Part shown: positions 1 through 64,000 of the stretch, in pieces
Layout of the letters: the number at the start of each line of letters is the position of its first letter
How positions within the stretch are numbered: position 1 is the stretch's first letter
Assembly: GCA_964567265.1 (NCBI GenBank)
Contig: CAZMLK010000001.1
Span: forward strand, 164,710 to 228,709
Origin: an uncultured Candidatus Saccharibacteria bacterium
Lineage (GTDB): Bacteria; Patescibacteriota; Minisyncoccia; Phycocordibacterales; UBA12088
Length of the DNA stretch: 64,000 nt
Direction of reading: 5' to 3'
Translations under genes and position numbers: made by a program
The notes under the pieces: model-generated
Told to the model about the DNA's origin: nothing
The model's input: the letters and a program-made list of their open reading frames with translations, nothing else
Database searches by the model: none

Positions 1-160
1 AGGTGATGTCCTCAGCTTCAAGCATTGCCGCGATGAATGCCGGCGAGGTGAAGTCGCCGAGGTGGAAGCCTGCGGTGATGCCGCGCTTGCCGATCTCGGC
101 AAGCGCGGCCGCGAGCGCTTCCCCGTTGTCGTGGCTGTCAGAAAGGACTGCGTATTTCAT
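1..160 (-). CDS. Metallophosphoesterase (YfcE-like), N-terminal fragment running off the window edge
   Basis: Reverse-strand translation from ATG at ~160: MKYAVLSDSHDNGEALAAALAEIGKRGITAGFHLGDF... (D-x-H-x-n-GD motifs of calcineurin-like phosphoesterases); truncated by window start. Confidence 0.6.
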   Translation of the reverse strand, partial: MKYAVLSDSHDNGEALAAALAEIGKRGITAGFHLGDFTSPAFIAAMLEAEDIT

Positions 161-732
161 TGCGTATCTTCGGTCTTGAACCCCTGCGCGTGGAGGATCA
201 GGTCCGCATGGAAGCGATTCCTATAGAGGACGATCTGAAGCGCCTCGAGATTCGCGAGCGCCGCTTCTACTTTTCCAAGGAACACGGAGTCCTTCGGTGC
301 GAATTCTGCGATCGCATCCCGCTCTGCTTCGATCGTGGTCTGTAACGATCGCGGAGTGGGGCAATTGCCGAGTACATCCTCGACGTCTTGGGCGCGCGAA
401 GCGTCGGTCGATATCCGTTTCGATTTATGGAAGAGCGTCGCGACGATGTCAGCGAATGTATTCCGAAGAAGCTCGTTTCCCGAAATCTGCTCAGCGATCT
501 TCTCGAAATCACCTTCAGGTCCCCGCGGCACGAGCGCGACGATGCTGTCGATATCCTCCTCGAGGTCCGGGCTGCCGACGAGAGAGAGCGTCTCAAGCAG
601 CGCGAGCGCGTCGGCATTGCCTCCAAGCAGCTCCTGGACATACCGTAAGTCTCTCTGCCGATCCAGCTCGCCGATCCGCTCGCGGACACCTTCAGATGGG
701 TTGATGGATTGTCGTGGATCAGCTTCGTGCAT
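157..732 (-). CDS. Hypothetical protein (191 aa)
   Basis: Long ORF in gene-dense minus-strand run between trxB and phosphoesterase; no recognisable motif. Confidence 0.5.
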   Translation of the reverse strand: MHEADPRQSINPSEGVRERIGELDRQRDLRYVQELLGGNADALALLETLSLVGSPDLEEDIDSIVALVPRGPEGDFEKIAEQISGNELLRNTFADIVATLFHKSKRISTDASRAQDVEDVLGNCPTPRSLQTTIEAERDAIAEFAPKDSVFLGKVEAALANLEALQIVLYRNRFHADLILHAQGFKTEDTQ

Positions 733-753
733 ATGCTTTCGGTTTCAGTTCGT

Positions 754-1674
754 CTAACGAGCCTTCAGGGTCGCGTAGATGTCTTCAAGCGCCTTCACGC
801 CATCTCCTGCCGCGATGTTGTTCTGGTGATAGAGCTCGTCTGTGCAGTCGCCTGCGGCCCAGATGCCCGGGACCGAAGTCCGCTGGTTCCGCGGATCCAC
901 GATGACGCGCTTATATGCATCCAAAGGAACGATCCCCTCGGCGTAGTCGGTATTGGGAAGCATGCCGATCTCGACGAAGATGCCGGTCACGGGGATTTCC
1001 TTCCGCTCGCCCGTTGTTTTGTCGGTATAGACGAATGCGTTCACGAATTTATCCCCCTTCACTTCAACCGGGTCCGCATTCAGGACTACCTTCATGTTCG
1101 GATGCTGGGTGACCGCTTCAATGGTCGCAGGGTCGGCGCGGAGCTCGTTGCTCCGGTTGAAGAGTGTGACGCTCTTCGCGTATGCGAGGAGCTGGGCCGC
1201 AGTCTCGAATGCCGCATTGCCGCCGCCGATCACGATGACATCCTGGTCCGCGAACAGCGGCCCGTCGCAGGATGCGCAGTAGGTAAGGCCTTTCTGGTCG
1301 AATTCTTTCGCACCCGGCACCTCAAGCTCGCGGCGGTGGCCGCCTGAAGCGATGAGGATTGCTTTCGCGCACTCCGATTTGTCGGTCCCGTAGCTTACCT
1401 TGAATCCGCCTTCGACTTTCTCGATCTTCGTCGCGCGGGCTTCGATGATCTTCACCCAGTCGCCCTTGTAGGCATCGAGGTGTCTGGTCATGGTTGCGGC
1501 GAGGTCCATACCCGAAATTGCAGGGGTACCAATCCAGTTCTGGATCTCCGATGAGACTGCGCTCTGGCCGCCCATGTCTTCGGCAATCAATATCGTTTTC
1601 AATTGTTTTCGAGACGCGTATACTCCGGCAGAAATTCCAGCGGGCCCGCCGCCGATGATGATGAGGTCGTGCAT
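754..1674 (-). CDS. trxB: Thioredoxin-disulfide reductase
   Basis: GGGPAG FAD motif, redox-active CASCDG, second GGGNAA NADPH motif; start trimmed to MHDLIIIGGG. Confidence 0.85.
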   Translation of the reverse strand: MHDLIIIGGGPAGISAGVYASRKQLKTILIAEDMGGQSAVSSEIQNWIGTPAISGMDLAATMTRHLDAYKGDWVKIIEARATKIEKVEGGFKVSYGTDKSECAKAILIASGGHRRELEVPGAKEFDQKGLTYCASCDGPLFADQDVIVIGGGNAAFETAAQLLAYAKSVTLFNRSNELRADPATIEAVTQHPNMKVVLNADPVEVKGDKFVNAFVYTDKTTGERKEIPVTGIFVEIGMLPNTDYAEGIVPLDAYKRVIVDPRNQRTSVPGIWAAGDCTDELYHQNNIAAGDGVKALEDIYATLKAR

Positions 1675-1763
1675 AGGGGAATATTGTACCACTTGATGCG
1701 TGATTGCATCACGCAAGTGCGCATTGTATAAAATCCTGAGGAACAGCCAGGGAGTATGTACGG

Positions 1764-2096
1764 ATGCCCGTCTTTTGCCAGATGTTCTTAGTGGCGGTCG
1801 CCGCCTTCATGGCAGGCTTATTCTGCGGCCCGCAAAGCATCTTCGTGATCCTCGTCATGTCCGCTGCCATGCTGTATCTCATCTGGTGGCATGAACGCTA
1901 CGCTGAGATGCATGCGTATGAAGCGGCGTACTGCAAGGCGTTGATCTTGCTTGCCGCAGTGGTGTCGACCGGATCGGGCATGATGTGGCGCCGCGACATC
2001 AGTCATGATATGTCGGTCATTTGGAACGTCTTCACGCTTGGCATTGTCATCTATATCGGCGTTTTGCTTCGCCGATCTGCTGCAAAGGGTTCTTGA
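1764..2096 (+). CDS. Small hydrophobic membrane protein (hypothetical)
   Basis: 110-aa ORF with 3 predicted TM segments. Confidence 0.4.
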   Translation: MPVFCQMFLVAVAAFMAGLFCGPQSIFVILVMSAAMLYLIWWHERYAEMHAYEAAYCKALILLAAVVSTGSGMMWRRDISHDMSVIWNVFTLGIVIYIGVLLRRSAAKGS

Positions 2097-2562
2097 TGTG
2101 AGTATGCCCGCCGGCCCCTTCGGGGCCGGCGGGCAATTGCTTTTTCCAGGTTCATATTGTATAAAACACCCTGGTCAGTTCAGAGGAGTATCCGTCGTGA
2201 GTCCTATGCGATTCATCATCTCGCTTCCAGCGCTCGCGCTCTGGCTGCTTGCGTACCATGTGGGTGTCCGCTATGGAGGTATGGCAATCGAGACAATCTT
2301 CTGGCTGTCGCTCATTGCCGCTTTCGTTAGCGTTCTTCTGAAGATGTGCGATTACATCACCGCGAATACTGGCACATCCTTTATTTCAGCTTCTGCTGGA
2401 ATATGCATGGCTGGGATCCAGTCGGTGTTCCCTGGATACCGGCCAGAGTCCAGCCTGCCGTTCTGGTGGGCCGTGTTTTCGGGAAGCCTCGTTCTTGCAG
2501 GCATGATGATCTTCACCTTCAGGGACGCGCACCGAGAGAGTGGGAGGAAAATCACGACCTAG
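2005..2562 (+). CDS. Membrane protein (hypothetical), start uncertain
   Basis: 185-aa ORF, multiple hydrophobic helices, followed by terminator hairpin 2575-2612. Confidence 0.4.
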   Translation: MICRSFGTSSRLALSSISAFCFADLLQRVLDVSMPAGPFGAGGQLLFPGSYCIKHPGQFRGVSVVSPMRFIISLPALALWLLAYHVGVRYGGMAIETIFWLSLIAAFVSVLLKMCDYITANTGTSFISASAGICMAGIQSVFPGYRPESSLPFWWAVFSGSLVLAGMMIFTFRDAHRESGRKITT

Positions 2563-2574
2563 ACTGAGAATGTC

Positions 2575-2612
2575 ACAGGGCCGTCCTTATGGACGGCCCT
2601 GTTTTCTTTTTA
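2575..2612 (+). terminator. Rho-independent terminator
   Basis: cagggccgtcc-ttat-ggacggccctg stem followed by ttttctttttac. Confidence 0.6.
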
Positions 2613-2631
2613 CAATCTTCGAAACCCTCGG

Positions 2632-3834
2632 TTACTTGATCTTGGAGCGGCGGAGGAATGCGGGAACCGCTCCCCAGTCGTCATCATCGTCTTCCGCCAC
2701 TTTCGGCGCATCAGCCGGGTCTTCATTCACTACTTCTGGCACCTCTTCAGATTTCAAGGTCATCGATTTCGGCGTAGGGATGTCGATCGCATTATGGATC
2801 GCCTGGCGATCCTCGCCGAACGACTTCACTTCCTCGCGGAGGGTCGTATTGAAAAGGGATGAGGAGCGGGATGGGCCGGTCTCCGGGAAACCGGTCGCGA
2901 TCACGGTCACCTTCACTTCGTTCTTCTTCAGCTTCTCGTCCTTGAAGGCGCCGAAGATGACGCGCGCGTTCGGGTCGATCGATTCGGTGATGACCTTCGC
3001 GGCATCCTGGACTTCGAGCATGCCGAGGTCGTCGCCGCCCGCGATCGCGAAGAGCACGCCCTTCGCGCCCGAGATCGAGATCTCGAGGAGGGGAGAGTTG
3101 ATGGCTGCGCGTGCTGCCTCTTCCGCGCGCTTGTCGCCCGAGGCGACGCCGACGCCCATGAGCGCTGAGCCCGCATTCTCCATGACGGAGCGGATGTCGG
3201 CGAAGTCGACGTTGACGATGCCCGGGGTCGTGATGAGGTCAGAGATGCCTTCGACTGCCTGGCGGAGGACGTCATCGCAGAGCGCGAAGGCGTTCTTGAC
3301 CGAGGTGTCGCGATCGACGACCGCGAGGAGGCGGTCGTTCGGGATGACGATGAGCGCATCCACCTCGCGCTTCAATTCCTCGAGTCCCTGCTCGGCCATG
3401 CGCTGGCGCTGCTGGCCTTCGAATGAGAACGGCTTGGTGACGACGCCGACGGTAAGCGCGCCGACTTCCTTCGCAGCGCGTGCGACGACGGACGAAGCGC
3501 CCGTTCCGGTGCCGCCTCCCATGCCGCAGGTGATGAAAGTCATGTCGGATCCTTTCAGGGAATCGATGACTTCTTCCTTCGTCTCTTCCGCTGCGCGCTT
3601 TCCGACATCAGCATGGCCGCCGGCGCCGAGTCCGCGAGTGAGGTTCTTTCCGATATGGATCTTCTTCTTCGCCAGCGACTGCTGGAGGTCCTGCGCATCG
3701 GTGTTGACGACAATGAACTCGACGCCCTTCACCTTGGAATTGATCATGTGGTTGACCGCGTTCTTGCCCGAACCGCCCACTCCGACTACTCGGATGCGTG
3801 CGAATGCCTCTACGTCTGAATTGACTTGTTTCAT
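2632..3834 (-). CDS. ftsZ: Cell division GTPase FtsZ
   Basis: GGGTGTG tubulin signature, N-terminal VVGVGGSGKNAVNHM, acidic C-terminal tail. Confidence 0.95.
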   Translation of the reverse strand: MKQVNSDVEAFARIRVVGVGGSGKNAVNHMINSKVKGVEFIVVNTDAQDLQQSLAKKKIHIGKNLTRGLGAGGHADVGKRAAEETKEEVIDSLKGSDMTFITCGMGGGTGTGASSVVARAAKEVGALTVGVVTKPFSFEGQQRQRMAEQGLEELKREVDALIVIPNDRLLAVVDRDTSVKNAFALCDDVLRQAVEGISDLITTPGIVNVDFADIRSVMENAGSALMGVGVASGDKRAEEAARAAINSPLLEISISGAKGVLFAIAGGDDLGMLEVQDAAKVITESIDPNARVIFGAFKDEKLKKNEVKVTVIATGFPETGPSRSSSLFNTTLREEVKSFGEDRQAIHNAIDIPTPKSMTLKSEEVPEVVNEDPADAPKVAEDDDDDWGAVPAFLRRSKIK

Positions 3835-3959
3835 ATAGTATGTTCTGCCAGAGGAGTGATTGAACTATCATATCAGAAAAAAGACCCGGTCTTGATTGAC
3901 ATATTTGCCGATATATTCTTGAGTACGGGGAGACCAGCCTGTCGCATTCGGGAGTACTT

Positions 3960-4169
3960 ATGGACGAACATCGATTCACGGCTATCTCGCCGCCCCGGTG
4001 GCTCCAGTGCCTTGCAGTGCTCGCTATCACGCTGGTACTCGCTGGCATCGCGATTCCGCAGGTGTGCCCGAGCGCAGGCATGATTCCGCTCTTCGCAGGA
4101 ATCCTGTCCCTGATCGCAGTACTCATCGCCCACGAATTCTGGAAAATCCGGATACGCGGCCACGCCTGA
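3960..4169 (+). CDS. Small membrane protein (hypothetical, 69 aa)
   Basis: Two hydrophobic helices; followed by terminator 4182-4223. Confidence 0.3.
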   Translation: MDEHRFTAISPPRWLQCLAVLAITLVLAGIAIPQVCPSAGMIPLFAGILSLIAVLIAHEFWKIRIRGHA

Positions 4170-4181
4170 CGCTCGCGAAAA

Positions 4182-4223
4182 ACGCCCTCTCGAATTGAAT
4201 CGGGAGGGCGTCTTGCTTTTTGG
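4182..4223 (+). terminator. Rho-independent terminator
   Basis: acgccctc...ggagggcgt hairpin then cttgctttttgg. Confidence 0.5.
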
Positions 4224-4237
4224 ATACGCTGCGGAGC

Positions 4238-5428
4238 CTACGGCAAAAACTGCTTCAGCCATTTGCCGATCGAGACGAAAGTCTCGCGCGCGGGACCGAC
4301 ACCTGAAAGGCTGCTGTCTTCCTTGTCCGACATGCCCCAGATGGTAAGGCCATAGGCGACCGCCCACGAGGAGTCCTTGATGCGGACACCGCCCTGCGGG
4401 GTCTCGAGCGCGATTGATTTCGAAGGAATCTTTAGCGACGCTCGCGCGAGATCCTCGACGCCTCCTGATGAGGAGCCGCCGCCCGTGAGGATGATGCCGG
4501 CAGGGAGGAGCCCGCTCTTGCCGATCTTCTTCAGATGCGCATCGATGAGCTCGAAGATGTCGGAAAGGCGGGCCGAAATGATCTCATCGAGCTTCTTCTT
4601 CGAATGGCTGCCGCCCGAGACGGCACCGCGCTTCAGATGCTCCGCTTCATCTAGAGAGACCTTGAAGCCGAGCGCGATGTCGTTCGTGATGTCGGTCGAA
4701 CCGATCGGGAAGGTCTTCAGCGAGATCGGGATGTTGTTCTCGAAGACGGCGATCGACACGGTTTCCGCGCCGATGTTCGCAAGCACGCAGCCGGCGATTT
4801 TCTGTGCCTTTGAGAGTGTGACGAAGCTCGCGGCGATCGGAGAGGCCATGACATCGGTCACGGAGATTCCGATCTCCTCGATGGTCGCAATCAAGTCATG
4901 GAGGTGCTGCTCCAGGGTCGTGATGAACAGCGTCTCGACTTCGAGCTTGTTGCCCTTCATGCCTTGCGGCCGGCCAAGGACTTTCTGCCCGTCGAGTACG
5001 AATGAGAGAGGAATCGTGTTGATGATCTTCTTGTTGACGATCATCGGCGAGACGCGCTCCTCGCTGTTGTCGATCGCGCGCTTGATATCGAGGTCGGTCA
5101 CTTCAGAGTCGGCGCGCGAGATGATGGTCTCGCCGCGTCCGCGGACCTCGTCGAGGCCGACGCCGCCGACCGAGAGGTAGGCTCTGCGCACCTTGAACCC
5201 CGCCGCCTTTTCAGCTTGCGAGACGGCAGCGCGGATGGAGCGGGCGACATCGCCCTGGTTGATGATGTATCCATGACGGAGGCCTTTCGATTGCGAAAAG
5301 CCGCTTCCGATGATGGTCGGAAGCGCGGCTCGTGTTTTCGGGCCAGCCTTCGGATCGCCGGATTCAGCAATGATGACCTTGATCTGGAAGGTGCCGACGT
5401 CGATGCCTACTGTGCTGTGTTTGGTCAT
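4238..5428 (-). CDS. ftsA: Cell division protein FtsA (actin-like ATPase)
   Basis: N-terminal VGIDVGTFQIKVI actin-fold motif, immediately upstream of ftsZ. Confidence 0.9.
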   Translation of the reverse strand: MTKHSTVGIDVGTFQIKVIIAESGDPKAGPKTRAALPTIIGSGFSQSKGLRHGYIINQGDVARSIRAAVSQAEKAAGFKVRRAYLSVGGVGLDEVRGRGETIISRADSEVTDLDIKRAIDNSEERVSPMIVNKKIINTIPLSFVLDGQKVLGRPQGMKGNKLEVETLFITTLEQHLHDLIATIEEIGISVTDVMASPIAASFVTLSKAQKIAGCVLANIGAETVSIAVFENNIPISLKTFPIGSTDITNDIALGFKVSLDEAEHLKRGAVSGGSHSKKKLDEIISARLSDIFELIDAHLKKIGKSGLLPAGIILTGGGSSSGGVEDLARASLKIPSKSIALETPQGGVRIKDSSWAVAYGLTIWGMSDKEDSSLSGVGPARETFVSIGKWLKQFLP

Positions 5429-5490
5429 AGGTACAAAAATACCCGCCGAATGCGAGTTGTAACATCGCAGATCAGCAAAGGCGTACGGTG

Positions 5491-5901
5491 CTAAGAAGAC
5501 GCGTGCGGGTCAGGCAAATCAAAAGCGCGCATCCACCTGCTCTCCAATTTTTCCATTCTACCCCCATGTTCGAGTCCCTTCAAATGAAGCAGCCCGTGGA
5601 TAAAGAGATATCCAGCGAACTTTTCGGGAGTCATGTCGAATTTTTTTGCATCGACGCGCACACGAGGGAGTGCAAGATAGATCTCGCCGGCGGTCTTCGA
5701 GAGCGGGAACGAGAGCACGTTCGTCGGATAATCCTTGCCGCGATAGGTGCGGTTGAGCCTCCGGGAGCGCTGATCGCCGATGCAGACAAGGGTAAGATCG
5801 TAGTTCTTGCCCAGGATCTGCTCCTTCATAGACGAAAACGGCAGCCGGGGAGATTTTCCGGCTGTCGTGTTCACGAGCGTGAAGGACGCTCCTTTCTGCA
5901 T
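5491..5901 (-). CDS. ybeY: rRNA maturation endoribonuclease YbeY
   Basis: HGLLHLKGLEH metal-binding motif of UPF0054/YbeY, 136 aa. Confidence 0.8.
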   Translation of the reverse strand: MQKGASFTLVNTTAGKSPRLPFSSMKEQILGKNYDLTLVCIGDQRSRRLNRTYRGKDYPTNVLSFPLSKTAGEIYLALPRVRVDAKKFDMTPEKFAGYLFIHGLLHLKGLEHGGRMEKLESRWMRAFDLPDPHASS

Positions 5902-5902
5902 A

Positions 5903-6157
5903 CTACTTCTTGTGAGGGGCCCCTGGGACGTGTTCCGCGATCTTGCCGCTCTTCAGCATCTCGTTGTAGTTCTCGCGGCGGGCGATCTTCTGGAGGGTCT
6001 TCTTCTTCTGGGTTGCCTTTGAGAAGCCGCGTGCGTAATAGCGGATGCTGCGGACACGCTGAAGGATGCCTGAACCCTGGACGCGCTTGGTGAACTTGCG
6101 TACCACGCTCGCGGTCGATTCGTTGTGGGCCTTCTCTATTTGTACGTTGATTGCCAT
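5903..6157 (-). CDS. rpsU: 30S ribosomal protein S21
   Basis: 84-aa basic protein, KRVQGSGILQRVRSIRYY, typical S21 length and composition. Confidence 0.8.
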   Translation of the reverse strand: MAINVQIEKAHNESTASVVRKFTKRVQGSGILQRVRSIRYYARGFSKATQKKKTLQKIARRENYNEMLKSGKIAEHVPGAPHKK

Positions 6158-6258
6158 AGGTTTGGAGACTATACCACAGGGGGGCGATAGGGCGCAACTA
6201 CGGGGTTTCCCGCCCTTTTGGCTTCGCCAAAAGGGCGGGAACTGACACTCTTCGACCG

Positions 6259-7494
6259 CTAGGCGCGGCTCATCTTCAGATAGGTAGGAAGGGCATCGAT
6301 CCGGACGGTCTGCTGGGCGCGGGTCCCGATATTCCGGACGATGACAGAGCTTTCGACGGCTTCCTTCTGTCCCATGATGATGAGATACGGAATCGAGAGG
6401 CGCTCTGCTTCTGAAATCTGGCTCGAGAAGCCGGATTCCGCTATCGAATGGTGGAATGGGATATGTGCCTTCCGCAAGGTCTCGATGACGGAAATGCTGT
6501 GGCGCTTGGCCTCGGTCCCGAGATGGACGAAATAGACCTTCGGCGCTTTGACGCGGATAGGCGCGACCGCGGAGGTGATGGTATTTCCGGGGTTCTGCAT
6601 TGAGAAAATGATGCCGACGGCAGGAATGGCGGTCTTGAACATGCGCTTCGAGAGCTCATCGTAGCGGCCGCCGCGGATGCGGAGATGTGAGGAGGCGGCA
6701 GGCTCGGACGGCGCAGTACCTTCGGCCGCGCGTTCCCTGATCTCGAAGACGGTTTCTGTGTAGTATTCGCGGCCGCCCATCAGCGTGTCATCAAGCTCAT
6801 AAGGGATTCCGGTCGCTTCGAGCTGCTCCAGGACTTCACGGAAATGGCGTCGGCTTGCTGCAGAAAGGAATTCGACCGGGCGCGGGAGTTCCTCGACGAT
6901 CGGATGCTTCTTCTTGATGAGATAGAGGAATGCTTCCATCGGATCGGTCTTGAGCGCAAGTTCAGCAGGAGCGGGGAGGTCGGCAATCCGCTTCCGCAGG
7001 TTTGATGCGAGCTCGCGGCCGAACCGCGCGGTCGAATCCTTGTCGCCGATAGAGTTCAGGTACACCTGCATGTCGGAGTGCCCGCCTTCCTCGAGAATCG
7101 AAAGCGACGCCTTGAGGACAACAGCCTCGCCAACGCTGCTCTGATTGGCGCCGTATGCCTGGAGCCCGAAGGAGAAAGACTTGAAATCGGATTTAGGAGA
7201 TGCGCCTTTCTTCACGAAATCGAGCGTGGTGTGGAAGAAGAGGAACGGATTGCGGCGGGAGAGGAGTCCTTGCTCGCCGCACACGCGGAGCGTCTTCGTG
7301 AATTCGGTACCCGCGAGGTCGGTGCTTCGGAGCGGTGCCGAATTTGGCACGGGGAACAGCCGCTCCTTCTTGCCGCCGCGCGAATTGAGGGCTTTCTCGC
7401 TCACCTCGGTGAACGGAAGGAATCCATAATGGCTTGCGGTAGTCGCTGCGCGCTTTAAAAAATCTGCGCCATTCTGTTTGCGTCCTTGGATCAT
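6259..7494 (-). CDS. hisS: Histidyl-tRNA synthetase homologue (class II aaRS core plus anticodon-binding domain), motif 2/3 divergent
   Basis: REYYTETVFE and RGGRYDEL HisRS motifs, C-terminal HGTP-anticodon-like domain; see finding on missing arginines. Confidence 0.7.
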   Translation of the reverse strand: MIQGRKQNGADFLKRAATTASHYGFLPFTEVSEKALNSRGGKKERLFPVPNSAPLRSTDLAGTEFTKTLRVCGEQGLLSRRNPFLFFHTTLDFVKKGASPKSDFKSFSFGLQAYGANQSSVGEAVVLKASLSILEEGGHSDMQVYLNSIGDKDSTARFGRELASNLRKRIADLPAPAELALKTDPMEAFLYLIKKKHPIVEELPRPVEFLSAASRRHFREVLEQLEATGIPYELDDTLMGGREYYTETVFEIRERAAEGTAPSEPAASSHLRIRGGRYDELSKRMFKTAIPAVGIIFSMQNPGNTITSAVAPIRVKAPKVYFVHLGTEAKRHSISVIETLRKAHIPFHHSIAESGFSSQISEAERLSIPYLIIMGQKEAVESSVIVRNIGTRAQQTVRIDALPTYLKMSRA

Positions 7495-7516
7495 TGGTGC
7501 TCGAATCGGGTCATTA

Positions 7517-8119
7517 CTACTCCGTAGTGCTATTCGTCGCAGAAATGTCGTACTTGCCTGGGAAAATATTTATCCGCGCGAGCGGCAGGAGACGGACCGC
7601 TGCCCGTCCGATCATGTCTTCTTTCGGCACCGGGCCCCAGATACGGGAATCGGAGCTCGCGCGGCGATTATCGCCCATGACGAAGTACTCGGTATCCGAA
7701 AGCTTTGTGGTGCCGTAGAATTCGCGGTCGTTTCCTTGGGCCACATAGGGTTCAACCAATTGCTCGGTGCGCTTGCCGTCTTTGTCGTGGATGATGACGG
7801 TGCTGCCGCGCACTTCAACCGTCTCGCCCGGAAGTCCGATGAGACGCTTGATGAAGTACTTTGAAGTGTCGCGCGGATATTTGAAGATGACGACATCGCC
7901 GCGCTTCGGTGCGTCGAAGCGGTAAGAGAGCTGGTCGACGATGAGGTATTCGCCGGTCTCGAATGTTGGAGACATCGATTCGCCCGACACGATGAAAGGC
8001 TGTGCGACGAAAAGTCGGAATGGGACGACGATGAAAAGGGCTATGACCGCGAACTTGAAAATTTCGGTGAAGAAATTTTCTTTTTGAGGTTCCATTGCGA
8101 CGTATTGTAATACGTCCAT
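7517..8119 (-). CDS. lepB: Signal peptidase I
   Basis: SGESMSPT (Ser box), KRLIGLPGE, GDNRRASSDSR boxes; start trimmed to MDVLQY before TM anchor. Confidence 0.85.
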   Translation of the reverse strand: MDVLQYVAMEPQKENFFTEIFKFAVIALFIVVPFRLFVAQPFIVSGESMSPTFETGEYLIVDQLSYRFDAPKRGDVVIFKYPRDTSKYFIKRLIGLPGETVEVRGSTVIIHDKDGKRTEQLVEPYVAQGNDREFYGTTKLSDTEYFVMGDNRRASSDSRIWGPVPKEDMIGRAAVRLLPLARINIFPGKYDISATNSTTE

Positions 8120-8215
8120 GTTTTTGACACAAGAATATTTTGCGTGTCGCGTTACTGAAATCGTGCAGCGTGCACGCGCGAATGCTAAACTGTTCCGACA
8201 AGAAACATTTTTTAT

Positions 8216-8818
8216 ATGGCAACTGCAAAATCGTGGATCATCGTCGGTCTTGGAAATCCCGGAGAGGAATATGCAGAGACGCGCCACAACACCGGACGCA
8301 TCGTCGTCAGCAAGATCGCCGAGTCGTTTGATGGAGGGGAATGGAAGACTGAGAAGATGCTTACGGCAGCGGTCGCTAAGGGAAGCGTCAATGGGAATCC
8401 GGCACGCTTCGTGCTCCCGAATACCTTCATGAACCTATCGGGAAAGTCGGTAAAACCTCTTATTCCTGGCCCCAAAGCCGCTGAGAGGCTCATCGTGGTC
8501 TACGATGACATCGATCTGCCATTCGGCTCCTTGAAGATCTCCTACGGGCGGAGCAGCGGCGGCCACAACGGGCTTGAATCTGTCATCAAGTCCTTGAAGA
8601 CCAAGGACTTCGTCCGCATCCGTATCGGCGTCGCGCCGACAACACCGGGCGGCAAGCTCAAGAAGCCCTCAGGCGAAGAGGCAGTCGTGAAATTCTTGCT
8701 CGGTGAATTCAAGAAGCCGGAGCTGGAGACACTGAAAAAAATAATCAAGCGCGTGGAGGAAGCGGTAACGATTATCGTGACCGAAAGCCGCGAGAAGGCG
8801 ATGAGCGTGACTCGCTAA
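8216..8818 (+). CDS. pth: Peptidyl-tRNA hydrolase
   Basis: IVGLGNPGEEYAETRHNTG N-terminus, 200 aa. Confidence 0.9.
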   Translation: MATAKSWIIVGLGNPGEEYAETRHNTGRIVVSKIAESFDGGEWKTEKMLTAAVAKGSVNGNPARFVLPNTFMNLSGKSVKPLIPGPKAAERLIVVYDDIDLPFGSLKISYGRSSGGHNGLESVIKSLKTKDFVRIRIGVAPTTPGGKLKKPSGEEAVVKFLLGEFKKPELETLKKIIKRVEEAVTIIVTESREKAMSVTR

Positions 8819-8908
8819 CTGCTGTCCGCTTGCATTTTTTTGCCACTTCGGTAATGTGCGGGATAGAATTTCTACCCCACCTCTAGCAATCAGGCAGGAG
8901 ATCCGACG

Positions 8909-9439
8909 ATGGCACTTGTGGAGTTTCCGACAGACGTTCTCGTTCGCGCGGTCGCGCTCTCGCTTCCGACGGACGCGCTTATCAGAGCGCGTGACGATTC
9001 GTACTATAAAATCACTCTTGCAAATACGGCAGAAGGATTCGTCAGAACGTTCGGTTGCCGCTTGTCGCACGGAACGGCACAACAGCTTCAACTGCGTGAT
9101 CTTCAAGTGGAGTGGGGCATGTGGGAGTTATTTCCTCGAGTCTCCCGTGCGGTTCTCCGCGAACGAGAGCAAGATTCAGCCATCCTAGAGCTCAGTGAGC
9201 TTTTGGCGATGCCGATCTTCTATAGAAAAGTCGGACGGCGCACCGCGCAGTGTGTCGCAAAAGGAATTTCCGATTCGGCTCTGCGTGCTCGTCCGATGAG
9301 CAAGAGACGAGCGGTGGCGCCACCTCGAAAGGATGAACTGGTCACAAATGCTGTCTACCTATATGAGCGATTCGTTGCCACAAGGCCGCGGCGCCCCGTG
9401 CGCAATCAATGGGGTGCGCAAGAATCTGCATTTCCGTGA
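8909..9439 (+). CDS. Hypothetical protein (176 aa)
   Basis: ORF with plausible spacing; no motif recognised. Confidence 0.4.
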   Translation: MALVEFPTDVLVRAVALSLPTDALIRARDDSYYKITLANTAEGFVRTFGCRLSHGTAQQLQLRDLQVEWGMWELFPRVSRAVLREREQDSAILELSELLAMPIFYRKVGRRTAQCVAKGISDSALRARPMSKRRAVAPPRKDELVTNAVYLYERFVATRPRRPVRNQWGAQESAFP

Positions 9440-9462
9440 TATGTTCGACTGATGATTAACGA

Positions 9463-9506
9463 CACACCCCGCCGTCCAAAAGGACGGCGGGGTGCATTCG
9501 TTTTAC
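9463..9506. terminator. Bidirectional terminator hairpin between convergent genes
   Basis: caccccgccgtcc-aaaa-ggacggcggggtg with flanking T/A tracts. Confidence 0.6.
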
Positions 9507-9519
9507 GCACTTCGCCTAA

Positions 9520-10713
9520 TTACTTCTTTTCAATCTTCTTCCCAGTGTAGGAGAGCGTCATGCGCTGTTCTCCCGGTTCGAAGAGGGTGATGGTGAATGG
9601 ATAGCTCTTGCCGAGCTCGAGGGTCGCGCGGAGCTCCTCCTCGCTCTTCCACTCGCTGATGTGGACGAGTCCGGCGACACCTTCCTCGATTGAGGCGAGG
9701 GCGCCATGCTTGTTGTACTTGATGATCGCGGCATTCACGACGTCGCCCTTCTTGAACTTCTCCTTGGCCTGGTGCCATGGATTGTCGCGGAGCGCCTTGA
9801 TCGAGAGGGAGATCTTGCCGTCCTTGATCTCGATGATCTTTACCTTCACGTTCTCGCCGATCTTGTACATCGCCTTCGGATTCTCAACGAGACCCCAATC
9901 GATTTCGGAGATATGGACGAGTCCTTCGAGGCCGTTCTCGATCTTCACGAAGATGCCGAAGTCGACAGCACCGGTAACGGTACCCTCGAGGACATCGCCG
10001 ACCTGGTAGCGGTCAACCATGACTTCGCGCGCCTTCTGCTCCAAGCCCTTCTCAGAGAAGATGAGCTTTCCTTCCTTCGGATCGGCAGTAATGATCGAGA
10101 CCGCGAGGCGCTCGCCGACGAGGCGGCGGAGCTCGGAGAGGATCTTCTCCTTATCGCCGTCCTCTACACGCGGATAGTGCTCAGCCTTGAGCTGGGAAGC
10201 CGGAAGGAATCCAACAATGCCCTGCCATTCGATGATAAGGCCGCCCTTGTTCGCATCCTTGACCGGAAGCTCGAAGACCGTCTTGTTATTGATTGCGCTC
10301 TCTGCTTCGCTCCAAATGAGGGCCTGGCGGGCTTCCTTGAGGGAAAGCTCGATGTAGCCGTCCTTGTTCTCAGCATCCACGATCTTCGCGGCGATCGTGT
10401 CGTTCATGTTGACGCGGCGAAGGATATCGCGCGCGTTCAAGTACTCACGGCCGTAGATGATACCGGTGCCGTACGGAGGCAAGTCGACGTAGATCTTGTT
10501 GTGGCCAATGCCAACGACCGGACCTTCGATCAGGTCGCCTGCTTTCGGCTTTTCCGGACTCTTGTCCATGAGCGCCGTCATCGGGCTCTCCGGAAGGACC
10601 GGCAACACTTCGTCCATATCCTCTTCGACCACTGCGGCGCGGACCTTCTTCACTTTTGTTTCTTCCATATGGTGTTTCAACCGGCTCCGGGTGTTGTCCT
10701 CCGTGGCTAGCAA
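9520..10713 (-). CDS. rpsA: 30S ribosomal protein S1 (four S1 domains)
   Basis: Repeated S1 OB-fold motifs (G.V.G.V....G.FV.L..G..GL.H.SE), 397 aa; true start may be a downstream Met. Confidence 0.85.
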   Translation of the reverse strand: MLATEDNTRSRLKHHMEETKVKKVRAAVVEEDMDEVLPVLPESPMTALMDKSPEKPKAGDLIEGPVVGIGHNKIYVDLPPYGTGIIYGREYLNARDILRRVNMNDTIAAKIVDAENKDGYIELSLKEARQALIWSEAESAINNKTVFELPVKDANKGGLIIEWQGIVGFLPASQLKAEHYPRVEDGDKEKILSELRRLVGERLAVSIITADPKEGKLIFSEKGLEQKAREVMVDRYQVGDVLEGTVTGAVDFGIFVKIENGLEGLVHISEIDWGLVENPKAMYKIGENVKVKIIEIKDGKISLSIKALRDNPWHQAKEKFKKGDVVNAAIIKYNKHGALASIEEGVAGLVHISEWKSEEELRATLELGKSYPFTITLFEPGEQRMTLSYTGKKIEKK

Positions 10714-11182
10714 TAAGCGCGGACAAGGGTTACTCCGGGGTCGGGAACTGGTAATAGAATTGCTCGAAATGTATCCGAAAACGACCTTCTTGTCCAGCTG
10801 GGGTCCTTAAAATGACAAACGCCCGATATCCATAGGATTCGGGTCGTTCAGGTGTCCGTGAATCGGACAATTTTTTGGAAAGAACACCTCTTTCGAGGGG
10901 TCGTCGGGACCCGAGGGTCCCGACGGGGCGAGAGGTTTCCTGCGCCGGGCTGTGTCAGTGGCGAAGGGCAAATGCTGGGTTGTCGGTGTCGTCGGCGACG
11001 CGCATTGAGGCCTGGCTGCGCTCGGTCATGGCGGTGAGCTTTGCGGCGTGCGGCGAGTACGACTGCGGTCGATGATGCATCGGAGTCCTCCGACGAGGTG
11101 TGCGTGGAACGGATGTCCCACCACGTATTTGTATCAAATGTTCATGAAGGCTGCAAATGGTTCCAAAGGAAGCTGTGTATAG

Positions 11183-11222
11183 GTAAAAAAGGAAAGGCCC
11201 GGAGCTATGAAGCTCCGGGCCC
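11183..11222 (-). terminator. Strong Rho-independent terminator (minus strand)
   Basis: ggcccggagct-atga-agctccgggcc stem followed on the minus strand by UUUCCUUUUUU. Confidence 0.7.
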
Positions 11223-11507
11223 GTGTCGAGGTATCTAATCTCGACATTTTGACGCTCGCTCGCGTCGTGTTGACTGCCGCTGTGTTGCCCTGTGGCAAAC
11301 CGCAGCAATCGGCTGGAAACATTCGAGGTGCAATCGCCTCGCGTCAACGGCTACGCTACGCGGAGCCTAACGGCCGAGCCGAACCTTCGAAGAGCAGTTT
11401 AGTGACCATGCTCAGGTCTGTCCTCGGCAAACGCAGGCTTTTTGTTCGCTCACCCAGAGGGTGATGCAGAGCCGGCAGATGCCGATCTGGTCGCCGACGG
11501 CCTGGCC

Positions 11508-11603
11508 CTAGCTGGTCGTCAGGGCCGGCGCCGCGCCGATGTCGTGCAGGTTGCCGTCGCCGGAGCCGTCGTCGTGCGGACGCGCGCTGGTCAGGTCGGT
11601 CAT
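11508..11603 (-). CDS. Candidate small peptide gene (31 aa, MTDLTSARPHDDGSGDGNLHDIGAAPALTTS)
   Basis: ATG preceded by AGGAGG about 15 nt upstream, nearly 100% GC3 codons, inside an ORF-poor high-GC segment; speculative. Confidence 0.25.
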   Translation of the reverse strand: MTDLTSARPHDDGSGDGNLHDIGAAPALTTS

Positions 11604-11853
11604 GGTCTGAATCCTGTTCCTCCTGGAGGCCGGACTCAGTCCGGTGGGATCGTGATTCCGCATCGAAGTCTCCCTTCGTGGAACACAGGCGACAATCGCT
11701 GTGCTGGGAATAGTTGTAACAGGCACCACAGACCTTGTCAAGATATTTTAATCATGTCCTAATGCTCGCCAAAAAAAGCTTTCAAATATAGCTTTTCTGT
11801 CGGTTCATGAAAATTTCGTCTGTTTTTCGTTCATCTGCTATACTCAGGGGACT

Positions 11854-12498
11854 ATGGTCATCACCTACCACGGCGGAGAATTCTTCAAAGTCTCCTTCGG
11901 AGACACGACGCTCGCATTCAACCCGATTTCCAAGGATTCCAAGCTGAAGGCAGCCCGTTTTGGTGCTGATATCGCCCTCATCTCCCTCAATCACCCTGAT
12001 TTCAACGGTGCGGACCAGGTCTCCCATGGCGACAAGCAGCCGTTCGTCATCAATGGTCCCGGAGAATACGAAGTCGGCGGGATTTTCGTGAAGGGCTTTG
12101 CGTCGAAGTCAGAATACGGCGGGGAGGAGCGCATCAATACTATTTATCATGTCACCCTGGAGGGCATGAACCTTCTCTTTCTCGGCGCAGCGAACGAGAA
12201 GAAGTTCGGCCAGGAGCTCGGCGAGGCGCTCGAAGTCGTTGATATCCTCTTCTTGCCGATCGGAGGCGAAGGCGTCCTTTCGCCTTCTGACGCCAATGAT
12301 CTCGCGGTCGACCTCGCTCCTCATATCGTGATCCCAATGCACTACACCGGCGCTGCCGGTTCTCTCGGCACCAAGGACGCGCTCCAGGTATTCCTCAAGG
12401 AAGCGGGCGGCAATGGAGCCGGCACTGTCGATAAACTCACCTTGAAAAAGAAGGACTTGGAAGGGAAGGAGGGAGAGATCGTCGTCCTCACGTCATAA
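11854..12498 (+). CDS. MBL-fold metal-dependent hydrolase
   Basis: Beta-lactamase-fold pattern (HxHxDH-like LNHPDFNG, IPMHY), 214 aa. Confidence 0.65.
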   Translation: MVITYHGGEFFKVSFGDTTLAFNPISKDSKLKAARFGADIALISLNHPDFNGADQVSHGDKQPFVINGPGEYEVGGIFVKGFASKSEYGGEERINTIYHVTLEGMNLLFLGAANEKKFGQELGEALEVVDILFLPIGGEGVLSPSDANDLAVDLAPHIVIPMHYTGAAGSLGTKDALQVFLKEAGGNGAGTVDKLTLKKKDLEGKEGEIVVLTS

Positions 12499-12534
12499 TC
12501 ACTAGTCAAAATAGGGGCATCGCCTCACCAATGT

Positions 12535-12918
12535 ATGGAGCGGTTCTTTCGATACATAGAAGAGATGCGGACGCGGCCGCTTCCTGAGCGCAGGCGCTTC
12601 GCGCTCACGACTGCATTCATCTTCACGTCCTGCGTCGCACTCGTCTGGGCATTCCTCATCTTGCCGCGTTCGATCCGCCAGGCAAATGAAGATGCGCCGA
12701 AGACGGACATCGCCGAAAGCCTGCGAGATGAAAGCGCCAAGCCGAAGCAGGACGCGACGTCTCTATTTGCGGAGATGCAGCAGAAATACAATCAGGCGAA
12801 ACAAGGTATCGGGAATGCTGTGGGGCAGATAGCTTCGACCTCAGCTACGACTTCTGCTGACTTCGGAGGCGATGACGAAGTGCCACCGCCACCTCCTGCC
12901 GCTCCTGCCTGGCAGTAA
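12535..12918 (+). CDS. Hypothetical membrane-anchored protein with Pro-rich C-terminus
   Basis: One TM helix, C-terminal PPPPPAAPAWQ. Confidence 0.4.
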   Translation: MERFFRYIEEMRTRPLPERRRFALTTAFIFTSCVALVWAFLILPRSIRQANEDAPKTDIAESLRDESAKPKQDATSLFAEMQQKYNQAKQGIGNAVGQIASTSATTSADFGGDDEVPPPPPAAPAWQ

Positions 12919-13041
12919 TTGAAGGCCGTTTCGCGCATTCACTCGGGGCAATAATTGTTTTTTCATCAGGCGAAGTGCGTAACGATTTCCCCGTTCATGA
13001 ACTTTTAGAAGTACCGTTTCTATGCTAAAATAGCCTCATCT

Positions 13042-15507
13042 ATGGCGAAAAAGGAGCCGATTCAAGAGCCAGAACCGAGGGCCCCAGGCCTCGGCGTTAT
13101 CTCGCAGAGCATCTCCGCAGAAATGAAGGAGGCGTATTTGAATTACGCCATGTCCGTCATTACCTCGCGTGCGCTTCCTGATGTGCGCGATGGCTTGAAG
13201 CCGGTCCACCGCCGCATCCTCTATGCCATGTACCAGATGGGTTTGGCGCCTTCCGCGAAGTTCCGTAAATCAGCACAGACCGTCGGCGAAGTGCTCGGTA
13301 AGTACCACCCGCACGGCGATTCCTCCGTGTACGATGCCATGACGAAGATGGTGCAGGACTTCACCATGCGCTATCCGCTCGTGCTCGGCCAGGGAAACTT
13401 CGGCTCTGTTGACGGCGACCCTCCTGCCGCGATGCGCTACACCGAGTCCAAGATGGCGCGCATGGCGATGGAGCTCATGCGCGATCTCGAGAAAGAGACC
13501 GTCGATTGGCGTCCGAACTACGACGGCACCCGCAAGGAACCGATCGTTCTTCCGGCTGCCGTCCCGAACATCCTCCTCAACGGCACGCTTGGCATCGCCG
13601 TCGGTATGGCGACGAACATCCCTCCGCACAACCTCACGGAAGTCATGAATGCCGTCTCGCATCTCATCGACAATCCGGACGCGACGACCGACGAGCTCTG
13701 CGAATTCGTGAAAGGTCCGGATTATCCGACCGGCGGCATGATCTATAACGAGAAGGAGATCCGCCACGCCTACGCGACCGGCCGCGGTCCGATCGTTTCT
13801 CGCGGTGAAGCGGAGATCGTCGAGGACAAGAAGGGTAACTACAACATCATCATCACGTCGATCCCGTATCGCGTGAACAAATCGACTCTGATCGAGAAGA
13901 TCGCCGACCTCGTCCGCGACAAGAAGCTCGAAGGCATCAAGGAGCTGCGCGACGAATCCACCAAGGACATCCGCATCTTCATCGGCCTTAAGAACACCGC
14001 GCAGCCCCAGAAGGTCCTCAACTACCTTTACAAGCACACCGAGCTCGAGAGCGTCTTCCACTTGAACCTCGTCGTGCTCGTCGACGGCGTCCCGCAGACC
14101 CTGTCCCTCAAGAGCGTACTCGAGGAGTTCATCAAGCATCGCCGCGATGTCGTGAAGCGTCGCACGGAATTCGATCTCCGAAAGGCGGAAGAGCGCGAAC
14201 ACATCCTCCTCGGCCTCAAGAAGGCGCTCGACCATATCGATGAGATCATCAAGCTCATCCGCGCGTCGAAGGATGTGCAGGCCGCGCACGCCGGCCTCAT
14301 GGCGAAGTTCAAGTTCTCCGAACTCCAGGCGACGGCAATCCTCGAGATGCGCCTCCAGAAGCTGGCCGGCCTCGAACGGAAGAAGGTCGAGCAAGAGCTC
14401 GACGAGATCCAGAAGCTGATCGCGGGGTACAAGGACATCCTCTCTTCCTCGAAGAAGATCCTCGGCGTCGTGAAGACCGAGATCAAGGAAGTCACAGAGA
14501 AATTCGGCGACGACCGTGCGACCCGCCTGGTGAAGGGCGGCATCAAGGCGATGTCCGATGAGGATCTCATTCCCGATGAGGAGAATGTGCTCGTCCTCAC
14601 CGCAGATGGCTATGTGAAGCGCACGAATCCGAATGAATACAAGAAGCAGAAGCGCGGCGGCGTCGGCGTCATCGATTTGAATACCAAAGAAGAAGATTTC
14701 GTGACGATGTTCCTGACTGCCTCGACCCACAGCGACGTGCTCTTCTTCACCAACAAGGGCAAGGCATACCAGATCAAGATGTATGACGTGCCGGAGGCGA
14801 AGCGTGCGACGAAGGGCAAGGCCTTGGTGAACTTCCTCTCGCTTGGAAGCGATGAAGCGGTGACGTCAGTCCTCGCCATGCCGAAATCGGTGAAGGGGAC
14901 CGGCCTCTCGCTCCTCATGGTCACCAAGGATGGCGTAGCGAAGAAGGTCGCCGCGAAGAGCTTCGAGGACGTTCGCCGTTCAGGCCTTATTGCGATGACG
15001 CTTGGCAAGGGTGATGAGCTCATCCGCGCTGCCTTCGTCGAGAAGGGAGACACGATCGCCCTTGTCTCCGCGAAAGGGCAGTCGATCCGATTCAAGGAAA
15101 ATGATATCCGCGAGATGGGCCGGACCGCTGGCGGAGTCCGCGGCATGAAGCTCGGCAAGGGCGACAAGATCGTGGGTATCGATGTGGTGCCCTCAGGCCG
15201 CAAGGATGCGGAACTCATGGTCCTTTCTGAGAATGGATACGGCAAGCGGACAAAAATCGACGAATATAAAATACAAAAGCGCGGCGGATCCGGCATCAAG
15301 ACGGCGTCGGTAACAGCAAAGACCGGCGCGATCATGGCATCGCATGTGATCCTCGAAGACGAGGAAGAGCTTGTGGTCATCTCCAAGAAGGGCCAGGTCA
15401 TCCGGAGCGAGCTCAAGGAAATCCCGACCCTTTCCCGCGCGACGCAGGGCGTCCGCATCATGAAGCTTCGGGACGGCGACTCCATCGCGACCTTCATCTG
15501 CCTGTAG
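13042..15507 (+). CDS. gyrA: DNA gyrase subunit A
   Basis: [32 protein letters not shown] region, active-site Tyr context, C-terminal beta-pinwheel repeats; 821 aa. Confidence 0.95.
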
Positions 15508-15584
15508 ATTCATAGACATCTCATTGATTCTATGTTTTGATTGCTGGGAACACGGATGTACATTTCACCAAAAGGAGCACGATA

Positions 15585-15797
15585 ATGGCACTTCCCGCAC
15601 CACTTCCTGTTTTAGGATTTGACGATTTGCTGGCGAGACATGCGTCTACCAAGGTGAGGAAGCAACTTCCTGGGGTTGAGTATCGGCGCCCAAACCGTCC
15701 CCTCTATCATGCAGACGGTACGCTTGAGTGGACCTACGAAGGTGATCCTCGCTTGCAAAAGCGGCGGGCTACTCCGATGCCTGATCCAAAGCAATAG
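15585..15797 (+). CDS. Small hypothetical protein (about 70 aa)
   Basis: ORF followed by a strong terminator; no homology recognised. Confidence 0.3.
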   Translation: MALPAPLPVLGFDDLLARHASTKVRKQLPGVEYRRPNRPLYHADGTLEWTYEGDPRLQKRRATPMPDPKQ

Positions 15798-15816
15798 CGG
15801 AGGTTCAAATCCAGAA

Positions 15817-15860
15817 GAAAGGCCGCCCTGTGCGGATGCACAGGGCGGCCTTCACGTTTT
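15817..15860 (+). terminator. Rho-independent terminator
   Basis: aaaggccgccctgtgc-ggatg-cacagggcggcctt then cacgtttt. Confidence 0.65.
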
Positions 15861-15934
15861 ACATTCATTTCCGCGGCTATACACAGACCGCCCGCGCGCC
15901 TTCGGCGCGCGGGCGGTTATACTGTACTGTACCG

Positions 15935-16471
15935 ATGTTTGCAAAACCAGATACGATTCTCGGAGGCTTTGGAGTGGAACCTGGATGGCTGGTTGCCGAC
16001 CTGGGAAGCGGTGCTGGTGCATATACACTTCCTTTGTCAGATCTCGTCGGCCCATCTGGTCGCGTGTATGCGATCGATGTCCAGCCGGAACTCCTCCGTA
16101 AGGTCAAGGACCTGAGCGACAAGAACAGGCGGGAGAATATCGACATCGTGAGGGGTAATATCGAAGAAATCGGAGGGACGCATCTCAAGGATGCGTCCGT
16201 GGATGCTGTGGTGGTCTCGAATGTCTTCTTCCAAATCGAAGAAAAGGGAAGTTTCATCGCCGAAATAAAGCGCATCCTCAAGCCGCGGGGCCGCCTGCTC
16301 CTTTCGGATTGGGAAGATTCCTTTAACCACATGGGACCGCATCCCGATGCAGTCGTTCCGGAGGCAAAAGCGGAAAAGCTGTTCGGGCAGGCAGGCTTCA
16401 GGGTGGAACGTACCATTCCAGCAGGAGAACATCATTACGCCATTGTATTTAGATATATCCCCGAATCATGA
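15935..16471 (+). CDS. Class I SAM-dependent methyltransferase
   Basis: VADLGSGAGAYTLPL motif I, D/E-loop, about 178 aa; start trimmed to MFAKPD. Confidence 0.7.
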   Translation: MFAKPDTILGGFGVEPGWLVADLGSGAGAYTLPLSDLVGPSGRVYAIDVQPELLRKVKDLSDKNRRENIDIVRGNIEEIGGTHLKDASVDAVVVSNVFFQIEEKGSFIAEIKRILKPRGRLLLSDWEDSFNHMGPHPDAVVPEAKAEKLFGQAGFRVERTIPAGEHHYAIVFRYIPES

Positions 16472-17766
16472 AAGGCCCCAATTTCTTTCAAATAGGCATT
16501 CTGGTCATCTTTACGTTGTTCATCTTCGGGGCAGTGCTGTATTTTGCCCTCTTCAAGGGTGCAGGCGCCTTTGGTTCGGCAGGAAGCGTCGTGATCTGGG
16601 GAACGCTTCCTGCGAACATCATGATCGAGCCTTTGGCCACCATCAAGAAGAAGGAAAGCGGCCTTGATAGCGTTTCGTATGTCGAAAAAGATCCGCGTAC
16701 GTATGAGAATGATATCCTCGAAGCGCTCGCGTCGGGTAAGGGTCCGGACCTCATCCTCCTTTCGGAAGACCGGGTAATGGCCAACCTCGACCGTATCACC
16801 CTCATCCCGTATACCTCGCTCTCCGAGCGCACCTTCAAGGATACATTCATAGAAGAAGCCGACCTCCTCTTGTTCCCGAAGGGAATCGTGGGCCTCCCGT
16901 TCTACTTCGACCCGCTGGTGATGTACTGGAATCGCGACATGTTCGCGACCGCAGGTCTCGCGACACCACCTGAGTATTGGGACGAATTCTTCACCATCAT
17001 CCCGAAGCTGACCAAGCGGGATAACAACCAGAACATCCTCAGGAGCGGGCTCGCGTTCGGTGAATATGACAACGTGACCCACGCGAAGGATATCCTCGCG
17101 CTCCTCATGCTCCAGGCGGGGACGCCGATCGTAGTCCGGAATGGTGAAAAACTCTCGCCGAACTTCGAGCTCAATGTGGACGGCGGTAATCCGGATCCGG
17201 GCGCAGCTGCGCTCCGCTTCTATACGGAATTCTCCAATCCGATCAAGAACGTCTACTCATGGCACCGTGCCCTTCCGGAATCCAAGCAGATGTTCCTTTC
17301 CGGGGATCTTGCTATCTATTTCGGCTTTGCCAGCGAATATCGTGATTTGAAGCGTGCCAATCCGAACCTCAACTTCGACCTCAAGGTGGTCCCGCAGTCG
17401 AGGACTGCGAAGCGTCGGACGTCATATGGCACCTTGACCTCGTTCATGATCCCGAAGCTTGCAAAGAATCCGAGCGGTGCCTATATCGCGGAAACCATCC
17501 TGGTACGGAGCGATCCCTTGAAGATCTTCGGAGAGCGGACCGAGATGCCGCCGGTACGACGTGACCTCCTAGCGACCCCGCAGACTGATGCCTACAAGAG
17601 CGTGACCTACAGTTCAGCGATCATCGCCCGATCATGGCTTGATCCGGATTCCGACAAGAGCGATGCGGTGTTCCAGACCATGGTCAACCAGATAACTGCC
17701 GGACGGAAGGAGCTCTCAAAGGCGCTCACAGAGGCGGAAAGCGAGCTCGCAAATCTATTCCACTAG
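16468..17766 (+). CDS. Membrane-anchored extracellular solute-binding-protein-like protein
   Basis: N-terminal TM, YWNRDMF...PPEYWDEF pattern typical of family-1 ABC substrate-binding proteins; ATGA overlap with upstream gene; no permease nearby. Confidence 0.5.
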   Translation: MKGPNFFQIGILVIFTLFIFGAVLYFALFKGAGAFGSAGSVVIWGTLPANIMIEPLATIKKKESGLDSVSYVEKDPRTYENDILEALASGKGPDLILLSEDRVMANLDRITLIPYTSLSERTFKDTFIEEADLLLFPKGIVGLPFYFDPLVMYWNRDMFATAGLATPPEYWDEFFTIIPKLTKRDNNQNILRSGLAFGEYDNVTHAKDILALLMLQAGTPIVVRNGEKLSPNFELNVDGGNPDPGAAALRFYTEFSNPIKNVYSWHRALPESKQMFLSGDLAIYFGFASEYRDLKRANPNLNFDLKVVPQSRTAKRRTSYGTLTSFMIPKLAKNPSGAYIAETILVRSDPLKIFGERTEMPPVRRDLLATPQTDAYKSVTYSSAIIARSWLDPDSDKSDAVFQTMVNQITAGRKELSKALTEAESELANLFH

Positions 17767-17775
17767 TTTTATACT

Positions 17776-18144
17776 ATGTTCATGAACAGACTCCTCCAGC
17801 CGTGCGCACGCTTCCTGTCGGCGCTCGCAGTGCTCGCTCTCCCGATGGTCGCATTCGGCCAGACTCGATTCGCGAATCCTATTGCAGCCGGATCGCTCAC
17901 TGAGCTCCTTACAAAGGTCCTCGATGCCGCCATCTTGATCCTTTTCCCGTTCATCGTGCTCTACATCGTCTATGCGGGCTTCAAGCTCGTGACCGCTCAG
18001 GGAAATTCAACAAAGATAGAAGAAGCAAAGCGGCAGATCATGTACGCGCTTATCGGCGCAGTCATCGTCCTTGCCGCCGGCGCGATCTCGATCGCGATCA
18101 AGACGACGGTTGAGAATATCCGCGGCGAACCGTTCCCTACATGA
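17776..18144 (+). CDS. Pilin-like small membrane protein, paralog A (TrbC/VirB2-type architecture)
   Basis: Signal peptide plus two TM helices; first of six tandem paralogs. Confidence 0.55.
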   Translation: MFMNRLLQPCARFLSALAVLALPMVAFGQTRFANPIAAGSLTELLTKVLDAAILILFPFIVLYIVYAGFKLVTAQGNSTKIEEAKRQIMYALIGAVIVLAAGAISIAIKTTVENIRGEPFPT

Positions 18145-18479
18145 TGACCGTACGGAAACAAAAAGCAATGGCAGGAAAGCGTGTGGGAGTAATAGCAATC
18201 GGCATGCTTTCATTGGCGTTCCTGCCGGAGATTGCCCTCGCGGCAAGCTTCAAGCAATTCGTGTCGATCCTGATCGGACTCGTTGAGACGGCGACCTTTC
18301 TTCTTGGGACCATCCTCCTCCTTGTCTTTTTCTGGGGAATCGCGCGCTTTATTTTCAATGCAAGCAACTCCCAGAAACACGCTGAGGACAAGACCTTCCT
18401 TTTCTGGAGCGTGCTCTGCCTCGCGGTCATGTTCTCGGTATGGGGCCTTGTCGAGATCTTGCGAGTAACGCTCATATAA
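18141..18479 (+). CDS. Pilin-like small membrane protein, paralog B
   Basis: Signal peptide, FFWGIARFIF and WSVLCLAVMFSVWGL helices. Confidence 0.55.
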   Translation: MMTVRKQKAMAGKRVGVIAIGMLSLAFLPEIALAASFKQFVSILIGLVETATFLLGTILLLVFFWGIARFIFNASNSQKHAEDKTFLFWSVLCLAVMFSVWGLVEILRVTLI

Positions 18480-18491
18480 TTACTCTGGGAC

Positions 18492-18890
18492 ATGAGACAC
18501 TTCACTCCATTCCTTTCCATCGTGTTGCTCGCGTTCGCCGTTTCGGTGCCTTTGCCGACGCATGCGGCCGCTACACTCTTCGATCTCATCGCAGGCGCAA
18601 CCGGAGTCGTACAGGCATTCACCGGGGTGGCATTCCTCTCAGCGCTCCTCTTCTTCTTCTGGGGTCTGGCGAAATATCTCTATGGCGGTACTGATGATGC
18701 GAAAGTGTCCGGAAGGAGCCTCATGCTCTGGGGAACCATAGCGCTCACAGTCGCCGCAACCGTCGGAGGGCTCGTCGCAGTCTTCCAGGTGACCTTCGAT
18801 ATCGACGGTGTTGATCCTGGCGGGACGCATACCTGCGTGCCGGAACTCGGCGGGGCGCCGACGAAGACTTGCCGAGACAGTGATCCATAG
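18492..18890 (+). CDS. Pilin-like small membrane protein, paralog C
   Basis: FFFWGLAKYLYGG and LWGTIALTVAATV motifs shared with neighbours. Confidence 0.6.
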   Translation: MRHFTPFLSIVLLAFAVSVPLPTHAAATLFDLIAGATGVVQAFTGVAFLSALLFFFWGLAKYLYGGTDDAKVSGRSLMLWGTIALTVAATVGGLVAVFQVTFDIDGVDPGGTHTCVPELGGAPTKTCRDSDP

Positions 18891-18987
18891 CTCTGTGGAG
18901 AAGTAGGTGGACACAGAGGCGTTCCACGCTATGATTACAGGGAAATTTCTTCAGCCTCCGACTTTATCAGGTCACAGAACTCATCCA

Positions 18988-19380
18988 ATGAATGTCATGT
19001 CAAAAATCGGAACGGAAATGCACGTCACCCGCGTACGGGTTGCGGCATTTTTCTCAGTGCTCGGGGCATCCACTTTGCCGCTTCTTGCCTACGCACAGGA
19101 TGACGCGTTCGAAACCGCGAACAGTGTCGCCGACAGCCTCATCGAGATTGTCAACGCGCTTATCATCGCAGCATTCGGGCTCATCCTTCTCGCCTTCTTC
19201 TGGGGCCTTGCAAAGTACATCTTTGGCGGTGCCGACGAGAAATCGAACGGAAAGAGCCTCATGTTCTGGGGAGTCATCGCTCTTGCCGTCGCCGCATCGG
19301 TATGGGGCATTAAGTCGGTGTTGGTCACGACCTTCGGCATCGGGACCGATACCAGCGTGACCATACCATTCGCAGTCTAA
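18988..19380 (+). CDS. Pilin-like small membrane protein, paralog D
   Basis: AFFWGLAKYIFGG and MFWGVIALAVAASVWGI motifs; start trimmed to MNVMSK. Confidence 0.6.
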   Translation: MNVMSKIGTEMHVTRVRVAAFFSVLGASTLPLLAYAQDDAFETANSVADSLIEIVNALIIAAFGLILLAFFWGLAKYIFGGADEKSNGKSLMFWGVIALAVAASVWGIKSVLVTTFGIGTDTSVTIPFAV

Positions 19381-19478
19381 AATACCTCTATCCACAGCCC
19401 CGGCTTGAATTATGGCTTGGTGGAGGTATCATGAAGGGTAAGTCGGTCGGAATTAATACTTTTATTTACTAGTAGAAT

Positions 19479-19844
19479 TTGATTATGAAGAAATTTGTCA
19501 CTGCAGCAACCGCAATCGGCGCATTCGCACCTGCATTTGCTTTCGCTGCACCGCTTGCCACAGGATTCGGTCCTACACTGCAGGCTACTGTCGACACGAT
19601 TGGTGCCATCGTCAACGCCCTTATCCCGATCGCCTTTGCAGCAGCGCTCCTCTTCTTCTTCTGGGGTCTCGCCAAGTACCTCCTTGGAGATGCAACCGAG
19701 CACGAGAAGGGCCGCAACCTCATGATCTGGGGCGTGATCGCGCTTGCGATCATGGCTTCCGTGTGGGGAATCGCCGCTGTCCTCCGCACGACCTTCGGCG
19801 TCGGAGGAGATACCACTGCGACTGTGCCGAAAGTCACTCCGTAA
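19479..19844 (+). CDS. Pilin-like small membrane protein, paralog E
   Basis: FFFWGLAKYLLGD and MIWGVIALAIMASVWGI motifs; own -10-like TAGAAT upstream. Confidence 0.6.
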   Translation: MIMKKFVTAATAIGAFAPAFAFAAPLATGFGPTLQATVDTIGAIVNALIPIAFAAALLFFFWGLAKYLLGDATEHEKGRNLMIWGVIALAIMASVWGIAAVLRTTFGVGGDTTATVPKVTP

Positions 19845-19913
19845 TCTGGCCTGCCTGTCGTAAGCTAGACCTCAGCATCTCTCCATTGCCAGTGCACTCG
19901 GAAGATCTGGCGA

Positions 19914-19952
19914 ACCGGGCCAACGATGCGAATCGTTGGCCCGGTTTCGGGT
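19914..19952 (+). terminator. Intra-array terminator/attenuator hairpin
   Basis: ccgggccaacgat-gcgaa-tcgttggcccgg then tttcgg. Confidence 0.5.
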
Positions 19953-19972
19953 CTGGAGGCAGCCTCCTGTAC

Positions 19973-20320
19973 ATGAAAAAAGCAATCCTTACCGTCCTCA
20001 CGTTTTCTGCGATTCCTGGAATCGCGCTTGCCGCATTTCCGGATACGATGGAAGAATTCGTGAACAGGGTCAATGATGCCATCATCAACCCAATCCTGGC
20101 CCTCATCTTTGTGTCTGCGCTCCTTTATTTCTTCTGGGGCGGCATCCAGTTCCTCCTCAATGCGGACAATGCGACCGCACGCACCGATGGCAAGAACCAC
20201 ATGTTCTGGGGAATCATCGGCATGTTCGTCATGGTCTCGGTCTATGCACTCCTCGCGGTGCTCCTCGGGACCTTCGAGGTCGCGCCGCCCGCTGGTCTTC
20301 CGATCGACAGCTGGATATAG
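19973..20320 (+). CDS. Pilin-like small membrane protein, paralog F
   Basis: MKKAILTVLTF signal peptide, YFFWGGIQFLLNAD and MFWGIIGMFVMVSVYAL; GGAGG RBS. Confidence 0.6.
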   Translation: MKKAILTVLTFSAIPGIALAAFPDTMEEFVNRVNDAIINPILALIFVSALLYFFWGGIQFLLNADNATARTDGKNHMFWGIIGMFVMVSVYALLAVLLGTFEVAPPAGLPIDSWI

Positions 20321-20329
20321 CGCAGGTTT

Positions 20330-20373
20330 TGCAAAAAAGAAAAAGGCGTGCAGGGGAGAACCCTGCACGCCTT
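20330..20373 (-). terminator. Rho-independent terminator (minus strand)
   Basis: aggcgtgcagggg-agaa-ccctgcacgcct preceded by a long A-tract on the plus strand. Confidence 0.65.
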
Positions 20374-20388
20374 CGCGATAATGAACAT

Positions 20389-22245
20389 TTACTTAGCGTT
20401 GACGGCCACTGTAATCAGTAGCGCGCTGTCCGCGTCCGGTGAGACATGGAAGGCGATGGCAACCTGGTTGCTACCAGATTTTCCGATCAATGTTTTGACA
20501 TCGGGAGTCTTGACTGGCTCCTTGTTCGCATCGCGGAACTCGGCAGTGATGAAGCCCTTTTTCAGTGTCGTGGTCGCCCACTCGGCCTTCGAGGTTTCAT
20601 CCCAGCAGAGCCAGCCGCTCCAGTTCCCCGGCTTCACCGTGATGTGGTTGGTGATTCCGGGAGGGAAGATGTACCGGCATTCTGCAACTGAAGCTTTTTG
20701 CGACTGGCCCGCAAAGCGAGCGGTAATCCCTGAGCTGGTTGCCAGTATTCCGAGGAGTAGGAGCGTTAGTATCGCGATGATGGCGGTCTTGCTCATGAGC
20801 CGGCCGAGGCCGGGTACGAGCGAGAGTGTCATGTAGATGAAGGGGATTACGAATCCCCAGACCCCGAGCGTCAAGAGAAGCTCGATGATGGGTCCGAGCC
20901 CGCTCCACCAGCGGTTCGAGTCATCGAACCCAAGGAAGAAGAACAGGGCCATGAGCATTGCGACTACAGAGAGTACCTTGAGCTGCTCCCGTGGCAGATG
21001 ACCCGTCGCATAGTAGCTGACCGCGAACGCGAGCAGCCCGAATGCGAAGAGGCCTTCGACAAGATAGATGCGACCCAGGGTCGGCATTCCGGCGGAAGCA
21101 AGGATGCCCCAGCCGAACCGCTGATCACAAAGCGTGAACAACGTCGCGGAGATAAGTATGATGAGCAGGAAGGAAAGCAGCCTTGCAAACCCACCGTAAA
21201 CTAACCCGTCCGCCGCGAAGACCTTTATACGGCCCGCGAGCGAACCCAAAATTAAGAGAACAGTGAACGCCTCACGCTGAGGCATCCAGATGCGCACCCA
21301 TTCGACCACACGAGCCGCTGTGACCCAGCCTTCTTTCGTGAGGTACGCTCCGAAGACTGGTAGATTCGCGACGATATGCGGATAGACGGAGTATGCGAAC
21401 GCGCCGAAGGCGATTGCTCTGAGCGTTATGAATGCCCATCCAAGAGTCCTGGGGAGCTGCGCTCCCCAGCGGAACGTGAAGCAGAGCGCCAAAAATATGA
21501 CGACGTACTTCCACAAGACCGGGTGATGGACGAGGGATGCGCTCGCGCTTTGCGGCATCAGGCCTGTCGGGTCGGAACCCAAGAGGTAGAGTGCTGTCAG
21601 TGGGAGGAGGATCAAGATCACTGCAGCGAGGGAAGGCCACGAGTCACGTGCGAACCGCGTAAGCCGCGATGGGTCCGTGTCGGGGGGCGTTCCCGGATCA
21701 ACTGCTGGCGCAGCAGCAACGGGAGTGGCAACAGGTGCCGCGACAGGTGCTGCTGCCGGAGGCGTCGCCACAGGCGGCACAACTGCAGCTGGTGCAACTG
21801 GAGCAGCGTATGACGCTTGAGCTGGCACCGGCGGTGCCAGCCATCTCCGAACGAGATACATGATCCCGATCCCGCCTGCCGTAGCGAGGACGAGGAAGGG
21901 AAGCAGTATCTTTAGCGCGATGCCGAGGCCATAGTTGAGCGTGCTCTGAAAGTCCGTGAACCATCCGGTGTACCACGTCAGTGCTATCCCGGATAGGATG
22001 AGGAGAAGCAGTACATGCTTTCGATTCAGTGTGTCCATTGTTCCTCCCAGGGTTGCTGTGGTTGAGGAGAACCCTCGGCGCGCGGCGGACAGCGTGTGCT
22101 GTCCGCCTGCAACCGCCATTCTCCGAAGCTGCTGTTCAATCCTTCCCCCTCTAGCATGACGCCAGACGAGGAAGGCAAGTGCTGCAGTTCCGCAGATGCG
22201 GAGTGCTATAAGGAGCCATCCTCCTAAGGGAAAGAAATCGATCAT
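20389..22245 (-). CDS. Large polytopic membrane protein (about 10 TM) with Pro/Ala-rich linker and C-terminal beta-rich domain
   Basis: 618 aa, many hydrophobic helices, PPVPAQASYAAPVAP...AAAPAVDPGTPPDTD linker; translationally coupled to upstream SPFH gene. Confidence 0.6.
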   Translation of the reverse strand: MIDFFPLGGWLLIALRICGTAALAFLVWRHARGGRIEQQLRRMAVAGGQHTLSAARRGFSSTTATLGGTMDTLNRKHVLLLLILSGIALTWYTGWFTDFQSTLNYGLGIALKILLPFLVLATAGGIGIMYLVRRWLAPPVPAQASYAAPVAPAAVVPPVATPPAAAPVAAPVATPVAAAPAVDPGTPPDTDPSRLTRFARDSWPSLAAVILILLPLTALYLLGSDPTGLMPQSASASLVHHPVLWKYVVIFLALCFTFRWGAQLPRTLGWAFITLRAIAFGAFAYSVYPHIVANLPVFGAYLTKEGWVTAARVVEWVRIWMPQREAFTVLLILGSLAGRIKVFAADGLVYGGFARLLSFLLIILISATLFTLCDQRFGWGILASAGMPTLGRIYLVEGLFAFGLLAFAVSYYATGHLPREQLKVLSVVAMLMALFFFLGFDDSNRWWSGLGPIIELLLTLGVWGFVIPFIYMTLSLVPGLGRLMSKTAIIAILTLLLLGILATSSGITARFAGQSQKASVAECRYIFPPGITNHITVKPGNWSGWLCWDETSKAEWATTTLKKGFITAEFRDANKEPVKTPDVKTLIGKSGSNQVAIAFHVSPDADSALLITVAVNAK

Positions 22246-23624
22246 CAGTTCCCATCTCCTTGGGTTGGGGGCGCCGCGGCAGGTGCCGCGTCGTCTGTTT
22301 TCGCCTTGCCTTGCCTGCGGATGCCGGCAAGGTTCGCAGTCTGCGACTCTCGTTGGCCAGCCCCGATGAACATGTCGACATTGGACGCATTCCTTGCAGC
22401 TTCAACGCCTGCGCGATTCCGCAGGTATTCTTCCGCGAACTGGCCGTGCTCTTCGATTCCCGCAAGCTCTTCTTCAATGATCTTACGGCGGCCCTTCGCT
22501 TCACCCGTGAGTTCTTCGGCGGTACGCTTGCCCTTCTGTTTGCCTTCGAACTCTGCAGCGAGGAAGCCTTCGATATCTTTGGCGCGCGCCGGATCAAGAT
22601 CTGGATCGCGGACATCGACATCCTTCACTACCTCGAACCCGATTGATTGGATGAACTGCTCTCTCGGAACACGCACGATGGACGCATTCGGATCACGTTT
22701 CTTCCGTGCAGCGAGGTCCGCGTCAATGACATCCTGTTCGACGCCCATGAGGCCGTCTCGGATGAATTGCGCGAGCGCACGCTTGTCTTCCGGCGACATT
22801 TCTCTGCCGGCATAGACTTGCCTGATGTCAGCTCCCTGGGCATATTCGCGTACGAGGTTTTGGACCCTGACCGCGATCTGCTGCTCCCACGCCCTGGCTT
22901 CCCAGAACGCGAGTACCGGGTTCACGCACCGAAGCGTGAGCACGATATGGAACCGGACATCATAACCTTGGAGCGTCGGTACCCCGGCACTGATGACGTG
23001 CAGCTGAAACTGCGCGTGGACCACCTTGCCGGTACGATCCTTCTCAGGTTCGTAGATCTCCACTTGCTTGCCGTCCCGTACGACGATGTCGTAGCGGACG
23101 CGGCGGAAGTCACGCGTCTCAACAGCCCACCCAAGCGGTGATAGCACGAGATGGGTGCCGGTCACTGCTTGTACGACGCGACGTGCGGCGTACCAGGGGC
23201 TGAACCACCCCCACTTACTGTAGAGGGGTCCATGGACCGGGTGCCGTGTCTTGTCGTGGTTGATGTGCCAATCCGCAACGCTCTTCTTGCTCGGCACTCG
23301 ACCCTTGTCGAGCTGCCATTCAAAGCAGGATTCAGACGCGGCGTCGATGAGATACGCGCTCACGTTTCCGCCGTAGGTCAGGCATACCACCGCATCCGGT
23401 TGCACCTCAACGAAGAGGTACTGCTCCGGAAGGGGAGGCTTGCCCTGGGCGATACGCGCAGCGTTCGTCTTGTCGATATTCGCGTCGTAATGCAGATTCT
23501 TATGCCAGAAGAATGTCGAGGCAGCTGCACCGACGGCGAGCGCGTAGATGGACGCGTACGATGCGAGTCCAGTGATGAAGAGACCCTGCCACATTCGATT
23601 TTTCCTTAAGTTGTCGAGGAACAC
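22245..23624 (-). CDS. SPFH/band-7 domain membrane protein (flotillin/stomatin-like)
   Basis: N-terminal TM, SPFH-like core, long charged coiled-coil C-terminus; 459 aa. Confidence 0.6.
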   Translation of the reverse strand: MFLDNLRKNRMWQGLFITGLASYASIYALAVGAAASTFFWHKNLHYDANIDKTNAARIAQGKPPLPEQYLFVEVQPDAVVCLTYGGNVSAYLIDAASESCFEWQLDKGRVPSKKSVADWHINHDKTRHPVHGPLYSKWGWFSPWYAARRVVQAVTGTHLVLSPLGWAVETRDFRRVRYDIVVRDGKQVEIYEPEKDRTGKVVHAQFQLHVISAGVPTLQGYDVRFHIVLTLRCVNPVLAFWEARAWEQQIAVRVQNLVREYAQGADIRQVYAGREMSPEDKRALAQFIRDGLMGVEQDVIDADLAARKKRDPNASIVRVPREQFIQSIGFEVVKDVDVRDPDLDPARAKDIEGFLAAEFEGKQKGKRTAEELTGEAKGRRKIIEEELAGIEEHGQFAEEYLRNRAGVEAARNASNVDMFIGAGQRESQTANLAGIRRQGKAKTDDAAPAAAPPTQGDGN

Positions 23625-23825
23625 CGAGGGTGTACCCTCACAGTTTCGACTAGCAGACGGAATGCCTGCTTCTGCGGAGATTTATATCATATAAAAATAC
23701 AAAAGTCAAGCTATAGCTTGACGCGATGACGGCAGAATAGTCTTATTTTAAGTCGTGGTTTGGGGGGAGGGGAGACAAAATTGACTGGGCAATTTTTGAG
23801 CGGATTCGTCTTTGTTTGTTGGAGG

Positions 23826-23910
23826 AGGACTTGGTCACGAGTTACTAAGGATTGCTCGTCACAAGCTCCTCAAATCCTAAGTACTCGTGACCCCGCCTCA
23901 GAGCTGGGGG
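23826..23910. repeat. Palindromic ~80-nt repeat element, copy 1 (tRNA-trailer associated)
   Basis: ggtcacgagttactaaggatt...aatcctaagtactcgtgacc inverted repeat followed by CCCGCCTCAG; about 92% identical to copy at 24318-24400. Confidence 0.7.
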
Positions 23911-24069
23911 AGAGGAATCTTGGTCCTTACAGGACCTGTACACCTTTCGTATTTTTTCGGAGCAGAGCTCCTCAAAAATATACTCAAGGTCGTTCATGTC
24001 CTCTCACGCGAGGCGAGCAGTCGCCTCGCTCCCAGCACTGCGAAAATTCCGCAAAGCTCCATTTTCTAG

Positions 24070-24151
24070 TGCTGGGGAGAGGACTTGAACCTCCATGGGT
24101 TGCCCCGTCTGCTCCTAAGGCAGGTGCGTATACCAATTCCGCCACCCCAGC
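24070..24151 (-). tRNA. tRNA-Leu (anticodon TAG)
   Basis: Cloverleaf with long variable arm, anticodon loop CTTAGGA, GTTCAAGTCC T-loop; no encoded CCA. Confidence 0.85.
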
Positions 24152-24317
24152 ATGTGTGTACTATAGCAAATAGACCTCCGCCATGGCTGCTTCTTCACAA
24201 GGAACTCTCTCCCTTACGGGAGCAGTATCCCGATTGGGTTTTTTGAACGGCCAGCAAAGGCCGTCAAAAAAAGCTCAATCGGGCTTCGAGTCCTTGTGGA
24301 ACTCTCCAAGAAGGTGC

Positions 24318-24400
24318 CGAGGACTCGGTCACGAGTCACTAAGGATTACTCGTCGCAAGCTCCTCAAATCCTAAGTGCTCGCGACCCCGCCTCAGTCCAG
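24318..24400. repeat. Palindromic ~80-nt repeat element, copy 2, flanked by 18-bp direct repeats antisense to tRNA-Lys 3' end
   Basis: Near-identical to 23826-23910; flanks cttcgagtccttgtgg at 24283-24300 and 24427-24444. Confidence 0.7.
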
Positions 24401-24467
24401 GCTCCGCGGGAGCCTGGACTCTCGGCCTTCGAGTCCTTGTGGGCTCAAAATTTCTTCGAAATTTTAG

Positions 24468-24540
24468 TCCGCCCACAAGGACTCGAACCTTGGACCATCT
24501 CCTTAAGAGGGAGTTGCTCTACCAACTGAGCTATGGGCGG
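24468..24540 (-). tRNA. tRNA-Lys (anticodon CTT)
   Basis: GCTCAGTTGGTAGAGC D-arm, anticodon loop CTCTTAA, GGTTCGAGTCC T-arm. Confidence 0.8.
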
Positions 24541-24689
24541 ATATCGGCACTTTAGCGAGGGGCAGGGGTCTCCTTCTCCAAGCCTCAAATGACTGCGAAA
24601 GTTTACAATATTTTCACGATTTGTGCCAACTTCCTATCCAGAGGTACCAAGGGTCTGCATGCTATTATTTGAGCGCTAAGACATGCTGC

Positions 24690-25892
24690 ATGCCGGACAC
24701 TCACACACAGAACGGAACGTCATGGCTCGATCGATTGAGGAGGCTTCCGATAGAAGCGTATGTCATTCTGGTGCCCGCGTTCTCTGCGATTCTTATCGTC
24801 ACGTTCTTCTTCCGTGATACCGCGCTCGTGATGGGCGTCGCTGAACTCACGAGCCCGGAGGGCATCGCGCACTCCATTGACGTACTCGGAGGCGGCACCT
24901 GGTTCGCGTATGTGTTCCAGGGTGCCGCATTCATCACGCTCACGCATCTTTTCCGGACGGTGTATCGAAGCATCCAGACGTTTCCGGCATTCCACGATTC
25001 CTTCAGAAGCGTCTGCATGACTGAAAAAGGATTCATCGCGAGCCTGCTCTGGATTGCGCTCCTCTTCACTGCGATCAATCTGTCGATCGGCATCTTCACG
25101 CATTTTCTATTCATGCATGCGGACCCCGTGCGTGCCGGCGCTGTATCTTCGTACCTTCTTGAAACGGAGTATGGAATGTTTGGAGTCTATCCGCATCTCG
25201 CGATTGCAAGTGCGCTCTCAGTATGGCCGCTCCTCGATACGCTGATCGTCCTGTCGTATCAGAACCTGCCACTGGCGATCTTCTTCGTGCTCATTCCCGC
25301 GCTTTTCCTTGGAAGGATATACATCGTCCGGTGGTTCCTCCTCTCGTTCTTCATCGTCTATCTGATCGCGGTTCCGATCTGGATACTTTCTCCTGCGGTG
25401 AGCCCGCTTGAGTTCCAGATCGAAAATACCCTCCACGTATCACAGACGGATGCGTCGGTGCGAGCAGCAGCTCTGTTTAGGGAACAGGGACTCGGAGAGA
25501 CGGGGAATCGCTACATCGAGCAGCTGAAGAAGTTCTGGATCGATCCGAGCGGAAAGACCTTTGCCATCACCTGCAATCCGAGCATGCATACTGCCTTCGC
25601 GATCGTGCTTCTCGCGGTCGCGTATCGTATCCGATTCCTCCTCGGCGTCCTCATGACTCCGTGGTTCATCCTGTGCATCCTCGGAACGGTGTATACGCTC
25701 CAGCACTACCTCACTGACGTAGTGACGGGAGGACTGGTCGCAGCTGCCGCGCTTACGCTTGCTGCCTGGTTTCTCCGCCTGGATGCAAGATACATTGTTC
25801 GGTCAGAACGGTTCTATGTGGCGGCGCTGGTATTCAAAGCGGATATGGCGAAGGTTGCGTCGGCGATGCGCAGGTTTTTAGGGGTGCGGTAG
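24690..25892 (+). CDS. Polytopic membrane protein, PAP2-like (phosphatidic acid phosphatase type 2 superfamily) motif
   Basis: Multiple TM helices; PSMHTA resembles the PAP2 PSGH box; start uncertain. Confidence 0.45.
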   Translation: MPDTHTQNGTSWLDRLRRLPIEAYVILVPAFSAILIVTFFFRDTALVMGVAELTSPEGIAHSIDVLGGGTWFAYVFQGAAFITLTHLFRTVYRSIQTFPAFHDSFRSVCMTEKGFIASLLWIALLFTAINLSIGIFTHFLFMHADPVRAGAVSSYLLETEYGMFGVYPHLAIASALSVWPLLDTLIVLSYQNLPLAIFFVLIPALFLGRIYIVRWFLLSFFIVYLIAVPIWILSPAVSPLEFQIENTLHVSQTDASVRAAALFREQGLGETGNRYIEQLKKFWIDPSGKTFAITCNPSMHTAFAIVLLAVAYRIRFLLGVLMTPWFILCILGTVYTLQHYLTDVVTGGLVAAAALTLAAWFLRLDARYIVRSERFYVAALVFKADMAKVASAMRRFLGVR

Positions 25893-25951
25893 GGGAAATA
25901 GTTGGGGAATCGATCACGGATAATTTTGCAAGCAAAATTTCCGCGACCCCG

Positions 25952-25980
25952 CCTCAGAAAAGCCCTCCCAGGGCTTTTCT
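25952..25980 (-). terminator. Terminator hairpin downstream of tRNA-Leu(TAA)
   Basis: aaaagccct-ccc-agggctttt symmetric A/T-flanked hairpin. Confidence 0.55.
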
Positions 25981-26033
25981 TCCGGCCTTCGATTCCCACC
26001 CCCGGAACTCTTCACTATGCTTCGCTTCGTTCG

Positions 26034-26119
26034 GTGCCGGGGGTGGGAATCGAACCCACACGAGCTTTTACACTCTCGGGATTTTAAGTCCCGTATGTCT
26101 ACCAGTTCCATCACCCCGG
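26034..26119 (-). tRNA. tRNA-Leu (anticodon TAA)
   Basis: Type-II tRNA, anticodon loop CTTAAAA, GGTTCGATTCC T-arm; 86 nt. Confidence 0.85.
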
Positions 26120-26299
26120 CGTGGGGTCTTTCAAAAGTAGAGTACCAATATACTCGCTCGAATCGGTCCGTACCGGACCAGTACCCCGATTGGATTTTTT
26201 GAACGGCCCCATACGACCTTCAAAAAATGCTCAATCGGGCTTTGATTCTCGCACAGACGCTCCGCCGGAGCGTCTTCGAGGCTCCTCGCTCCGCTTCGG

Positions 26300-26371
26300 A
26301 GTCCACGGCGAGAATCGAACTCGCGTATAAAGGTTTTGCAAACCCTTGCCTTACCACTTGGCTACGTGGAC
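26300..26371 (-). tRNA. tRNA-Cys (anticodon GCA)
   Basis: Anticodon loop TTGCAAA, U73 discriminator typical of Cys, GTTCGATTC T-loop; 72 nt. Confidence 0.75.
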
Positions 26372-26391
26372 ATCTCAATCTACCTGCCCAT

Positions 26392-26679
26392 TTATACTTT
26401 GGGAGCGAGGGCAAAGTCAATGAAGGGAAGGCGCTTCAGGCGGCTCTTCTCCTTGAGGTATTCGCGGAACTCGCCGCGATTGCGCTTCAGGAAATCAATG
26501 GCAGGCACCTCGCGGTCGGTAGGGTATACCGACACGTAGACGATAGCCTTCTTGCCGTCATCAGTCATGAAGACGCCGGTCACGGTGATCATCGAGAGCC
26601 GATTGGATTCCAGGTTCACGAATGCTGCCGCGAGGCGCTGCAATTCTTCCCGGGCCCTCAGTGTCGTGTCGTCCAGCAT
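26392..26679 (-). CDS. rbfA: Ribosome-binding factor A
   Basis: 95-aa KH-like protein, RLSMITVTGV..DGKKAIVYVS pattern, downstream of infB. Confidence 0.8.
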   Translation of the reverse strand: MLDDTTLRAREELQRLAAAFVNLESNRLSMITVTGVFMTDDGKKAIVYVSVYPTDREVPAIDFLKRNRGEFREYLKEKSRLKRLPFIDFALAPKV

Positions 26680-26684
26680 GGATA

Positions 26685-28196
26685 TTATTTGATCTCGACG
26701 ACGAAGCTTTCAAGGACGTCGCCAGCGGCGATGAGCGTCTTCGATTCAACCTGCGCTCCGAACTCGACGCCGGCCTCGACGGTCTTCGTGGTCGCTTTCG
26801 CGCGCTGGAGGCCCAGGATTTCGCCCGTGCCGATCCGCTCGCCACGGCGGGTGATCGAAAGCTTGTCGCCGACGGCGATCTCCCCATCCTCGACGCGTCC
26901 GCCGACGATCTGCTTATCCTTCTCGACGCCGAATACGCGGATGATCTTCACCGATCCCTTCGCGACCTCGACAGCCTGGCGAGGTCGGCGTGCTTCAAGC
27001 ATCACCTCGAGCCACTCGGTCAGGCGGTAGATGATGTCGAACTGCCCGATCTCGACGACGTTGCGTCGTGCAAGCTCGATTGCGGCCGCGTCGGTCTTCA
27101 CGTTGAATCCGACGACGAGGCCGCCTTTGCCCGCACCGACGCTCTGCACGTCGTTCTCGGTGATGGTCCCGATGCCTTCATGGACCACTTTGAAGGACAC
27201 CGTCTCGACGGCGATCTTCTTGATCTCGTGCTTGATAGCATCGAGCGCTCCCGCGACATCGGCCTTGATGGCGATCGGTACCTGCGGCTTGCCTGGCGTG
27301 TCGGTCACGATGCGCTGGCCGCCGGCCTTCTTGTTGCGCGTATAGGCCTCCACCATCTCTTCCGCCTCTTTCTTCGAAGCAACGGTCACGAACGGCATTC
27401 CTGTCTCGGGGACTTCAGAAAATCCGACAACCGAAAGCGGGCTCGAGAAGGTCGCCTCGCTGACAGGCTTACCCATGAAGTCCTGCATGATGCGGGTCGG
27501 CGCGAATGCGCTTCCGGCCACCACGAACATGCCGCTTCGGAGCGTGCCGTCCTTCACGATCAGGGTCGCAGTGATGCCTTTCTTCGGATCGCGGTTGGCT
27601 TCGATGATGAGCCCAGTTCCCGGCTTCGAGGGATCGCCCCGGAGCTCGGCGAGTTCCGCGACGAGGAGGATCATGTCGAGGAGCTCGTCCATACCCTCGC
27701 CGGTCTTCGATGAAAGGGGGACATAGGAGATGTCGCCGCCCTGTCCTTCGAGATAGATCTCGTTCTCGATGAGCGAGCTCTTTGCCTTCTCGACGTTGGC
27801 ACCACTCTTGTCGATCTTGGTGATCGCGACGACGAAGGGAACATTTGCGGCGCGGATCGCCTTCACGGCCTCAACGGTCTGCGCTTTCACGCCATCTTCG
27901 GCAGACACGACGAGGATCGCGATGTCCGCGACTTCGAGGCCCTGGGAGCGCATGCGCGCGAACGCTTCGTGTCCGGGCGTGTCGAGGAAGGTGATCCGTT
28001 TCACGCTGCCATCCTTCGTCTTGTGCTCGACTTCGTACGCTGAAAGGCGCTGGGTGATGCCCCCGGCTTCTGTTTCGACGATGCGCGTCTTCCGGATGTA
28101 ATCGAGGAGCGTTGATTTCCCGTGGTCAATATGCCCGAGTATGGCAACTACCGGGGGACGTTCGATATCTGATTGTGGTGAGGTTGGTGTTGCCAT
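26685..28196 (-). CDS. infB: Translation initiation factor IF-2 (short form lacking N-terminal domain)
   Basis: G-domain GHIDHGKST, DTPGHEAF, NKID; C-terminal beta-barrels; 503 aa. Confidence 0.9.
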   Translation of the reverse strand: MATPTSPQSDIERPPVVAILGHIDHGKSTLLDYIRKTRIVETEAGGITQRLSAYEVEHKTKDGSVKRITFLDTPGHEAFARMRSQGLEVADIAILVVSAEDGVKAQTVEAVKAIRAANVPFVVAITKIDKSGANVEKAKSSLIENEIYLEGQGGDISYVPLSSKTGEGMDELLDMILLVAELAELRGDPSKPGTGLIIEANRDPKKGITATLIVKDGTLRSGMFVVAGSAFAPTRIMQDFMGKPVSEATFSSPLSVVGFSEVPETGMPFVTVASKKEAEEMVEAYTRNKKAGGQRIVTDTPGKPQVPIAIKADVAGALDAIKHEIKKIAVETVSFKVVHEGIGTITENDVQSVGAGKGGLVVGFNVKTDAAAIELARRNVVEIGQFDIIYRLTEWLEVMLEARRPRQAVEVAKGSVKIIRVFGVEKDKQIVGGRVEDGEIAVGDKLSITRRGERIGTGEILGLQRAKATTKTVEAGVEFGAQVESKTLIAAGDVLESFVVEIK

Positions 28197-28220
28197 ACGA
28201 GTTCATGATACATGCGCGTC

Positions 28221-28703
28221 CTATTTCTTCGAGGAGAGGCGTTTCTTCGTATTCGCGATCGCATCGGCTTCCTCTGTACTGAGCTCATGAGCGGACGCGA
28301 AGTTCGTGACTGCTTTCGCATACACACTCACGCGTTCGCGCGCGTAGATGCCGGTGAGCACGAAGCCGTCGCCATTCTCAGAAAGGAGCGCCGCCGAGAA
28401 GCTTTGGTTCCCGCCGCCGCCATCGCCCTTGAACGGATTGAAGCGAATGACTTCCGCGCCCTGGATGCTCCTCCGGAGCCGGGCTTCGACTCCCTCGAGG
28501 TACGCTTCCAGTTTCTGCCGGAACTCATCATTCGAGCTCGTGGTCTCGACGATTCCGCGGATGACGCTCTCAAGATCGCTGCCGTTCTTACCCTTCAGGA
28601 ATTTCGACAACCGGAGTTCCAAGTGGATAATCCAGCCTAAAAGGATGACGATCGCTCCAGCGAGGAGGGCAATGCCGTAGGGCATCAGGGAAGCTAGGGG
28701 CAT
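28221..28703 (-). CDS. Membrane-anchored hypothetical protein (possibly DUF4446-like)
   Basis: N-terminal TM, GDGGGGNQ loop; conserved position downstream of infB-rbfA. Confidence 0.45.
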   Translation of the reverse strand: MPLASLMPYGIALLAGAIVILLGWIIHLELRLSKFLKGKNGSDLESVIRGIVETTSSNDEFRQKLEAYLEGVEARLRRSIQGAEVIRFNPFKGDGGGGNQSFSAALLSENGDGFVLTGIYARERVSVYAKAVTNFASAHELSTEEADAIANTKKRLSSKK

Positions 28704-28782
28704 GGGTGCCAGGGCTTAAGAACAATGTGGTCAGTATACACGGGGAGGGTGCCTTTGCCAAAAAGAAACGGCGCGGGCTACA

Positions 28783-29991
28783 ATGGGGTTTCCCTTTGAA
28801 AACCCCATGAAAGACGCCCCAGAAAAAAGAATCTATCTCGATCATGCGGCATCCACCCCTGTCTTTCCGGAGGTGGTCGAGGCGATGCTGCCGTATTGGA
28901 ATCAGGAGTTCGGGAATGCGGGCGGCATCCACACAGAGGGTGTCATCGCGAAGCGGCAGATTGAGGAAGCACGTGAGGCGTCGGCGCATCTCCTGTCGGT
29001 GAAGGCGTCCGACATCATTTTCACCTCCGGCGGCACCGAATCGAACAATCTCGCCATCTTCGGATTCGCGGACGCGCTCATTGAAAAAGGAACGCCGCTT
29101 TCTGACATGCATTTCATCACGGGCGCAATCGAGCACGCGTCCGTGCTCGATTGCTTCAAGGTGTTGGAACGCCGCGGTGCGATGCTCACCGTCGTGCCGG
29201 TGACGCCGGACGGATTCGTGACGCCGGAGTCGATTGCGTCGGCGATTACCGGGAAGACCGTGCTCGTATCAATAATGTATGCGAACAGCGAGATTGGGAC
29301 GATACAGCCAATCCGCGAGATCGGTGAAGCGATCCGGAAGGCTTCAAGTGCACGAAAAATCTATTTCCATACGGACGCGTCCCAGGCACCGACCTATCTT
29401 TCCTGCCACGCGGAATCGCTCGGCGTCGATCTCATGACCATCGATGCGCAGAAGATGTACGGCCCGAAGGGCGTCGGATTCCTCTATATCAAGAACGGGA
29501 CGCCGATTGCGCCCCTCATGCGAGGCGGAAGCCAGGAGCGGAATTTGCGCCCCGGTACTCCCGATGTGCCGCTTCTGGTCGGTATGGCGCTTGCATGCGA
29601 CATGGTTGATGCGATGCGGAAAGAAAAGGTTGAGAGCGTTTCAAAGCTCCGCGACCATTTCATCGACCGCGTGCTCACGGAAGTCCCAGGTGCTGATCTC
29701 AATGGGGCCAGAGACCGCCGTCTGCCTAACAACGCGAACTTCTCATTCCCCGGACTCTCCGGAGAGATGATCGTGCTCGCGCTCGACCAGAAGGGAATCG
29801 CTGCCGCAACCAGGAGCGCCTGCCATGTCGGCGAGAAAGCCGGCTCGCATGTGATCCAGGCGCTCGGCAAGGGTGATGCGTACGCGACGTCAGCAATCCG
29901 CTTCTCGCTCGGTCGCTCAACGACGCTCGAAGAAATCGATTACACGGTCGACGCGCTCACGGAGATCGTGAAGGGGATGACCGCAGCCTAG
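28783..29991 (+). CDS. Cysteine desulfurase (class V aminotransferase, NifS/IscS-like)
   Basis: LDHAASTP, SGGTESNNLAI, PLP-lysine region SIDAQKMYGPKGVG, active-site Cys loop ATRSACH. Confidence 0.85.
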   Translation: MGFPFENPMKDAPEKRIYLDHAASTPVFPEVVEAMLPYWNQEFGNAGGIHTEGVIAKRQIEEAREASAHLLSVKASDIIFTSGGTESNNLAIFGFADALIEKGTPLSDMHFITGAIEHASVLDCFKVLERRGAMLTVVPVTPDGFVTPESIASAITGKTVLVSIMYANSEIGTIQPIREIGEAIRKASSARKIYFHTDASQAPTYLSCHAESLGVDLMTIDAQKMYGPKGVGFLYIKNGTPIAPLMRGGSQERNLRPGTPDVPLLVGMALACDMVDAMRKEKVESVSKLRDHFIDRVLTEVPGADLNGARDRRLPNNANFSFPGLSGEMIVLALDQKGIAAATRSACHVGEKAGSHVIQALGKGDAYATSAIRFSLGRSTTLEEIDYTVDALTEIVKGMTAA

Positions 29992-30049
29992 CATTTGACA
30001 AATACTAAATTAGTTGTAATCTCCGGAAAGCACCAACCGAGAGGCAGTA

Positions 30050-30286
30050 ATGCTGAACCAGCTCGTCCTTACCGGAATCGCGCTCCTCATAGTCGGGTAC
30101 GGATTCCAGGTCGCCGGGAATCGGATTCCGCTCCATCTGCGCTTCATGCGTCTCGTGAAGCGGATGATAAGCCGCTATCTGCTCGCGCCGGTCAAACGCC
30201 ACTTCTCGAGGCATCAGAAGTTCTACCTCGGCATCGGGGTCGGCATGGCACTCTTCGCTTGGCTTATTTCCACGTCTTTTCCCTGA
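30050..30286 (+). CDS. Small membrane protein (78 aa, hypothetical)
   Basis: Two hydrophobic helices; followed by hairpin terminator about 30268-30312. Confidence 0.3.
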   Translation: MLNQLVLTGIALLIVGYGFQVAGNRIPLHLRFMRLVKRMISRYLLAPVKRHFSRHQKFYLGIGVGMALFAWLISTSFP

Positions 30287-30453
30287 AGGGAAAAGACGTG
30301 TTTCTTTTTCAAATCGCATCTATACGAGAGTCATTTTTTATGATTTGATATGCATATCGAAGGCACTCTCCTCGCAGTCGGCACTGACAGAACTGAATGA
30401 GCAAAGCGTCTTCTTGCGAGAGAGGGTTCATTTCGATACGATAGAGCAGAAGT

Positions 30454-31332
30454 ATGGATATTGAGCACCTCAACAGGACGCAGATTCTTCTGCTGACGCT
30501 TCTTGTAAGCTTCATGTCTTCTGTTGTTACGGGCATCGTGACCGTACGTCTCCTCGATCAAGCGCCGGGCCCTGTCACGCGCACCATCAATCAGGTCGTC
30601 GAGCACACCGTCGAGCGGCTCATTCCCGCCGAGCCCGGAAAATCCGATACCAAGGAAACGACCGTGGTCGTGCGCGAGGAAGACCTCATTACTGGCGCGA
30701 TCGATAAGAATGCGAAATCATTGGTACGCATCTACTCGGTCGCTGAAGGTACCGCGAGCACGACAGATGTTTCAAAATCGGGAACCTTCCGCGGCATCGG
30801 CGTCGTGGTGTCGAGTGACGGCATCATCGCGGTCCCCGATCAAGTCGCGGTCAAAGGTCGGACGTATATCGTCGAGACCGGGAACGGCGTGAAGACATCG
30901 GCGACGATCCTCGTCGAAGGACGCGGAGATGTCGCCCTTCTCAAGATGCAGCTTGCAACCTCGACTCCTTCGCTTTCCGTTGCAAGTCTCGGGAACGCGT
31001 CGTCCCTCAAGCTCGGGCAGACCGTGATCGCGCTCGGCGGCGATGAACGCACGAATGTCGGCGTAGGCATCGTCTCTGCAGTCACACCAGGCAAAGAAAC
31101 AGGCACGATCGATTCGATCGACGCATCCGTTTCGGGAACGCCTGCAAGCGGAAGCCCGCTCGTGACCGTCGCAGGGGATGTCGTCGGACTCTATATAACG
31201 GAATCAAAACTGTTCGCACCGCTGTCTGGAAGCATCGTGGCCGCGCTCAAGACCGCGCCGCCAAAAAAGACCTCTGAGGCAGATCCGAAGACCTCGACCG
31301 CCGCTGCCGCAAACGCTGTTACTCCCCAGTAA
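30454..31332 (+). CDS. Trypsin-like serine protease (S1C/HtrA-like, no PDZ)
   Basis: N-terminal TM anchor, catalytic-triad context (GDVALLK, GTPASGSPL resembling GNSGGPL). Confidence 0.7.
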   Translation: MDIEHLNRTQILLLTLLVSFMSSVVTGIVTVRLLDQAPGPVTRTINQVVEHTVERLIPAEPGKSDTKETTVVVREEDLITGAIDKNAKSLVRIYSVAEGTASTTDVSKSGTFRGIGVVVSSDGIIAVPDQVAVKGRTYIVETGNGVKTSATILVEGRGDVALLKMQLATSTPSLSVASLGNASSLKLGQTVIALGGDERTNVGVGIVSAVTPGKETGTIDSIDASVSGTPASGSPLVTVAGDVVGLYITESKLFAPLSGSIVAALKTAPPKKTSEADPKTSTAAAANAVTPQ

Positions 31333-31344
31333 CCAGAAACGCAT

Positions 31345-34044
31345 ATGACACCATTCAACAATTTCACAACCAAAGCTAAGGATGCCGTCCGGAAGGCGCA
31401 TGAGCTCGCGATCGAACGCGGGCAGAACCATGTGAATCCGCTCCATCTCTTGACCGCGCTCGTCCTCCAGGAGGAGAGCATGGTCTTTTCAGTACTCGAA
31501 CGGTTGGATGTCGATGCGGTCCTGCTTACCGACACGCTCCTCGAGGCGCTTGAAGCGCCTGAGGGATCTTCGGTACTCTCGCCGTCGTACCAGCTCTACC
31601 TCACGCCCGAGCTCGCGCAGGTCCTCGAGAATTCCGCGCGCATCGCTTCGGCGCTCGGCGACCAGTTCGTCTCGACCGAGCACATCTTCATCGCCATCCT
31701 CGACAACCCCGGACCGGCGCGCGAGATCATCGCCCGCTTCCGCTTCGATCGCAATTCCGTTATCCGTGTCATCCAGGAACTGAAGGCGAACAATGTCACC
31801 GATGTCTCGCAGCCGAAGAAGTTCAAGGCGCTCGCGAAGTACACGCGGAATCTGACCGCGCTCGCCGCGGAGAACAAGCTCGACCCAGTGATCGGCCGCG
31901 ACGTCGAGATCAACCGCGTCATCCAGATTCTCTCGCGCCGCACGAAGAACAACCCGATCCTCATCGGCGCTGCAGGCGTGGGGAAGACTGCGATCGCCGA
32001 AGGGCTCGCGACACGCATCGCGACCGGCGACGTCCCGGAATCGCTCCGCGGGAAGGACTTGGTCGCGCTCGACCTCGGCATGCTCATTGCGGGTACCAAG
32101 TACCGCGGCGAGTTCGAAGAGCGCCTCAAGAACATTATGAAAGAAGTCGAGCGCGCTGATGGAAAAGTCATCCTCTTCATCGACGAGATGCACACGATCG
32201 TGGGCGCCGGCGCTGCTGAGGGCGCGATGGACGCATCGAACATGCTGAAGCCAGCGCTCTCGCGTGGCGAGCTCCGCGTCATCGGTGCAACGACTCTCAA
32301 CGAATACCAGAAGCACATCGAGAAGGACGCGGCGCTCACGCGCCGCTTCCAGCCGGTCCATGTGGAAGAGCCGACCCTTGAAGACGCGGTCGCCATCCTC
32401 CGCGGCCTTCGCGAGAAGTACGAGGTGTACCACGGGGTGCGTATCACCGACGATGCGATCGTCGCTGCAGTGAATCTCTCCGCTCGATACATCCCTGACC
32501 GATTCCTCCCGGACAAGGCGATCGACCTCATCGACGAGGCCGCATCCGGACTCCGCATTTCACTCGAGAACAAGCCGCCTGCACTCGAGGAAGCGCAGCG
32601 GAAGATCATGCGCCTCGAAGTCGAGAAGGAAGCGCTCTCGAAGGATCTCGACATCCACGAAGGACGCGACACGAAGGCGCGCATCAAGCAGATCGAGAAG
32701 GACATCGCCGATCTTCGCGAGAAGACGGGCGACCTCGAGCTCCGCTGGAACAACGAGAAGGAAGTACTCTCCGATATAAAGGCGCTGAAGAAGCAGCTTG
32801 AGACGCTCCGCAATGAAGCTGAGAACGCGGAGGCGGTCGCAGACCTCTCACGCGCAGCGGAAGTCCGCTACGGCAAGATTCCTGCGCTTGAGAAGGATCT
32901 CGATGCGAAGACCAAGCGCTTGAAGCGCTTCCAGCAGACGCGCCGCGTCCTCAAGGAAGAAATTATGGAAGAGGACATCGCCTCCGTGGTCTCACGCTGG
33001 ACCGGCGTTCCTGTCGCGCGCATGCTCGAGGAAGAAGCCGAGAAGCTCTCGCGCATGGAAGAAGTCCTCAAGAGCCGAATCGTCGGCCAGGATGACGCCG
33101 TCCTCAAGGTTGCATCTGCCGTGAAGCGCTCGCGTGCGGGCATCAGTGACCCGAACCGTCCGATCGGCTCGTTCCTGTTCCTCGGCCCTACTGGCGTTGG
33201 AAAGACCGAGCTCTCGAAGGCGCTCGCGGAATTCATGTTCGACAATGACAAGGCCTTGATCCGCGTCGACATGTCCGAATACATGGAGCGGCACTCAGTC
33301 GCGAAGTTGATCGGCGCGCCTCCAGGATACGTCGGCTTCGAGGAGGGTGGCTCGCTCACGGAAATCGTGCGCCACCGCCCATACTCAGTGCTCCTCTTCG
33401 ACGAGATCGAGAAGGCGCACCCAGAAGTCTTCAACATCCTCCTCCAGGTCCTCGACAACGGCCATTTGACCGACTCAAAGGGACGGAGCGTGAACTTCAA
33501 GAACACCATCATCATCCTCACCTCGAACATCGGATCGCAGTACATCGACCGCATGTCGCAGATCGGATTCGCGAAGGACAGCGGCAACGAGGCGGTCGCG
33601 TACGAAGTTACCAAGGACAAGGTCATGGAAAGCCTCAAGGATTACTTCCGTCCGGAATTCCTGAATCGTCTCGACGAGATCCTCATCTTCAACATGCTCT
33701 CGAAGGAGGCGATCAAGGATATCGTCGGCATGCAGGTGAAGCTCGTCATGGAGCGCCTCAAGCAGAAGAACATCGCGCTCGAGCTCACCGAAGCGGTGTA
33801 CGAGCTTCTCGCGAAGGAGGGCTACGATCCGCACTACGGCGCCCGCCCGCTCAAGCGGCTCATCCAGAACAAGATCCTGACCCCGGTCGCGTCGATGATG
33901 ATCTCCGAAGGCCTCCTCCATGGCGGCACGGTCCTCGTCGATATCAAGAATGGCGTCTTCACCTTCGACGGCAAGAAAAGCCGCAAATCGGCGAAACGGA
34001 GTTCTATCAGAGCTTCCAAAAATCTCGAGGAGGTGGTAGCGTAG
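31345..34044 (+). CDS. clpB: Chaperone ClpB (AAA+ disaggregase, two NBDs plus middle coiled-coil)
   Basis: Clp_N repeats, [15 protein letters not shown] Walker A, FIDEMHT Walker B, long M-domain, second GPTGVGKTE, 899 aa. Confidence 0.95.
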
Positions 34045-34076
34045 CAAAAGTCTCCTCTTCTAAAGGAGGGGAACAT

Positions 34077-34159
34077 GCGTCGGTGGCGGAGTGGTCAATC
34101 GCACTTGGCTGTAAACCAAGCGGCTTATGCCTACGGGGGTTCGAATCCCTCCCGGCGCA
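34077..34159 (+). tRNA. tRNA-Tyr (anticodon GTA)
   Basis: Long variable arm, anticodon loop CTGTAAA, GGTTCGAATCC T-arm; 3' end embedded in long palindrome. Confidence 0.85.
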
Positions 34160-34205
34160 CAAATAGAAAAATCCCCGAAAGGGGATTTTTCTATTTGTGC
34201 GCCGG
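34152..34205. terminator. Long perfect palindrome/bidirectional terminator incorporating tRNA-Tyr 3' end
   Basis: ccggcgcacaaatagaaaaatcccc-gaaa-ggggatttttctatttgtgcgccgg. Confidence 0.7.
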
Positions 34206-34386
34206 AGCAAAGCGCTGAGCGCTTTGCGTGAGGGATTCGAAGACCTTTTCGATGTTTGTGAGGAGCTTTGCTCTGAACAAACCGAAAAGGTGTACTGCGC
34301 CTGTAAGGCGAGAATCTCGAATCCTCCAAAAATCTATCCCCACACAAAACACCCAATCGAAGCCACTTTCCCGCTATACTTTCCCT

Positions 34387-35508
34387 ATGCACCGCATACG
34401 GCCTCTCCATCGGTTCTTGATCGGGAGTCTTTTCCTGTTTCTCACTATTTTGCCGATTACGATGCTCTCGGCACAAAACCTCATCCCTTGCAGCGGGCCC
34501 GACTGCGATCTCTGCAGCTTCGTCCAGCTCGGGCAGAACATCATCAACTTCCTCGTCTACTTCTCGACCCTGCTTGCGACGGTGCTCTTCTGCTATGCCG
34601 GATTCAAGATGCTGACCGGAGCCGATAACCCAGGCGCGATCACCAAAGCAAAAAAACTCTTTTGGACAGTCCTCTGGGGCTTCGCGCTTCTCCTGGCGGC
34701 ATGGCTCATCCTCGATACTGCGATGCGTCTCCTCTTTGAGGATTCGGAGCTTCGCGCCACCGAATTCGGACGTCCGTGGAACGAGATCCTCTGCCAGTTC
34801 CAGAACGGCGCGCCGGCGCAGAATGTCTTCGTCACATTGACGGCGACGCCGAATCCGATAGCCGTGCCGGGCGGCAACATTACGCTTACCTGGACATCAT
34901 TCGGGGCAATAGCCTGTGCTGCGGGCGGGGGCTGGGCGGGCACGAAGGCGCTCAACGGGTCGGAAGTGGTCGCAATCACAACAACTACGGCGTTCGCGCT
35001 CTCCTGCGTCAATGCTGATGGGGATAGCGCAACAGTCACTGTGAGCGTGGTGGTTGGTACCGGGCCTGGGCCTGGAAGCTGTAGCATCACGGAGGATGGT
35101 CCCTGCGGTACCATCGCGCTCGCGGACATGTTCGGTCCAATCGCATCCCAGGCGTCTCAAATCTGCAGCGCGGAAAGCGCTGGTGATCCTGCGAGCGAAA
35201 GCAAGACCGACATCCTCATTGCGTCCGGACTTCCATTCTCGATCGGTCTTTTCCAGATCAACATGACGCAGCACAATCTGACGGGTCCCGCATGCAGGGC
35301 GCTCAATGGCGGGAACCCGCTCAACTGCATCAGCGCGTTTTCTGGGAAGAATTACACCGCCACGATCGTGGATATGCCGCTCTACGAGCAGTGCCGCGCC
35401 GCCCTCAAGAATCCGGATTGCAATGCTGAAACGGCGGCAGGTATCGTGACCACAGACGGCGGCAGCTGGCGCCAATGGTCCACGGCCAAGAAATGTAAAC
35501 TTCCGTAG
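34387..35508 (+). CDS. Composite secreted protein: pilin-like N-domain + Ig-like region + lytic transglycosylase (SLT-like) domain
   Basis: Signal peptide, CSGPDCDLCS, two TM helices (paralog of 36180-36611), then C-terminal AESAGDPASES...GLFQIN SLT/GEWL signature. Confidence 0.6.
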   Translation: MHRIRPLHRFLIGSLFLFLTILPITMLSAQNLIPCSGPDCDLCSFVQLGQNIINFLVYFSTLLATVLFCYAGFKMLTGADNPGAITKAKKLFWTVLWGFALLLAAWLILDTAMRLLFEDSELRATEFGRPWNEILCQFQNGAPAQNVFVTLTATPNPIAVPGGNITLTWTSFGAIACAAGGGWAGTKALNGSEVVAITTTTAFALSCVNADGDSATVTVSVVVGTGPGPGSCSITEDGPCGTIALADMFGPIASQASQICSAESAGDPASESKTDILIASGLPFSIGLFQINMTQHNLTGPACRALNGGNPLNCISAFSGKNYTATIVDMPLYEQCRAALKNPDCNAETAAGIVTTDGGSWRQWSTAKKCKLP

Positions 35509-35540
35509 GAAACCATGCGATACTATTCGAGAACGACCCT

Positions 35541-36122
35541 ATGAAACTCATCACCAAAATCGTCGTCATATTCCTGATTGTCGCTCTCGGTGTTTTTTTC
35601 GCCCTCTACTTTGTGTATAAGCGACCGAATGGGGGAGACGGGACGACGCCAGGCGCAACGGCAGGGCAGACGACGGCAGGCGGCCCGGGATCGTGGCAAA
35701 CAACCGGCATGTCTACCGGGACGACCGGAGCCATGGGTACCAGCACGGATGGAAAGCGCGTGGTGGCGGGCGCGGGCGGCGGACAGGTCCTCGTGAAGGA
35801 TTTCCTGGTTGGGAAAACTCCCGAGCAGAGTAAGGCCGTCGGTACGTACTATCATCTTCGCGAGATTGCCACGAATACTCCGTTCCAAGTAATCTTCACC
35901 GAGCGCGATAGCTTCTTCCAGGTAGCGCTTACGGCATCGCCGCTCGGTATCGTGAGGAAGGATGCAGAAGCATTCCTCCTTAATGAGCTTGGCATCGACG
36001 AGCCGACCGCGTGTACGCTCAAATATTCTGTGAACACGACATACGACCAGAGCGAGCTGTATTCGGGAAGGAATTTGAAATTCAGCTTCTGTCCTGACGC
36101 AGTGGGGCTTCCGGAAATTTAA
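35541..36122 (+). CDS. Membrane-anchored secreted hypothetical protein with Gly/Thr-rich linker
   Basis: N-terminal TM/signal, low-complexity G/T-rich region, 193 aa. Confidence 0.45.
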   Translation: MKLITKIVVIFLIVALGVFFALYFVYKRPNGGDGTTPGATAGQTTAGGPGSWQTTGMSTGTTGAMGTSTDGKRVVAGAGGGQVLVKDFLVGKTPEQSKAVGTYYHLREIATNTPFQVIFTERDSFFQVALTASPLGIVRKDAEAFLLNELGIDEPTACTLKYSVNTTYDQSELYSGRNLKFSFCPDAVGLPEI

Positions 36123-36179
36123 TCGCGGCCGCAAGCGTTTGTGTCCGAATCGGACCCTTAAAAAGTATACAGAGCAGCA

Positions 36180-36611
36180 ATGAAACGAATCTTTCCAATC
36201 ATCGTCGCGATCGCCGTATTCTGGATCGCTGTGCCGGCTCCCGCGGTACAGGCACAAATGAACCTGATACCGTGCAGCGGGCCTGATTGCGATCTCTGCA
36301 GCCTCGTCCAGCTCGGGCAGAACATCATCAATTTCTTGGTATACTTCTCGACTCTCCTCGCGACCATCCTCTTCGCATACGCTGGTTTCAAGATGCTGAC
36401 CTCTGGTGATAATCCAGCAGGGATCACGACCGCCAAGAAGCTGTTCTGGAGCGTCTTGTGGGGCTTCGCGCTCCTCCTTGCCGCTTGGCTCATCCTCGAT
36501 ACCATCATGCGGGTCCTCTTCGAGAATTCCGAGCTTCGGGCGACGGAATACGGCCGTCCGTGGAACGAGATCCTGTGCGAATTTGAGAGCGATGCGCCGC
36601 CGGCTCCCTAG
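36180..36611 (+). CDS. Pilin-like small membrane protein (stand-alone paralog of N-domain of 34387-35508)
   Basis: About 90% aa identity to residues 25-165 of the neighbouring fusion gene, including CSGPDCDLCS and both helices. Confidence 0.6.
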   Translation: MKRIFPIIVAIAVFWIAVPAPAVQAQMNLIPCSGPDCDLCSLVQLGQNIINFLVYFSTLLATILFAYAGFKMLTSGDNPAGITTAKKLFWSVLWGFALLLAAWLILDTIMRVLFENSELRATEYGRPWNEILCEFESDAPPAP

Positions 36612-36668
36612 GCCGGACGACACCCCGTCTTTGGTTGACTTCTACCGTTCTGATGATATATTGGCCCA

Positions 36669-36824
36669 ATGTCACAGGATAACTTGGTAAAGCTGAAGAA
36701 CGCCGAGACCGGCGAGATGTACTGGTCGCGGAAGAACCGCAAGAAAGTCGAGAAAAAGCTCGCGCTCAAGAAGTATTCTCCGAAGCTTCGGAAGCACGTG
36801 GTTTTCAAGGAGGTCAAGAAGTAA
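36669..36824 (+). CDS. rpmG: 50S ribosomal protein L33
   Basis: 51-aa ORF MSQDNLVKLKNAETGEMYWSRKNRKKVEKKLALKKYSPKLRKHVVFKEVKK matches the L33 pattern (..LKKY.P..RKHV..KE.K); below ORF-track size cutoff. Confidence 0.8.
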   Translation: MSQDNLVKLKNAETGEMYWSRKNRKKVEKKLALKKYSPKLRKHVVFKEVKK

Positions 36825-36827
36825 AAG

Positions 36828-36878
36828 CCAATCAAATCGCCGCCCCCTCCAGGGGGCGGCGATTTGATTGGGTACAGC
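36828..36878 (+). terminator. Strong 20-bp hairpin after rpmG
   Basis: ccaatcaaatcgccgccccc-tcca-gggggcggcgatttgattgg. Confidence 0.5.
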
Positions 36879-36945
36879 TATAAGTTGTGTTTTTAGCCAT
36901 TCTTTGAAAGAATGGCTGCACCGCCGTTCTCGTCGAAAACCAAAA

Positions 36946-37016
36946 GGGCCTATAGTTTAGTGGTAAAATTCTGGTCTCCAAAACCAGCGTCGCAGGTTCG
37001 AGTCCTGCTGGGCCCG
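36946..37016 (+). tRNA. tRNA-Trp (anticodon CCA)
   Basis: Anticodon loop CTCCAAA, G73 discriminator, GGTTCGAGTCC T-arm. Confidence 0.85.
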
Positions 37017-37212
37017 CTACGAACGAAGTGAGTAAGACGGGTCCAGAGGAAGCTCCGGGGGAGCTTCCGTCAGGACTCGAAAAGCTTGCGAGATTTTTTA
37101 GCGAACTCGTTCGCCTAAAAAATCCGCAAGGTGTACTGAAGCTGTAAGCTTCGAGATTTTGAATACTTCTGGCAGAATTAGTAATGACACTTGATCAAAT
37201 CAATCAAAAATT

Positions 37213-37566
37213 ATGGAACTAAAAGAATTTATAAAAAAAGTTCTTGCTGATGCGGTTGAAGCTGTTGACGAGTCTAGTTCGAATGCCTCCAGAGAGATTT
37301 CGCTGGCCTCTCGACCCGATAGGAGGACTATTGAATTCGATGTTGCAGTCTCTGCGGAAGAGACCACTACAACAGGTGGCAAGGCTGGGGTACGAGTTCT
37401 TTCCTTTATGGAGGCAGGAGCCGATGTTGGTACTCAGTCAAAAAACTCAACAGTAAGTCGAATCACTTTTGGCGTAGATGTAAACCAGGCAACTAAAGTA
37501 GAGAGGGCCAGACAGGAACAGGCATTTCAAAGTCATGCCCGATTGAGCAACGATGATTATCGATAG
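37213..37566 (+). CDS. Hypothetical protein (117 aa) in low-GC islet next to tRNA-Trp
   Basis: About 45% GC versus about 60% surroundings; followed by terminator 37608-37648. Confidence 0.5.
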   Translation: MELKEFIKKVLADAVEAVDESSSNASREISLASRPDRRTIEFDVAVSAEETTTTGGKAGVRVLSFMEAGADVGTQSKNSTVSRITFGVDVNQATKVERARQEQAFQSHARLSNDDYR

Positions 37567-37607
37567 CAATCCACAGACCCTTTGAAGTACCGTCATTAAA
37601 CTCCAAA

Positions 37608-37648
37608 GCGGCGATTCCTCGAAAAGGAATCGCCGCTGTTGATTTGTT
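37608..37648 (+). terminator. Rho-independent terminator
   Basis: gcggcgattcc-tcgaaaa-ggaatcgccgc then tgttgatttgtt. Confidence 0.65.
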
Positions 37649-37991
37649 CGAAAGTACTCCTCCCCGTTTCCTTTTTTCACGCAGGCCGGCCCGCCTGGCA
37701 CTTCCAGCTGCGTGTGAGAACCCAACCGGGATTTTCATTGGTCCAGCGGGCTGCTTCCATCTGGCCGAAGAGTATGCATTGCATGACAGAACCATCCCAG
37801 GGCATTTCTACATGTCGACATCGGTACGGTTGGCTGAGTGAGCTCAGATTAACGTCCGTGGGAACCGAGTTGTCGTAGCCAACACAGGCTACGAACGTTA
37901 AAGCAAGTAGGAACATCTGCAATCCTCTAGAAAAGGAGTGCCTGCGCGGTTCGCAGGTCTATTCCAATTAAAGCCACTCGCGGGATGGCTG

Positions 37992-38897
37992 TCAATTTTT
38001 TGACAGCCATTCTTCGACGAGTGCCGACGCAACTTCGATATCTCCTATTTCATACCACGTGATATTCGGATTCCGCTTCAGCCAGCGGACCTGTCGCTTC
38101 GCGAGCTGCCAGTCGCCGTATTCGAGCCTCTTCCCAAGTTCCACTTTCGTGATAACACCGTCGAGATATTTGAGCGTGAGGGAAAAGTCGAAGCCAAGCT
38201 CGCTGGCGCGCTCCGGAGTGAGCGTGCCGCTTTCATGGGCAGTCTTGATCTCATCAATCATGTCATCGAGGCGCGTCTCGATGCGCTTCTGGATGCGCGA
38301 ACGGAGCAGGTCATCGCTCGGCTTGAGGCCGATGGTGAGCACGTCGAATGCCGACTGGTACGAAATATCCGCCTCCGGCACTTTGCCGAGTGCGGTCGCG
38401 ATCTCGATCGCACGGATGAGACGACGCGGATTCTCTTTCTCGATTGAAAGCGCGCGGACCGGATCGAGTGATTCGAGAAGTGCGAACAGTTCAGAGGGAC
38501 TTTTGACGGCGAGCTCATTCCGAAGCGCGTCGTTGTCCGGAACTTCGGGGAAGGTGCGATCATAGAGGACCGCATCGATATAGTAGCCGGTTCCGCCGCA
38601 GAGGATGGGAAGACGGCCGCGATTGGCGATCTCGCTAATCGCGGCGAGCGCTTTCTCCTTGTACTCAACCACGGAGACCCGTGTGCTGATGTCGCTCACA
38701 TTGAGGAGGTGATGGGGAATGCTGTCCATTTCTTCAGGAGTCACTTTGACGGTGGCGACATCGAATCCGCGGTAGACCTGCCTTGAGTCAGCCGAAATGA
38801 CCTCGCCCGGAAAATGTTTCGCGAGCGCGATCGAAAGCGCCGTCTTTCCAGACGCCGTGGGGCCGACGATCGCGAGGATTTTCTGCTTCTTGTCCAT
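37992..38897 (-). CDS. miaA: tRNA dimethylallyltransferase
   Basis: P-loop GPTASGKT, SADSRQVYRG, ILCGGTGYY motifs; start trimmed to MDKKQK. Confidence 0.9.
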   Translation of the reverse strand: MDKKQKILAIVGPTASGKTALSIALAKHFPGEVISADSRQVYRGFDVATVKVTPEEMDSIPHHLLNVSDISTRVSVVEYKEKALAAISEIANRGRLPILCGGTGYYIDAVLYDRTFPEVPDNDALRNELAVKSPSELFALLESLDPVRALSIEKENPRRLIRAIEIATALGKVPEADISYQSAFDVLTIGLKPSDDLLRSRIQKRIETRLDDMIDEIKTAHESGTLTPERASELGFDFSLTLKYLDGVITKVELGKRLEYGDWQLAKRQVRWLKRNPNITWYEIGDIEVASALVEEWLSKN

Positions 38898-38962
38898 GGC
38901 TTTTGACATCGCGAGTATAGCAGGATATCGTCCCCATAGGCACTTCAAAGGGAGAATCTACG

Positions 38963-39670
38963 TTGGAATCTCATATCACGGTTCTTGAGGGCAATCCGAT
39001 AGCGGAGCGTATGCTCCAAAGACTCCTACGGAGTAACGCGCTTATCCAGGATCACGTCATCCTCGCTTCCTGGAAACACGCACCGGCGTATATCAACGTC
39101 AAAGAGCTTTTTTCCGGGAGGCATCCTCGATCGGCACAAAACACCTGCATGGATCTCATCTTGCCGGTCGCAGGACTTGGGATCGACGTCGTCGTGGGTC
39201 CCGAATCGGGTGGTGTCGCGATCGCAGAAGGCTGCGCGCGGCTGCTTACCCGGCTTACCGCCCGGAAGGTGCATGCAGTCACTGCATGGAAACGGAGACG
39301 CAAGGATCCGCATGCTCCCAAATCCTTCTACCTGAAATCTTCTGACAAGAAGCTCATCCGGGACAAACGCGTACTCCTGGTCGAGGATGTCATCACAACC
39401 GCCGATTCGGTCGCGGCAGTGGCGGCGTTGGTCACGAGGCATGGCGGTACCGTCATGCGCGTGCGGGTGGTCGTCGATCGGAGCGGCATGGATACGGAAG
39501 GCTTGTGGAACAAGCTACCGTTCCCGACCTCGAGCATTCTCAGGGTTGCGATCCCGACGTGGGAAAACGTATCGGTGTGCCCGCTCTGCACCGACAAGGT
39601 GCCGGTGAACTCCAGTCTCGGCAGGGGCCGGATATTTTTTGAAACGCATGAAAGACATGCCGCTGCGTGA
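38963..39670 (+). CDS. Phosphoribosyltransferase (orotate-PRTase-like)
   Basis: PRPP-binding motif RVLLVEDVITTADS; adjacent to OMP-decarboxylase-like gene. Confidence 0.55.
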   Translation: MESHITVLEGNPIAERMLQRLLRSNALIQDHVILASWKHAPAYINVKELFSGRHPRSAQNTCMDLILPVAGLGIDVVVGPESGGVAIAEGCARLLTRLTARKVHAVTAWKRRRKDPHAPKSFYLKSSDKKLIRDKRVLLVEDVITTADSVAAVAALVTRHGGTVMRVRVVVDRSGMDTEGLWNKLPFPTSSILRVAIPTWENVSVCPLCTDKVPVNSSLGRGRIFFETHERHAAA

Positions 39671-39796
39671 TTCGACCGTCGATGCTTTCGAGCCGCCGTT
39701 TCCTACGGAAACGGCGGCTCTTTCTTTTTCGCAAATGAATGGTACTGTAGCGGGCGGATAAACCATGCGCCGTACGAGGCGCGCAAGCAGGAGACA

Positions 39797-40579
39797 GTGA
39801 CCATGAGCAGACTGACCCCTATAGTTTTCGTCGCTCTGGATGGAATCGAAGAACCAAAGGGATCTACCGAATTGGTGAAGATTCTCGAAGGACTCCTCAG
39901 AGTCCCTGGGGTCACTCCCGAAACAGTCGGATTCAAGTTCAGCCAGTCTGCATTTCTTGCAGCCGGCATTGCGTCCGTACCACTCTTTCTCGATGCCATC
40001 GGCATGCCCGCGGACTACCAAATTTTCCTCGATACGAAATTCGCGTCGGAGGAGCGCGAGCTCATTCGCGCGCTGCAAGTGGTGCAGAGGGTGTACCCCT
40101 CGGCCTATGTAAATATCTGGGCACGACATCTGCAGCCGTCACGATTTGCCTCGCAAGAGTTCGTCGAACTGATTCGCGACCTGAATGTACTCTCACTCAT
40201 TACGTCCTCGTTCACTGGAGAGAATGACCATGCGGACGCACTGCTTCAGTCGCGTATCGACACTGCGTGCGAGCTCGGGTGTTCAGGGGTGATTATTCCG
40301 GGACATTGCCCTCAATGGGTCTTCAAGTATCCGAAGGGCAATCATCCAAATTCAAATGCGTGCCAGGTCTGGGCGACAGGCATTCGGTCTCCCTGGTATA
40401 CGATCAATGGTGTTCACATGAGCCCTGTCAGTCCGTCGATGGCAATCAAAAAGGGTGCTGACCGGATTATCGTGGGTACGCAGATTATGCGTCCACTCAT
40501 GCCTCCCTACAGAGAAACCGCCATGAAATCGCTCGGGCAGGTTCTCGCGGAAGTCCAGGAGGCGTTCACAAGTACCTGA
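39797..40579 (+). CDS. Orotidine-5'-phosphate decarboxylase-like (TIM-barrel)
   Basis: IVFVALDG, GFKFS, IFLDTKFAS resemble the OMPdecase LIVALD, YKVG and DxKxxD motifs; could also be a related HPS-family enzyme. Confidence 0.5.
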   Translation: MTMSRLTPIVFVALDGIEEPKGSTELVKILEGLLRVPGVTPETVGFKFSQSAFLAAGIASVPLFLDAIGMPADYQIFLDTKFASEERELIRALQVVQRVYPSAYVNIWARHLQPSRFASQEFVELIRDLNVLSLITSSFTGENDHADALLQSRIDTACELGCSGVIIPGHCPQWVFKYPKGNHPNSNACQVWATGIRSPWYTINGVHMSPVSPSMAIKKGADRIIVGTQIMRPLMPPYRETAMKSLGQVLAEVQEAFTST

Positions 40580-40607
40580 GACCGCGCCGCCCTTTGGTGA
40601 ACCGAAT

Positions 40608-40650
40608 GACCACACCCCCGATGCCTTGCGGCATCGGGGGTGGTTTTTTC
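40608..40650 (+). terminator. Rho-independent terminator
   Basis: ccacacccccgatgcc-ttgc-ggcatcgggggtgg then ttttttcg. Confidence 0.7.
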
Positions 40651-40826
40651 GAATCGGACTCTCGATTCCTGCAGAATCAGTACACCTTTCAATTGACTCG
40701 GTCACAAGTCGTATGGCCTGAGAGGCCATACGCTAGCGACCCCACTCTGAAATAATCTCTCCCAGAGATTATTTCAGAGTCTTCGATTCCCTCCCCCGGC
40801 ACTCTTCAATACGCTTCGCTTCTCGG

Positions 40827-40907
40827 TGCCGGGGGAGGGACTCGAACCCTCAAGCCTTGCGGCATGCGATTTTGAGTCGCACGTGTATACCATTCCACCA
40901 CCCCGGC
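40827..40907 (-). tRNA. tRNA-Leu (anticodon CAA)
   Basis: Type-II tRNA, anticodon loop CTCAAAA, GGTTCGAGTCC T-arm; 81 nt. Confidence 0.85.
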
Positions 40908-41005
40908 AGGGGTTGACCAGTGAGTTTGAGTGTAGCAAATCCGTGGCCTACCGCAATTCTTCATATCGTTTTCGGCTGCCTGCCCGGCCATGTTACAATC
41001 TTCGC

Positions 41006-41977
41006 ATGCCACAGACACAGCAGTACGAAACTTCCATATTCTGGGTACCTATTGAAAAAGTAGTGCCCAACCCATACCAGCCGCGGCGTGATTTCGACGA
41101 GATGCGTCTCAAGGAACTTGCCGATTCCATCCGCCAGTACGGCGTCCTCCAGCCGCTGGTCGTCACCAAGAAAGAAATCGAGAGCGGGGATGGCAACATC
41201 ACCGTCGAGTATGAGCTCATCGCCGGTGAACGGCGCCTCCGCGCCTCGAAGCTTGCCGGCCTCTCGCAACTCCCGGTCCTGATCCGTTCCCGCGAGGAGA
41301 CCGATCAGATGAAGCTCGAGCTCGCCATCATCGAGAACCTCCAGCGCGAGGACTTGAATCCTGTCGATCGCGCACGCGCCTTCAAGCAGCTCGCGGACGT
41401 ATTCAAATTCACGCACGCGGATATCGGCCGCAAGGTCGGACGAAGCCGCGAGTATGTCTCGAACTCGATCCGCCTCCTCCTCCTTCCTGAAAACATCCTG
41501 AACGCCGTGACGCAGGGCATCCTGTCGGAAGGACACACGCGTCCCTTGCTCATGCTCCATGACCGTCTCGCCGAGCAGGAGACGCTCTTCTCAGAGATTC
41601 TCACCAAGAAGCTGAATGTACGCGAAGCGGAATCGATCGCACGTCGCATCGCGATCGACAAGCAGCGGAAGCGCATCTTGAATCCGGAAATGGTCGCGCT
41701 CGAGCGCGAGCTCACGGAGTCGCTCGGCACCCGCGTGCATATCGAGGAAAAGGACTCAGGCGGGAAGCTCGTGATCGATTACTTCTCTCCGGAAGACCTT
41801 CGCAGCATCCTCTCTCTCATCCACCAGAAGCAGAACCTGGAGCGCGAGATCTCAGGCGAGCCGGTCGCGGTCTCCGGGCAGCCTGCGCTCTCTCCGGAAG
41901 AAGCGAAGGCGTTCATGAATGACGTACCGCCGAAGGAAGAGGAGGACCTGTATTCGGTGAAGAACTTCTCGCTGTAA
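41006..41977 (+). CDS. parB: Chromosome partitioning protein ParB/Spo0J
   Basis: ParB box GERRLRAS, HTH region, N-terminal PYQPRR; start trimmed to avoid tRNA overlap. Confidence 0.85.
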   Translation: MPQTQQYETSIFWVPIEKVVPNPYQPRRDFDEMRLKELADSIRQYGVLQPLVVTKKEIESGDGNITVEYELIAGERRLRASKLAGLSQLPVLIRSREETDQMKLELAIIENLQREDLNPVDRARAFKQLADVFKFTHADIGRKVGRSREYVSNSIRLLLLPENILNAVTQGILSEGHTRPLLMLHDRLAEQETLFSEILTKKLNVREAESIARRIAIDKQRKRILNPEMVALERELTESLGTRVHIEEKDSGGKLVIDYFSPEDLRSILSLIHQKQNLEREISGEPVAVSGQPALSPEEAKAFMNDVPPKEEEDLYSVKNFSL

Positions 41978-41983
41978 GCAGAA

Positions 41984-42035
41984 ATAACCCCACGAAAAAT
42001 CCCGCACGCGTGCGGGATTTTTCGTGGGGTTATTT
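41984..42035. terminator. 26-bp-arm perfect palindrome/bidirectional terminator between parB and rel
   Basis: aataaccccacgaaaaatcccgcacg|cgtgcgggatttttcgtggggttatt. Confidence 0.7.
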
Positions 42036-43571
42036 CCCGGCCTCGCCGAGCGTGGTCCGGATATGCTTCCGCGCGGTCGCGGTCTTCGCGAGCTCCAGCC
42101 ATTTCGTGGTCGGATGCGCGTTTTTCTTCACGATAATCTCGACGATATCGCCGTTCTTGAGCGACGTGTCGAATTGCACCAGCTTCCCGTTCACCTTCAC
42201 GCCCGCGATATGGTCTCCGATGTCGGAGTGGATCGCATACGCGAAATCGATGGGTGTCGAATCGATGGGGAGGTCGACGACGTCGCCTTTCGGCGTGAAC
42301 ACGAAGACGCGGTGGCTGAAGAAATCGCCCTTGAGCTCATTAAAAAACTCATCAGCTTCCGCGAGCTCTGCCTGCGTCTGCGCCACATCCTCGATCCAGC
42401 GAGGAATATTTTCCTTTGAATACGAGACCGTGTCTCCGATAGAGGTGGTGTTGGTGCCTCCGCGACGAATGCGGGGAAGCAGTGACCAGAGCCACATGAA
42501 CCCAGACTGTCCGCCGCCCGGATTGCCCTCGGCTGATTCCTTGTATGAAAAATGGGACGCGATGCCGAACTGCGCCTCACGGTGCATGGACTCGGAGCGG
42601 ATCTGGATCTCGATGATGCCACCGTCTCCGGTGAAGACGGTGGTGTGGATGGACTGGTAGCCGTTCGGCTTCGGGAAGGCGATGTAGTCCTTGATCTTCC
42701 CGGGAAGCGGCCGCCACAGGCTGTGCACGATCCCGAGCGCGCGGTAGCAGTCCGCGATGTTCTGCACGATGACGCGGAGCGCGACGGAATCGTAGATCGT
42801 TTCCATGTCGCCCTTCTTCCGCTGCACCTTCTTGAAGAAGCTGTAGAGTCCTTTCACGCGGGTCTCCGTGCGGAAGTTCGTGAATTTTTCCGACGCGAAT
42901 TCCTTCTTGATGCTTTTCTGGATCTTCTCGATATCGACGCCGATCTCCTTCATGCGCTCGTCGAGCATCTTCTTCGCGGCTTCGTATTCCTCAGGAAGCA
43001 CGTAGGGGAATGCAAGATCCTCGAGGTCGCGCTTGAGGCGGCCCATGCCGAGACGGTCTGCGATCGGAGCATAGATCTCGAGGGTCTCGAGCGCGATCCG
43101 CTTCTGCTTCTCCGGCTTCACATGATGCAAGGTCTTCATGTTGTGGAGGCGGTCCATCAGCTTGATGATGATGACGCGCACGTCCTGCGAAGTCGCGACG
43201 AAGAGCTTGCGGAGGCTCTCCACGTGGCGCTTCGCGCCGCGATACTTGAGCGCGCCGAGCTTCGTGACGCCTTCGACGAGGAAGAGGACGTCCTTCCCGA
43301 ATTCCTTCTCGATGGTCTCGTGGGTGATATTCACGTCCTCGATCGAGTCGTGGAGGAAACCGGCCGCGATGGTCTGCGCGCCCATGCCGAGCTCAGCCAG
43401 GGACTTCGCGGTCTCGAAGAGATGGAGGAAGTAGGGCTCGCCTGAAAGGCGCTGGTGCCCGGCGTGCGCCTCCTTTGAGAATTCGTACGCCTTGCGGATC
43501 AGGGTCTCGTCCTCGGGGGTGAGGCTCCCGGTGACGGTGAGTATTTCTTTGACATCCGGCATGAAATTCAT
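42030..43571 (-). CDS. rel: Bifunctional (p)ppGpp synthetase/hydrolase Rel (short form, no ACT domain)
   Basis: HD hydrolase domain (HD..ED), RelA/SpoT synthetase domain, TGS domain; start trimmed to MNFMPD. Confidence 0.9.
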   Translation of the reverse strand: MNFMPDVKEILTVTGSLTPEDETLIRKAYEFSKEAHAGHQRLSGEPYFLHLFETAKSLAELGMGAQTIAAGFLHDSIEDVNITHETIEKEFGKDVLFLVEGVTKLGALKYRGAKRHVESLRKLFVATSQDVRVIIIKLMDRLHNMKTLHHVKPEKQKRIALETLEIYAPIADRLGMGRLKRDLEDLAFPYVLPEEYEAAKKMLDERMKEIGVDIEKIQKSIKKEFASEKFTNFRTETRVKGLYSFFKKVQRKKGDMETIYDSVALRVIVQNIADCYRALGIVHSLWRPLPGKIKDYIAFPKPNGYQSIHTTVFTGDGGIIEIQIRSESMHREAQFGIASHFSYKESAEGNPGGGQSGFMWLWSLLPRIRRGGTNTTSIGDTVSYSKENIPRWIEDVAQTQAELAEADEFFNELKGDFFSHRVFVFTPKGDVVDLPIDSTPIDFAYAIHSDIGDHIAGVKVNGKLVQFDTSLKNGDIVEIIVKKNAHPTTKWLELAKTATARKHIRTTLGEAGK

Positions 43572-43873
43572 TATGGTCAATTCTGGACTTAGGCGCAATG
43601 ATGCGCAGAAATGGAAGCACGAGTATGTATCCGTCACCCTTTTTTGTGGAGTGCTTCGGAGCGCTGCTCCGGGCATGTCACCGGTTCGTACCGAGGGCAG
43701 AACACCGTAAGGCCTCGAGGCGTTCGGGAGGCCCCCCGACCAGTTCCGATCATGACAACGGGGATTATCTCAGTCGGGGAAAGCGAGGGTATGCTGCGGG
43801 GCGCGTTGGCACACCTCGCAAAGGTCCCAGAGCGAGCTGCCGGTTGATCGACTAGCAGTCAAAGGAGAATCTC

Positions 43874-44140
43874 GTGACTGATTTTCACCAAGCAGAAGTT
43901 GAGCGCCTGAAGGGGTTCGGTGGCACCGCTCAGGAATCAGGTGCGCATGTCGTGACGGACCTTCAGGAGCGGTTGCGCGCGCTTATACTCGCGGGCAAGA
44001 AGATTCCTGAGGAACTCAAGCACGCCTTCCATCCAAATCGGCTCGCGACGCTTACCGAGGCATATGAGGCGGAACGTGATGCGCCGAAATGCGAGCGATG
44101 CGGGCAGCCGAAGAGCGCTGGCGATTTCGGTTGCAGCTGA
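43874..44140 (+). CDS. Small hypothetical protein (88 aa) with C-terminal CxxC...C motif
   Basis: GTG start with AAAGGAG RBS; CERCGQPKSAGDFGCS. Confidence 0.4.
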   Translation: MTDFHQAEVERLKGFGGTAQESGAHVVTDLQERLRALILAGKKIPEELKHAFHPNRLATLTEAYEAERDAPKCERCGQPKSAGDFGCS

Positions 44141-44198
44141 GATGTGACGAACCCGCCCGGCGCTTTGCGCCGGGCGGGTATCTCTTTTCATATTTTTC

Positions 44199-46556
44199 TT
44201 ACGCCTTCAAGAATGCGATCGCATCCTCGACCGTGAACTTCTCAAGGTCTGTTCCGGGCGGGAGCATGATGTGCCGGAATCCTTTCTTCAGATACAGCCC
44301 CGACTTCGATTCGAACACCTTCAGCATCTTCTTCGTCTTCGGGTGGAGGCCGATCTCAGCGGCGACCTTCTCGCCCTTCCGGCCCTTCTTTTCCTCGGCA
44401 AGGATCTCGAGTGCGCGGTGGATGTCGATGGTGTACACATCATCGGGCGGTTTCACCGAGCGGAAGTCGCCAGCGTGCACGATATACGGGCCGAACTTCC
44501 CGACATTCGCGGTGATCGGCTCGCCGGACTCAGGCTGGTTGCCGAGCACGCGGGGAAGTGAGAGAAGTTTGAGCGCTTGCGCTTCGGTGAGCGTGATCGG
44601 ATCGATCTCTTTCGGGATGCTCGCACGGCGCGGCTTCGGAATATCTGCCTTCTTCTGGCCCTTCTTCTTCTCGGGCATCTCGCCGACCTGGACGTACGGG
44701 CCGAAGCGGCCGTTCATGACATAGATCTTCTCGCCGGTTTCCGGATAGATTCCAATTGGTTCTTCGGGTTTCACTTCGCTGCCGTTCTCGAGGCGCGCAC
44801 CTTTGCAGTCGGGGAAGCGCGAGCAGCTCATGAACTTGCCGTTCCGCGAAAGCTTGAACACCATCTCGCTGTCGCAGACCGGACACTTGAATTCCTTCGG
44901 CGCATCGCCGAGGTTGGTGATCTTCTCGGCCTCCTTGTCGCGCGCATGCACGTCCTTAAGAAACGGCTTGTAGAAGTCCTTCAAGGTCTTCACGTACTCC
45001 CGTTCGCCGCGGGCGATGTCGTCGAGCTTGTCTTCCATGTCAGCGGTGAAAGAGTCACTGATGTAGTCGGTGAAATATTTTTCGAGGAATGAGGAAACCA
45101 CGTCGCCGGTATCTGTCGGGGTGAGGGTGCGGCCCTCCTTCACGACGTAGCCGCGATCGGCCAAGGTCTTCATAGTAGACGCGTAGGTAGACGGGCGTCC
45201 GATGCCGCGCTTCTCGAGTTCCTTGATGAGGCCGGCTTCGGTGTAGCGTCCCGGCGGCTGCGTCTCCTTGCCTTCGGCATCGAGCTTGAGGATATCAACC
45301 GGCTCGCCGATTGCGACTTTTGGAAGTTCGACATCCTCGCCACGTGCGCGTGGATCGGCCCGGAGCCAGCCGTCGAACATGACGCGGGATCCGTTCGCTG
45401 CGAAATCAGGAACGATTGTATTGCCCGGACGTGCGACGATGCGCGTACGGAGCACTTCCGCATCCGCCATCTGCGAGGCGATCGTGCGATCCCAGATGAG
45501 CTCATAGAGTTTCTTCTGCTCATCATTCAGGCCTGCCGACTTCTTGTCGACGTGCGCGGGACGGATTGCCTCGTGCGCTTCCTGTGCGTTCTTGCTTTTG
45601 GTCTTGAACATGCGCGTCTCGACGTACTTCTTCCCGTACTCCTTCTCGACGAGCGCAGCGATCGCGGTCGTTGCAGACGCCGAAAGATTCACGCTGTCGG
45701 TACGCATGTAGGTGATGTGGCCGGCTTCATAGAGCTTCTGGGCAACGCCCATGGTGCGGGCAGGGGAAAAGCCGAGCCGGGTCGAGGCAACTTGTTGGAG
45801 TGTTGAGGTGGTGAAGGGCGGCTTCGGGGTGCGCTTCATCGCGGTCTCCGAGACATCCGTGATCGCCCACTTCTCCTTGCGGCCGATTTCAAGAATCTGG
45901 TCTACCAGTTTCTTGTCGCGCGGCTCCTCGCTGCAGGCGAAGGTGATTTTTGCGCCGCCCTTGGTTTTTGCATCCGCGGTAATCACCCAGTACGCCTCCG
46001 GGATGAAGGCGCGGATCTCGCGCTCGCGTTCCATGAGGATACGGAGCGCAGGTGATTGTACGCGACCGGCAGAAAGGCCGTAGCGGACTTTCTTCCAGAT
46101 AAGGCCGGAGAGATCGTATCCGACGAGGCGGTCGAGCACGCGGCGCGCTTCCTGCGCCTCGCGGAGGCTCTGATCGATGGTGCGGGGATGGTTCATCGCT
46201 TCCTGCACCGCTTCCTTGGTGATCTCGTGGAAGGTGATGCGCTTGGTCTTCTTCTTCGGGAGCTTCAAGGCTTCGGCCAAATGCCATGCGATGGCTTCGC
46301 CTTCGCGGTCGGGGTCGGTCGCGAGCACGATCTCGGTCGCCTTGTCCGCGAGCGCTTTCAGTTCATGGATGACATGCTCCTTGCCGCGCGAGACTTCATA
46401 GCGCGGCACGAAACCGCCGTCGATGTCGATGGCGTCTTTGTTGCTTTTTGGAAGATCGCGCACATGGCCGACCGATGCACGCACCGTGTACTCATTATTG
46501 AGATACTTGGCGATGGTCTTCGCTTTTGCAGGTGATTCTACGATGAGTAGCTTCAT
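44199..46556 (-). CDS. topA: DNA topoisomerase I
   Basis: TOPRIM N-terminus MKLLIVESPAKAKTI, active-site Tyr region, C-terminal Zn-ribbon repeats; 785 aa. Confidence 0.95.
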   Translation of the reverse strand: MKLLIVESPAKAKTIAKYLNNEYTVRASVGHVRDLPKSNKDAIDIDGGFVPRYEVSRGKEHVIHELKALADKATEIVLATDPDREGEAIAWHLAEALKLPKKKTKRITFHEITKEAVQEAMNHPRTIDQSLREAQEARRVLDRLVGYDLSGLIWKKVRYGLSAGRVQSPALRILMEREREIRAFIPEAYWVITADAKTKGGAKITFACSEEPRDKKLVDQILEIGRKEKWAITDVSETAMKRTPKPPFTTSTLQQVASTRLGFSPARTMGVAQKLYEAGHITYMRTDSVNLSASATTAIAALVEKEYGKKYVETRMFKTKSKNAQEAHEAIRPAHVDKKSAGLNDEQKKLYELIWDRTIASQMADAEVLRTRIVARPGNTIVPDFAANGSRVMFDGWLRADPRARGEDVELPKVAIGEPVDILKLDAEGKETQPPGRYTEAGLIKELEKRGIGRPSTYASTMKTLADRGYVVKEGRTLTPTDTGDVVSSFLEKYFTDYISDSFTADMEDKLDDIARGEREYVKTLKDFYKPFLKDVHARDKEAEKITNLGDAPKEFKCPVCDSEMVFKLSRNGKFMSCSRFPDCKGARLENGSEVKPEEPIGIYPETGEKIYVMNGRFGPYVQVGEMPEKKKGQKKADIPKPRRASIPKEIDPITLTEAQALKLLSLPRVLGNQPESGEPITANVGKFGPYIVHAGDFRSVKPPDDVYTIDIHRALEILAEEKKGRKGEKVAAEIGLHPKTKKMLKVFESKSGLYLKKGFRHIMLPPGTDLEKFTVEDAIAFLKA

Positions 46557-46714
46557 GGAGAGAAAGAAATACTAGAAGCGGCAACTTCTGTCAACTGTGC
46601 GCTTAAAAATCATCAATCGATACGTTCACTAGAGATGCTAGCACGGATGCGCGTCTGTCTATACATCTTATGTGCAAAGTGATAGTCTTTTTTCCGGAGA
46701 AAGGAAGGTGTCCG

Positions 46715-46999
46715 ATGCCTGGAATTCGCTTTACGCTCAAGATATCTTGCGAGGAGCCGAATCACGAAGGAGAGGTCATTTATGAAGTCAGCGGTGAAAC
46801 TGGATTTCAAGAGCTACTCATGTACGGACCGGAAGCAGATGTGCTTCGTGTGTTGGTTTCCAACATAGGAAGCCTGTGCCTCGTCAATCATGGTTTTGAA
46901 GCGACGGTGTTCGAGGTCCATCGCCCCGATGGAAGTACTGAGGACGTGGCAACATGGACCAATCTTCCACTCGGGAAGTATCAAATTCGCGTGGAGTAG
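46715..46999 (+). CDS. Hypothetical protein (about 94 aa)
   Basis: AAGGAAGG RBS before MPGIRF; no homology recognised. Confidence 0.35.
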   Translation: MPGIRFTLKISCEEPNHEGEVIYEVSGETGFQELLMYGPEADVLRVLVSNIGSLCLVNHGFEATVFEVHRPDGSTEDVATWTNLPLGKYQIRVE

Positions 47000-47054
47000 A
47001 CTCGCTACCAGCTGCAGAGTTTACAGCCGCTGCCCCTCTGGGGTAGCGGCTGAT

Positions 47055-47903
47055 TCATTTCGCATGGACCTCACCCATCCGCTCGACGATGAGGTTCTTG
47101 AGCTCCATCGAGGAGAGGAGGGCATTCGCTTTCGAAATAGGTAGATCGAGCGCGCGGATGAGCTCGTCGCGGGGAAGCGGGTTTTGGATGAGAGCGATGA
47201 CTTTTTGTTCGTCAGGTGAAAGGGTTGAGAAATCGAAGCTCGGGTTTTCGCCTGAAGGCGAAAACCCGAGCGCTTCCAAGATATCCGCACTCTTCGTGAT
47301 CGGTGTCGCCCCGAGCCGGATCAGCATATGCGGGCCGTACGAGTGTGCATTGAAAATCGAGCCGGGTACCGCGAACACGTCCCGATTGTATTCGGTCGCC
47401 AATCTCGAGGTGATGAGCGTTCCCGATTTTTCTCCCGCTTCGATGACCATGGTCGCGTGCGACATGCCGGCCATCAGGCGATTGCGGCGCGGGAAGCTCC
47501 AGGTGGTGGCTTTGAAATCCGGTTCGTATTCAGAAAGCAGTCCGCCACCCGAATCGATGATGCGTTTCGCGAGACTGCGATTTGATGCCGGATATAAAAC
47601 TGAATCCGAAAGCCCGGAACCTGGAATCCCAAGCGTGTAGAGTTCGGCACCGAGCGCGGCCTCATGCGCGAGTGCGTCGGTGCCGATCGCGAGCCCGGAG
47701 ACGATGCCGATTCCGTATCCGCGCAGTCCCTCGATCAGTGTCTTCGTCACTTCCTTTCCATATGTGGTCACTGCGCGCGAGCCGACGACCGCAAGTAATT
47801 TCAAATCATCGCTCGGCAATGTTCCACGCACAAATAATTTTTCCGGAACATCCGGAATCTCGCGGAGAAGGGGAGGAAACTCATTTCGTGTGAGCTTCTG
47901 CAT
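47055..47903 (-). CDS. dprA: DNA processing protein DprA (Smf)
   Basis: Rossmann-like DprA core LLAVVGSRAVTTYG, GIVSGLAIGTDALAHEAAL; classic dprA-topA adjacency; start uncertain. Confidence 0.8.
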   Translation of the reverse strand: MQKLTRNEFPPLLREIPDVPEKLFVRGTLPSDDLKLLAVVGSRAVTTYGKEVTKTLIEGLRGYGIGIVSGLAIGTDALAHEAALGAELYTLGIPGSGLSDSVLYPASNRSLAKRIIDSGGGLLSEYEPDFKATTWSFPRRNRLMAGMSHATMVIEAGEKSGTLITSRLATEYNRDVFAVPGSIFNAHSYGPHMLIRLGATPITKSADILEALGFSPSGENPSFDFSTLSPDEQKVIALIQNPLPRDELIRALDLPISKANALLSSMELKNLIVERMGEVHAK

Positions 47904-47929
47904 ACAAATATATTGTACAAGCTCCTCGG

Positions 47930-47963
47930 TATAAAAAGAAAACCGGCAGCGTATGCTGCCGGC
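47930..47963 (-). terminator. Rho-independent terminator (minus strand)
   Basis: ccggcagc-gtat-gctgccgg followed on the minus strand by UUUUCUUUUUAU. Confidence 0.55.
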
Positions 47964-48015
47964 GCGCTCCATGAAATGTGGAGCAAGTGATCATCAGGTC
48001 CGATGAGAGTCGAGG

Positions 48016-48435
48016 TTAAGCCTCGAGACGGTCGCGCTTGTCGGCGTGGTTGAGGCCGCGATGGCTGGTCCGCCGATGGCGCTTCCAGGTGCGATCCGTG
48101 TCGTGAGCAGCACGCATGCGAGTGTCACGGCCACGTACCGGTTCGAACTTGGGAGGATTGAAATCCTCGTCTCCAGAAAACCAGAGACTTGCAGGGGTAA
48201 CGCCGGAAACGTAGGGGAATGTCACTACCCCATCGACACAGCAGTCCTCATCGGCGCCGGTGTCGTGTCGAAGGCACAAAATCGTGCCGGGCTCCCTATC
48301 TGCAATAGCTATAGCTGTGCAGGCGCATTCTCGTCGCTTCTTGGCGTCGAGAGCGGTCATGACCAAGTCCTCGGGGGTCATTCCTGTGTACACGAGGAGG
48401 TCGGTTCCGAATCGACGCGCGTTCGAAGTCATCAT
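48016..48435 (-). CDS. Hypothetical protein (139 aa), Cys-containing, basic C-terminus
   Basis: ORF with downstream terminator; no motif recognised. Confidence 0.4.
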   Translation of the reverse strand: MMTSNARRFGTDLLVYTGMTPEDLVMTALDAKKRRECACTAIAIADREPGTILCLRHDTGADEDCCVDGVVTFPYVSGVTPASLWFSGDEDFNPPKFEPVRGRDTRMRAAHDTDRTWKRHRRTSHRGLNHADKRDRLEA

Positions 48436-48720
48436 TTCGCCATTCCCTGTTGGCGTTGGTTGAACAAACGGTCACTAGACCACAAGCTTTTTACCATGGC
48501 AATGCTATATTGTCAAGCTCAACCTTTTACACACATTCAGGCGTATTTGACGGCACAGAGACCCGTTGCTACGCTACCCACATGAAGCAGCTTGTTTCGT
48601 CATCCTCGAGCTCGTCCCTCCGCTAAGCGGGCTTTTGGAAGCTTCTAGACTTGAAGAGACCAGAAACCCGCGAAATGCGGGCATTTTTAATTAAAAAGCT
48701 GAGGATATATACTACACACC

Positions 48721-49992
48721 ATGTTAGACATCACATTCATCCGCGAGAATCTCGACATCGTGAAGATGGCCGCCAAGAAGAAGCATGTCGAGGTCGACCT
48801 CGATCACCTCGCCGCGCTCGACGATAAGCGGAAATCTCTCCAGACTTCAATAGAAGCGAAGCGCGCGGAACAGAACGCTGCGAGCGACAAAGTGCAACGC
48901 GCGGCGACCCCGGAAGAGCGCCAGAAGATCATCGAGGAGATGCGGACTCTCAAGGATGCGATCGCGAAGGAAGAAGAGCTCCTGAAGCCGGTCTTGGAGG
49001 AGTGGCGGCTCATGATGGTGCAGGTACCGAATGTTCCCGATATGTCCGTCCCCGACGGCGACTCCGATGCCGACAATGTCGAAGTGCGGAAGGTGGGCGA
49101 CATTCCGGTTTTCGATTTCGATCCGAAAAGCCATGTCGATCTGATGACGAAGCTCGACATGCTCGACCTCGAGCGTGGCGTGAAGGTCGCCGGTTTCCGC
49201 GGCTACTTCCTAAAAGGGGATGGTGCCCGTCTCAACTTCGCGATCTGGCAGTTCGTGATGGACGAATTCTATAAGAAGGATTTTGTGCCGATCATCGTCC
49301 CGTCGATGGTTCGGAAGGAACCGTTCATCGGCACCGGCTACCTCCCGCAGAGCGAGGAGGATTTGTATAAGACGCAGGACGGCGACTATCTCGCTGGCAC
49401 CGCCGAAGTCGCGACAATGGGCTACTACATGGATGAGGTCATCGACAAGAGCATGCTTCCTCTGAAATTCTTTGCATTCTCTCCATGCTACCGCCGCGAG
49501 GCAGGAAGCCATGGCAAGGACACCCGCGGCATCATGCGCGTGCATGAGTTCTTCAAGTTCGAGCAGGTGGTCCTGTGCGAAGCGAAGCACGAGGAGTCGG
49601 TCAAGTTCCACGAGGAGCTGACCGACAATTCAGAGAAGCTCCTCCAGCTCCTCGGCGTGCCATACCACGTGGTCGTCAACTGCGGCGGCGACATCGGGCT
49701 CGGCCAGGTGAAGAAATATGACATCGAGGCGTGGGTGCCATCCGAAAAGAAATACCGTGAGACGCACTCCGCATCCTACTTCCATGATTTCCAGACGCGG
49801 CGCCTCAACATCCGCTACCGCGATGACGACGGCAAATTGCGCTTCGTGCATTCCCTCAATAACACCGCCGCGGCAACACCCCGTCTCCTCATCTCCATCA
49901 TCGAGAACAACCAGCGCGCGGACGGTTCCATCTATATCCCGGAGGTCCTCCAGAAGTACATGGGCAAGGCCGTGATCGAAGCGAAGAAATAA
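48721..49992 (+). CDS. serS: Seryl-tRNA synthetase
   Basis: N-terminal coiled-coil arm, class II motifs (FRGYFLKGDGARL, PCYRREAGSHGKDTRGIMRVHEF, GSIYIP), 423 aa. Confidence 0.95.
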   Translation: MLDITFIRENLDIVKMAAKKKHVEVDLDHLAALDDKRKSLQTSIEAKRAEQNAASDKVQRAATPEERQKIIEEMRTLKDAIAKEEELLKPVLEEWRLMMVQVPNVPDMSVPDGDSDADNVEVRKVGDIPVFDFDPKSHVDLMTKLDMLDLERGVKVAGFRGYFLKGDGARLNFAIWQFVMDEFYKKDFVPIIVPSMVRKEPFIGTGYLPQSEEDLYKTQDGDYLAGTAEVATMGYYMDEVIDKSMLPLKFFAFSPCYRREAGSHGKDTRGIMRVHEFFKFEQVVLCEAKHEESVKFHEELTDNSEKLLQLLGVPYHVVVNCGGDIGLGQVKKYDIEAWVPSEKKYRETHSASYFHDFQTRRLNIRYRDDDGKLRFVHSLNNTAAATPRLLISIIENNQRADGSIYIPEVLQKYMGKAVIEAKK

Positions 49993-50006
49993 TCAGCACT
50001 TTTAGA

Positions 50007-50897
50007 ATGGCAGTCATACGAAGAGCAGGAAGCGGGCCGAGGCGGCGGATCGAGCTCCACACCAAGGAGCGTGCCAAGCGCGTGCGCCAGAAGCGCATCC
50101 GCGTCGCGTGTTTCTGCGGCCTCGCCTTCGCGCTCGTTGTCAGCGGCGTCATCGGAGTACTCCATCTCGATGCGCTCCGCATCCAGAATGTCGCGATCGT
50201 CGGAGCTGACGCGCTTCCAGGGCGAGAGATCGAGCTCGCCGTCCGCGACAGCCTCGTGGGCTCCATCTTCTTCGCAGTCCCGAAGAACAACATCCTCTTT
50301 TATCCAAAGAAAACGATTGAGGAAAAGGTGCGGAACGCGTTCCCGGAAATCGCCTCGATCTCGACCAAGCTTTCCGACACCAAGACCCTCGCAATCACGG
50401 TCGCTCCTCGGAAATCGATCGGGGCGTGGTGCGACCGGAAAGGGAACCTCGGGTGCTTCTTCCTCGACGAGGAGGGCTACCTCTTCGCGCGTGCTCCCGA
50501 GATCACCGGAAACGTCTACTTCACCTACTCGGGCGATCTCGCCGACGGCAACGACACCGGGCTCCGCGGCCACTTCATGGACCGTGACGCTTTCAGCCGC
50601 CTCCGCGCATTCACGGATGCGGTCGAGAAGAGCGCAGGCCTCCGCGTCGTCGCGTTCGACCGGACATCGGAGGGCGAAGGCGCGCTCATGACCGACTCTG
50701 GGGCGAAGCTCCTCGTGAGCATCACGCAGGATTTCGCGGCGACCGAGCAGAACCTGGCATCGATCCTCGCGGCAAGCGCGCTCAAGGATCCCGCGGTCCG
50801 CTCCAACCTCGACTACATCGATCTCCGCTTCGGCAACAAGGTCTATTACAAGCTGAAAGGGAACACACCAACGCCAGCTCCAGCTGCAGAGGAGTAG
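50007..50897 (+). CDS. ftsQ: Cell division protein FtsQ/DivIB-like (POTRA domain)
   Basis: N-terminal TM then POTRA-like beta-alpha region; 296 aa. Confidence 0.6.
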   Translation: MAVIRRAGSGPRRRIELHTKERAKRVRQKRIRVACFCGLAFALVVSGVIGVLHLDALRIQNVAIVGADALPGREIELAVRDSLVGSIFFAVPKNNILFYPKKTIEEKVRNAFPEIASISTKLSDTKTLAITVAPRKSIGAWCDRKGNLGCFFLDEEGYLFARAPEITGNVYFTYSGDLADGNDTGLRGHFMDRDAFSRLRAFTDAVEKSAGLRVVAFDRTSEGEGALMTDSGAKLLVSITQDFAATEQNLASILAASALKDPAVRSNLDYIDLRFGNKVYYKLKGNTPTPAPAAEE

Positions 50898-51166
50898 GTT
50901 GACAAAAATAAATAAAGTTGTATTGTTTCCATGAGTTCGTTTCGCTGAAATGATTACCAATAAGTACGCTTTTTTGTTGCCGCGCGCGGCGCTGCCTGCA
51001 CGGGTTCCTTGAAAAACTTGCGATTGGTCATAGCGACGAGTGGCTCAAAACTTGGCCTTTTTTCGCTATGACCACACCGGCCATAGTTCCTCCTCGGATG
51101 AGAGGATTCTTTCCATCAGTGAGGTGGAAAGAGAAAATGGGCAACTGAGCCCAAGGAGATACAGTC

Positions 51167-51814
51167 GTGAGCACCGAATTCGCGTCCGCCGGCCTTACCG
51201 CTGGCCAACTCAACGCCATCGTTAAGAAACTTGGTGGCCACGAGAAGGCACTCGCCTTTCTTCGCGGAGAACTCTCGGTATCCGAACCAGCTCGTTCGTG
51301 GCGCGAGGAAGACGGCGTCATCTACTTCTCGGTCACATCCGACGGCACGACCGGCGAGGACTGGTTGAGGCGTCTGAAAGACAACGGTTTCCGAGTCGGA
51401 AGTGGCGCCCTGAGGGTGCTCCGTTCACCGGACTTCAAGCCGACCAATGGCGTGACGACCAAAGTCGCCGTTCTCAATGGCAACACGCTTGTCGAAGACG
51501 ACTTTCGATTTATATGCAGGATTCGCGCCGAGGCAAACAAACGCAAGCTCATCGTACCGAATGCAGAGGTAGCCTGCCTCATCCGTCTGAAGTTCAGGGA
51601 CAAGGAGATCGAAGCGATGGGTCTGAGGCACATCGTTGTCGTACATGAACGCATCAACGACTCCGAGGGTGTTCCGGCCTTGCTGTGCGCGCACCGTGCC
51701 GGCGCTGGTTGCTGGCTGGACGCGTCCTACGACGGACCTGACGGCGCGTGGTGTCGTGACATCGGATTCGCATTTGCCGTGTCGCAAGTCAGTTCGGAGG
51801 CCTGTCCTAGTTAG
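51167..51814 (+). CDS. Hypothetical protein (215 aa), isolated transcription unit
   Basis: GTG start with AAGGAG RBS; TTGACA-16-TATTGT promoter upstream and 26-bp-stem terminator downstream. Confidence 0.5.
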   Translation: MSTEFASAGLTAGQLNAIVKKLGGHEKALAFLRGELSVSEPARSWREEDGVIYFSVTSDGTTGEDWLRRLKDNGFRVGSGALRVLRSPDFKPTNGVTTKVAVLNGNTLVEDDFRFICRIRAEANKRKLIVPNAEVACLIRLKFRDKEIEAMGLRHIVVVHERINDSEGVPALLCAHRAGAGCWLDASYDGPDGAWCRDIGFAFAVSQVSSEACPS

Positions 51815-51837
51815 TTGTAGATGTAAAGTTCTTACAG

Positions 51838-51907
51838 TAAGGCCGCAGGTTGGAGGGACGCGCACTCGTGCGCGCTCCCACTCCAACCTGCGGCCTTTTC
51901 CTTTTCC
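51838..51907 (+). terminator. Very long-stem Rho-independent terminator
   Basis: ggccgcaggttggag...(inner gcgcgcac/gtgcgcgc)...ctccaacctgcggcc then ttttcctttt. Confidence 0.75.
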
Positions 51908-51974
51908 CGGCACATGGCAGCTCGGGAAAACCCGTTCGCGGGAAGGGAACGGCGCATTGTATACTGGATAGGCA

Positions 51975-52358
51975 ATGACCCCCGTCTTTTTCTACTACAC
52001 GCTCTGGCATTACAGCCGCGCGCCGCGTGACATCCTCCGCATTTGGATGAACTTCCTCTGGTTCTTCTACAACTTCTTCTCGATCCCGCTCCTCCTCTTG
52101 TCACTCTTCGCGCCGTGGGAACGCATGGATGAAAGCTACAAGAAAGGACTCGACCTCGGCGCGATCGGCGAGACCATCATCGTCAACATGCTGATGCGCA
52201 TCGTCGGCTTCGTCGTCCGCATCTTCACCATCGCGCTTGGCACCACCGCGCTCATCGCAGTCTTTGTGGGCGGACTCGCGTTCTTCCTCTTCTGGCTCAT
52301 GGCGCCGGTCATGCTGGTCGCGCTCCTTGCTATCGGCGCCTATCTCGTCATCTCATAA
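51975..52358 (+). CDS. Small polytopic membrane protein (127 aa), 3 nt upstream of Clp-like ATPase
   Basis: Four hydrophobic helices; tight spacing to next gene. Confidence 0.5.
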   Translation: MTPVFFYYTLWHYSRAPRDILRIWMNFLWFFYNFFSIPLLLLSLFAPWERMDESYKKGLDLGAIGETIIVNMLMRIVGFVVRIFTIALGTTALIAVFVGGLAFFLFWLMAPVMLVALLAIGAYLVIS

Positions 52359-52360
52359 TC

Positions 52361-54832
52361 ATGACTTTCCGCGCATTCCAAGAATCAGTCGGGCGGAGCT
52401 TCGGGCCGGTGATCGCGCTCAATCGCGCGCTCCCTCTGCATCAGCGCCGCCAGATCGAGCACATTCTCGACGGCATCCTGGCGCTCACGTTCGCGGGCAT
52501 CCTTTTTTCAATACTTTCAGCGACGCTCTCGGCCCACGTCTCCGCCATTCCTGGCCTCGCATTCTTCGAGGCGTATGCGCGGAAGCTCTACGGCATCTTT
52601 CTGATCGCGCTCTCGGTACGGGCCGCATTCTCGTTCGTCGAATCATTCTTCCGCTCGTATCATTTCCGCGGGCTCGAGACCATCCTCAAGGAACAGGGCA
52701 CCGACGAGCGTCTCCCGACCAGCTACGAAGTCGCGGCGCTCATTTCCGCATCGCGCGAGGATGATCTCATCGGCGGCTTCTTCCAGTCTGAATACGGGCA
52801 GGAAGTCGCGCTCCGTGCCGGGCTCCATGAGGAGCAGGTCATGCAATTCCTCGACTCCCGCAACCATTCGCTCTCGCGTGCGACGATGGTCGTGACTGAA
52901 CCAGTCACGCTTCCGTCCTACGCATCCGACCTCGTGAAGTCGGACGCCGATTTCTCGCAGTTCCTACGGGACAGCGGAGTCACCGACGAGCTTTTCATAA
53001 AGACAGCTGAATGGGTGGAGCGGCTCCATGCCGAAGAGCGCTACCACAAGCGCTGGTGGTCCATGGACAATCTCGGCCGTATCCCATCGGTCGGCAAGAA
53101 TTGGTCATACGGCCAGGTGCGTGCACTGGAGCGATACGCCCGCGCGATCCGTGAGGATCCGGTGTACCAGGCGACTGCCGACCGCGCATTCGAGCACGAC
53201 GAGACCCTGAAGCGCCTTGAGGCGATCCTCGCGCGCGGCCGCGAAGCGAACGCGCTCCTCGTGGGGGAGGCGGGCACCGGCGTGCTTGAGACTATCGCGC
53301 GCCTTGGGCATGCGATCGAGGACGGGACTGCGCTCCCGCAGCTCGAAGCCAAGCGCCTCTATCTCCTCGACGGCAACGCGCTTATCGCCGCGACCCGCGA
53401 GAAAGGAGCATTTGAAGCCGCGTTCCACGAAAGCATGAAGGAATCCATCCGCGTCGGGAACATCATCCTCGGCATCGAGAATTTCCCGCTCTTCGTCGAG
53501 AGCGCGAAGGCGCTCGGCTCGAATCCCGTCGATCTCCTCGGCCCGTATCTCCGGAGCGACCGCATGCAGTTCATCGCGACCTCCGACCTCGGCGACTACC
53601 ATCGCGTGCTCGAATCGAACGGCCTTTTCATGGAGCTCTTCGAGAAGATCATGATCGAGGAAGCGGGCGGTGAAACACTGATGCGGCTTCTCGGGAAAGT
53701 GGCGCTCGAGCTCGAATACCATGCGGGCGTCCTCGTGACCTATCCGGCACTCAAGGAAATCGCTGATGGTGCTGATCGGTATATGACCGATGGCGTGATG
53801 CCGGACAAGGCGATCGATCTCCTCTCCGAAGTCATCCCGAACGCGCGTGCCGAAGGGAAGCATGTCGTCGAGCGATCCGACGTGCTCGCGCTTATCTCAT
53901 CAAAGACCGGCGTTCCGCTCGGCGAAGTCTCGACGGCGGAACAGGCCACACTCCTTAATCTCGAGAAGATCCTCCATGACCGGGTGATCGGCCAAGACGG
54001 CGCAGTCTCTGGTGTCGCGAACGCGATGCGTCGCGCGCGTGCTGGGATCCAGAATCCGAAGCGCCCGATCGGCTCGTTCCTGTTCCTCGGACCGACTGGC
54101 GTCGGAAAGACCGAGACAACGAAGGCGCTCGCTGCCGTCTTCTTCAAGGACGAGGATGCGATGATCCGCCTCGACATGTCTGAATACAAAGGTCCGGACG
54201 CGCTCGAGCGGCTCATCGGCTCGTTCGGTACCGGCAAATCCGGCGTGCTCGCCTCGAAGCTTCGCGAGAAGCCGTACGCCGTCCTCCTCCTCGATGAGTT
54301 CGAGAAGGCGACCAGCGAGGCGCATGACCTCTTCCTCCAGATACTCGATGAAGGCAAGTTCAAGGATGCGAGCGGCAAGGAAGTGAATGCCCGGAACACC
54401 ATCATCATCGCGACCTCGAACGCCGCGAGCGACAAGATCTGGGACTACTTCAAGCAGGGAGTCGAGATCGCCGGCAAGGAACGCGAGATCATCGATGCGA
54501 TCGTCGAGCGGAAGATATTCAAGCCTGAGCTCCTGAACCGTTTCGATGGCGTCATCGTCTTCCATCCGCTCGGCGAAGCCGACATCGCGAAGATCGCCCG
54601 CCTCATGCTCGAGAAGCTTTCGAAGCGGCTCAAGGAGCGCGGCATCGAGCTCGTGGTGACCGAGCCCCTGGTCGCGTATCTCGCGAAGGTCGGCTACGAT
54701 CCGCAGTTCGGCGCCCGCCCGATGGCACGCGCCATCCAGGAGAAGATCGAGCAGGTGGTCGCTGACCGCATGCTCCAGGGCTCTATCAAATCGGGCTCAC
54801 GCGTCGAGCTTACCGAAGCGGATCTCAAATAA
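52361..54832 (+). CDS. Clp/Hsp100-family AAA+ protein with hydrophobic N-terminal region and degenerate first ATPase domain
   Basis: D1 Walker A reads GEAGTGVLE (no Lys) and Walker B reads LLDGNAL; D2 intact ([18 protein letters not shown]); C-terminal D2-small domain. Confidence 0.8.
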   Translation: MTFRAFQESVGRSFGPVIALNRALPLHQRRQIEHILDGILALTFAGILFSILSATLSAHVSAIPGLAFFEAYARKLYGIFLIALSVRAAFSFVESFFRSYHFRGLETILKEQGTDERLPTSYEVAALISASREDDLIGGFFQSEYGQEVALRAGLHEEQVMQFLDSRNHSLSRATMVVTEPVTLPSYASDLVKSDADFSQFLRDSGVTDELFIKTAEWVERLHAEERYHKRWWSMDNLGRIPSVGKNWSYGQVRALERYARAIREDPVYQATADRAFEHDETLKRLEAILARGREANALLVGEAGTGVLETIARLGHAIEDGTALPQLEAKRLYLLDGNALIAATREKGAFEAAFHESMKESIRVGNIILGIENFPLFVESAKALGSNPVDLLGPYLRSDRMQFIATSDLGDYHRVLESNGLFMELFEKIMIEEAGGETLMRLLGKVALELEYHAGVLVTYPALKEIADGADRYMTDGVMPDKAIDLLSEVIPNARAEGKHVVERSDVLALISSKTGVPLGEVSTAEQATLLNLEKILHDRVIGQDGAVSGVANAMRRARAGIQNPKRPIGSFLFLGPTGVGKTETTKALAAVFFKDEDAMIRLDMSEYKGPDALERLIGSFGTGKSGVLASKLREKPYAVLLLDEFEKATSEAHDLFLQILDEGKFKDASGKEVNARNTIIIATSNAASDKIWDYFKQGVEIAGKEREIIDAIVERKIFKPELLNRFDGVIVFHPLGEADIAKIARLMLEKLSKRLKERGIELVVTEPLVAYLAKVGYDPQFGARPMARAIQEKIEQVVADRMLQGSIKSGSRVELTEADLK

Positions 54833-54835
54833 AAA

Positions 54836-54866
54836 AACAGGGGCACCGCAGTGCCCCTGTTCAATG
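54836..54866. terminator. Terminator hairpin between convergent genes
   Basis: caggggcac-cgca-gtgcccctg flanked by an A7 tract (acts as a T-tract for the minus-strand gene). Confidence 0.55.
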
Positions 54867-54871
54867 CTGCG

Positions 54872-55177
54872 TCAATCAGCGTCCTCCACTTGATCGATGA
54901 CCCCTCTGCAGTACTCGACGAACTTCGGGTCAGGATCGGCGCCCTCGCTCATCAGGTCCCCGTAGTGTTCCCCCAGTATCACATTGCCGTAGAAGCCGGT
55001 CGCGAGCGCCGTGACGGATAGATGCGACATGCGTGCCGCGAGATGCACGGTATCCATCCCAGAGCGTGTTCTCCTCGCAAGCCCTGGAATCTCGTATACG
55101 CTGGACATCAGGTTCTCCCTGTGCGATTTCAAAAACATAATCGAGCATGCACACATGCATGTCAAGGGTCGGTTCAT
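54872..55177 (-). CDS. Hypothetical protein (101 aa)
   Basis: ORF with terminator downstream; weak support. Confidence 0.3.
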   Translation of the reverse strand: MNRPLTCMCACSIMFLKSHRENLMSSVYEIPGLARRTRSGMDTVHLAARMSHLSVTALATGFYGNVILGEHYGDLMSEGADPDPKFVEYCRGVIDQVEDAD

Positions 55178-55198
55178 TGCGTAACGAAAAAGGAGGGC

Positions 55199-55540
55199 CT
55201 AGGGCCCTCCTTCCACGACAGTCAGTTGTATTTTCTTGCCCGGCGATTCAGTGAACGACGCTGCCATGTGTTCCAATTGGAGGACGATGGGCTCGGGAAG
55301 CGTTCCCCAGAGCTTCCACCATTCGTAGATCTCTTTGATTCTTTTTCGAGGCAGATTGAAACCTGGAAGAATCATATCCACCAACTCGCTCGGAGGAACC
55401 ACGTCGCCGCGGGTGGTATCGACATTGAACGCGTGATAGAGAGTCTCGTGCGCGAGCACCCTCCACGGAGGATCGTTGTCATTCGCGAGTTCGATATCGT
55501 CGAATCCTAGGTCGTCGGGGAATGGATGGCCGTCACTCAT
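55199..55540 (-). CDS. Hypothetical protein (113 aa)
   Basis: ORF ending in hairpin + T-tract terminator (55189-55213). Confidence 0.4.
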   Translation of the reverse strand: MSDGHPFPDDLGFDDIELANDNDPPWRVLAHETLYHAFNVDTTRGDVVPPSELVDMILPGFNLPRKRIKEIYEWWKLWGTLPEPIVLQLEHMAASFTESPGKKIQLTVVEGGP

Positions 55541-56024
55541 GGAAGTGTCTCCGTGCTATAAATGCTTTCAATATAATCCATCACGGATTAGTTATTGTCA
55601 AGTCGTACGCAAAATGCTCGGGAATAGAAAACGAGGAGGGTACTCCTCCTCGTTCTCGACGGTTAAACTGCGAACATTCTGTGGAATGCGTCCTCGGAGG
55701 CTTCCGTTGCTGGGTCGCGCCAGTAACTCGAATCTCTGAGTCGCGCGGGATCTCGCATGGGCTTGGAGGGCGTCAGTTCATCCGGCTCTTCGGGCGTGTT
55801 CGGGACGCTGGAACCGGCTCGTGCCCGCTGCTGCGCTTGCTGCATGAGCGTAAATCGTTGCTGCAAATCACTTCTATCGGTACCCATCGGAAATCTCCTT
55901 CGTCCGGGTTACTAGCTACCATAACTGTGCTCCTCCTTATGAATCTCGTCAATGAAGGAAATGTGAACAAGTCGCGTCAAACGGTGACACTTTCTCTTCG
56001 AGTGTCAAGATGCTACAGTGCGGC

Positions 56025-57015
56025 TATGCAGGGATTTTGGAAAAACCTCAAGAAGCCAATCATGGCGCTCGCGCCGATGGCTGACGTCACTGACGCGGCC
56101 TTTCGTCGTGTCATCGCGAAATATGGCAAGCCGGACGTCATGTGGACGGAATTCGTCTCCGCCGACGGCCTCTATCACACGCGAGAGATCCAGGGTCTTC
56201 CCGACTCCGAGAATCCGCTGATGCAGGATCTGCTCTACTCTGAAGCAGAGCGCCCGATCGTCGCGCAGTTCTTCACCGCGAAGCCTGAGATGATGGAGTA
56301 CGCCGCGAACCTCGCGCGCGAGCTCGGATTCGATGGCATCGACATCAACATGGGCTGCCCGGACCGCTCGATCGAGAAGCAGCAGGCAGGTGCCGCGATG
56401 ATCAAGAACCCGGACCAGGCCCTCGCGGTCCTCGCCGCGGCGAAACGGGGCGCCGGCGATGTGCCTGTCTCGGTCAAGACGCGTATCGGCTACGCGAAAC
56501 GCGAAGAGCTTGAGGCGTGGCTTCCAAAGATTCTGTCTGGGAAGCCGGCGGTACTGACCTTGCACGCGCGCACTCGGAACGAAATGTCCGATGTTCCGGC
56601 GAGGTGGGAACATGTCGCGCGGGCAGTCGAGATCCGAAATGAGATTTCTCCGGAGACGCTCATCCTCGGGAATGGGGACGTCATGTCGCTCGATGAGGCG
56701 GATGTACGCATACAGGAGACGGGAGCTGACGGCGTCATGATCGGACGCGGCATCTTCGGCAATCCGTGGCGGTTTAATCCAAAAACACGAATCGAGCTCG
56801 TTCCGCTTAAGGAGCGCTTCCGCGTCATGATCGAACACACTCGGCTCTTCACCGAGCTCCTTCCCAAAAAGAATTTCGCCATAATGAAGAAGCATTACAA
56901 AGCGTATGTGAACGGCTTCGACGGCGCCAAGGAACTCCGGGTCAAGCTCATGGAGGCGGGAAGCGTCGAAGAGATTGAACTCGGCGCGAGGGAATTTCTT
57001 GCTAAACGACCATAG
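56025..57015 (+). CDS. tRNA-dihydrouridine synthase (Dus family)
   Basis: LAPMADVTDAAFR, FMN-binding TIM-barrel motifs, catalytic Cys in INMGCP; trimmed from a 497-aa ORF to MQGFWKN. Confidence 0.85.
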
Positions 57016-57090
57016 AGGTGATTCCTCCCTGCGTTGACGCAGGGCTGATCGATAGATATATTCATATGAGCCACAGTCAAGGAAGCTTCC

Positions 57091-57405
57091 ATGTCCTGCA
57101 CTCGCGAACCGCAGTGGGAAATCATCCGCCCTACGCGTCAAGATTGGGATTCCTTCATCGCATCGCTCGAGATTGAGTCACATCTACGCCCATTGTCCGA
57201 TGCTCGTCGCTTCATACGAAGGAAAGGACGAAGTTCACGCATTGATCCGCTTTGGAACCGCCTCTTGTATTCGGAAGGATGCGAAAGTCCCGAGAACGTT
57301 ATGCCACGTCCGTGCAGTGAGGAACTTGCAGACAGGCTCCAGCAGATTCGCAAATATGGTCGATTTCTGCGTCGTAAGCAGAACCATGGCAAAGCCCATG
57401 GATAG
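57091..57405 (+). CDS. Hypothetical protein (104 aa)
   Basis: ORF followed by terminator hairpin 57445-57490. Confidence 0.35.
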   Translation: MSCTREPQWEIIRPTRQDWDSFIASLEIESHLRPLSDARRFIRRKGRSSRIDPLWNRLLYSEGCESPENVMPRPCSEELADRLQQIRKYGRFLRRKQNHGKAHG

Positions 57406-57506
57406 AAGTTGGTAACGTTTCTGCGACGTTAGGAAAATCTGATCCCAGCCCGCCGAAGTGCTTTCAGCACTTCGGCGGGCTTTCACTTGTCCCCAGGCAT
57501 TTTCAT

Positions 57507-57863
57507 GTGATTGTCACCTCCGCCCGTTATACTTATGTGGTGGACCAAGTTCTTCAGACGAACATCTTCTTCTATATAACGTCAGTGGCGGTCGTCATCG
57601 TGACGGTCCTCCTCGCGGTCGCGCTCTACTACATCATCGGCATCCTTGAGGATATCCGCGATGTCACGGATCGGGTGCGCCGCGGCAGCGAAGTATTCGC
57701 TGAAGATCTGAACGGGCTCCGCGACAATATAAAAGAAGAGGGTGCACGGGTTCGCCACTTCGCGCAGTTCATAGGAAAATATGCCGGATGGTATCCGGAC
57801 GAAAAAACCAAAGCGAAGCGAACGCGAAAGAAGAAGTCCGAGGAGTCGGGAAACGCTTCATAG
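57507..57863 (+). CDS. Small TM + coiled-coil protein (DUF948-like architecture), hypothetical
   Basis: Single N-terminal TM helix followed by charged helical region; basic C-terminus. Confidence 0.4.
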   Translation: MIVTSARYTYVVDQVLQTNIFFYITSVAVVIVTVLLAVALYYIIGILEDIRDVTDRVRRGSEVFAEDLNGLRDNIKEEGARVRHFAQFIGKYAGWYPDEKTKAKRTRKKKSEESGNAS

Positions 57864-57900
57864 GAAAGGCAGCAAGACTTTATTTAACAGAACGTAAGTA

Positions 57901-58359
57901 TTGAGTATGAAGAAAGCGACTAAGGGGACATTGGTGAAGGCCGCAGCCGCAGGCACTGCCGTCGCAGCAGCCGGCGCAGCAAGCGCCTACTATTTCTATG
58001 GTGCGAAAGACGCGAAGAAGCACCGCAAGCAGGCAGCAGCCTGGATGGTGAAGGCGGAGAAGGAGATCAAGGATCAGGCGGGGAAGCTCAAGGCTGCCGC
58101 GCTCAATGAGAAGAACTACAAGCAGATCGTCGGCGCCGTCTCGAAGAAGTACCAGGCGCTCCAGAAGCTCGACAAGAAGGACGTCGCTTCATTCGTGAAG
58201 GGCCTCGAGTCTGAGTGGAAGGGCATGAAGAGCGCGGCGGCGAAGTCTACGGCACCAGCAAAGAAGGCGGTAAAGAAGGTAGTCGCTGACGCAAAGAAGG
58301 ATGTAAAGAAAATCGTCAAGAAAGCAGCTCCGAAGAAGGTTGTCGCGAAGAAGAAATAA
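57901..58359 (+). CDS. Lys/Ala-rich basic protein with histone H1-like C-terminal tail
   Basis: KKAVKKVVADAKKDVKKIVKKAAPKKVVAKKK tail, N-terminal hydrophobic Ala/Gly segment; terminator 58379-58409. Confidence 0.5.
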   Translation: MSMKKATKGTLVKAAAAGTAVAAAGAASAYYFYGAKDAKKHRKQAAAWMVKAEKEIKDQAGKLKAAALNEKNYKQIVGAVSKKYQALQKLDKKDVASFVKGLESEWKGMKSAAAKSTAPAKKAVKKVVADAKKDVKKIVKKAAPKKVVAKKK

Positions 58360-58498
58360 ATCCGATTCCAGCATGCAAAACGCCGCCCCTCCTGGGGCGG
58401 CGTTTTGGTTACGCTGCCATACTTGACGTACATATATACCTATCGTATTGTCCACAACAGATTGCAATGAGCCATTCGCAATGGAAAGGAGGCCCTGC

Positions 58499-58849
58499 AT
58501 GTCCACCATGGACGAAGCAATCGCCGTTGCCATCCTGGCTCTCGGGCTGTCCTACTTCACAGGACTCGCGGGTGAGAGTTACGGCGAACAGAACTACACG
58601 CATGCGCTGTTTGGAATAGTCATCTTCGCGCATGCGTACCTGCGCCGCCGCGTGAGCAGCATTCCGATTTCTGGACGTACGGTAAACGATATCCAGACGG
58701 TCGACGGCTTCTTTCTCATCGTCTACGGGACCTACGCGCTCTTGTACGGGGATTTCTCGAGACTCCACGAGATCGCGGATCTGGTCCAGCGCTCAGTCGG
58801 GTGGGGATGCGTGTTTGCTGGCCTGGTATTCCTGGCATCTCGCAGGTAG
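58499..58849 (+). CDS. Small membrane protein (hypothetical)
   Basis: GGAGG RBS 7 nt upstream of ATG; 3 hydrophobic helices. Confidence 0.45.
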   Translation: MSTMDEAIAVAILALGLSYFTGLAGESYGEQNYTHALFGIVIFAHAYLRRRVSSIPISGRTVNDIQTVDGFFLIVYGTYALLYGDFSRLHEIADLVQRSVGWGCVFAGLVFLASRR

Positions 58850-58911
58850 TGCCTGCTGCGTACGCTCCTCGAAATACACACTTGCGTAGCCACCTTCCAA
58901 AGGAACTTGTG

Positions 58912-59292
58912 ATGACGACTTCCAATCGAAATGCTTCAAGGAAGATCAGCATGAAGATTTCTGGATCGAGAATGCTGCCGGTCCTGCTGCTCGTATCCGC
59001 GCTCTCGATGCTGGCATTCAGTCTCGTTACGATGAATATCGAAATGCTCCTGTTCAGCTTCCTCTTGTTGCTGTGGTGGTGCGCGCGGACGCAGATCTTC
59101 CTCCATCTTGAGGGATGGACGCTTGATCTCGTATTCATCGCGATTGGCACCGTCGGCGCCTTCTACCTCGAGCTGTTCGCGTCTCCGGAGCTCCGGGCAG
59201 CGTTTGCAGCGCACTATGTTCATTTCCTGTCTATCGCTGCAATCGTGGCGTTCGCCTTGTGGTGGTTGCTTGCCCCTCTAGATGAGGGCTAG
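58912..59292 (+). CDS. Small membrane protein (hypothetical)
   Basis: Hydrophobic helices; terminator 59330-59362 downstream. Confidence 0.45.
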   Translation: MTTSNRNASRKISMKISGSRMLPVLLLVSALSMLAFSLVTMNIEMLLFSFLLLLWWCARTQIFLHLEGWTLDLVFIAIGTVGAFYLELFASPELRAAFAAHYVHFLSIAAIVAFALWWLLAPLDEG

Positions 59293-59430
59293 TGGACCAA
59301 CCCTCTCGAACTCCATACCGTTTCAACAGTAGGCGGCCTATGAAGGCCGCCTTTCTTTTTTGCATTCGGACCTGCTCTTCGCTATAGTCGCAGGAGACGA
59401 TCGCTTGATACACCCTATCGGAGAATTGCC

Positions 59431-59781
59431 ATGCCATCAGGCAAGGATAGCTGGATCACGAACTGCTTCTTCCTGCTGACGCTCTATTTCCTCGAGCATG
59501 CGAGCTGGTACAACCGGCCCGAATGCATGCCGGTCGCGGCCGTCCTCTTCGCATGGGCGCTTTCGCGACGCACCTTCTCTGATTGGTCGGCGAGGGTTGA
59601 CGGACTCGGCAGTCTCGGGCTCGGGTATGTCCTCTTCACGGCCTATTATCCGGCACACTATGAGGATGAATCGTCCTTTGTCTACCAGTTCGCAATAGTC
59701 ATCGCCGTGATGCTTCTGATTGGATCCATCGCGCTCCTGACCTTCGGCATTTTCCGGAAAAAGACGCAGGAAGAATCTTGA
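59431..59781 (+). CDS. Small membrane protein (hypothetical)
   Basis: 3 hydrophobic helices; terminator 59789-59818 downstream. Confidence 0.45.
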   Translation: MPSGKDSWITNCFFLLTLYFLEHASWYNRPECMPVAAVLFAWALSRRTFSDWSARVDGLGSLGLGYVLFTAYYPAHYEDESSFVYQFAIVIAVMLLIGSIALLTFGIFRKKTQEES

Positions 59782-59838
59782 ATCGGGAAGCGGCCGCCTC
59801 AGTGCGGCCGCTTTTTATATTCTGGTATACTGGCATTT

Positions 59839-60891
59839 ATGAAATCGAACGATCAGCACGAGCACCAGACCCTGTATCGGAAATACCGACCCGGAGCGTT
59901 CGCCGACGTCCTCGGGCAGGAGCATATCACTGCCGTCCTCGAAGGCGAGATCGCGAAGGGCTCGATCGCGCACGCCTACCTCTTCGCAGGGCCCCGCGGG
60001 ACGGGGAAGACCTCGACCGCCCGCATCTTCGCGAAGGCGCTCGGGACATCCGACAATGACCTCTATGAGCTCGATGCGGCCTCGAATGGCGGCATTGATG
60101 AGATCCGCGAGCTTCGCGAGGCAGTCCTCACCCTCCCGTTCGAGTCTCCGAAAAAGGTCTACATCCTCGACGAGGCGCACATGATCACCAAGGCTGCGTT
60201 CAACGCGTTCCTGAAGACGCTCGAAGAACCGCCGAAGCATGTGGTGTTCATCCTCGCGACCACCGACGTCGAGAAGGTCCCGGAGACCGTGCTCTCGCGC
60301 TGCGAGACCTTCACGTTCCGGAAGCCCTCGCAGCTCATACTTCGCGAGATGATCATGCGGACTGCGAAGAAAGAGGGCGTCACGCTCGAGAGCGCGTCTG
60401 CTGACCTGATAGCGCTCCTTGCAGAAGGCTCGTTCCGCGACGCGCATGGCATCCTCCAGAAAATCCTCTCGTCCTCGACCGACAAGAAAGTGACGCTCGC
60501 GGAAGTCGAGCAGGTGACGGGCGCTCCGAAGGGAGGTCTCGTGAATGCAGTGGTCGGAGCGATCGCGAGCGGCGACATCGAAGCCGCTCTTGCCGCATCC
60601 GAGTCCGCAACCGCAGCGAACCTCGACATGAAGCTCTTCCTCCGCCTCATCCTCGAGAAGACGCGCGCAGTCCTGTTGTACCGCCTTGCGCCCGAACTCC
60701 GGAAATCGCTCGAAGAAAAATATTCGGGAGAAGATTTCGAATTCCTGAAGACGACGGCCGAGGACAAGGCATCGAAGCTGAACGCGAACGCGCTCCGCGA
60801 GCTCCTCACCGCGTACTCGGACCTCTTCACCGCCGCCGTCCCCGAAGTCCCTTTGCAGCTCGCGCTCATCCGCATCATCAATGGAAACTAA
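59839..60891 (+). CDS. dnaX: DNA polymerase III subunit gamma/tau (short form)
   Basis: YRKYRP, GPRGTGKTSTARIFA Walker A, DEAHM Walker B, SRC sensor; 350 aa. Confidence 0.9.
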   Translation: MKSNDQHEHQTLYRKYRPGAFADVLGQEHITAVLEGEIAKGSIAHAYLFAGPRGTGKTSTARIFAKALGTSDNDLYELDAASNGGIDEIRELREAVLTLPFESPKKVYILDEAHMITKAAFNAFLKTLEEPPKHVVFILATTDVEKVPETVLSRCETFTFRKPSQLILREMIMRTAKKEGVTLESASADLIALLAEGSFRDAHGILQKILSSSTDKKVTLAEVEQVTGAPKGGLVNAVVGAIASGDIEAALAASESATAANLDMKLFLRLILEKTRAVLLYRLAPELRKSLEEKYSGEDFEFLKTTAEDKASKLNANALRELLTAYSDLFTAAVPEVPLQLALIRIINGN

Positions 60892-61522
60892 CCCGAACCA
60901 CAAACGCGTGTACCTCGTCCGCCACGGCCAGACCGTGGCGAACATTTCTGGTGCGGTCCAAGGGCTCGCAGATCCGCTCACCGAGGCGGGGGAGGAGCAG
61001 GCGAGGATCCTCGCAGAGCGGTTCCGCCTGATCCCGTTCGATGTCCTCTATGCGAGCGATGCCATCCGTGCCCATGAGACTGCCCGGAGGATCGGAGACG
61101 CGACGGGTCATGCCATCCAATCGACACCGCTCCTTCGCGAAGTACCGTATCCGACTTCGCTTGTCGGCCTGCAAAAGACGGAGGCTTCAGTGGCAGCCTA
61201 TCTGGTGGAGCAATACTGCCTTCGGGAAGATTCCACCTGGAAATATGAGGACGAGGAAAGCTTCAGCGAGCTTTGCCTGCGCGCCGATGCCGTCCTCGAG
61301 ATATTCGAGAACGAATCCGCCGCCACCATCACGGCGGTTACCCATGGGCACTTCCTCAAGATCATCATCGGCCGCCTGCTCCTCGGGGAAGCATTCACCG
61401 TTTCCGACTGGCACCGGCTCGTGACATTCCTCTCTATGTCGAATACCGGCATCACCATGCTCGACTTTGACGGGACCAAGTGGCGCATGCTCACCTGGAA
61501 CGACCACGCGCATCTGGGGTAA
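60881..61522 (+). CDS. Histidine phosphatase family protein (phosphoglycerate-mutase-like)
   Basis: RHGQT catalytic motif (VYLVRHGQTVAN), second His in VTHGHF. Confidence 0.75.
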   Translation: METNPNHKRVYLVRHGQTVANISGAVQGLADPLTEAGEEQARILAERFRLIPFDVLYASDAIRAHETARRIGDATGHAIQSTPLLREVPYPTSLVGLQKTEASVAAYLVEQYCLREDSTWKYEDEESFSELCLRADAVLEIFENESAATITAVTHGHFLKIIIGRLLLGEAFTVSDWHRLVTFLSMSNTGITMLDFDGTKWRMLTWNDHAHLG

Positions 61523-61608
61523 TCTCCACTCTCCATCCATTGACGTACTCACTCGCCGGTCGTATGGTTACGGGGGGATAAACAATCGATCAGCGAAGGA
61601 TCAGGGCA

Positions 61609-62001
61609 ATGCCCAAAGGCAAGTCAAAGAATCCCAGGGAACTTTTATTCCGTTGGGTAGTGCTGAATCCTCGAGCCATTCGCAATCAAGAGGTGTTGCT
61701 CCATTTCGGTGCGTTACCCGAGGATGAAAGGTATTCACTCCTTGGCTCCGCCGAACCGATGGAACTCGTTGCAGACGCGTACGATACTCTCGTTCCCTGG
61801 GATTACAGCGCGGTTCTGGGACTCTGCCGGCATCCGCTTAGGTGCAGCCCCGCAGAACTCTGGTGCGCGACCAACAGCCAGCAGATGTGCAGGCTTCGGT
61901 ATTTAATGTCAATCCGTGACTTCAAGATCCTCTGGTACCGGGCGAACACGACAGAAATGTTCGCCAGGCACAACGCACGCGTGCGAGAATTTATCGCATG
62001 A
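61609..62001 (+). CDS. Hypothetical protein (130 aa)
   Basis: ORF only. Confidence 0.3.
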   Translation: MPKGKSKNPRELLFRWVVLNPRAIRNQEVLLHFGALPEDERYSLLGSAEPMELVADAYDTLVPWDYSAVLGLCRHPLRCSPAELWCATNSQQMCRLRYLMSIRDFKILWYRANTTEMFARHNARVREFIA

Positions 62002-62120
62002 GTTTCAAGGGCGGCCCCTCCGGGGCCGCCCTTAGCCATTTCCATACACCCAAGCAGTTCATGGATAAAAGCCGCTATATTTGGTACGTTTACAGGTGAG
62101 TGGCGAAGAGCCATTGAAAT

Positions 62121-62191
62121 TGGGGAGTCGTCTAATGGTAGGACAGAGGCCTTTGAAGCCTTTAATTGGGGTTCGAATCCCTACTCCCCAG
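62121..62191 (+). tRNA. tRNA-Gln (anticodon TTG)
   Basis: U1-A72 pair, anticodon loop CTTTGAA, GGTTCGAATCC T-arm. Confidence 0.8.
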
Positions 62192-62227
62192 CAAAGTTCA
62201 AAAGCAATTGTATATAATAGTAAGGAT

Positions 62228-62755
62228 ATGAATTTTTTAGCGCGTATAAACAGTAGAAATCCAATAGCGGAATCTGAACCTCGCAAGTCAAAGAGCAGAC
62301 TCAAGACAGTTCTAGCAATAATCGGTGGCATTGTGCTGCTACTTGTTGTAATCGCTGGTTTTGGAATCATGCAGGGAGCCAGAGAGAAGTCAGAGGTTGA
62401 GCCGGTACTTGTTGCATACATGCAGGCCGTCTCAAATAATGAAATTGAAAAAGCTTATGACCTTGTTTCGGAAGAGTTCAAGTCCGTTGCACCCATCGAA
62501 GATTTTAAAAATAATCAAGCTCTATTTGAAGCACAGTATTCTGGTTTCCAAAAGTTGGAATACAGAGGCTTTCGTGTAAATAAGGTCGTGGGCTCTCCTG
62601 ACGTTTATCAATATTTCGGATTGATTACTTATACAAATGGCGACAAGGGCGAACTTACTGCCTCTCTGAAAAAGCAAAGTGGTGTGTATAAAATCTTGGG
62701 TATAAACGTCAACATTGGCGTCGATAGGGCTAATGCGTTTAAGGATAAGCTGTAA
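62228..62755 (+). CDS. Membrane-anchored protein with NTF2-like/DUF4878-like periplasmic domain; low-GC gene next to tRNA-Gln
   Basis: About 40% GC versus about 60% background; TM helix then about 110-aa domain (YMQAVSNNEIEKAYDLVSEEFK...). Confidence 0.5.
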   Translation: MNFLARINSRNPIAESEPRKSKSRLKTVLAIIGGIVLLLVVIAGFGIMQGAREKSEVEPVLVAYMQAVSNNEIEKAYDLVSEEFKSVAPIEDFKNNQALFEAQYSGFQKLEYRGFRVNKVVGSPDVYQYFGLITYTNGDKGELTASLKKQSGVYKILGINVNIGVDRANAFKDKL

Positions 62756-62844
62756 TTTCAAACTCCTCGCCACCCACCTCCACCCATGCTACATTCCCCG
62801 TATAGCATACGGCCTCCCAAGGGGAGCCGGTAACACCACACAGT

Positions 62845-63708
62845 ATGGTTACCCAGTACGTACTCTATGCGATCGCGGTCCTCGTCGTTTTTTTCTTCCT
62901 CAGCGGCATCCGCATCATCCGCCCCACGCAGCGTGCGGTCGTTGAGCGTCTCGGACGGTATAAGAATTTCGCCAATCCCGGTTTTCACTGGATCATCCCC
63001 ATCATCGACCAGATGGAGAAGGTCGATACCACTGAGAACATGGTGGATATCGCGGCACACGAGATCATCACTGAGGACAATCTGAACGCGAAGGTGGACA
63101 TGATGATCTACTTCCAGGTGAAGCATGACGAGGAGAGCGTGAAGCGCTCTCTCTATGAGGTCAGCGACTTCCGGAGCCAGATCGTTTCACTCGCGCAGAC
63201 CACTGCCCGCAATGTCATCGGCGGCATGGCGTTCAAGGACGTGAACTCGCAGCGCTCGAAGCTGAATGTCGCGCTTGCGACCATTCTCCGCGCGGAGACC
63301 GCGAAGTGGGGTGTCGAAGTAGTCCGTGTCGAGATGAAAGAGATCATCCCGCCGACTGATGTGCAGGAGACCATGAACATGGTCATCAAGGCCGAGAACA
63401 GCAAGCGCTCCGCGATCGACTTCGCGACCGCGAAGGAAACGGAAGCCGATGGTAACCGCCGCGCGATGATCAAGGAAGCCGAAGGAAAGAAGCAGGCTGC
63501 GATCCTCGAAGCCGAAGGACAGGCGCAGGCGTTCGATCTCATCAACAAGGCATTCACTGGAAACGCGCAGATCCTGAAGCAGCTTGAAGTCACGCAGAAC
63601 GCGCTCCAGGACAACGCGAAGATCGTCCTCACGGACAAGGGAATTTCCCCGCAGCTCATCCTCGGCGATCTGCCGCTTCCGATGAAGCCCGCTCCGAAGA
63701 GTTACTAG
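62845..63708 (+). CDS. SPFH/band-7 family protein (stomatin/HflK/C-like)
   Basis: N-terminal TM, SPFH core (RIIRPTQRAVVERLGRY...), coiled-coil C-terminus. Confidence 0.85.
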   Translation: MVTQYVLYAIAVLVVFFFLSGIRIIRPTQRAVVERLGRYKNFANPGFHWIIPIIDQMEKVDTTENMVDIAAHEIITEDNLNAKVDMMIYFQVKHDEESVKRSLYEVSDFRSQIVSLAQTTARNVIGGMAFKDVNSQRSKLNVALATILRAETAKWGVEVVRVEMKEIIPPTDVQETMNMVIKAENSKRSAIDFATAKETEADGNRRAMIKEAEGKKQAAILEAEGQAQAFDLINKAFTGNAQILKQLEVTQNALQDNAKIVLTDKGISPQLILGDLPLPMKPAPKSY

Positions 63709-63725
63709 TAGGAGTGGTGTACTGA

Positions 63726-63767
63726 AAACCCCCGGCACAAGCGCAGCTTGTGCCGGGGGTTTTCTTG
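63726..63767 (+). terminator. Rho-independent terminator
   Basis: cccccggcacaagc-gcag-cttgtgccggggg then ttttcttgg. Confidence 0.7.
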
Positions 63768-63837
63768 GGGAGCAATCCTTACCTGCATATCTCTTGGATT
63801 CAATTTTGGGGGGAGTATACTAACCTCATGGAACCGC

Positions 63838-64000
63838 TCATATTCAAAAGCAAGAGCTGGTGGAAAAGCGAATGGGACCTTTATCGAGGCGAGCAGCTAG
63901 TGGGCTCCCTGCGTATGAGAAAGAAAATGTCGTATGCGCTCGCGGAAATTTCTATCGGCGAGAAGCGATGGGAGATCGGCTACAAGGGATGGAATGCGAA
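63838..64000 (+). CDS. Hypothetical protein, N-terminal fragment (runs off window)
   Basis: ORF MEPLIFKSKSWWKSEWDLYRGE... continues past window end. Confidence 0.3.

Follow-up and report, generated by a model that had tools for sequence, protein, structure and literature searches.

What occupies the gap between the divergently oriented rpsA and MBL-fold hydrolase genes of this Saccharibacteria contig? In the window, by which we mean the whole 64,000-nucleotide stretch of DNA that was analysed, rpsA starts with an ATG at 10668 and is read on the minus strand; the MBL hydrolase gene starts with an ATG at 11854 and is read on the plus strand, and 1185 nt separate the two. The original prediction had described this gap as ORF-poor and GC-rich, and had proposed an acquired fragment, a small-peptide or RiPP-precursor-like locus, a structured non-coding RNA or an assembly chimera. 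The gap itself is real, and its longest mechanically called ORF is 130 aa. The neighbourhood comprises ftsZ, ftsA, ybeY, a signal peptidase gene, pth, rpsA, the MBL hydrolase gene and gyrA, as well as a gene with an HGTP_anticodon domain that probably encodes an aminoacyl-tRNA synthetase. The Pfam content of ~10 kb on either side is housekeeping only.

Composition of the gap

The GC content of ~70% given earlier for positions 10900-11700 did not hold for the segment as a whole, which has 61.5% GC. It applied only to two islands, at about 10900-11100 and 11400-11700, in which 200-nt windows reach 0.675-0.695; the region between the islands (11000-11400) has 0.515-0.605 GC. The segment is in the top 4% of 800-nt windows by GC, and the mean of the window is 56.7%. 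Other coding stretches of the window match the islands in several cases. Compared with other intergenic gaps of at least 250 nt (0.465-0.598 GC), the rpsA/MBL gap is at the upper end and is no outlier. The codon style, which had been called foreign, is not: bona fide genes of the window have GC3 values of 0.70-0.81, compared with 0.885 and 0.76 for the two short ORFs described below (sORF1 and sORF2).

An Rfam scan of the whole window at gathering thresholds gave no match, and none relevant was found for 10600-11900 at E<=10; the only sub-threshold matches corresponded to the terminator hairpin. RNase P, tmRNA and SRP RNAs are absent from the gap, as had been noted before, and the scans ruled out a standard or housekeeping RNA gene, including 6S and the large ornate RNAs.

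Two predicted units on the minus strand

The gap holds two short, putatively monocistronic units on the minus strand, T1 and T2, whose promoters, Shine-Dalgarno (SD) sites, ORFs and terminators were read directly from the sequence. T1 would consist of a promoter, a 5' stem-loop, an SD, the 51-codon sORF1, a ~285-nt 3' region and a terminator. The order in T2 would be promoter, SD, the 41-codon sORF2, a covarying hairpin and a terminator. For comparison we used related loci from independent Logan assemblies, namely L002, whose sequence equals that of the window, and the strain-level variants L001, L003 and L164-L166. We also used the same site in two other species, represented by L004 (MBL protein 78% identical) and L167/L168 (83%).

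The T1 promoter, P1, is predicted at 11713..11741, with a -35 element TTGACA (11741..11736), a 17-nt spacer and a -10 element TACAAC (11718..11713), and transcription would start near 11706. The pattern TTGACA-17-TAnAAA is kept in L001, L003, L004, L167 and L168. Both the MFE and the centroid fold place a stem-loop at the start of the transcript (11684..11704, minus strand; GCACAGCGA-UUG-UCGCCUGUG); its sequence and pairing are kept in L001, L003 and L004, and L167 has a shorter form. A GGGAG SD (11670..11674) lies 6 nt 5' of the ATG of sORF1, which spans 11508..11663 on the minus strand (51 codons plus stop; MRNHDPTGLSPASRRNRIQTMTDLTSARPHDDGSGDGNLHDIGAAPALTTS) and is delimited by gene callers (NCBI and Logan assemblies) and by its orthologues.

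The 31- and 24-codon minus-strand ORFs proposed originally do exist as peptide strings, but they make up only the C-terminal portions of the longer sORF1 and sORF2. An internal ATG follows 15 nt after the AGGAGG that had been taken for a ribosome-binding site, and this AGGAGG is not conserved in relatives. Because the conserved GGGAG stands 6 nt before an upstream in-frame ATG, the ORF is 51 codons long (11663..11508). Orthologues of 29-56 aa were found in L001, L003, L164, L167, L168 and L004. Codons 1-13 and the last 19 are conserved, and the middle is a variable allelic block. The window and L167 peptides share 54% identity over 28 aa, and the motifs HDDGSG and HDIGAAP[AV]LT are kept in L167 through synonymous changes. 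The GC1, GC2 and GC3 of sORF1 are 0.58, 0.58 and 0.885, respectively.

The 3' untranslated region of T1 (11223..11507, minus strand) was delimited by comparison with L001 and by its indels, whose lengths of 1, 2, 2, 1 and 22 nt indicate that it is non-coding. Its proximal 136 nt (11507..11372) are conserved among strains, with a divergence from L001 of 0.10. The distal part (11371..11246) varies as an allelic block and diverges from L001 by 0.31, with 27 gap columns in addition. Compensatory changes were seen in this distal part: GUCGAG/CUCGAC in the window versus GCCGAG/CUCGGC in L001. In L167, neither length nor sequence of the region is conserved (~215 nt versus ~285-330 nt elsewhere). A short hairpin (11245..11225) lies directly 5' of the T1 terminator, which was found by a terminator scan at 11185..11222 (minus strand; GGGCCCGGAGCU-UCAU-AGCUCCGGGCCU, then UUCCUUUUUU). 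The strong terminator reported previously is thus real: a 12-bp stem with nine G-C pairs (11222..11195, minus strand) is followed by the T-run TTCCTTTTTT. It lies downstream of sORF1 on the same strand, is conserved in L001, L003 and L164, and has analogues at the same place in L004, L167 and L168.

The promoter predicted for T2, P2 (11128..11156, minus strand), has a -35 element TTGCAG (11156..11151), a 17-nt spacer and an extended -10 element TGaTACAAA (11136..11128). Transcription from it would start near 11121. L001 and L004 carry the same TTTGATACAAAT as the window; in L168 the sequence reads CTGATACAAAT. A 5' stem-loop may form at 11100..11124 (minus strand) according to MFE and centroid folds; this prediction is weak, and the sequence differs among strains. 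The SD and sORF2 together span 10955..11091 on the minus strand, with GGAGG at 11091..11087 and 41 codons plus stop at 11080..10955 (MHHRPQSYSPHAAKLTAMTERSQASMRVADDTDNPAFALRH), as delimited by gene callers. The frame is open and preceded by an SD in all six homologues (41, 41, 42, 64, 57 and 60 aa). Across species, its similarity did not reach significance in a database of 12 sequences (E>=0.02).

Covariation revealed a 9-bp hairpin with a YUCG/UACG tetraloop, followed by ACC..CUCUUUC, in the 3' untranslated region of T2 (10903..10924, minus strand). In five sequences from three species, 45 of 45 cells are paired and five pairs have changed on both sides, compared with 0-3 such pairs in slid controls; none of 500 shuffles reached its covariation score. 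An intrinsic terminator of T2 was read from the sequence at 10809..10843 (minus strand; CCCGAAUCC-UAU-GGAUAUCGGG, then CGUUUGUCAUUUU). It is conserved in L001 and L164, with equivalents in L004 and L167. A promoter scan placed the predicted rpsA promoter after this terminator, at 10796..10768.

Distribution, recombination and selection

The synteny of rpsA and the MBL gene is kept in most of ~160 Paceibacteria loci, with gaps of 100 nt to 3.9 kb. Loci with the module all had an MBL protein of at least 78% identity; the closest loci examined below that level (~70% and lower) were without it. Tblastx, blastn and nhmmer searches of the module against the ~160 syntenic loci gave no homology beyond L001-L004 and L164-L168. 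A peptide-motif search of six-frame translations of the first 163 loci (L001-L163) matched only within the same clade. An assembly chimera is ruled out, since the NCBI contig and several independent Logan assemblies agree and two other species have the module as well.

The genomes of the two other species have only 47-49% GC. The L004 module has 58.5% GC versus 46.7% in its flanks, and its sORFs have GC3 values of 0.77-0.79 versus 0.47-0.51 in host genes. The module is thus richer in GC than its host, with a difference of 5 points for the window and 12 points for L004. The module shows the atypical composition and the patchy distribution of a genomic island.

L003 combines an L001-type 5' part with a window-type 3' part. 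L167 and L168 are 98% identical in their flanks and have different T1 bodies, that of L168 being 77% identical to the body of L004. This comparison shows discrete alleles of the variable blocks that have been exchanged between strains by homologous recombination. A secreted, fast-evolving LamG-like gene accompanies the module in sister lineages; none is present in the window itself. The LamG-like proteins of L001, L004 and L167/L168 are homologous, with only 31-38% identity, and give sub-threshold matches to Laminin_G Pfam models. A protein search with the L001 protein found no match.

We compared how far the parts of the module have diverged from L001. Four-fold sites of the flanking genes diverge by 0.25, which served as the neutral level. 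Divergence is only 0.03-0.12 in the promoters, the 5' untranslated region, the ends of sORF1 and the terminators, and reaches 0.31-0.46 in sORF2, in the linker of sORF1 and in the distal 3' region. The overall dN/dS of sORF1 is ~1 because of its variable linker, compared with ~0-0.05 for rpsA and the MBL gene. sORF2, with a dN/dS of ~0.65-0.9 and a nucleotide divergence of 0.32 versus the neutral 0.25, evolves nearly neutrally. Synonymous sites are saturated between species (dS>1.7).

GGAG stands 5-8 nt before the ATG in all 12 ORFs (both sORFs in six lineages or alleles, including the diverged L004 and L167/L168). Indels in sORF1 (+15, +12 and +3 nt) and sORF2 (+6, -6, -3 and +3 nt) are all multiples of three and introduce no stops, in a small sample whose alignment is uncertain in the variable blocks. 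GC3 exceeds GC1 and GC2 in sORF1; for sORF2, this holds in L004 and the window-clade alleles alone. Open frames also arise by chance: ~35% of 41-codon frames are open at 65% GC, and ORFs of 40-60 codons are common.

Database searches placed the peptides in no known family. Pfam, NCBIfam, PADLOC and PHROGs gave no matches. With sORF1 as the query, a word-indexed protein search recovered the peptide itself and one allele only, and an exhaustive profile search of 1.84 billion representative proteins only sORF1 itself and P0126, a protein of an actinobacterial-type contig with the short repeat motif EHDLTGLSPAN. Three identical repeats inflated the latter match, and a single repeat matches no better than expected by chance. 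A DNA scan with the leader motif (TYCCAGCACAGCGNNTGTCGNYTGTG) gave 0 matches in JGI metagenomes and IMG/VR, and a "distant" blastn search of the module against phages and plasmids gave none.

Several types of element were considered and rejected. There is no reverse transcriptase domain among the called genes within ~10 kb, as a diversity-generating retroelement would have. The only candidate template/variable repeat was a 20-nt pair, 75% identical, whose differences are not restricted to adenines, and one copy of it is deleted in L001. A type I toxin-antitoxin system was rejected, as both peptides are hydrophilic and acidic without a transmembrane stretch and no plus-strand promoter was found in the region. 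Beyond composition and distribution, features of a mobile element were missing, with no integrase, transposase, tRNA target, attachment site or flanking repeats and no similarity to phages, plasmids or IMG/VR. No tandem repeats or TIGR/CRISPR-like arrays were found, and a search of the 64-kb window for complementary targets or extra copies of the module gave only chance-level 11-12-mers.

Interpretation and comparison with known systems

On balance, we consider it probable that the gap is a clade-restricted accessory module of two tandem, independently transcribed small genes in a recombination-prone hotspot. Each unit would have a strong sigma-70-type promoter, a canonical SD before the ATG, a short ORF and an intrinsic terminator. 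The sORF1 product would be a small acidic peptide rich in Gly, Asp, His and Ala, and probably disordered. Its selected parts would be the conserved ends, carrying HDDGSG and HDIGAAPxLT, with a length-variable linker between them. sORF2 may be translated with a barely constrained sequence; since some of its alleles carry HDAGSGG, it is possibly a degenerate paralogue. The hotspot that holds the module is variable and is flanked by the conserved, divergently oriented rpsA and MBL hydrolase genes. Its GC-richness would be its own and not that of the host genome, reflecting peptide composition and G/C-ending codons, and may be maintained by GC-biased gene conversion at the recombination hotspot or be due to foreign origin. 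We guess from the genomic context, at low confidence, that the locus belongs to a fast-diversifying cell-surface or host-interaction gene set; with similarly low confidence, sORF1 might be a small metal- or protein-binding peptide.

The same features can be read the other way around, with T1 and T2 primarily non-coding or dual-function structured regulatory RNAs, ORFs that are incidental or serve ribosome loading, and GC selected for structure or stability. Blocks of sORF1 are conserved at synonymous sites and past the stop into 136 nt of non-coding sequence, indicating that RNA-level constraint exists, and part of the apparent coding conservation of sORF1 could reflect it. The conserved T1 5' stem-loop, the 3' hairpin with its five covarying pairs, the compensatory changes between the two distal 3' alleles and the neutral evolution of sORF2 point in the same direction, as does the 57.5% GC of the non-coding 3' region of L004 (host, 46.7%). 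Without their terminators, the transcripts fold better than shuffled sequences (z = -2.3 in the window, -3.8 in L001 and -3.9 in L004), compared with only -1.2 and +0.65 for coding controls. However, predicted folding of the sORF1 region is not stronger than that of shuffled sequence (z = +0.83), the 3' region of the window reaches only z = -1.56, and z-scores are similar for both strands. Retained SD-ATG pairs, frame-preserving indels and sORF1 motifs conserved across species with synonymous substitutions also argue against this reading, as do the unconserved T1 3' region of L167 and the lack of an Rfam family or of a complementary target within the 64-kb window. We regard it as rather unlikely. 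A structured RNA, as originally suggested, is supported only locally (5' stem-loop, covarying 3' hairpin and terminators) and not for the sORF1 region.

A further point for the RNA reading is that unrelated GC-rich structured non-coding units were seen at the same site in other Paceibacteria. Those of L010/L089, L051 and L078 share layout, place and orientation with the module without detectable sequence similarity to it, measure 450-650 nt from promoter to terminator and fold with z-scores of -3.6 to -5.5; L010 and L089 share 13 compensatory pairs. The module might belong with them to a class of structured RNAs not described so far, whose members would be GC-rich, strongly expressed and fast-evolving, would in some cases carry short translated ORFs and would occupy the rpsA/MBL hotspot of Paceibacteria; we find this doubtful. 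MFE folds revealed no convincing shared architecture between T1 of the window and L004, L010, L051 or L078, and Rfam scans of the L004 module, L010 and 13 related loci gave nothing relevant. If the class were real, GC-richness against genomes of 36-49% GC would reflect selection on RNA structure, and the function might relate to an episymbiotic lifestyle.

The module could also be a functionless, decaying remnant of high-GC DNA acquired, for example, from an actinobacterial host or neighbour, with the ORFs as leftovers. Its GC exceeds that of the host in three species, it is confined to a narrow clade in a variable hotspot, large parts of it evolve neutrally, and its only outside profile match is the P0126 repeat motif. 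But that match is at chance level, searches of phage, plasmid, IMG/VR and JGI collections revealed no donor, and the locus lacks an integrase, a tRNA target and flanking repeats. Moreover, the promoters, SDs, sORF1 ends, hairpins and terminators are under purifying selection (0.03-0.12 versus the neutral 0.25), and these selected parts persist across species with dS>1.7, which makes a remnant quite improbable. Still less probable are precursors of RiPPs or secreted signalling peptides with a pherotype-like variable middle. Short peptides with conserved flanks, a hypervariable allelic middle and exchange of alleles by recombination would suit them. However, no maturase, transporter or receptor gene is nearby, the MBL hydrolase is present in all relatives whether or not they have the module, and the peptides lack a signal or leader motif as well as a core rich in Cys or Ser/Thr, and match no family. 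The small-peptide locus proposed at the outset is supported, with ORFs corrected to 51 and 41 codons; its RiPP version is not supported, with no maturase within ~10 kb and no Cys-rich core. That the gap is an assembly chimera or a missed RNase P, tmRNA, SRP or 6S gene is scarcely conceivable: nothing beyond the unusual composition speaks for it, and identical or allelic copies in independent assemblies, orthologous modules at the same site in other species and the empty Rfam scans of the window, L004 and 13 related loci all stand against it.

Returning to the accessory module, since Patescibacteria genomes are very small, a ~1-kb non-housekeeping module kept across species beside rpsA probably does something. 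As it stands, the module is a lineage-specific gene pair with no new mechanism. It adds an orphan small-peptide family (HDDGSG/HDIGAAPxLT), together with a strain-level recombination hotspot with discrete alleles, a pattern that elsewhere marks loci for interaction with cells or phages. It is also a warning that real sORF genes can lie concealed in the GC-rich "ORF-poor" gaps of such genomes; an ATG scan mis-delimited them here, and a representative protein library at 50% identity barely samples them.

Bacteria have dual-function sRNAs and lineage-specific small-protein genes, such as SgrS/SgrT, SR1/SR1P and RNAIII/hld. Like these, the units of the module would be short monocistronic transcripts with their own predicted promoter and intrinsic terminator, an SD-led ORF of <60 codons, selected structured untranslated parts and a narrow phylogenetic range. 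Unlike described dual-function sRNAs, the module has no sequence or Rfam relation to them, comprises two tandem units rather than one, has a GC content well above that of its host and contains variable blocks that are allelic and recombine, and it offers no target or regulon to compare. Polymorphic peptide loci such as agrD and the comC pherotype peptides combine conserved flanks with a hypervariable core. The module resembles them in that the peptide ends are conserved and the middle consists of discrete alleles that recombination shuffles between strains. In contrast to these loci, it has no adjacent processing, export or sensor genes and no leader or cleavage motif; part of its variability is non-coding, and the divergence of sORF2 fits neutrality, not diversifying selection. 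Although it is only ~1 kb long, lacks an integrase, a tRNA attachment site and repeats, and has no LamG-like gene in the window copy, the module also resembles the variable islets that encode fast-evolving surface or secreted proteins at conserved intergenic hotspots. As in those islets, it lies between two housekeeping genes whose synteny is kept class-wide, its content varies by species and strain, and in sister lineages it is associated with a rapidly diverging secreted LamG-like (LamG/concanavalin-like) protein.

Organization of the rpsA–hydrolase gap

rpsA (9520-10668, minus strand) and the MBL-fold hydrolase gene (11854-12498, plus strand) are divergently oriented and separated by 1185 nt. 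As originally predicted, the gap holds no ORF longer than 130 aa. All elements of the module within it are read on the minus strand, as two predicted transcription units, T1 and T2. T1 has a promoter predicted from sequence (TTGACA at 11741..11736, a 17-nt spacer, TACAAC at 11718..11713) and a predicted stem-loop at its extreme 5' end (11704..11684). It encodes sORF1, of 51 codons (ATG at 11663, end at 11508), with GGGAG 6 nt 5' of the ATG. A 3' non-coding region of about 285 nt follows, including a small hairpin (11245..11225), and then the intrinsic minus-strand terminator that had been anticipated, at 11222..11195. T2 has a predicted promoter (TTGCAG-17-TGaTACAAA, 11156..11128), a 5' hairpin, and sORF2, of 41 codons (ATG at 11080, end at 10955; GGAGG 6 nt 5' of the ATG). 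On its 3' side lie a 9-bp hairpin with a CUCG loop (10924..10903), two further small hairpins (10887..10898 and 10853..10869), and an intrinsic terminator (10843..10809), after which comes the predicted rpsA promoter (10796..10768, minus strand). Both peptide strings named in the original prediction are present in the window, but the ORFs it gave as 31 and 24 codons correspond to the C-terminal portions of the 51- and 41-codon ORFs. The AGGAGG that it cited, 15 nt away from its ATG, lacks conservation.

The 10853-10869 hairpin was also scored as plus-strand terminator-like (TGTCCGTGAATCGGACA then ATTTTTTGGA). No plus-strand gene lies upstream of it; on the minus strand, it falls within the 3' UTR of T2. 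It is kept in the strain variant L164, but not in L001.

The module's neighbours are housekeeping genes (ftsZ, ftsA, ybeY, an HGTP_anticodon-domain gene, signal peptidase, pth, rpsA, the MBL hydrolase gene, and gyrA), with no maturase, transporter, reverse transcriptase, integrase, or defence gene among them. Relatives of the hydrolase are all from Patescibacteria (CPR), of the Paceibacteria / "Taylorbacteria" type. The divergent pairing is kept in most of the ~160 related loci fetched, while the gap ranges from about 100 nt to 3.9 kb, which makes this conserved site a variable hotspot. On the other side of rpsA, between that gene and pth, the window (8909-9439, plus strand) and L002 have a 176-aa ORF without a Pfam match. 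The strain-level relatives L001 and L164 lack this ORF, pth and rpsA being separated there by about 70 nt; it is a second strain-variable insertion adjoining rpsA. Nucleotide-level conservation of the rpsA 5' leader (~10669-10760, minus strand) extends over the window clade, L004, and L167. A block of ~50-90 nt directly 5' of rpsA is separate from the farther-upstream promoter, recurs in blastn across many related loci, and has no Rfam match; it could be an S1 autoregulatory leader.

Recurrence, composition, and recombination

An assembly chimera had been among the proposed origins. This is contradicted by the occurrence of the module on independent assemblies and at the same site in two other species. 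The exact hydrolase protein was found on independent Logan assemblies, and L002 matches the window exactly across the region. In L001, a diverged strain, a 244-aa LamG-like gene is inserted between T2 and the rpsA promoter; L003 and L164-L166 are additional strain-level variants. The two other species are represented by L004 (a GTDB representative, MBL 78% identical) and by L167/L168 (MBL 83%), in which the order is MBL, LamG-like gene, T1, T2, rpsA. Where MBL identity falls to about 70% or less, the nearest loci examined do not carry the module. A known RNA is likewise discounted: the Rfam scan of the window returned tRNAs only and, in the region, at E<=10, only terminator-hairpin matches. 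The feature is real, and neither a chimera nor a known RNA.

Its composition is less extreme than the ~70% GC first proposed. The 10900-11700 segment has 61.5% GC, within the top 4% of 800-nt windows, in a window of 56.7% GC. Values of 0.675-0.695 are reached only in two islands (about 10900-11100 and 11400-11700), with 0.515-0.605 across 11000-11400, and several coding regions elsewhere in the window are equally GC-rich. Nor is the codon style of sORF1 (GC3 0.885) and sORF2 (0.76) foreign here, as had been suggested, since real window genes have GC3 of 0.70-0.81. A second fairly GC-rich gap (43677-44198, 59.8% GC) contains an 88-aa ORF (region 43874-44179, plus strand) and then a very strong terminator-like hairpin (44151-44179; 13 pairs, 12 of them G-C).

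In L004, the module has 58.5% GC against 46.7% in its flanks, and its sORFs have GC3 of 0.77-0.79 against 0.47-0.51 in rpsA, pth, and the MBL gene; L167 and L168 show a similar pattern. Because these modules are also GC-rich, GC-richness is a persistent property of the module, modest against the window's own 57% GC. It could stem from the amino-acid make-up of the peptides together with G/C-ending codons, from RNA stability, from GC-biased gene conversion at a recombination hotspot, or from a foreign origin. We found no donor or relative in the phage, plasmid, IMG/VR, and JGI collections, or among 5.8 billion or 1.84 billion protein clusters, apart from P0126 (L173:4001-4441), the only non-self match that the sORF1 profile gave in 1.84 billion representative proteins. 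P0126 is a membrane-anchored protein of 146 aa with three ADWAREHDLTGLSPANLRPIAD repeats (also written EHDLTGLSPANLRPIAD), on an actinobacterial-type contig that also encodes a BTAD/SARP-type regulator. The likeness is short, to NHDPTGLSPAS of sORF1, and the repeats inflate the score and E-value; we took it as chance.

In the mosaic L003 (L003:1711-2413), the promoter and sORF1 linker are of L001 type and the 3' region is of window type, with the switch point falling within the conserved sORF1 C-terminal block. Between L167 and L168, the LamG-like gene and the T1 promoter are 98% identical but the T1 bodies are not alike; in its 3' part, T1 of L168 shares 77% identity with that of L004. L164 has a third sORF2 allele. 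On account of this mosaic, these T1 bodies, and this third allele, the variable blocks behave as alleles that homologous recombination reshuffles, in one case between species.

Constraint on the small ORFs and their transcripts

Both sORFs were predicted by the gene callers behind public collections. Several comparative features favour translation. In each of the six lineages or alleles, both ORFs keep a GGAG 5-8 nt 5' of the ATG, including where the surroundings are unalignable. Indels in sORF1 (+15, +12 by tandem duplication, +3) and sORF2 (+6, -6, -3, +3) are all multiples of three, and those in the 3' region are of 1, 2, 2, 1, and 22 nt. GC3 exceeds GC1 and GC2 in sORF1, and in sORF2 only for the window-clade alleles and L004. 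The sORF1 peptides have HDDGSG and HDIGAAP[AV]LT in both the window and L167, the codons differing synonymously (GGC/GGG, GCG/GCC, CTG/CTC), and WHDDGSG is retained in L168.

Other observations favour constraint at the RNA level. Nucleotide divergence was scaled on the window–L001 pair, for which the value at four-fold degenerate sites in rpsA and the MBL gene is 0.25. Divergence was 0.045 in the T1 5' UTR, 0.05 in the first 13 and 0.03 in the last 19 codons of sORF1, 0.10 in the 136 non-coding nt after it, and 0.08-0.14 in terminators and promoters. The sORF1 linker, the distal 3' region, the T2 5' UTR, the whole of sORF2, and parts of the T2 3' UTR reached 0.31-0.46, with indels; these blocks are roughly neutral. 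The dN/dS of sORF2 is 0.65-0.9, compared with about 0-0.05 in the flanking genes. The 9-bp T2 hairpin is a proven RNA element: it is 100% paired in five sequences from three species, with five of its nine pairs changed on both sides, a score matched by none of 500 shuffles. In the distal T1 3' region, several compensatory changes also separate the two alleles (e.g. GUCGAG...CUCGAC vs GCCGAG...CUCGGC). Whole transcripts minus terminators fold better than dinucleotide shuffles (z = -2.3 in the window, -3.8 in L001, and -3.9 in L004); coding controls gave -1.2 and +0.65. On the other hand, nothing remarkable is seen in the sORF1 segment (z = +0.83) or the window 3' region (z = -1.56), and in L167 neither length nor sequence of the T1 3' region is conserved. 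Our reading is that sORF1 is probably a genuine small-protein gene within an mRNA with functional 5' and 3' structures, and that sORF2 is probably translated, its sequence barely constrained.

Other units at the site and a possible role

At the same site and in the same orientation, L010/L089, L051, and L078 carry GC-rich units of 450-650 nt (L010:4215-4745, L089:1-420, L051:4215-4865, and L078:4360-4870, all minus strand) with a predicted strong promoter, a terminator, and no conserved ORF. Their layout is like that of the window module, but no sequence similarity to it was detected. Their fold z ranges from -3.6 to -5.5; L010 and L089, about 75% identical, have 86 predicted pairs in common, 13 of them compensatory (0-3 in slid controls). 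None has an Rfam match, and they may be undescribed ncRNAs. These units also prompt an alternative, though unlikely, reading, in which the hotspot would host a class of fast-evolving structured RNAs. In L035:640-1187 and L036:4469-5001, the gap (about 49% GC in a 38% GC genome) holds a GC-rich plus-strand ORF whose product is a small protein with a membrane anchor, about 80 aa long (MSEREKGKSEVSALAVLGGAAIVIGYFGY...), another case of GC-rich cargo at this hotspot.

The sole recurrent companion of the module is a gene for a secreted LamG/concanavalin-like protein of 226-245 aa, found in sister lineages and without a copy in this window. It lies on the minus strand, downstream of T2 in L001 (8109-8843) and upstream of T1 in L004 (4170-4850), L167 (4110-4847), and L168 (2048-2785). 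The proteins have sub-threshold Pfam Laminin_G matches and are homologous across lineages at just 31-38% identity, compared with about 78-83% to the window's protein for the adjacent MBL and about 92% for rpsA (L004). From the neighbourhood and this companion, we very tentatively suggest that the module would be part of a rapidly diversifying surface or interaction gene set, in which sORF1 would be a small acidic His/Asp/Gly-rich peptide binding metal or protein. The description that suits the module best is that of two paired small genes, confined to one clade and possessing structured untranslated regions, within a hotspot that undergoes recombination: a new family, of a kind already known.

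Follow-up and report, generated by a model that had tools for sequence, protein, structure and literature searches.

An ordered tandem array of VirB2-like pilin-family genes in a housekeeping neighbourhood of a Patescibacterium

A large part of the diversity among uncultured bacteria belongs to the Patescibacteria. The stretch of Patescibacterium DNA analysed here, a window of 64 kb, contains six consecutive open reading frames (ORFs) on the plus strand at positions 17776–20320, and raises the question of why one genome should keep divergent paralogs of a small pilin-like protein side by side: are they interchangeable versions of one product, or distinct parts of one structure? Arrays of this kind are already known. 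Quinonero-Coronel et al. (2025, PMC12102498) describe 441 arrays of 2–11 tandem VirB2-like pilin genes in Patescibacteria, found with the families PF18895 and PF04956; these are most abundant in Microgenomatia and Saccharimonadia, have a mean within-array identity of 25% (maximum 54%), and were suggested to have a role in variation or host range. In Southlakia epibionticum ML1 (Saccharimonadia), six PF18895 genes (SEML1_0014–0019) lie within a type IV secretion system (T4SS) cluster and the pilin subunits are stated to be essential (Wang et al. 2023, PMC10633639); growth on the host thus requires both T4SS and array in the only species that has been tested. The members of a six-gene array in TM7x are differentially expressed (bioRxiv 10.1101/2022.03.25.485537), and no pilus has been reported for any member of the PF18895 family (PMC12857230).

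A first-pass annotation of the window had described six same-strand tandem paralogs of 110–160 aa. ORF calling and identities at both the protein and the DNA level bear out the six genes (A–F; table 1), but the true sizes are 112–132 aa, because genes called independently on four metagenome contigs with the same array have matching lengths (122/112/132/120/119/115 aa). The true start of A is likely to be the second ATG at 17782, 12 nt past the start of a TATACT box (17770–17775), and the start codon of B and the stop codon of A share the sequence ATGA. The ORFs of D and F open at 18907 and 19763, upstream of their probable starts; F is preceded by GGAGG at 19955–19959, and its alternative start (ATG 20048) would give a signal-less form of 90 aa. 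Mutual identities within the array range from undetectable to 59%, the latter for D and E over a local alignment (52% global), with 46% for C–E (82.8 bits), 38% for E–F and 35% for B–D (57 bits), while A resembles F, and the displaced proteins G and H discussed below, only weakly. At the DNA level, D and E share 71% identity over 125 nt, and C and E 87% over 46 nt.

Table 1. Positions of the pilin-family genes and associated features in the window. Scores are bit scores against the Pfam family named.
Feature	Position	Strand	Details
Membrane-anchored extracellular solute-binding-protein homolog (SBP)	16468..17766	+	432 aa; SBP_bac_8 / SBP_bac_1
Pilin A, class 2, canonical VirB2-like	17776..18144	+	122 aa; YAGFK motif; PF18895 45.6, TrbC 23.7
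Pilin B, class 3	18141..18479	+	112 aa; FFWGIARF; PF18895 22.7, under cut-off
Pilin C, class 3	18492..18890	+	132 aa; FFWGLAKY; PF18895 15.0, under cut-off
Pilin D, class 3	19018..19380	+	120 aa (also by independent gene call); probable start ATG 19018; FFWGLAKY; PF18895 26.7
Promoter-like region, D–E spacer (104 nt)	19405..19478	+	TTGAAT-16-TATCAT (19405–19432); TAGAAT (19473–19478)
Pilin E, class 3, penultimate gene	19485..19844	+	119 aa; probable start ATG 19485; PF18895 35.5
Hairpin, E–F spacer (128 nt)	19913..19946	+	perfect, 15 bp, 4-nt loop; arms 19913–19927 / 19932–19946
Pilin F, class 4	19973..20320	+	115 aa; probable start ATG 19973; IINPI and FFWGG motifs; PF18895 34.6
Strong terminator hairpin between convergent F and 618-aa membrane-protein gene	20342..20374	-	14 bp; T-tract on minus strand only
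G, class-1 pilin fused to Ig-like segment and C-terminal SLT_3 lysozyme-like domain	34387..35508	+	PF18895 27.3, PF18896 32.3
N-terminally anchored protein between G and H	35541..36122	+	193 aa
H, class-1 pilin	36180..36611	+	143 aa; PF18895 28.3; own HMM E = 2.6e-27 (H outside training set)

The assignment of these proteins to the TrbC/VirB2-type T4SS pilins stands at the level of the family PF18895 (T4SS_pilin), which matches all six, four of them at or above its curated gathering cut-off of 26.6 bits, as do G and H. B and C score below the cut-off and are tied to the family through their paralogy with D and E (35–46% identity, 57–83 bits); our own HMM also recovers B (E = 9e-37), although B is in its training set. 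The TrbC/VirB2 model itself also matches A, beneath threshold. All other Pfam matches fall under their own cut-offs, with none to holins or bacteriocin-immunity proteins, and the class III signal of type IV pilins (G/FTLIE; PF07963 N_methyl) is absent from all eight sequences, again with no Pfam match. By these profile matches and paralogies, A–F all code for VirB2-like proteins of the pilin family PF18895, and the array fits the description of those in PMC12102498 in having tandem pilin genes of low mutual identity.

The predicted architecture is equally uniform. Hydropathy and small-x-small sites, assessed in all eight proteins, place three hydrophobic segments in each: an N-terminal Sec-type signal peptide with an A-x-A site, then two transmembrane helices about 10 polar residues apart. 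This agrees with the signal peptide and two-helix layout given in the first-pass annotation, as does an AlphaFold2 model of E (pLDDT 81; helices 2–25, 31–67 and 70–104), for which Foldseek returned no matches in the PDB with E < 1. The FFWG-like motif ascribed to every paralog is present in B–F; A has VYAGFKLV instead. The helices are conserved, and the most variable parts are the N- and C-terminal ends, both predicted to face outwards.

Comparison with other genomes reveals that the array has an order. Using C, D and E as queries, 52 related loci were gathered, all of them from Paceibacteria/Parcubacteria-type metagenome-assembled genomes (MAGs); the host, too, is a Patescibacterium. GyrA is 60–85% identical across the species compared, the upper value being that for the sister genome GCA_964411375.1. 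The genes fall into four classes: class 1 is of the G/H type and sometimes bears a wall hydrolase, class 2 is of the A type, class 3 of the B–E type (usually three or four copies, with a range of 2 to 8 between species) and class 4, of the F type, comes last. The strings 1-2-3n-4 or 2-3n-4 are found in 42 of the 52 loci, and the matrix of best-hit positions is block-diagonal; A finds its best matches at array positions -4/-5, and F at the last gene in 46 of the 52. E is the best-conserved member, and class 4 orthologs in other species usually have no signal peptide. Between two strains that are 98.4% identical, the whole array (726 codons) differs by 14 synonymous codons and one non-synonymous codon, and is more conserved than its flanks; on these counts it is under purifying selection between the two strains compared. 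Neither a recent lineage-specific duplication nor diversifying change between the strains is seen, orthology being positional across 52 species. As judged from this comparison, the array is an ancient, ordered and conserved gene set.

The spacing of the genes is also patterned. The TAGAAT box in the D–E spacer lies 12 nt before the ATG of E, a position that would yield a leaderless mRNA, and both it and the TTGAAT-16-TATCAT pair confirm the -10-like box noted earlier at this site. With intergenic distances in relatives taken from HMM-anchored starts, a spacer of about 82 nt ahead of the penultimate (E-type) gene is kept in 50 related loci; 25 of 48 loci have -10-like boxes in this spacer, compared with 14% of background windows, a contrast that is overstated in that the background includes coding DNA. 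The internal regulatory signals proposed in the first-pass annotation are thus plausible. Negative spacings before the last gene arise because class 4 is shorter than the model. A further promoter-like box, TATAAT (18475–18480), stands 11 nt upstream of the start of C. Between E and F, a hairpin with a T-tract had been reported: the hairpin is real and perfect, but it is followed by merely three T residues and was not called by a terminator scan, so that by its sequence it is not a canonical intrinsic terminator. The E–F spacer as a whole folds with z = -4.25. This hairpin is specific to the lineage, the corresponding genes of relatives being separated by about 20 nt; as a candidate repeated element it was rejected, having no second copy in the window.

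Could the paralogs be interchangeable forms of a single pilin, switched on in turn so that the cell escapes host defences or fits different host strains? A role of this kind has been put forward for VirB2 paralogs in Bartonella and Anaplasma. It would accord with the low identity within the array, the variable outward-facing ends, the differing copy number of class 3, the internal promoter-like boxes and the lineage-specific hairpin, and a role in variation is suggested by PMC12102498. The fixed class order and positional orthology, maintained among species with GyrA only 60–85% identical, speak against it, as does the excess of synonymous change in an array better conserved than its flanks. 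Silent cassettes, inverted repeats and recombination sites were not found in the region, and class 4, being usually signal-less, cannot simply take the place of another class. We therefore regard surface variation, which the first-pass annotation had suggested among other roles, as unlikely: fixed order and purifying selection argue against a fast-varying surface family and for specialised, non-redundant subunits.

The neighbourhood of the array raises a second question, namely whether these proteins belong to a T4SS at all. The gene order gyrA–methyltransferase–SBP–array–IF2, a housekeeping block, is conserved. The start of the SBP gene overlaps the methyltransferase gene, and its stop lies directly upstream of A; the same adjacency is seen in 46 of the 52 related loci, with spacers of about 10–20 nt where checked. 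A Pfam scan of the 64-kb window, covering every ORF of at least 400 aa not antisense within a confirmed gene and most ORFs of at least 150 aa, gave no match to VirB4, VirD4, VirB6 or PrgI, which upholds the earlier statement that the window has no VirB4 or VirD4; by that scan, no VirB4 or other T4SS gene was found within about 20 genes of the array in the window. Likewise, in the 52 related loci, a scan of representatives of the long ORFs (at least 350 aa) with no window homolog recognised no T4SS ATPase in the 10 kb to either side of the array. The missing VirB4 had been taken as a hint of a role other than classical conjugation, yet it is no evidence for a T4SS-independent one: this lineage keeps its array in a housekeeping neighbourhood, apart from any T4SS ATPase recognised in those 10 kb.

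Two proteins were considered as analogs of VirB6 and rejected. Pfam returns nothing for the first, a polytopic membrane protein of 618 aa (20389–22245, minus strand), even at E = 1; it is without homologs in the related loci, and the gene occupying the corresponding place in the sister genome shows no homology to it. The second, of 459 aa, has no homolog in the related loci and just a weak match (E = 0.017) to an SPFH protein.

The SBP gene, the housekeeping setting and the distance from any recognisable ATPase would also suit a membrane complex built independently of VirB4, in which the two-helix proteins and the SBP together make a structure of the envelope or one for uptake. SBP and array may be functionally coupled, as their adjacency suggests; however, this adjacency may reflect stable gene order alone, because gyrA, the methyltransferase gene and the IF2 gene are equally syntenic, and the more distant arrays L047 and L052 have no SBP gene. 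The family groups with TrbC/VirB2 and lies inside the T4SS cluster in S. epibionticum, and PMC12102498 counts 1,948 assemblies in which pilin genes occur together with VirB4. A T4SS-independent complex thus appears quite improbable. Least likely of all is that these are small Sec-exported effectors delivered to the host, as the equivalent TM7x genes were first described (putative effectors, or a Sec-secreted array) and as the predicted signal peptides would allow: beyond the signal peptide, each protein still has two strongly hydrophobic helices, of about 25 residues, that are its most conserved part, which, like the Pfam family match, points to an integral membrane or filament subunit and not to a soluble effector.

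Two further family members in the window, G and H, had been overlooked in the first reading; they stand 14–16 kb from the array. The pilin part of G has a signal peptide, the sequence CSGPDCDLC and two transmembrane helices, and H is 74% identical to it. The best matches of G in relatives are the first genes of arrays, and by these matches G is a displaced member of the same system. Fusions of the G type recur elsewhere, and that of the window is syntenic in the sister genome; SLT_3-like genes adjoin the array in 8 loci.

We consider it probable that the proteins are VirB2-like pilins, forming an ordered four-class set with specialised roles, and that they are assembled by a T4SS into a pilus or conduit. 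In the sequences and in the model of E, each Sec-type signal peptide is followed by a hairpin of two hydrophobic helices. Signal peptidase I, for which the window has a LepB gene (7517–8287), would release this hairpin, which would then lie in the membrane with its short basic loop on the inner side and its two ends on the outer. Such a topology fits G, whose lysozyme-like domain comes after the second helix and would need to lie outside the cell. A T4SS of the VirB4 type, with its genes at another place in the genome, would then extract and assemble the subunits, as the family and published work on Saccharibacteria suggest; the resulting pilus or wall-spanning conduit would act on the host cell and not in relaxase-dependent conjugation. 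We infer both pilus formation and the T4SS link in this genome. From gene order, spacing and conservation, we propose that the E-type protein is the major subunit, because it has its own conserved spacer and promoter-like boxes, and that classes 1, 2 and 4 supply minor, initiating or base components. A more specific version is tentative, and we hold it to be possible but doubtful: the patescibacterial filament or conduit might be an obligate hetero-assembly, in which class 1, able to carry a hydrolase, opens the wall, class 2 acts as an adaptor, several class 3 proteins form the filament (the separately promoted E-type being the major one) and the signal-less class 4 provides a membrane base. 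If true, this would be a logic of major and minor pilins that no VirB2 pilus is known to follow, arrived at independently of type IV pili.

Measured against known systems, the array itself is no new kind of system, since tandem VirB2-like arrays in Patescibacteria have already been published. The S. epibionticum genes are the closest in form, being six tandem, same-strand, divergent PF18895 genes (proteins of about 125–140 aa) in a Patescibacterium, but they adjoin VirB6-like, PrgI and VirB4-like genes within a T4SS cluster and are experimentally essential, whereas the array here is flanked by an SBP gene on one side and a convergent gene for a membrane protein on the other, within a gyrA–IF2 block, and the 64 kb show no gene of the T4SS machinery. 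The part of PMC12102498 consulted mentions neither the fixed class order nor the gyrA–SBP context nor the signal-less last gene of this Paceibacteria-type array. In the conjugative systems of diderms (VirB2, TrbC, TraA, TrwL and TraM), one pilin gene next to virB3/virB4 supplies a homopolymer that is tipped by VirB5; the present case differs in its eight paralogs of four classes, its monoderm host and the absence of VirB5. Bartonella and Anaplasma, which are likewise host-associated, have T4SSs with several VirB2 genes in tandem, but those amplifications are thought to be lineage-specific and to serve variation, unlike the ancient, ordered classes under purifying selection described here. The likeness to type IV pili and type II secretion pseudopili (divergent paralogs, fixed operon order, distinct structural roles) is one of analogy only, the fold and family being unrelated and the class III prepilin signal missing. 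What is new is the four-class order, the gyrA–SBP context, the lack of a recognisable T4SS ATPase within 10 kb in any locus, the purifying selection between strains, and the displaced G and H with the fusion of G to SLT_3. An ancient, fixed set that is ordered and under purifying selection, with one class carrying a hydrolase and another signal-less, favours distinct structural roles over antigenic variation, and the class scheme yields concrete predictions for tractable relatives, namely which gene is most expressed and which single deletions are lethal.

Two minor observations concern the neighbourhood of G and H. In the H-like protein of the sister genome, the C-terminal extension was considered as an M15/LAS peptidase from an SxHxxGxAxD-like motif seen by eye, which Pfam does not confirm. 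The protein encoded between G and H, which has no Pfam match, is kept in the sister genome, with 49% identity to the product of positions 11010–11591 of locus L058.

Six consecutive genes, A–F, lie on the plus strand at positions 17776–20320 in our ORF calls, as the first-pass annotation had described (table below). Gene prediction run separately on four metagenome contigs with the same array reproduced their lengths; one of these contigs is 100% identical to the window and another is a second strain at 98.4% identity. Each of the six products begins with a signal-like hydrophobic segment bearing a small-x-small site; two further hydrophobic segments are helices of transmembrane length, with about ten polar residues between them. 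The FFWG-type motif ascribed to the whole set is present in B–F; in A, VYAGFKLV occupies the same place. An AlphaFold2 model of E, computed from an input alignment of 54 sequences, has helices at 2–25, 31–67 and 70–104 (mean pLDDT 81). Paralogy is detectable in DNA as well as protein, with protein identities of 52–59% for D–E, 46% for C–E, 35% for B–D and 38% for E–F.

The first-pass assignment to T4SS pilins of the TrbC/VirB2 type was upheld. All six proteins match Pfam PF18895 (T4SS_pilin), and no holin, immunity or other Pfam family outscored it; A, D, E and F lie above the curated threshold, B and C fall short of it and are clear paralogs of D and E, and A has an additional sub-threshold match to TrbC/VirB2. 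With E as query, 65 proteins were found, 63 of which have a precomputed PF18895 match; nearly all lack a name, and where an organism is stated it is Pacebacteria, Parcubacteria or Patescibacteria. When a profile of the E-matching sequences was compared with PDB sequences, the top match (E = 0.015) was TraM of pKM101, a VirB2 homolog, which gives the assignment tentative structural support. Almost certainly, A–F belong to a Patescibacterium and encode VirB2-like members of the PF18895 pilin family.

Coordinates of the pilin-like genes, neighbouring features and examples of -10-like hexamers in the window
Feature	Position	Strand	Length (aa)	Remarks
ORF downstream of ftsA	2540–3838	+		
Overlapping ORF	2632–3834	-		
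Solute-binding-protein (SBP) homolog gene	16468–17766	+		Directly upstream of A
-10-like hexamer	17770–17775			TATACT
A	17776–18144	+	122	
B	18141–18479	+	112	Start overlaps A stop
C	18492–18890	+	132	
D	19018–19380	+	120	ORF open back to 18907
-10-like hexamer	19473–19478			TAGAAT
E	19485–19844	+	119	
Lineage-specific stretch	19845–20047			
Hairpin	19913–19946			Perfect, 15 bp
F	19973–20320	+	115	ORF open back to 19763
Convergent gene pair	20389–23624	-	618 and 459	Directly after array
tRNA-Leu and tRNA-Lys	24069–24540			
ClpB-type AAA+ gene	31345–34044			
-10-like hexamer	upstream of 34387			
G	34387–35508	+		Signal peptide, CSGPDCDLC segment, pilin hairpin, Ig-like segment, C-terminal SLT_3 lysozyme-like domain
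H	36180–36611	+	143	74% identity to pilin part of G
-10-like hexamer	upstream of 48721			
Second ClpB-type AAA+ gene	52361–54832		823	
-10-like hexamer	upstream of 59839			

One survey catalogues 441 VirB2-like arrays of 2–11 genes in 383 Patescibacteria assemblies, with a mean identity of 25%, and suggests a role in variation or host range (PMC12102498). In S. epibionticum, SEML1_0014–0019 are six PF18895 genes within an essential T4SS cluster (PMC10633639); a 2025 review terms this array remarkable and speculates on a pilus-like conduit (PMC12857230). Half of a six-gene array in TM7x is up-regulated during stable symbiosis (bioRxiv 10.1101/2022.03.25.485537). This kind of feature is therefore already known.

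Pfam scans of every sizeable ORF in the window matched housekeeping genes (TrxB-like, FtsA, HisRS, signal peptidase I, S1, GyrA, a methyltransferase, the SBP homolog, IF2, ClpB, ParB, RelA, TopA, DprA, SerRS and DnaX) and detected no VirB4, VirD4, VirB6 or PrgI, in agreement with the earlier remark that VirB4 and VirD4 are absent. With each species represented by one genome, a search recovered 52 related loci; every one lies in a Patescibacteria MAG, labelled as Paceibacteria, Parcubacteria, Zambryski-, Wolfe- or Kaiserbacteria, or generically as Saccharibacteria. Pfam searches of representative long ORFs without a window homolog recognised no T4SS ATPase within 10 kb of these arrays. The order Lactamase_B_3, gyrA, methyltransferase, SBP, array and, further on, IF2 recurs in about 40 loci, and in 46 of the 52 the SBP gene immediately precedes the array. 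This synteny block (window 11854–28196; loci L005–L056) is unusually stable, given a GyrA identity of just 60–85% across about 40 species. Because no T4SS gene was located in the 64-kb window, we keep as a rival, though an improbable one, a role linked to the SBP homolog and independent of any T4SS. We favour, with some confidence, the reading of A–F as structural subunits of the Patescibacteria T4SS whose roles are specialised and not interchangeable.

Nearly all 52 loci hold 5–7 tandem pilin genes (maximum 10) on one strand. F has its best match in the last array gene in 46 of 52 loci and E in the penultimate gene in 34, while the best matches of A fall at positions -4/-5 and those of G and H, two further family members in the window, at the first positions; for arrays of 6–7 genes the matrix of best-match positions is block-diagonal. 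Judged by these similarities, the window paralogs are positional orthologs of genes in related arrays. When every array gene was given the class of its nearest window paralog, the order was class 1 (G/H), 2 (A), 3 (B–E, three to four copies) and 4 (F), with the string 1-2-3n-4 in 31 of 52 loci and 2-3n-4 in 11, including the closest relatives of the window. The window itself reads 2-3-3-3-3-4, with class 1 relocated 14–16 kb off. Within class 3, one-to-one orthologs are discernible solely in the closest relative, and remoter members are all most like E.

Between the two strains, A–F differ by 14 synonymous codons and one non-synonymous codon in 726, and nucleotide identity is higher in the array (98.3–100%) than in nearby PAP2 (95.3%) and IF2 (93.3%). 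Among E-type orthologs conservation is highest in the two helices (entropy about 1.05 bits) and intermediate in the loop (1.56), with the variable positions in the mature N-terminus (2.62) and the C-terminal tail (2.42). This pattern fits a subunit with outward-facing ends and does not indicate rapid diversification. The positional orthology and the purifying selection both contradict the surface-variation role proposed in the first-pass annotation. For the structural-subunit reading, we hypothesise a major/minor scheme in which E would be the major subunit, class 1 a hydrolase carrier and class 4 a membrane base.

G was recovered by Pfam, its SLT_3 domain scoring 32 bits, and H, the eighth family member, by an HMM of the window paralogs. 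Positions 34387–36611 form a three-gene module of the G-type fusion, a 193-aa anchored protein and the second class-1 pilin, H. A G-like fusion, a 193-aa protein and an H-like pilin occupy the syntenic place in the sister genome GCA_964411375.1 (locus L058, 10001–12542), where the H-like protein is extended at its C-terminus by a domain of about 170 aa that matches no Pfam family. At least seven database proteins show pilin–SLT_3 or pilin–SLT fusions as well. In the sister genome, the gene next upstream of the G-like fusion is type IV pilin-like (N_methyl, PF07963; L058 9334–9849, minus strand); in the window, tRNA-Tyr takes its position.

Shine-Dalgarno motifs are scarce across the window, and in many first genes (TrxB-like, Lactamase_B_3, GyrA, PAP2, IF2, G, SerRS and DnaX) a TATACT-like -10 hexamer begins 12–17 nt 5′ of the start codon; together these features suggest that leaderless or very-short-leader mRNAs are widespread in this organism. 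By the same pattern, A probably starts at its second ATG (17782), which follows the TATACT hexamer at 17770–17775, and the -10-like box noted earlier before E, confirmed as TAGAAT, suggests a putative promoter of its own; C has TATAAT 11 nt 5′ of its start. The spacer before the E-type gene is conserved at about 82 nt (IQR 66–108) in 50 loci; elsewhere, at positions -2 to -4, the median gaps between genes are about -4 to 11 nt. Boxes resembling -10 elements occur in this spacer in 25 of 48 loci versus 14% of background windows, a contrast overstated by the coding DNA in the background.

Of the hairpin and T-tract reported between E and F, the hairpin holds (spacer folding z = -4.25); the run after it is just three T, and a terminator scan made no call. 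The hairpin belongs to about 190 lineage-specific nt, consisting of a structured 128-nt spacer, compared with about 20 nt between the penultimate and last genes in relatives, and a signal-peptide-like stretch of 21 codons that extends F (MKKAILTVLTFSAIPGIALAA). Class-4 proteins in relatives have 85–95 aa and no signal peptide. On this comparison, the spacer and signal-like N-terminus are read as a gain in the window's F, which from ATG 20048 would be the ancestral 90-aa form.

The 618-aa protein encoded directly after the array is a polytopic membrane protein that includes a Pro/Ala-rich segment; for it and for the 459-aa protein, neither a Pfam match nor a homolog in the 52 related loci was found. 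Convergent genes 3′ of the array encode an SLT_3-like protein in eight of these loci and an SPFH protein in seven; the SPFH/Band_7, SLT_3-like or membrane proteins at this position in relatives are unrelated to those of the window. The position appears to be a variable slot beside tRNA-Leu and tRNA-Lys. Elsewhere in the window, the match of the second of two ClpB-type genes is confined to the second AAA module and lid; Clp_N and the first AAA domain are not recognisable in it. Downstream of ftsA, two long ORFs overlap on opposite strands; the plus-strand ORF has no Pfam match, and the minus-strand ORF may be ftsZ.

Follow-up and report, generated by a model that had tools for sequence, protein, structure and literature searches.

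An SPFH-like gene and its variable membrane-protein partner lie tail-to-tail with VirB2-like pilin arrays in Paceibacteria

Two neighbouring minus-strand genes in the 64,000-nucleotide stretch of DNA analysed here (hereafter the window) form an operon that encodes a divergent SPFH-family protein (gene A) and a polytopic membrane partner (gene B), and the operon runs tail-to-tail into an array of VirB2-like pilin genes on the plus strand. The pair exemplifies a module conserved in Paceibacteria (Patescibacteria/CPR), in which an SPFH-like gene and a membrane partner converge on a pilin array headed by a gene for a solute-binding protein (SBP). Both minus-strand open reading frames of the original prediction, an SPFH/band-7 gene and a 618-aa polytopic membrane protein gene, are present; the start of the former is likelier at 23594 than at 23624. 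The features of the locus are as follows.

15830–17766, plus strand: methyltransferase gene and gene for a membrane-anchored SBP, heading the pilin array (context of the locus)
17776–20320, plus strand: VirB2-like pilin genes (PF18895), six in tandem, running towards B (profile matches and paralogy)
20332–20374, minus strand: intrinsic terminator of the A-B operon, a 14-bp stem with 9 GC pairs and then TTCTTTTTTG
20389–22245, minus strand: gene B, polytopic membrane partner, 618 aa (hydropathy; no family match)
20392–20724, minus strand: C-terminal beta-rich domain of B, residues 508–618, with Cys523 and Cys547 (hydropathy and a low-confidence model)
21670–21837, minus strand: Pro/Ala-rich linker of B, residues 137–192 (17 Pro, 19 Ala and 9 Val of 56)
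22243–22261, minus strand: A/B junction, with Shine-Dalgarno AAGGAG at 22261–22256, stop TGA at 22247–22245 and start ATG at 22245–22243
22245–23594, minus strand: gene A, divergent SPFH-family membrane protein, 449 aa (the listed open reading frame extends to GTG 23624)
22590–23012, minus strand: SPFH-core-aligned region of A, residues ~195–335 (profiles against PH stomatin and the canonical SPFH protein of the window)
23514–23582, minus strand: predicted N-terminal membrane anchor of A, residues ~5–27 (Kyte-Doolittle scan)
23595–23680, minus strand: 5′ leader of the A-B operon, ~86 nt with two hairpins (minimum free energy −27.7 kcal/mol, z = −2.57)
23681–23709, minus strand: putative sigma-70-type promoter of the A-B operon (read from sequence)

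The two-gene operon is bounded by a putative promoter of its own and an intrinsic terminator; each gene has a ribosome-binding site, and the stop of the first overlaps the start of the second by one base. The promoter consists of TTGACT (23709–23704), a 17-nt spacer and TGnTATAAA, with the −10 hexamer at 23686–23681; it was missed by a consensus scan because position 6 of that hexamer is A. Both hexamers are identical in locus L002, whereas locus L001, whose SPFH protein is 52% identical to A, has TTGACT-17-TTTAAT, and a perfect TTGACA-17-TGnTATAAT lies 5′ of the SPFH gene in locus L008. The leader is near-identical in L002, and its motif GGTGTTCCTYGACA is retained in L001. It also carries a Shine-Dalgarno sequence, AAGGA (23607–23603), 8 nt before ATG 23594. 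Initiation at this codon gives a protein of 449 aa and initiation at GTG 23624 one of 459 aa; an independent gene call for a 97%-identical orthologue likewise gives 449 aa. ATG 23594 is therefore the more likely start.

The junction between the two genes had been described as a one-base ATGA overlap implying co-translation. The overlap is real, with base 22245 common to the TGA of A and the ATG of B, but the motif is TGATG. AAGGAG is placed 10 nt before the ATG of B. Co-translation is plausible, but coupling is not universal in the family and the start codon of B is ambiguous. The NCBI protein for B begins at M70 (549 aa), and the sole nucleotide difference from the orthologue within codons 1–69 is synonymous, which does not decide the start used. 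In the wider family, SPFH/partner junctions measure −14 to +13 nt in ~20 loci, about half of the family, and a gap of 100–250 nt is found in ~17. Either these gaps or a start at M70 weakens the case for obligatory translational coupling. At the other end of the operon, the terminator proposed between B and the pilin array is there: its hairpin and T-run (20374–20342) begin 14 nt past the B stop; the final pilin gene stops at 20320, 12–22 nt away. The A-B operon and the pilin array are convergent units and are not co-transcribed. Judged by dN/dS against a Logan orthologue (0.08 for A and 0.25 for B), both A and B are real genes under purifying selection.

On profile comparisons, A is a member of the SPFH family, and an extremely divergent one. 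The SPFH label of the original prediction is borne out, entirely through transitive and profile evidence that passes through intermediates. At E ≤ 1, A itself has no match in Pfam, NCBIfam or PHROGs; a profile designated A1 retrieved nothing from the PDB at E ≤ 10 and gave an hhalign probability of 0.2% against the canonical SPFH protein. An exhaustive HMMER search with A and two close homologues returned just 18 representatives (E from 1e-220 to 7.5e-4). Pfam Band_7 (PF01145) is touched by 11 of the 19 family members of A (best 2.7e-6), and the family profile (A2) matches PH stomatin (4.2e-9) and PH1511 (4.8e-7) in the PDB, together with human stomatin, QmcA and HflK. Furthermore, a profile built from 51 positional orthologues aligns with canonical SPFH over 180 columns (hhalign probability 99.4%, E 1.3e-21), and A matches this positional-orthologue model at 5.5e-68, a value to be read with A itself being part of the model.

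Relatives of A begin with one or two hydrophobic segments followed by a K/R-rich stretch. In A, ~130 extra residues, including the Trp-rich ‘SKWGWFSPWY’, separate the anchor from the part recognisable as SPFH core. After the core come a charged E/A/K/R-rich region (~335–410) and, in the family alignment, a conserved C-terminal predicted strand, ‘VDxxIGxG’. The charged region is helical in the structure model of A, which is of low confidence (pLDDT 32), and profile matches align it to the helical region of stomatin. Elsewhere in the same genome, at 62845–63708 of the window, lies a canonical slipin.

B evolves fast; it is a polytopic membrane protein that ends in a beta-rich domain. Three helices are followed by the linker, eight or more further helices and the tail; hydropathy gives 11 membrane helices in B and, at the same threshold, 13 in the orthologue. 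The proposed architecture of many helices, a Pro/Ala linker and a beta-rich tail accordingly holds, with at least 11 predicted helices, a linker of 56 residues and a tail of ~110. The tail comprises 107–111 non-hydrophobic residues past the last helix, with two Cys; it is all beta in an AlphaFold model of low confidence (pLDDT 36.5) and is the fastest-diverging part of B. Just two homologues of B were found among 5.8 billion clusters, and no match to it exists in Pfam, NCBIfam, PHROGs or PADLOC. The view that B is not a classical NfeD protease agrees with these searches, in which neither Pfam nor NCBIfam gave an NfeD (PF01957) match and no ClpP-type protease domain appeared. A VirB6 or TrbL relationship, also raised at the outset, was given no signal by the profile searches (PF04610, no match at E ≤ 1), and none of the transporter families in Pfam and NCBIfam matches B.

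Four of the six pilin genes match PF18895 (7.6e-12 to 1.1e-4), and the other two have the motif FFWGLAKY in common with a PF18895-matching gene and are clear paralogues. Patescibacteria VirB2 arrays have been described as 2–11 tandem genes for small two-helix proteins matching PF18895 or PF04956 (PMC12102498), and the six-gene array of the window falls within this published definition. The SBP gene at its head is accompanied by no ABC permease or ATPase, genes of housekeeping function (gyrA, IF-2, tRNAs) flank the locus, and none of the window ORFs scanned proved to be a VirB4.

With the SBP gene as anchor, synteny was surveyed among GTDB species representatives, 44 of whose loci extend at least 7 kb downstream. 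A convergent SPFH-like gene is present in 34 of these 44 Paceibacteria species loci and in 41 loci overall, and in 40 of the 41 a same-strand membrane partner lies directly 3′ of it. Conservation of the SPFH-membrane pair in related genomes, one of the checks attached to the original prediction, is thereby confirmed; the pair recurs elsewhere and B matches no transporter family in Pfam or NCBIfam. Between the SBP gene and the pair lie 3–8 pilin-like genes (median 6). The order gyrA, methyltransferase, SBP, pilins and partner/SPFH is found in the 41 GTDB species loci and in L008 and L097, whose SPFH proteins are ~20–26% identical to A and in which six pilin genes precede the partner and SPFH genes on the other strand. 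In L001, a gene for a 434-aa polytopic partner lies 2 nt downstream of the SPFH gene, followed by convergent PF18895 pilins. The SBP and pilin genes are kept and the pair is absent in 10 of the 44 loci, and therefore the pilin array needs no pair in cis.

The ‘large’ polytopic partner of the original prediction is not what is conserved. Partners range from 147 to 618 aa across loci; they diverge beyond recognition, and homology between B and the partners of other loci is not demonstrable. Partners of 147–260 aa have 1–4 helices, and many partners have 150–260 aa, 3–4 helices and a tail of ~100 aa. Partner tails bear Cys pairs, and in relatives a low-complexity linker, either charged or rich in Pro/Ala, occupies a place in the partner comparable to that of the linker of B. 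The motif ‘VKPGNWSGW’ in the tail of B resembles a ‘G.WS’ motif of the conserved partner C-domain, although this does not amount to significant homology (hhalign gives a probability of 2%, and 4 of 500 shuffles reach as high a score). A lysozyme-like domain occurs in 10–13 partners (SLT_3 9.6e-6; C-type lysozymes 3e-5) and is absent from B. Thus, B may represent a lineage-specific expanded partner without this domain, and could be a non-orthologous replacement of the partners found elsewhere.

A close parallel is offered by the SPFH-NfeD operons (PH1511-PH1510, E. coli QmcA-YbbJ, B. subtilis FloT-YuaF and FloA-YqeZ). There too a gene for a membrane protein lies close to the SPFH gene, often with overlapping start and stop; its product combines N-terminal helices with a C-terminal beta-rich soluble domain, and the partners co-evolve (PMC2636767). 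The NfeD partners have ~140–150 aa, with three N-terminal hydrophobic stretches followed by a soluble all-beta domain (PMC2636767). B likewise shares its operon with an SPFH gene, and many partners of other species do resemble the NfeD layout. However, B is four times longer than NfeD, has at least 11 helices and resembles that layout in just its last ~110 residues, and A itself lies below Pfam detection. Searches detect no NfeD or ClpP-type domain in B, and none appears in the list of families matched by 47 partners (the 25 most frequent of 125), from which TrbL/VirB6 is also absent; the partner C-domain profile matched no NfeD chain in the PDB at E ≤ 10. As to the NfeD-like OB-fold conjectured for the tail of B, sequence profiles gave no NfeD signal, and the model is the low-confidence one (pLDDT 36.5). 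Furthermore, the Cys pairs of the partner tails and the lysozyme-like domain of 10–13 species suggest an outward-facing domain; judged from sequence, these features point to a cell-wall-facing role, unlike that of the cytoplasmic OB domain of NfeD.

Two other groups of systems provide further comparisons. First, in the HflK/C-FtsH and stomatin cages (the latter with AQP1 or UT-B), an anchored SPFH protein whose C-terminal region is helical, as that of A may be, is found with a polytopic protein, which B, as a possible client, would match. PMC12407830 describes stomatin cages that enclose polytopic proteins and, with related work, stomatins that bind and regulate transporters. B differs in being an orphan rather than a protease or a channel of a known family, and its enclosure by A is a proposal. 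Second, the logic proposed here, in which an SPFH scaffold would promote the assembly of an envelope-spanning secretion or pilus apparatus, has precedents. The S. aureus T7SS is scaffolded by the flotillin FloA, according to PMC5718613, and the Agrobacterium T4SS and T6SS occur in detergent-resistant membranes (PMC8656257). In those bacteria the SPFH gene is unlinked to the secretion genes, whereas here the connection is a conserved genomic neighbourhood.

We favour, with a probability of roughly 0.5, the reading that A and B are an SPFH scaffold and its client membrane protein, serving a pilin/T4SS-like envelope apparatus. By analogy with other SPFH proteins, A would probably oligomerise into a membrane-attached ring or cage, which might enclose or corral the co-translated B and so control its assembly, stability or placement. 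The module would most likely help to build or maintain the T4SS-like pilus and envelope apparatus on which these epibiont-type bacteria depend, because of the pilin arrays, the lysozyme-like partners and the neighbours of the pair in locus L005. In this locus, the order is SPFH, partner, PrgI (VirB3-like, 1.4e-6), TraC-like and VirB4, the last matching PDB 4AG5 at 1.4e-41. The functional link between the SPFH protein and the pilins, suggested in the original prediction from adjacency, gains support from the 41 convergent loci and from the L005 pair upstream of these genes; we infer it from gene arrangement. Where tested, a T4SS-like system and pilin arrays are needed for the epibiotic growth of Patescibacteria (PMC10633639), and this system is without recognisable VirB1, VirB8 or coupling proteins (PMC12102498).

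Conserved adjacency in small syntenic genomes may also reflect common descent rather than function. It is conceivable, if on balance unlikely, that A and B perform general housekeeping in the manner of SPFH/NfeD pairs, by organising microdomains or controlling membrane-protein quality. They would then bear no specific relation to the pilins, and their tail-to-tail position would be synteny inherited in streamlined genomes. Small membrane proteins of three helices and an all-beta domain are common partners of SPFH genes (PMC2636767), a description that many partners match; the neighbours are gyrA, IF-2 and tRNAs, the convergent operons have separate promoters, and 10 of 44 loci manage with pilins and no pair. 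Against this, no NfeD sequence or structure signal is seen in B or among the partner families listed, the genome already has its canonical slipin, the lysozyme-like, Cys-bearing domains point to the cell wall, and in L005 the pair sits inside a VirB3-like/TraC-like/VirB4 cluster.

Extended VirB6 proteins are large and polytopic, with a terminal soluble domain. B, with its at least 11 helices and soluble tail, shares this outline, adjoins the pilin array and has a counterpart in L005 beside VirB3-like and VirB4 genes, so that it might be pictured as a subunit that forms the channel or platform of the T4SS-like pilus in the inner membrane (a functional analogue of VirB6/PrgH/TrbL), with the SPFH protein as its dedicated assembly chaperone. 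We consider this improbable: B and the partner families listed contain no TrbL/VirB6 match, the window ORFs scanned include no VirB4, and partners of 147–260 aa with 1–4 helices, or bearing a lysozyme-like domain, fit a conserved channel poorly. Finally, B is very unlikely to be a permease or channel that works with the SBP and is regulated by the SPFH protein as stomatins regulate channels and transporters (a regulation described in PMC12407830 and related work), for although the SBP lacks an ABC permease and ATPase and B has 11–13 predicted helices, B matches no transporter family, its equivalents elsewhere are mostly 3–4-helix proteins with beta or lysozyme-like ectodomains, and the SBP gene belongs to the pilin operon, which runs along the other strand.

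The scaffold-and-client reading can be extended, speculatively, to a module, dedicated and so far unrecognised, that assembles the T4SS-like pilus of Patescibacteria. Its membrane platform would be the SPFH ring, the partner would supply a function that is absent according to surveys of these systems, either cell-wall opening (VirB1-like, where a lysozyme-like domain is present) or a channel or anchor, and the rapid divergence of partners and pilins would reflect host-specific surface interactions; we hold this fuller version to be doubtful. More generally, since the arrangement recurs in dozens of species of ultrasmall Paceibacteria, the SPFH-partner pair may be a helper of their T4SS-like surface machinery that has been overlooked. 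Much of uncultured bacterial diversity consists of Patescibacteria, and a conserved, previously unannotated SPFH-partner module by the pilin arrays provides concrete candidates for missing T4SS assembly functions. With A, the SPFH superfamily also gains a very divergent branch, whose operon partner is not an NfeD protein. Even if the link is merely syntenic, there is a gain in annotation, from two ‘hypothetical proteins’ to an SPFH scaffold and its client.

SPFH, stomatin and band 7, like the partner family, receive no mention among the T4SS-associated genes in Quinonero-Coronel et al. 2025 and Wang et al. 2023. In Southlakia, the sole SPFH annotation is a canonical slipin, away from the T4SS cluster. 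Two features recall the Patescibacteria T4SS arrays of those reports, namely the six-gene PF18895 array of the window and the position of the SPFH-partner pair in locus L011, which adjoins dnaA; Paceibacteria virB4 genes are commonly near dnaA (PMC12102498). PF18895 pilin genes are frequent in these genomes, and some instances of proximity, such as that in L011, may be due to chance.

Gene A, for a divergent SPFH protein, and the gene for its polytopic membrane partner B form an operon that is conserved beside pilin arrays. To survey species for this arrangement, the solute-binding protein (SBP) encoded before the pilins was taken as an anchor, and the ORFs of 80 GTDB species loci were searched with an iterated family HMM. 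In 44 loci the sequence extended 7 kb or more past the SBP, and 34 of these had an SPFH-like gene on the opposite strand; over all loci surveyed, 41 had it, at a median distance of 3.7 kb past the SBP and with 3-8 pilin-like genes (median 6) intervening. The pairing, originally noted in the window alone, recurs in nearly all of them: a same-strand membrane-protein gene directly follows the SPFH gene in 40/41 loci, with junctions of -14 to +13 nt in about 20 loci and gaps of 100-250 nt in about 17. Ten loci retain the SBP and pilins without the pair. The observation is real and non-random, and in many Paceibacteria species the two genes stay paired and keep their place next to pilin arrays.

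Individual loci illustrate the range. In L001, where the SPFH protein is 52% identical to A, a 434-aa, eight-helix partner with a Cys-rich tail is encoded 2 nt downstream, followed by convergent PF18895 pilins. In L008 and L097 (SPFH proteins about 20-26% identical) a methyltransferase, an SBP and six pilins precede a convergent partner and SPFH gene, and in L008 gyrA also lies upstream of the methyltransferase block. The SPFH genes of L011 and L015 overlap by one base with genes for partners of 200 and 248 aa. The 792-aa protein encoded upstream at L006 had no PDB match.

The window is a segment of a Patescibacteria (CPR) chromosome; the closest relatives of its SBP, at 39-47% identity, are from Paceibacteria/Parcubacteria MAGs (Kaiser-, Adler-, Zambryski-, Taylor- and Nomurabacteria). 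On the plus strand are gyrA, the methyltransferase, the membrane-anchored SBP and a tandem run of six VirB2-like pilin genes, then B and A on the minus strand; past A come genes for a PAP2 protein, a short IF-2, DUF4446, a cysteine desulfurase, ClpB and a pilin-SLT_3 fusion. VirB4 was absent among the window ORFs scanned. The elements around the operon are as follows.

15830-20320, plus: methyltransferase, SBP and six pilin genes, with 4-nt overlaps at 16468-16471 and 18141-18144
20374-20342, minus: terminator of the A-B operon, a GC-rich hairpin of 14 bp with a T-run after it
20389-22245, minus: ORF of B in the ORF listing, 618 aa
22245-23624, minus: ORF of A in the ORF listing, 459 aa from GTG
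23595-23680, minus: 5' leader of the SPFH operon, a stable fold (-27.7 kcal/mol, z = -2.6)
23709-23681, minus: promoter-like site, TTGACT-17-TGnTATAAA, kept in orthologous loci
24069-24151, minus: tRNA-Leu(tag), upstream of A
24467-24540, minus: tRNA-Lys(ctt), just upstream of tRNA-Leu(tag)

The methyltransferase, SBP and pilin genes appear to form a single operon, and 41 or more species keep their order. The two tRNA genes are all that separates the SPFH operon from the PAP2 gene; a 137-aa ORF at 23760-24173 (plus) is spurious, since it overlaps tRNA-Leu(tag).

Several details of the operon could be refined. First, an ATG of A at 23594 is preceded by AAGGA, 8 nt away, and the independent gene call for a 97%-identical orthologue begins at the same position; A is thus most likely 449 aa long. 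Second, the original prediction placed a one-base ATGA overlap between the two genes. One base is indeed common to the stop TGA (22247-22245) and the ATG of B (22245-22243), but the motif is TGATG. Third, public annotations differ on where B starts: P0004, the NCBI protein, begins at Met70 (549 aa), and P0003, the Logan gene call for the orthologue, starts at Met1 (618 aa) with an overlap onto the SPFH stop. Codons 1-69 show a single, synonymous change against the orthologue and so do not discriminate between the two. We favour Met1 because of its Shine-Dalgarno sequence (AAGGAG, 10 nt 5' of the ATG), the hydrophobic first helix and the coupled junctions found family-wide. The terminator, said to abut the pilin array, does so, its hairpin falling in the interval from the stop of B to 20320, where the last pilin gene ends. 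With dN/dS values against the Logan orthologue of 0.08 for A and 0.25 for B, both are real genes.

Upstream of A, the promoter-like site of L008 is a perfect consensus. An 18-nt palindrome spanning the -35 box has not been kept in L002, an orthologous locus, and its reading as an operator was therefore abandoned. The 5' leader is near-identical in L002, and its motif GGTGTTCCTYGACA is present in L001 too; it had no match in Rfam and may be a regulatory leader.

The SPFH assignment of A emerges only at the family level. A itself had no match at E<=1 in Pfam, NCBIfam or PHROGs and nothing meaningful in PADLOC, and a word-indexed search of 5.8 billion clusters returned only two relatives, 97% and 52% identical. 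The profile A1, built from A and two close homologues, matched no PDB sequence and found no relative in the genome-contig collection; the wider family profile A2 returned only three proteins in a word-indexed search, and P0005 gave a single weak, short match against metagenomes. When A1 was run exhaustively with HMMER against 1.84 billion representatives, 18 proteins came up, 330-520 aa long and with E values between 1e-220 and 7.5e-4. Pfam Band_7 was touched by 11 of 19 family members (best 2.7e-6), and the family profile matched PH stomatin (4.2e-9), PH1511, human stomatin, QmcA and HflK. The family was enlarged with positional orthologues from 41 genomes to a 51-sequence profile, which aligned over 180 columns with a canonical SPFH pair (the window slipin at 62845-63708 and a PH stomatin fragment) at 99.4% probability and E 1.3e-21; A1 by itself reached 0.2% against canonical SPFH. 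The Band_7 contacts, the family profile matches and this alignment together make the original SPFH call correct. Judged from its sequence, A is an SPFH protein only just detectable as such, and it ranks with the most divergent of the known members. Its layout is as follows.

Residues 5-27: hydrophobic N-terminal anchor, followed by about 130 residues that include the invariant Trp-rich segment SKWGWFSPWY
Residues ~195-335: recognisable SPFH core, then a charged region predicted to be helical and a conserved 'VDxxIGxG' strand at the C-terminus

AlphaFold2, run on shallow, three-row alignments, gave pLDDT values of 32.1 for A and 36.5 for B.

As had been predicted, B is a polytopic membrane protein, with 11 helices by hydropathy (13 in the orthologue) where about 10 had been proposed, and the supposed 60-aa Pro/Ala-rich linker corresponds to residues 137-192 (Pro+Ala 36/56). 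The last ~110 residues are non-hydrophobic, with two Cys. Only two homologues were found, both close. Against the 97%-identical relative the tail changes fastest, with 23 of 71 substitutions falling within 111 residues. Divergence is also mosaic: comparing 20392-22245 (minus) with L002 2217-4070, codons 1-136 have 7 nt differences (1.7%), and the remainder differs by about 13.5% (dS 0.35-0.60, vs 0.06 at the 5' end), a pattern that points to recombination or to constraint on the nucleotide sequence of the 5' end. Searches of Pfam, NCBIfam, PHROGs and PADLOC returned no family for B, and so no NfeD, TrbL/VirB6 or transporter match, in keeping with the claim that B is not a classical NfeD protease; as far as these profiles can tell, it is neither NfeD, VirB6 nor a transporter.

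The partners elsewhere are diverse, at 147-618 aa. All-against-all BLAST links 17 of 48 and an iterated HMM 25 of 48, and neither recruits B, which is unalignable even with the L001 partner (BLASTP E = 1) despite the 52% identity of their SPFH proteins. A typical partner has 3-4 helices, often preceded by a further helix at the N-terminus and a linker of low complexity, and a beta-rich C-terminal tail of 80-120 aa with Cys pairs. Many tails share a domain, 'hhVxAP.G.WS ... FKS .... hxhxh' (alignment A8), whose profile matched nothing relevant in the PDB. The tail of B carries 'VKPGNWSGW' and a similar C-terminal strand pattern. This likeness was rejected as evidence of homology, because hhalign gave a probability of 2% and shuffles scored as high as the real tail with the C-domain HMM (4/500 for B, 74/500 for its 89%-identical orthologue).

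Between helices and tail, 10-13 partners have a lysozyme-like domain with an E-S...GxxQI motif (SLT_3 9.6e-6; PDB C-type lysozymes 3e-5), followed by a conserved 'G.WS...FKS' beta domain of about 80 aa; B is without it. Examples, with about 9 further loci, are as follows.

L073, 14236-15426: lysozyme-domain partner
L075, 14007-15041: lysozyme-domain partner
L041, 13917-14846: lysozyme-domain partner
L052, 6278-7924: lysozyme-domain partner

VirB1 is generally missing near Patescibacteria VirB2-like pilins (PMC12102498), and these partners are candidates, by domain content, for that function.

By analogy with established SPFH biology, A would assemble into an oligomeric ring that is attached to the membrane and corrals B, the client translated along with it. 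NfeD partnerships are a precedent (PMC2636767), as are the HflK/C and stomatin cages enclosing membrane proteins outlined in PMC12407830 and the flotillin scaffolding of T7SS outlined in PMC5718613. The K/R-rich sequence following the anchors suggests that the SPFH domain is cytoplasmic, and the partner tails, being Cys-rich and lysozyme-like, suggest domains that face outward; positive-inside counting is ambiguous, with parity depending on the helix count of B (11-13).

The chief alternative is that A and B are a generic housekeeping pair of the NfeD-like kind, which owes its position to inheritance alone. Neither NfeD nor VirB6 is among the 25 most frequent of the 125 families matched by 47 partners. 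At L005 the genes immediately downstream of the pair encode a PrgI/VirB3-like protein (1.4e-6), a TraC-like protein and VirB4, the last matching PDB 4AG5 (1.4e-41) and TrwK (9e-8). At L011 it lies between dnaA and yidC; Paceibacteria virB4 genes are commonly near dnaA, according to published work. Given the neighbourhoods and partner domains, we propose that the SPFH-partner module would act on a pilin/T4SS-like envelope apparatus. Of the functional link suggested originally, the conserved position beside pilin arrays and the T4SS-like neighbours at L005 stand, and the link itself is what we infer from them. Patescibacteria VirB2-like arrays comprise 2-11 genes (PMC12102498), and Southlakia has an essential T4SS with pilins (PMC10633639). 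The literature on Patescibacteria T4SS and VirB2-like pilins makes no mention of SPFH proteins in that context, and the association of an SPFH-partner pair with T4SS-like pilin genes has not been described before. Compared with the known theme of SPFH genes and operon partners, the window pair is a new, very divergent variant.

Further features of the window are as follows.

34228-35508, plus: T4SS_pilin (PF18895) domain joined to an SLT_3 lysozyme-like domain
62845-63708, plus: second SPFH gene of the window, a canonical slipin (Pfam Band_7 3.9e-35)

The pilin-SLT_3 fusion may represent a VirB1-like activity tethered to a pilin module. An ORF upstream of the slipin, overlapping tRNA-Gln, is not NfeD-like; from a later Met it encodes a protein of about 175 aa with one membrane helix. 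There are two ClpB-like AAA+ genes, at 31345-34044 and 52361-54832 (both plus); in the latter the first AAA module and the Clp_N domain were not detectable. The SBP, without an ABC permease or ATPase, is apparently co-transcribed with the VirB2-like pilins. In L008, a syntenic relative, genes for LemA, TPM_phosphatase and an unannotated 371-aa protein (4987-7814, minus) lie directly upstream of the SPFH operon, in the place of the window's tRNA/PAP2 region.
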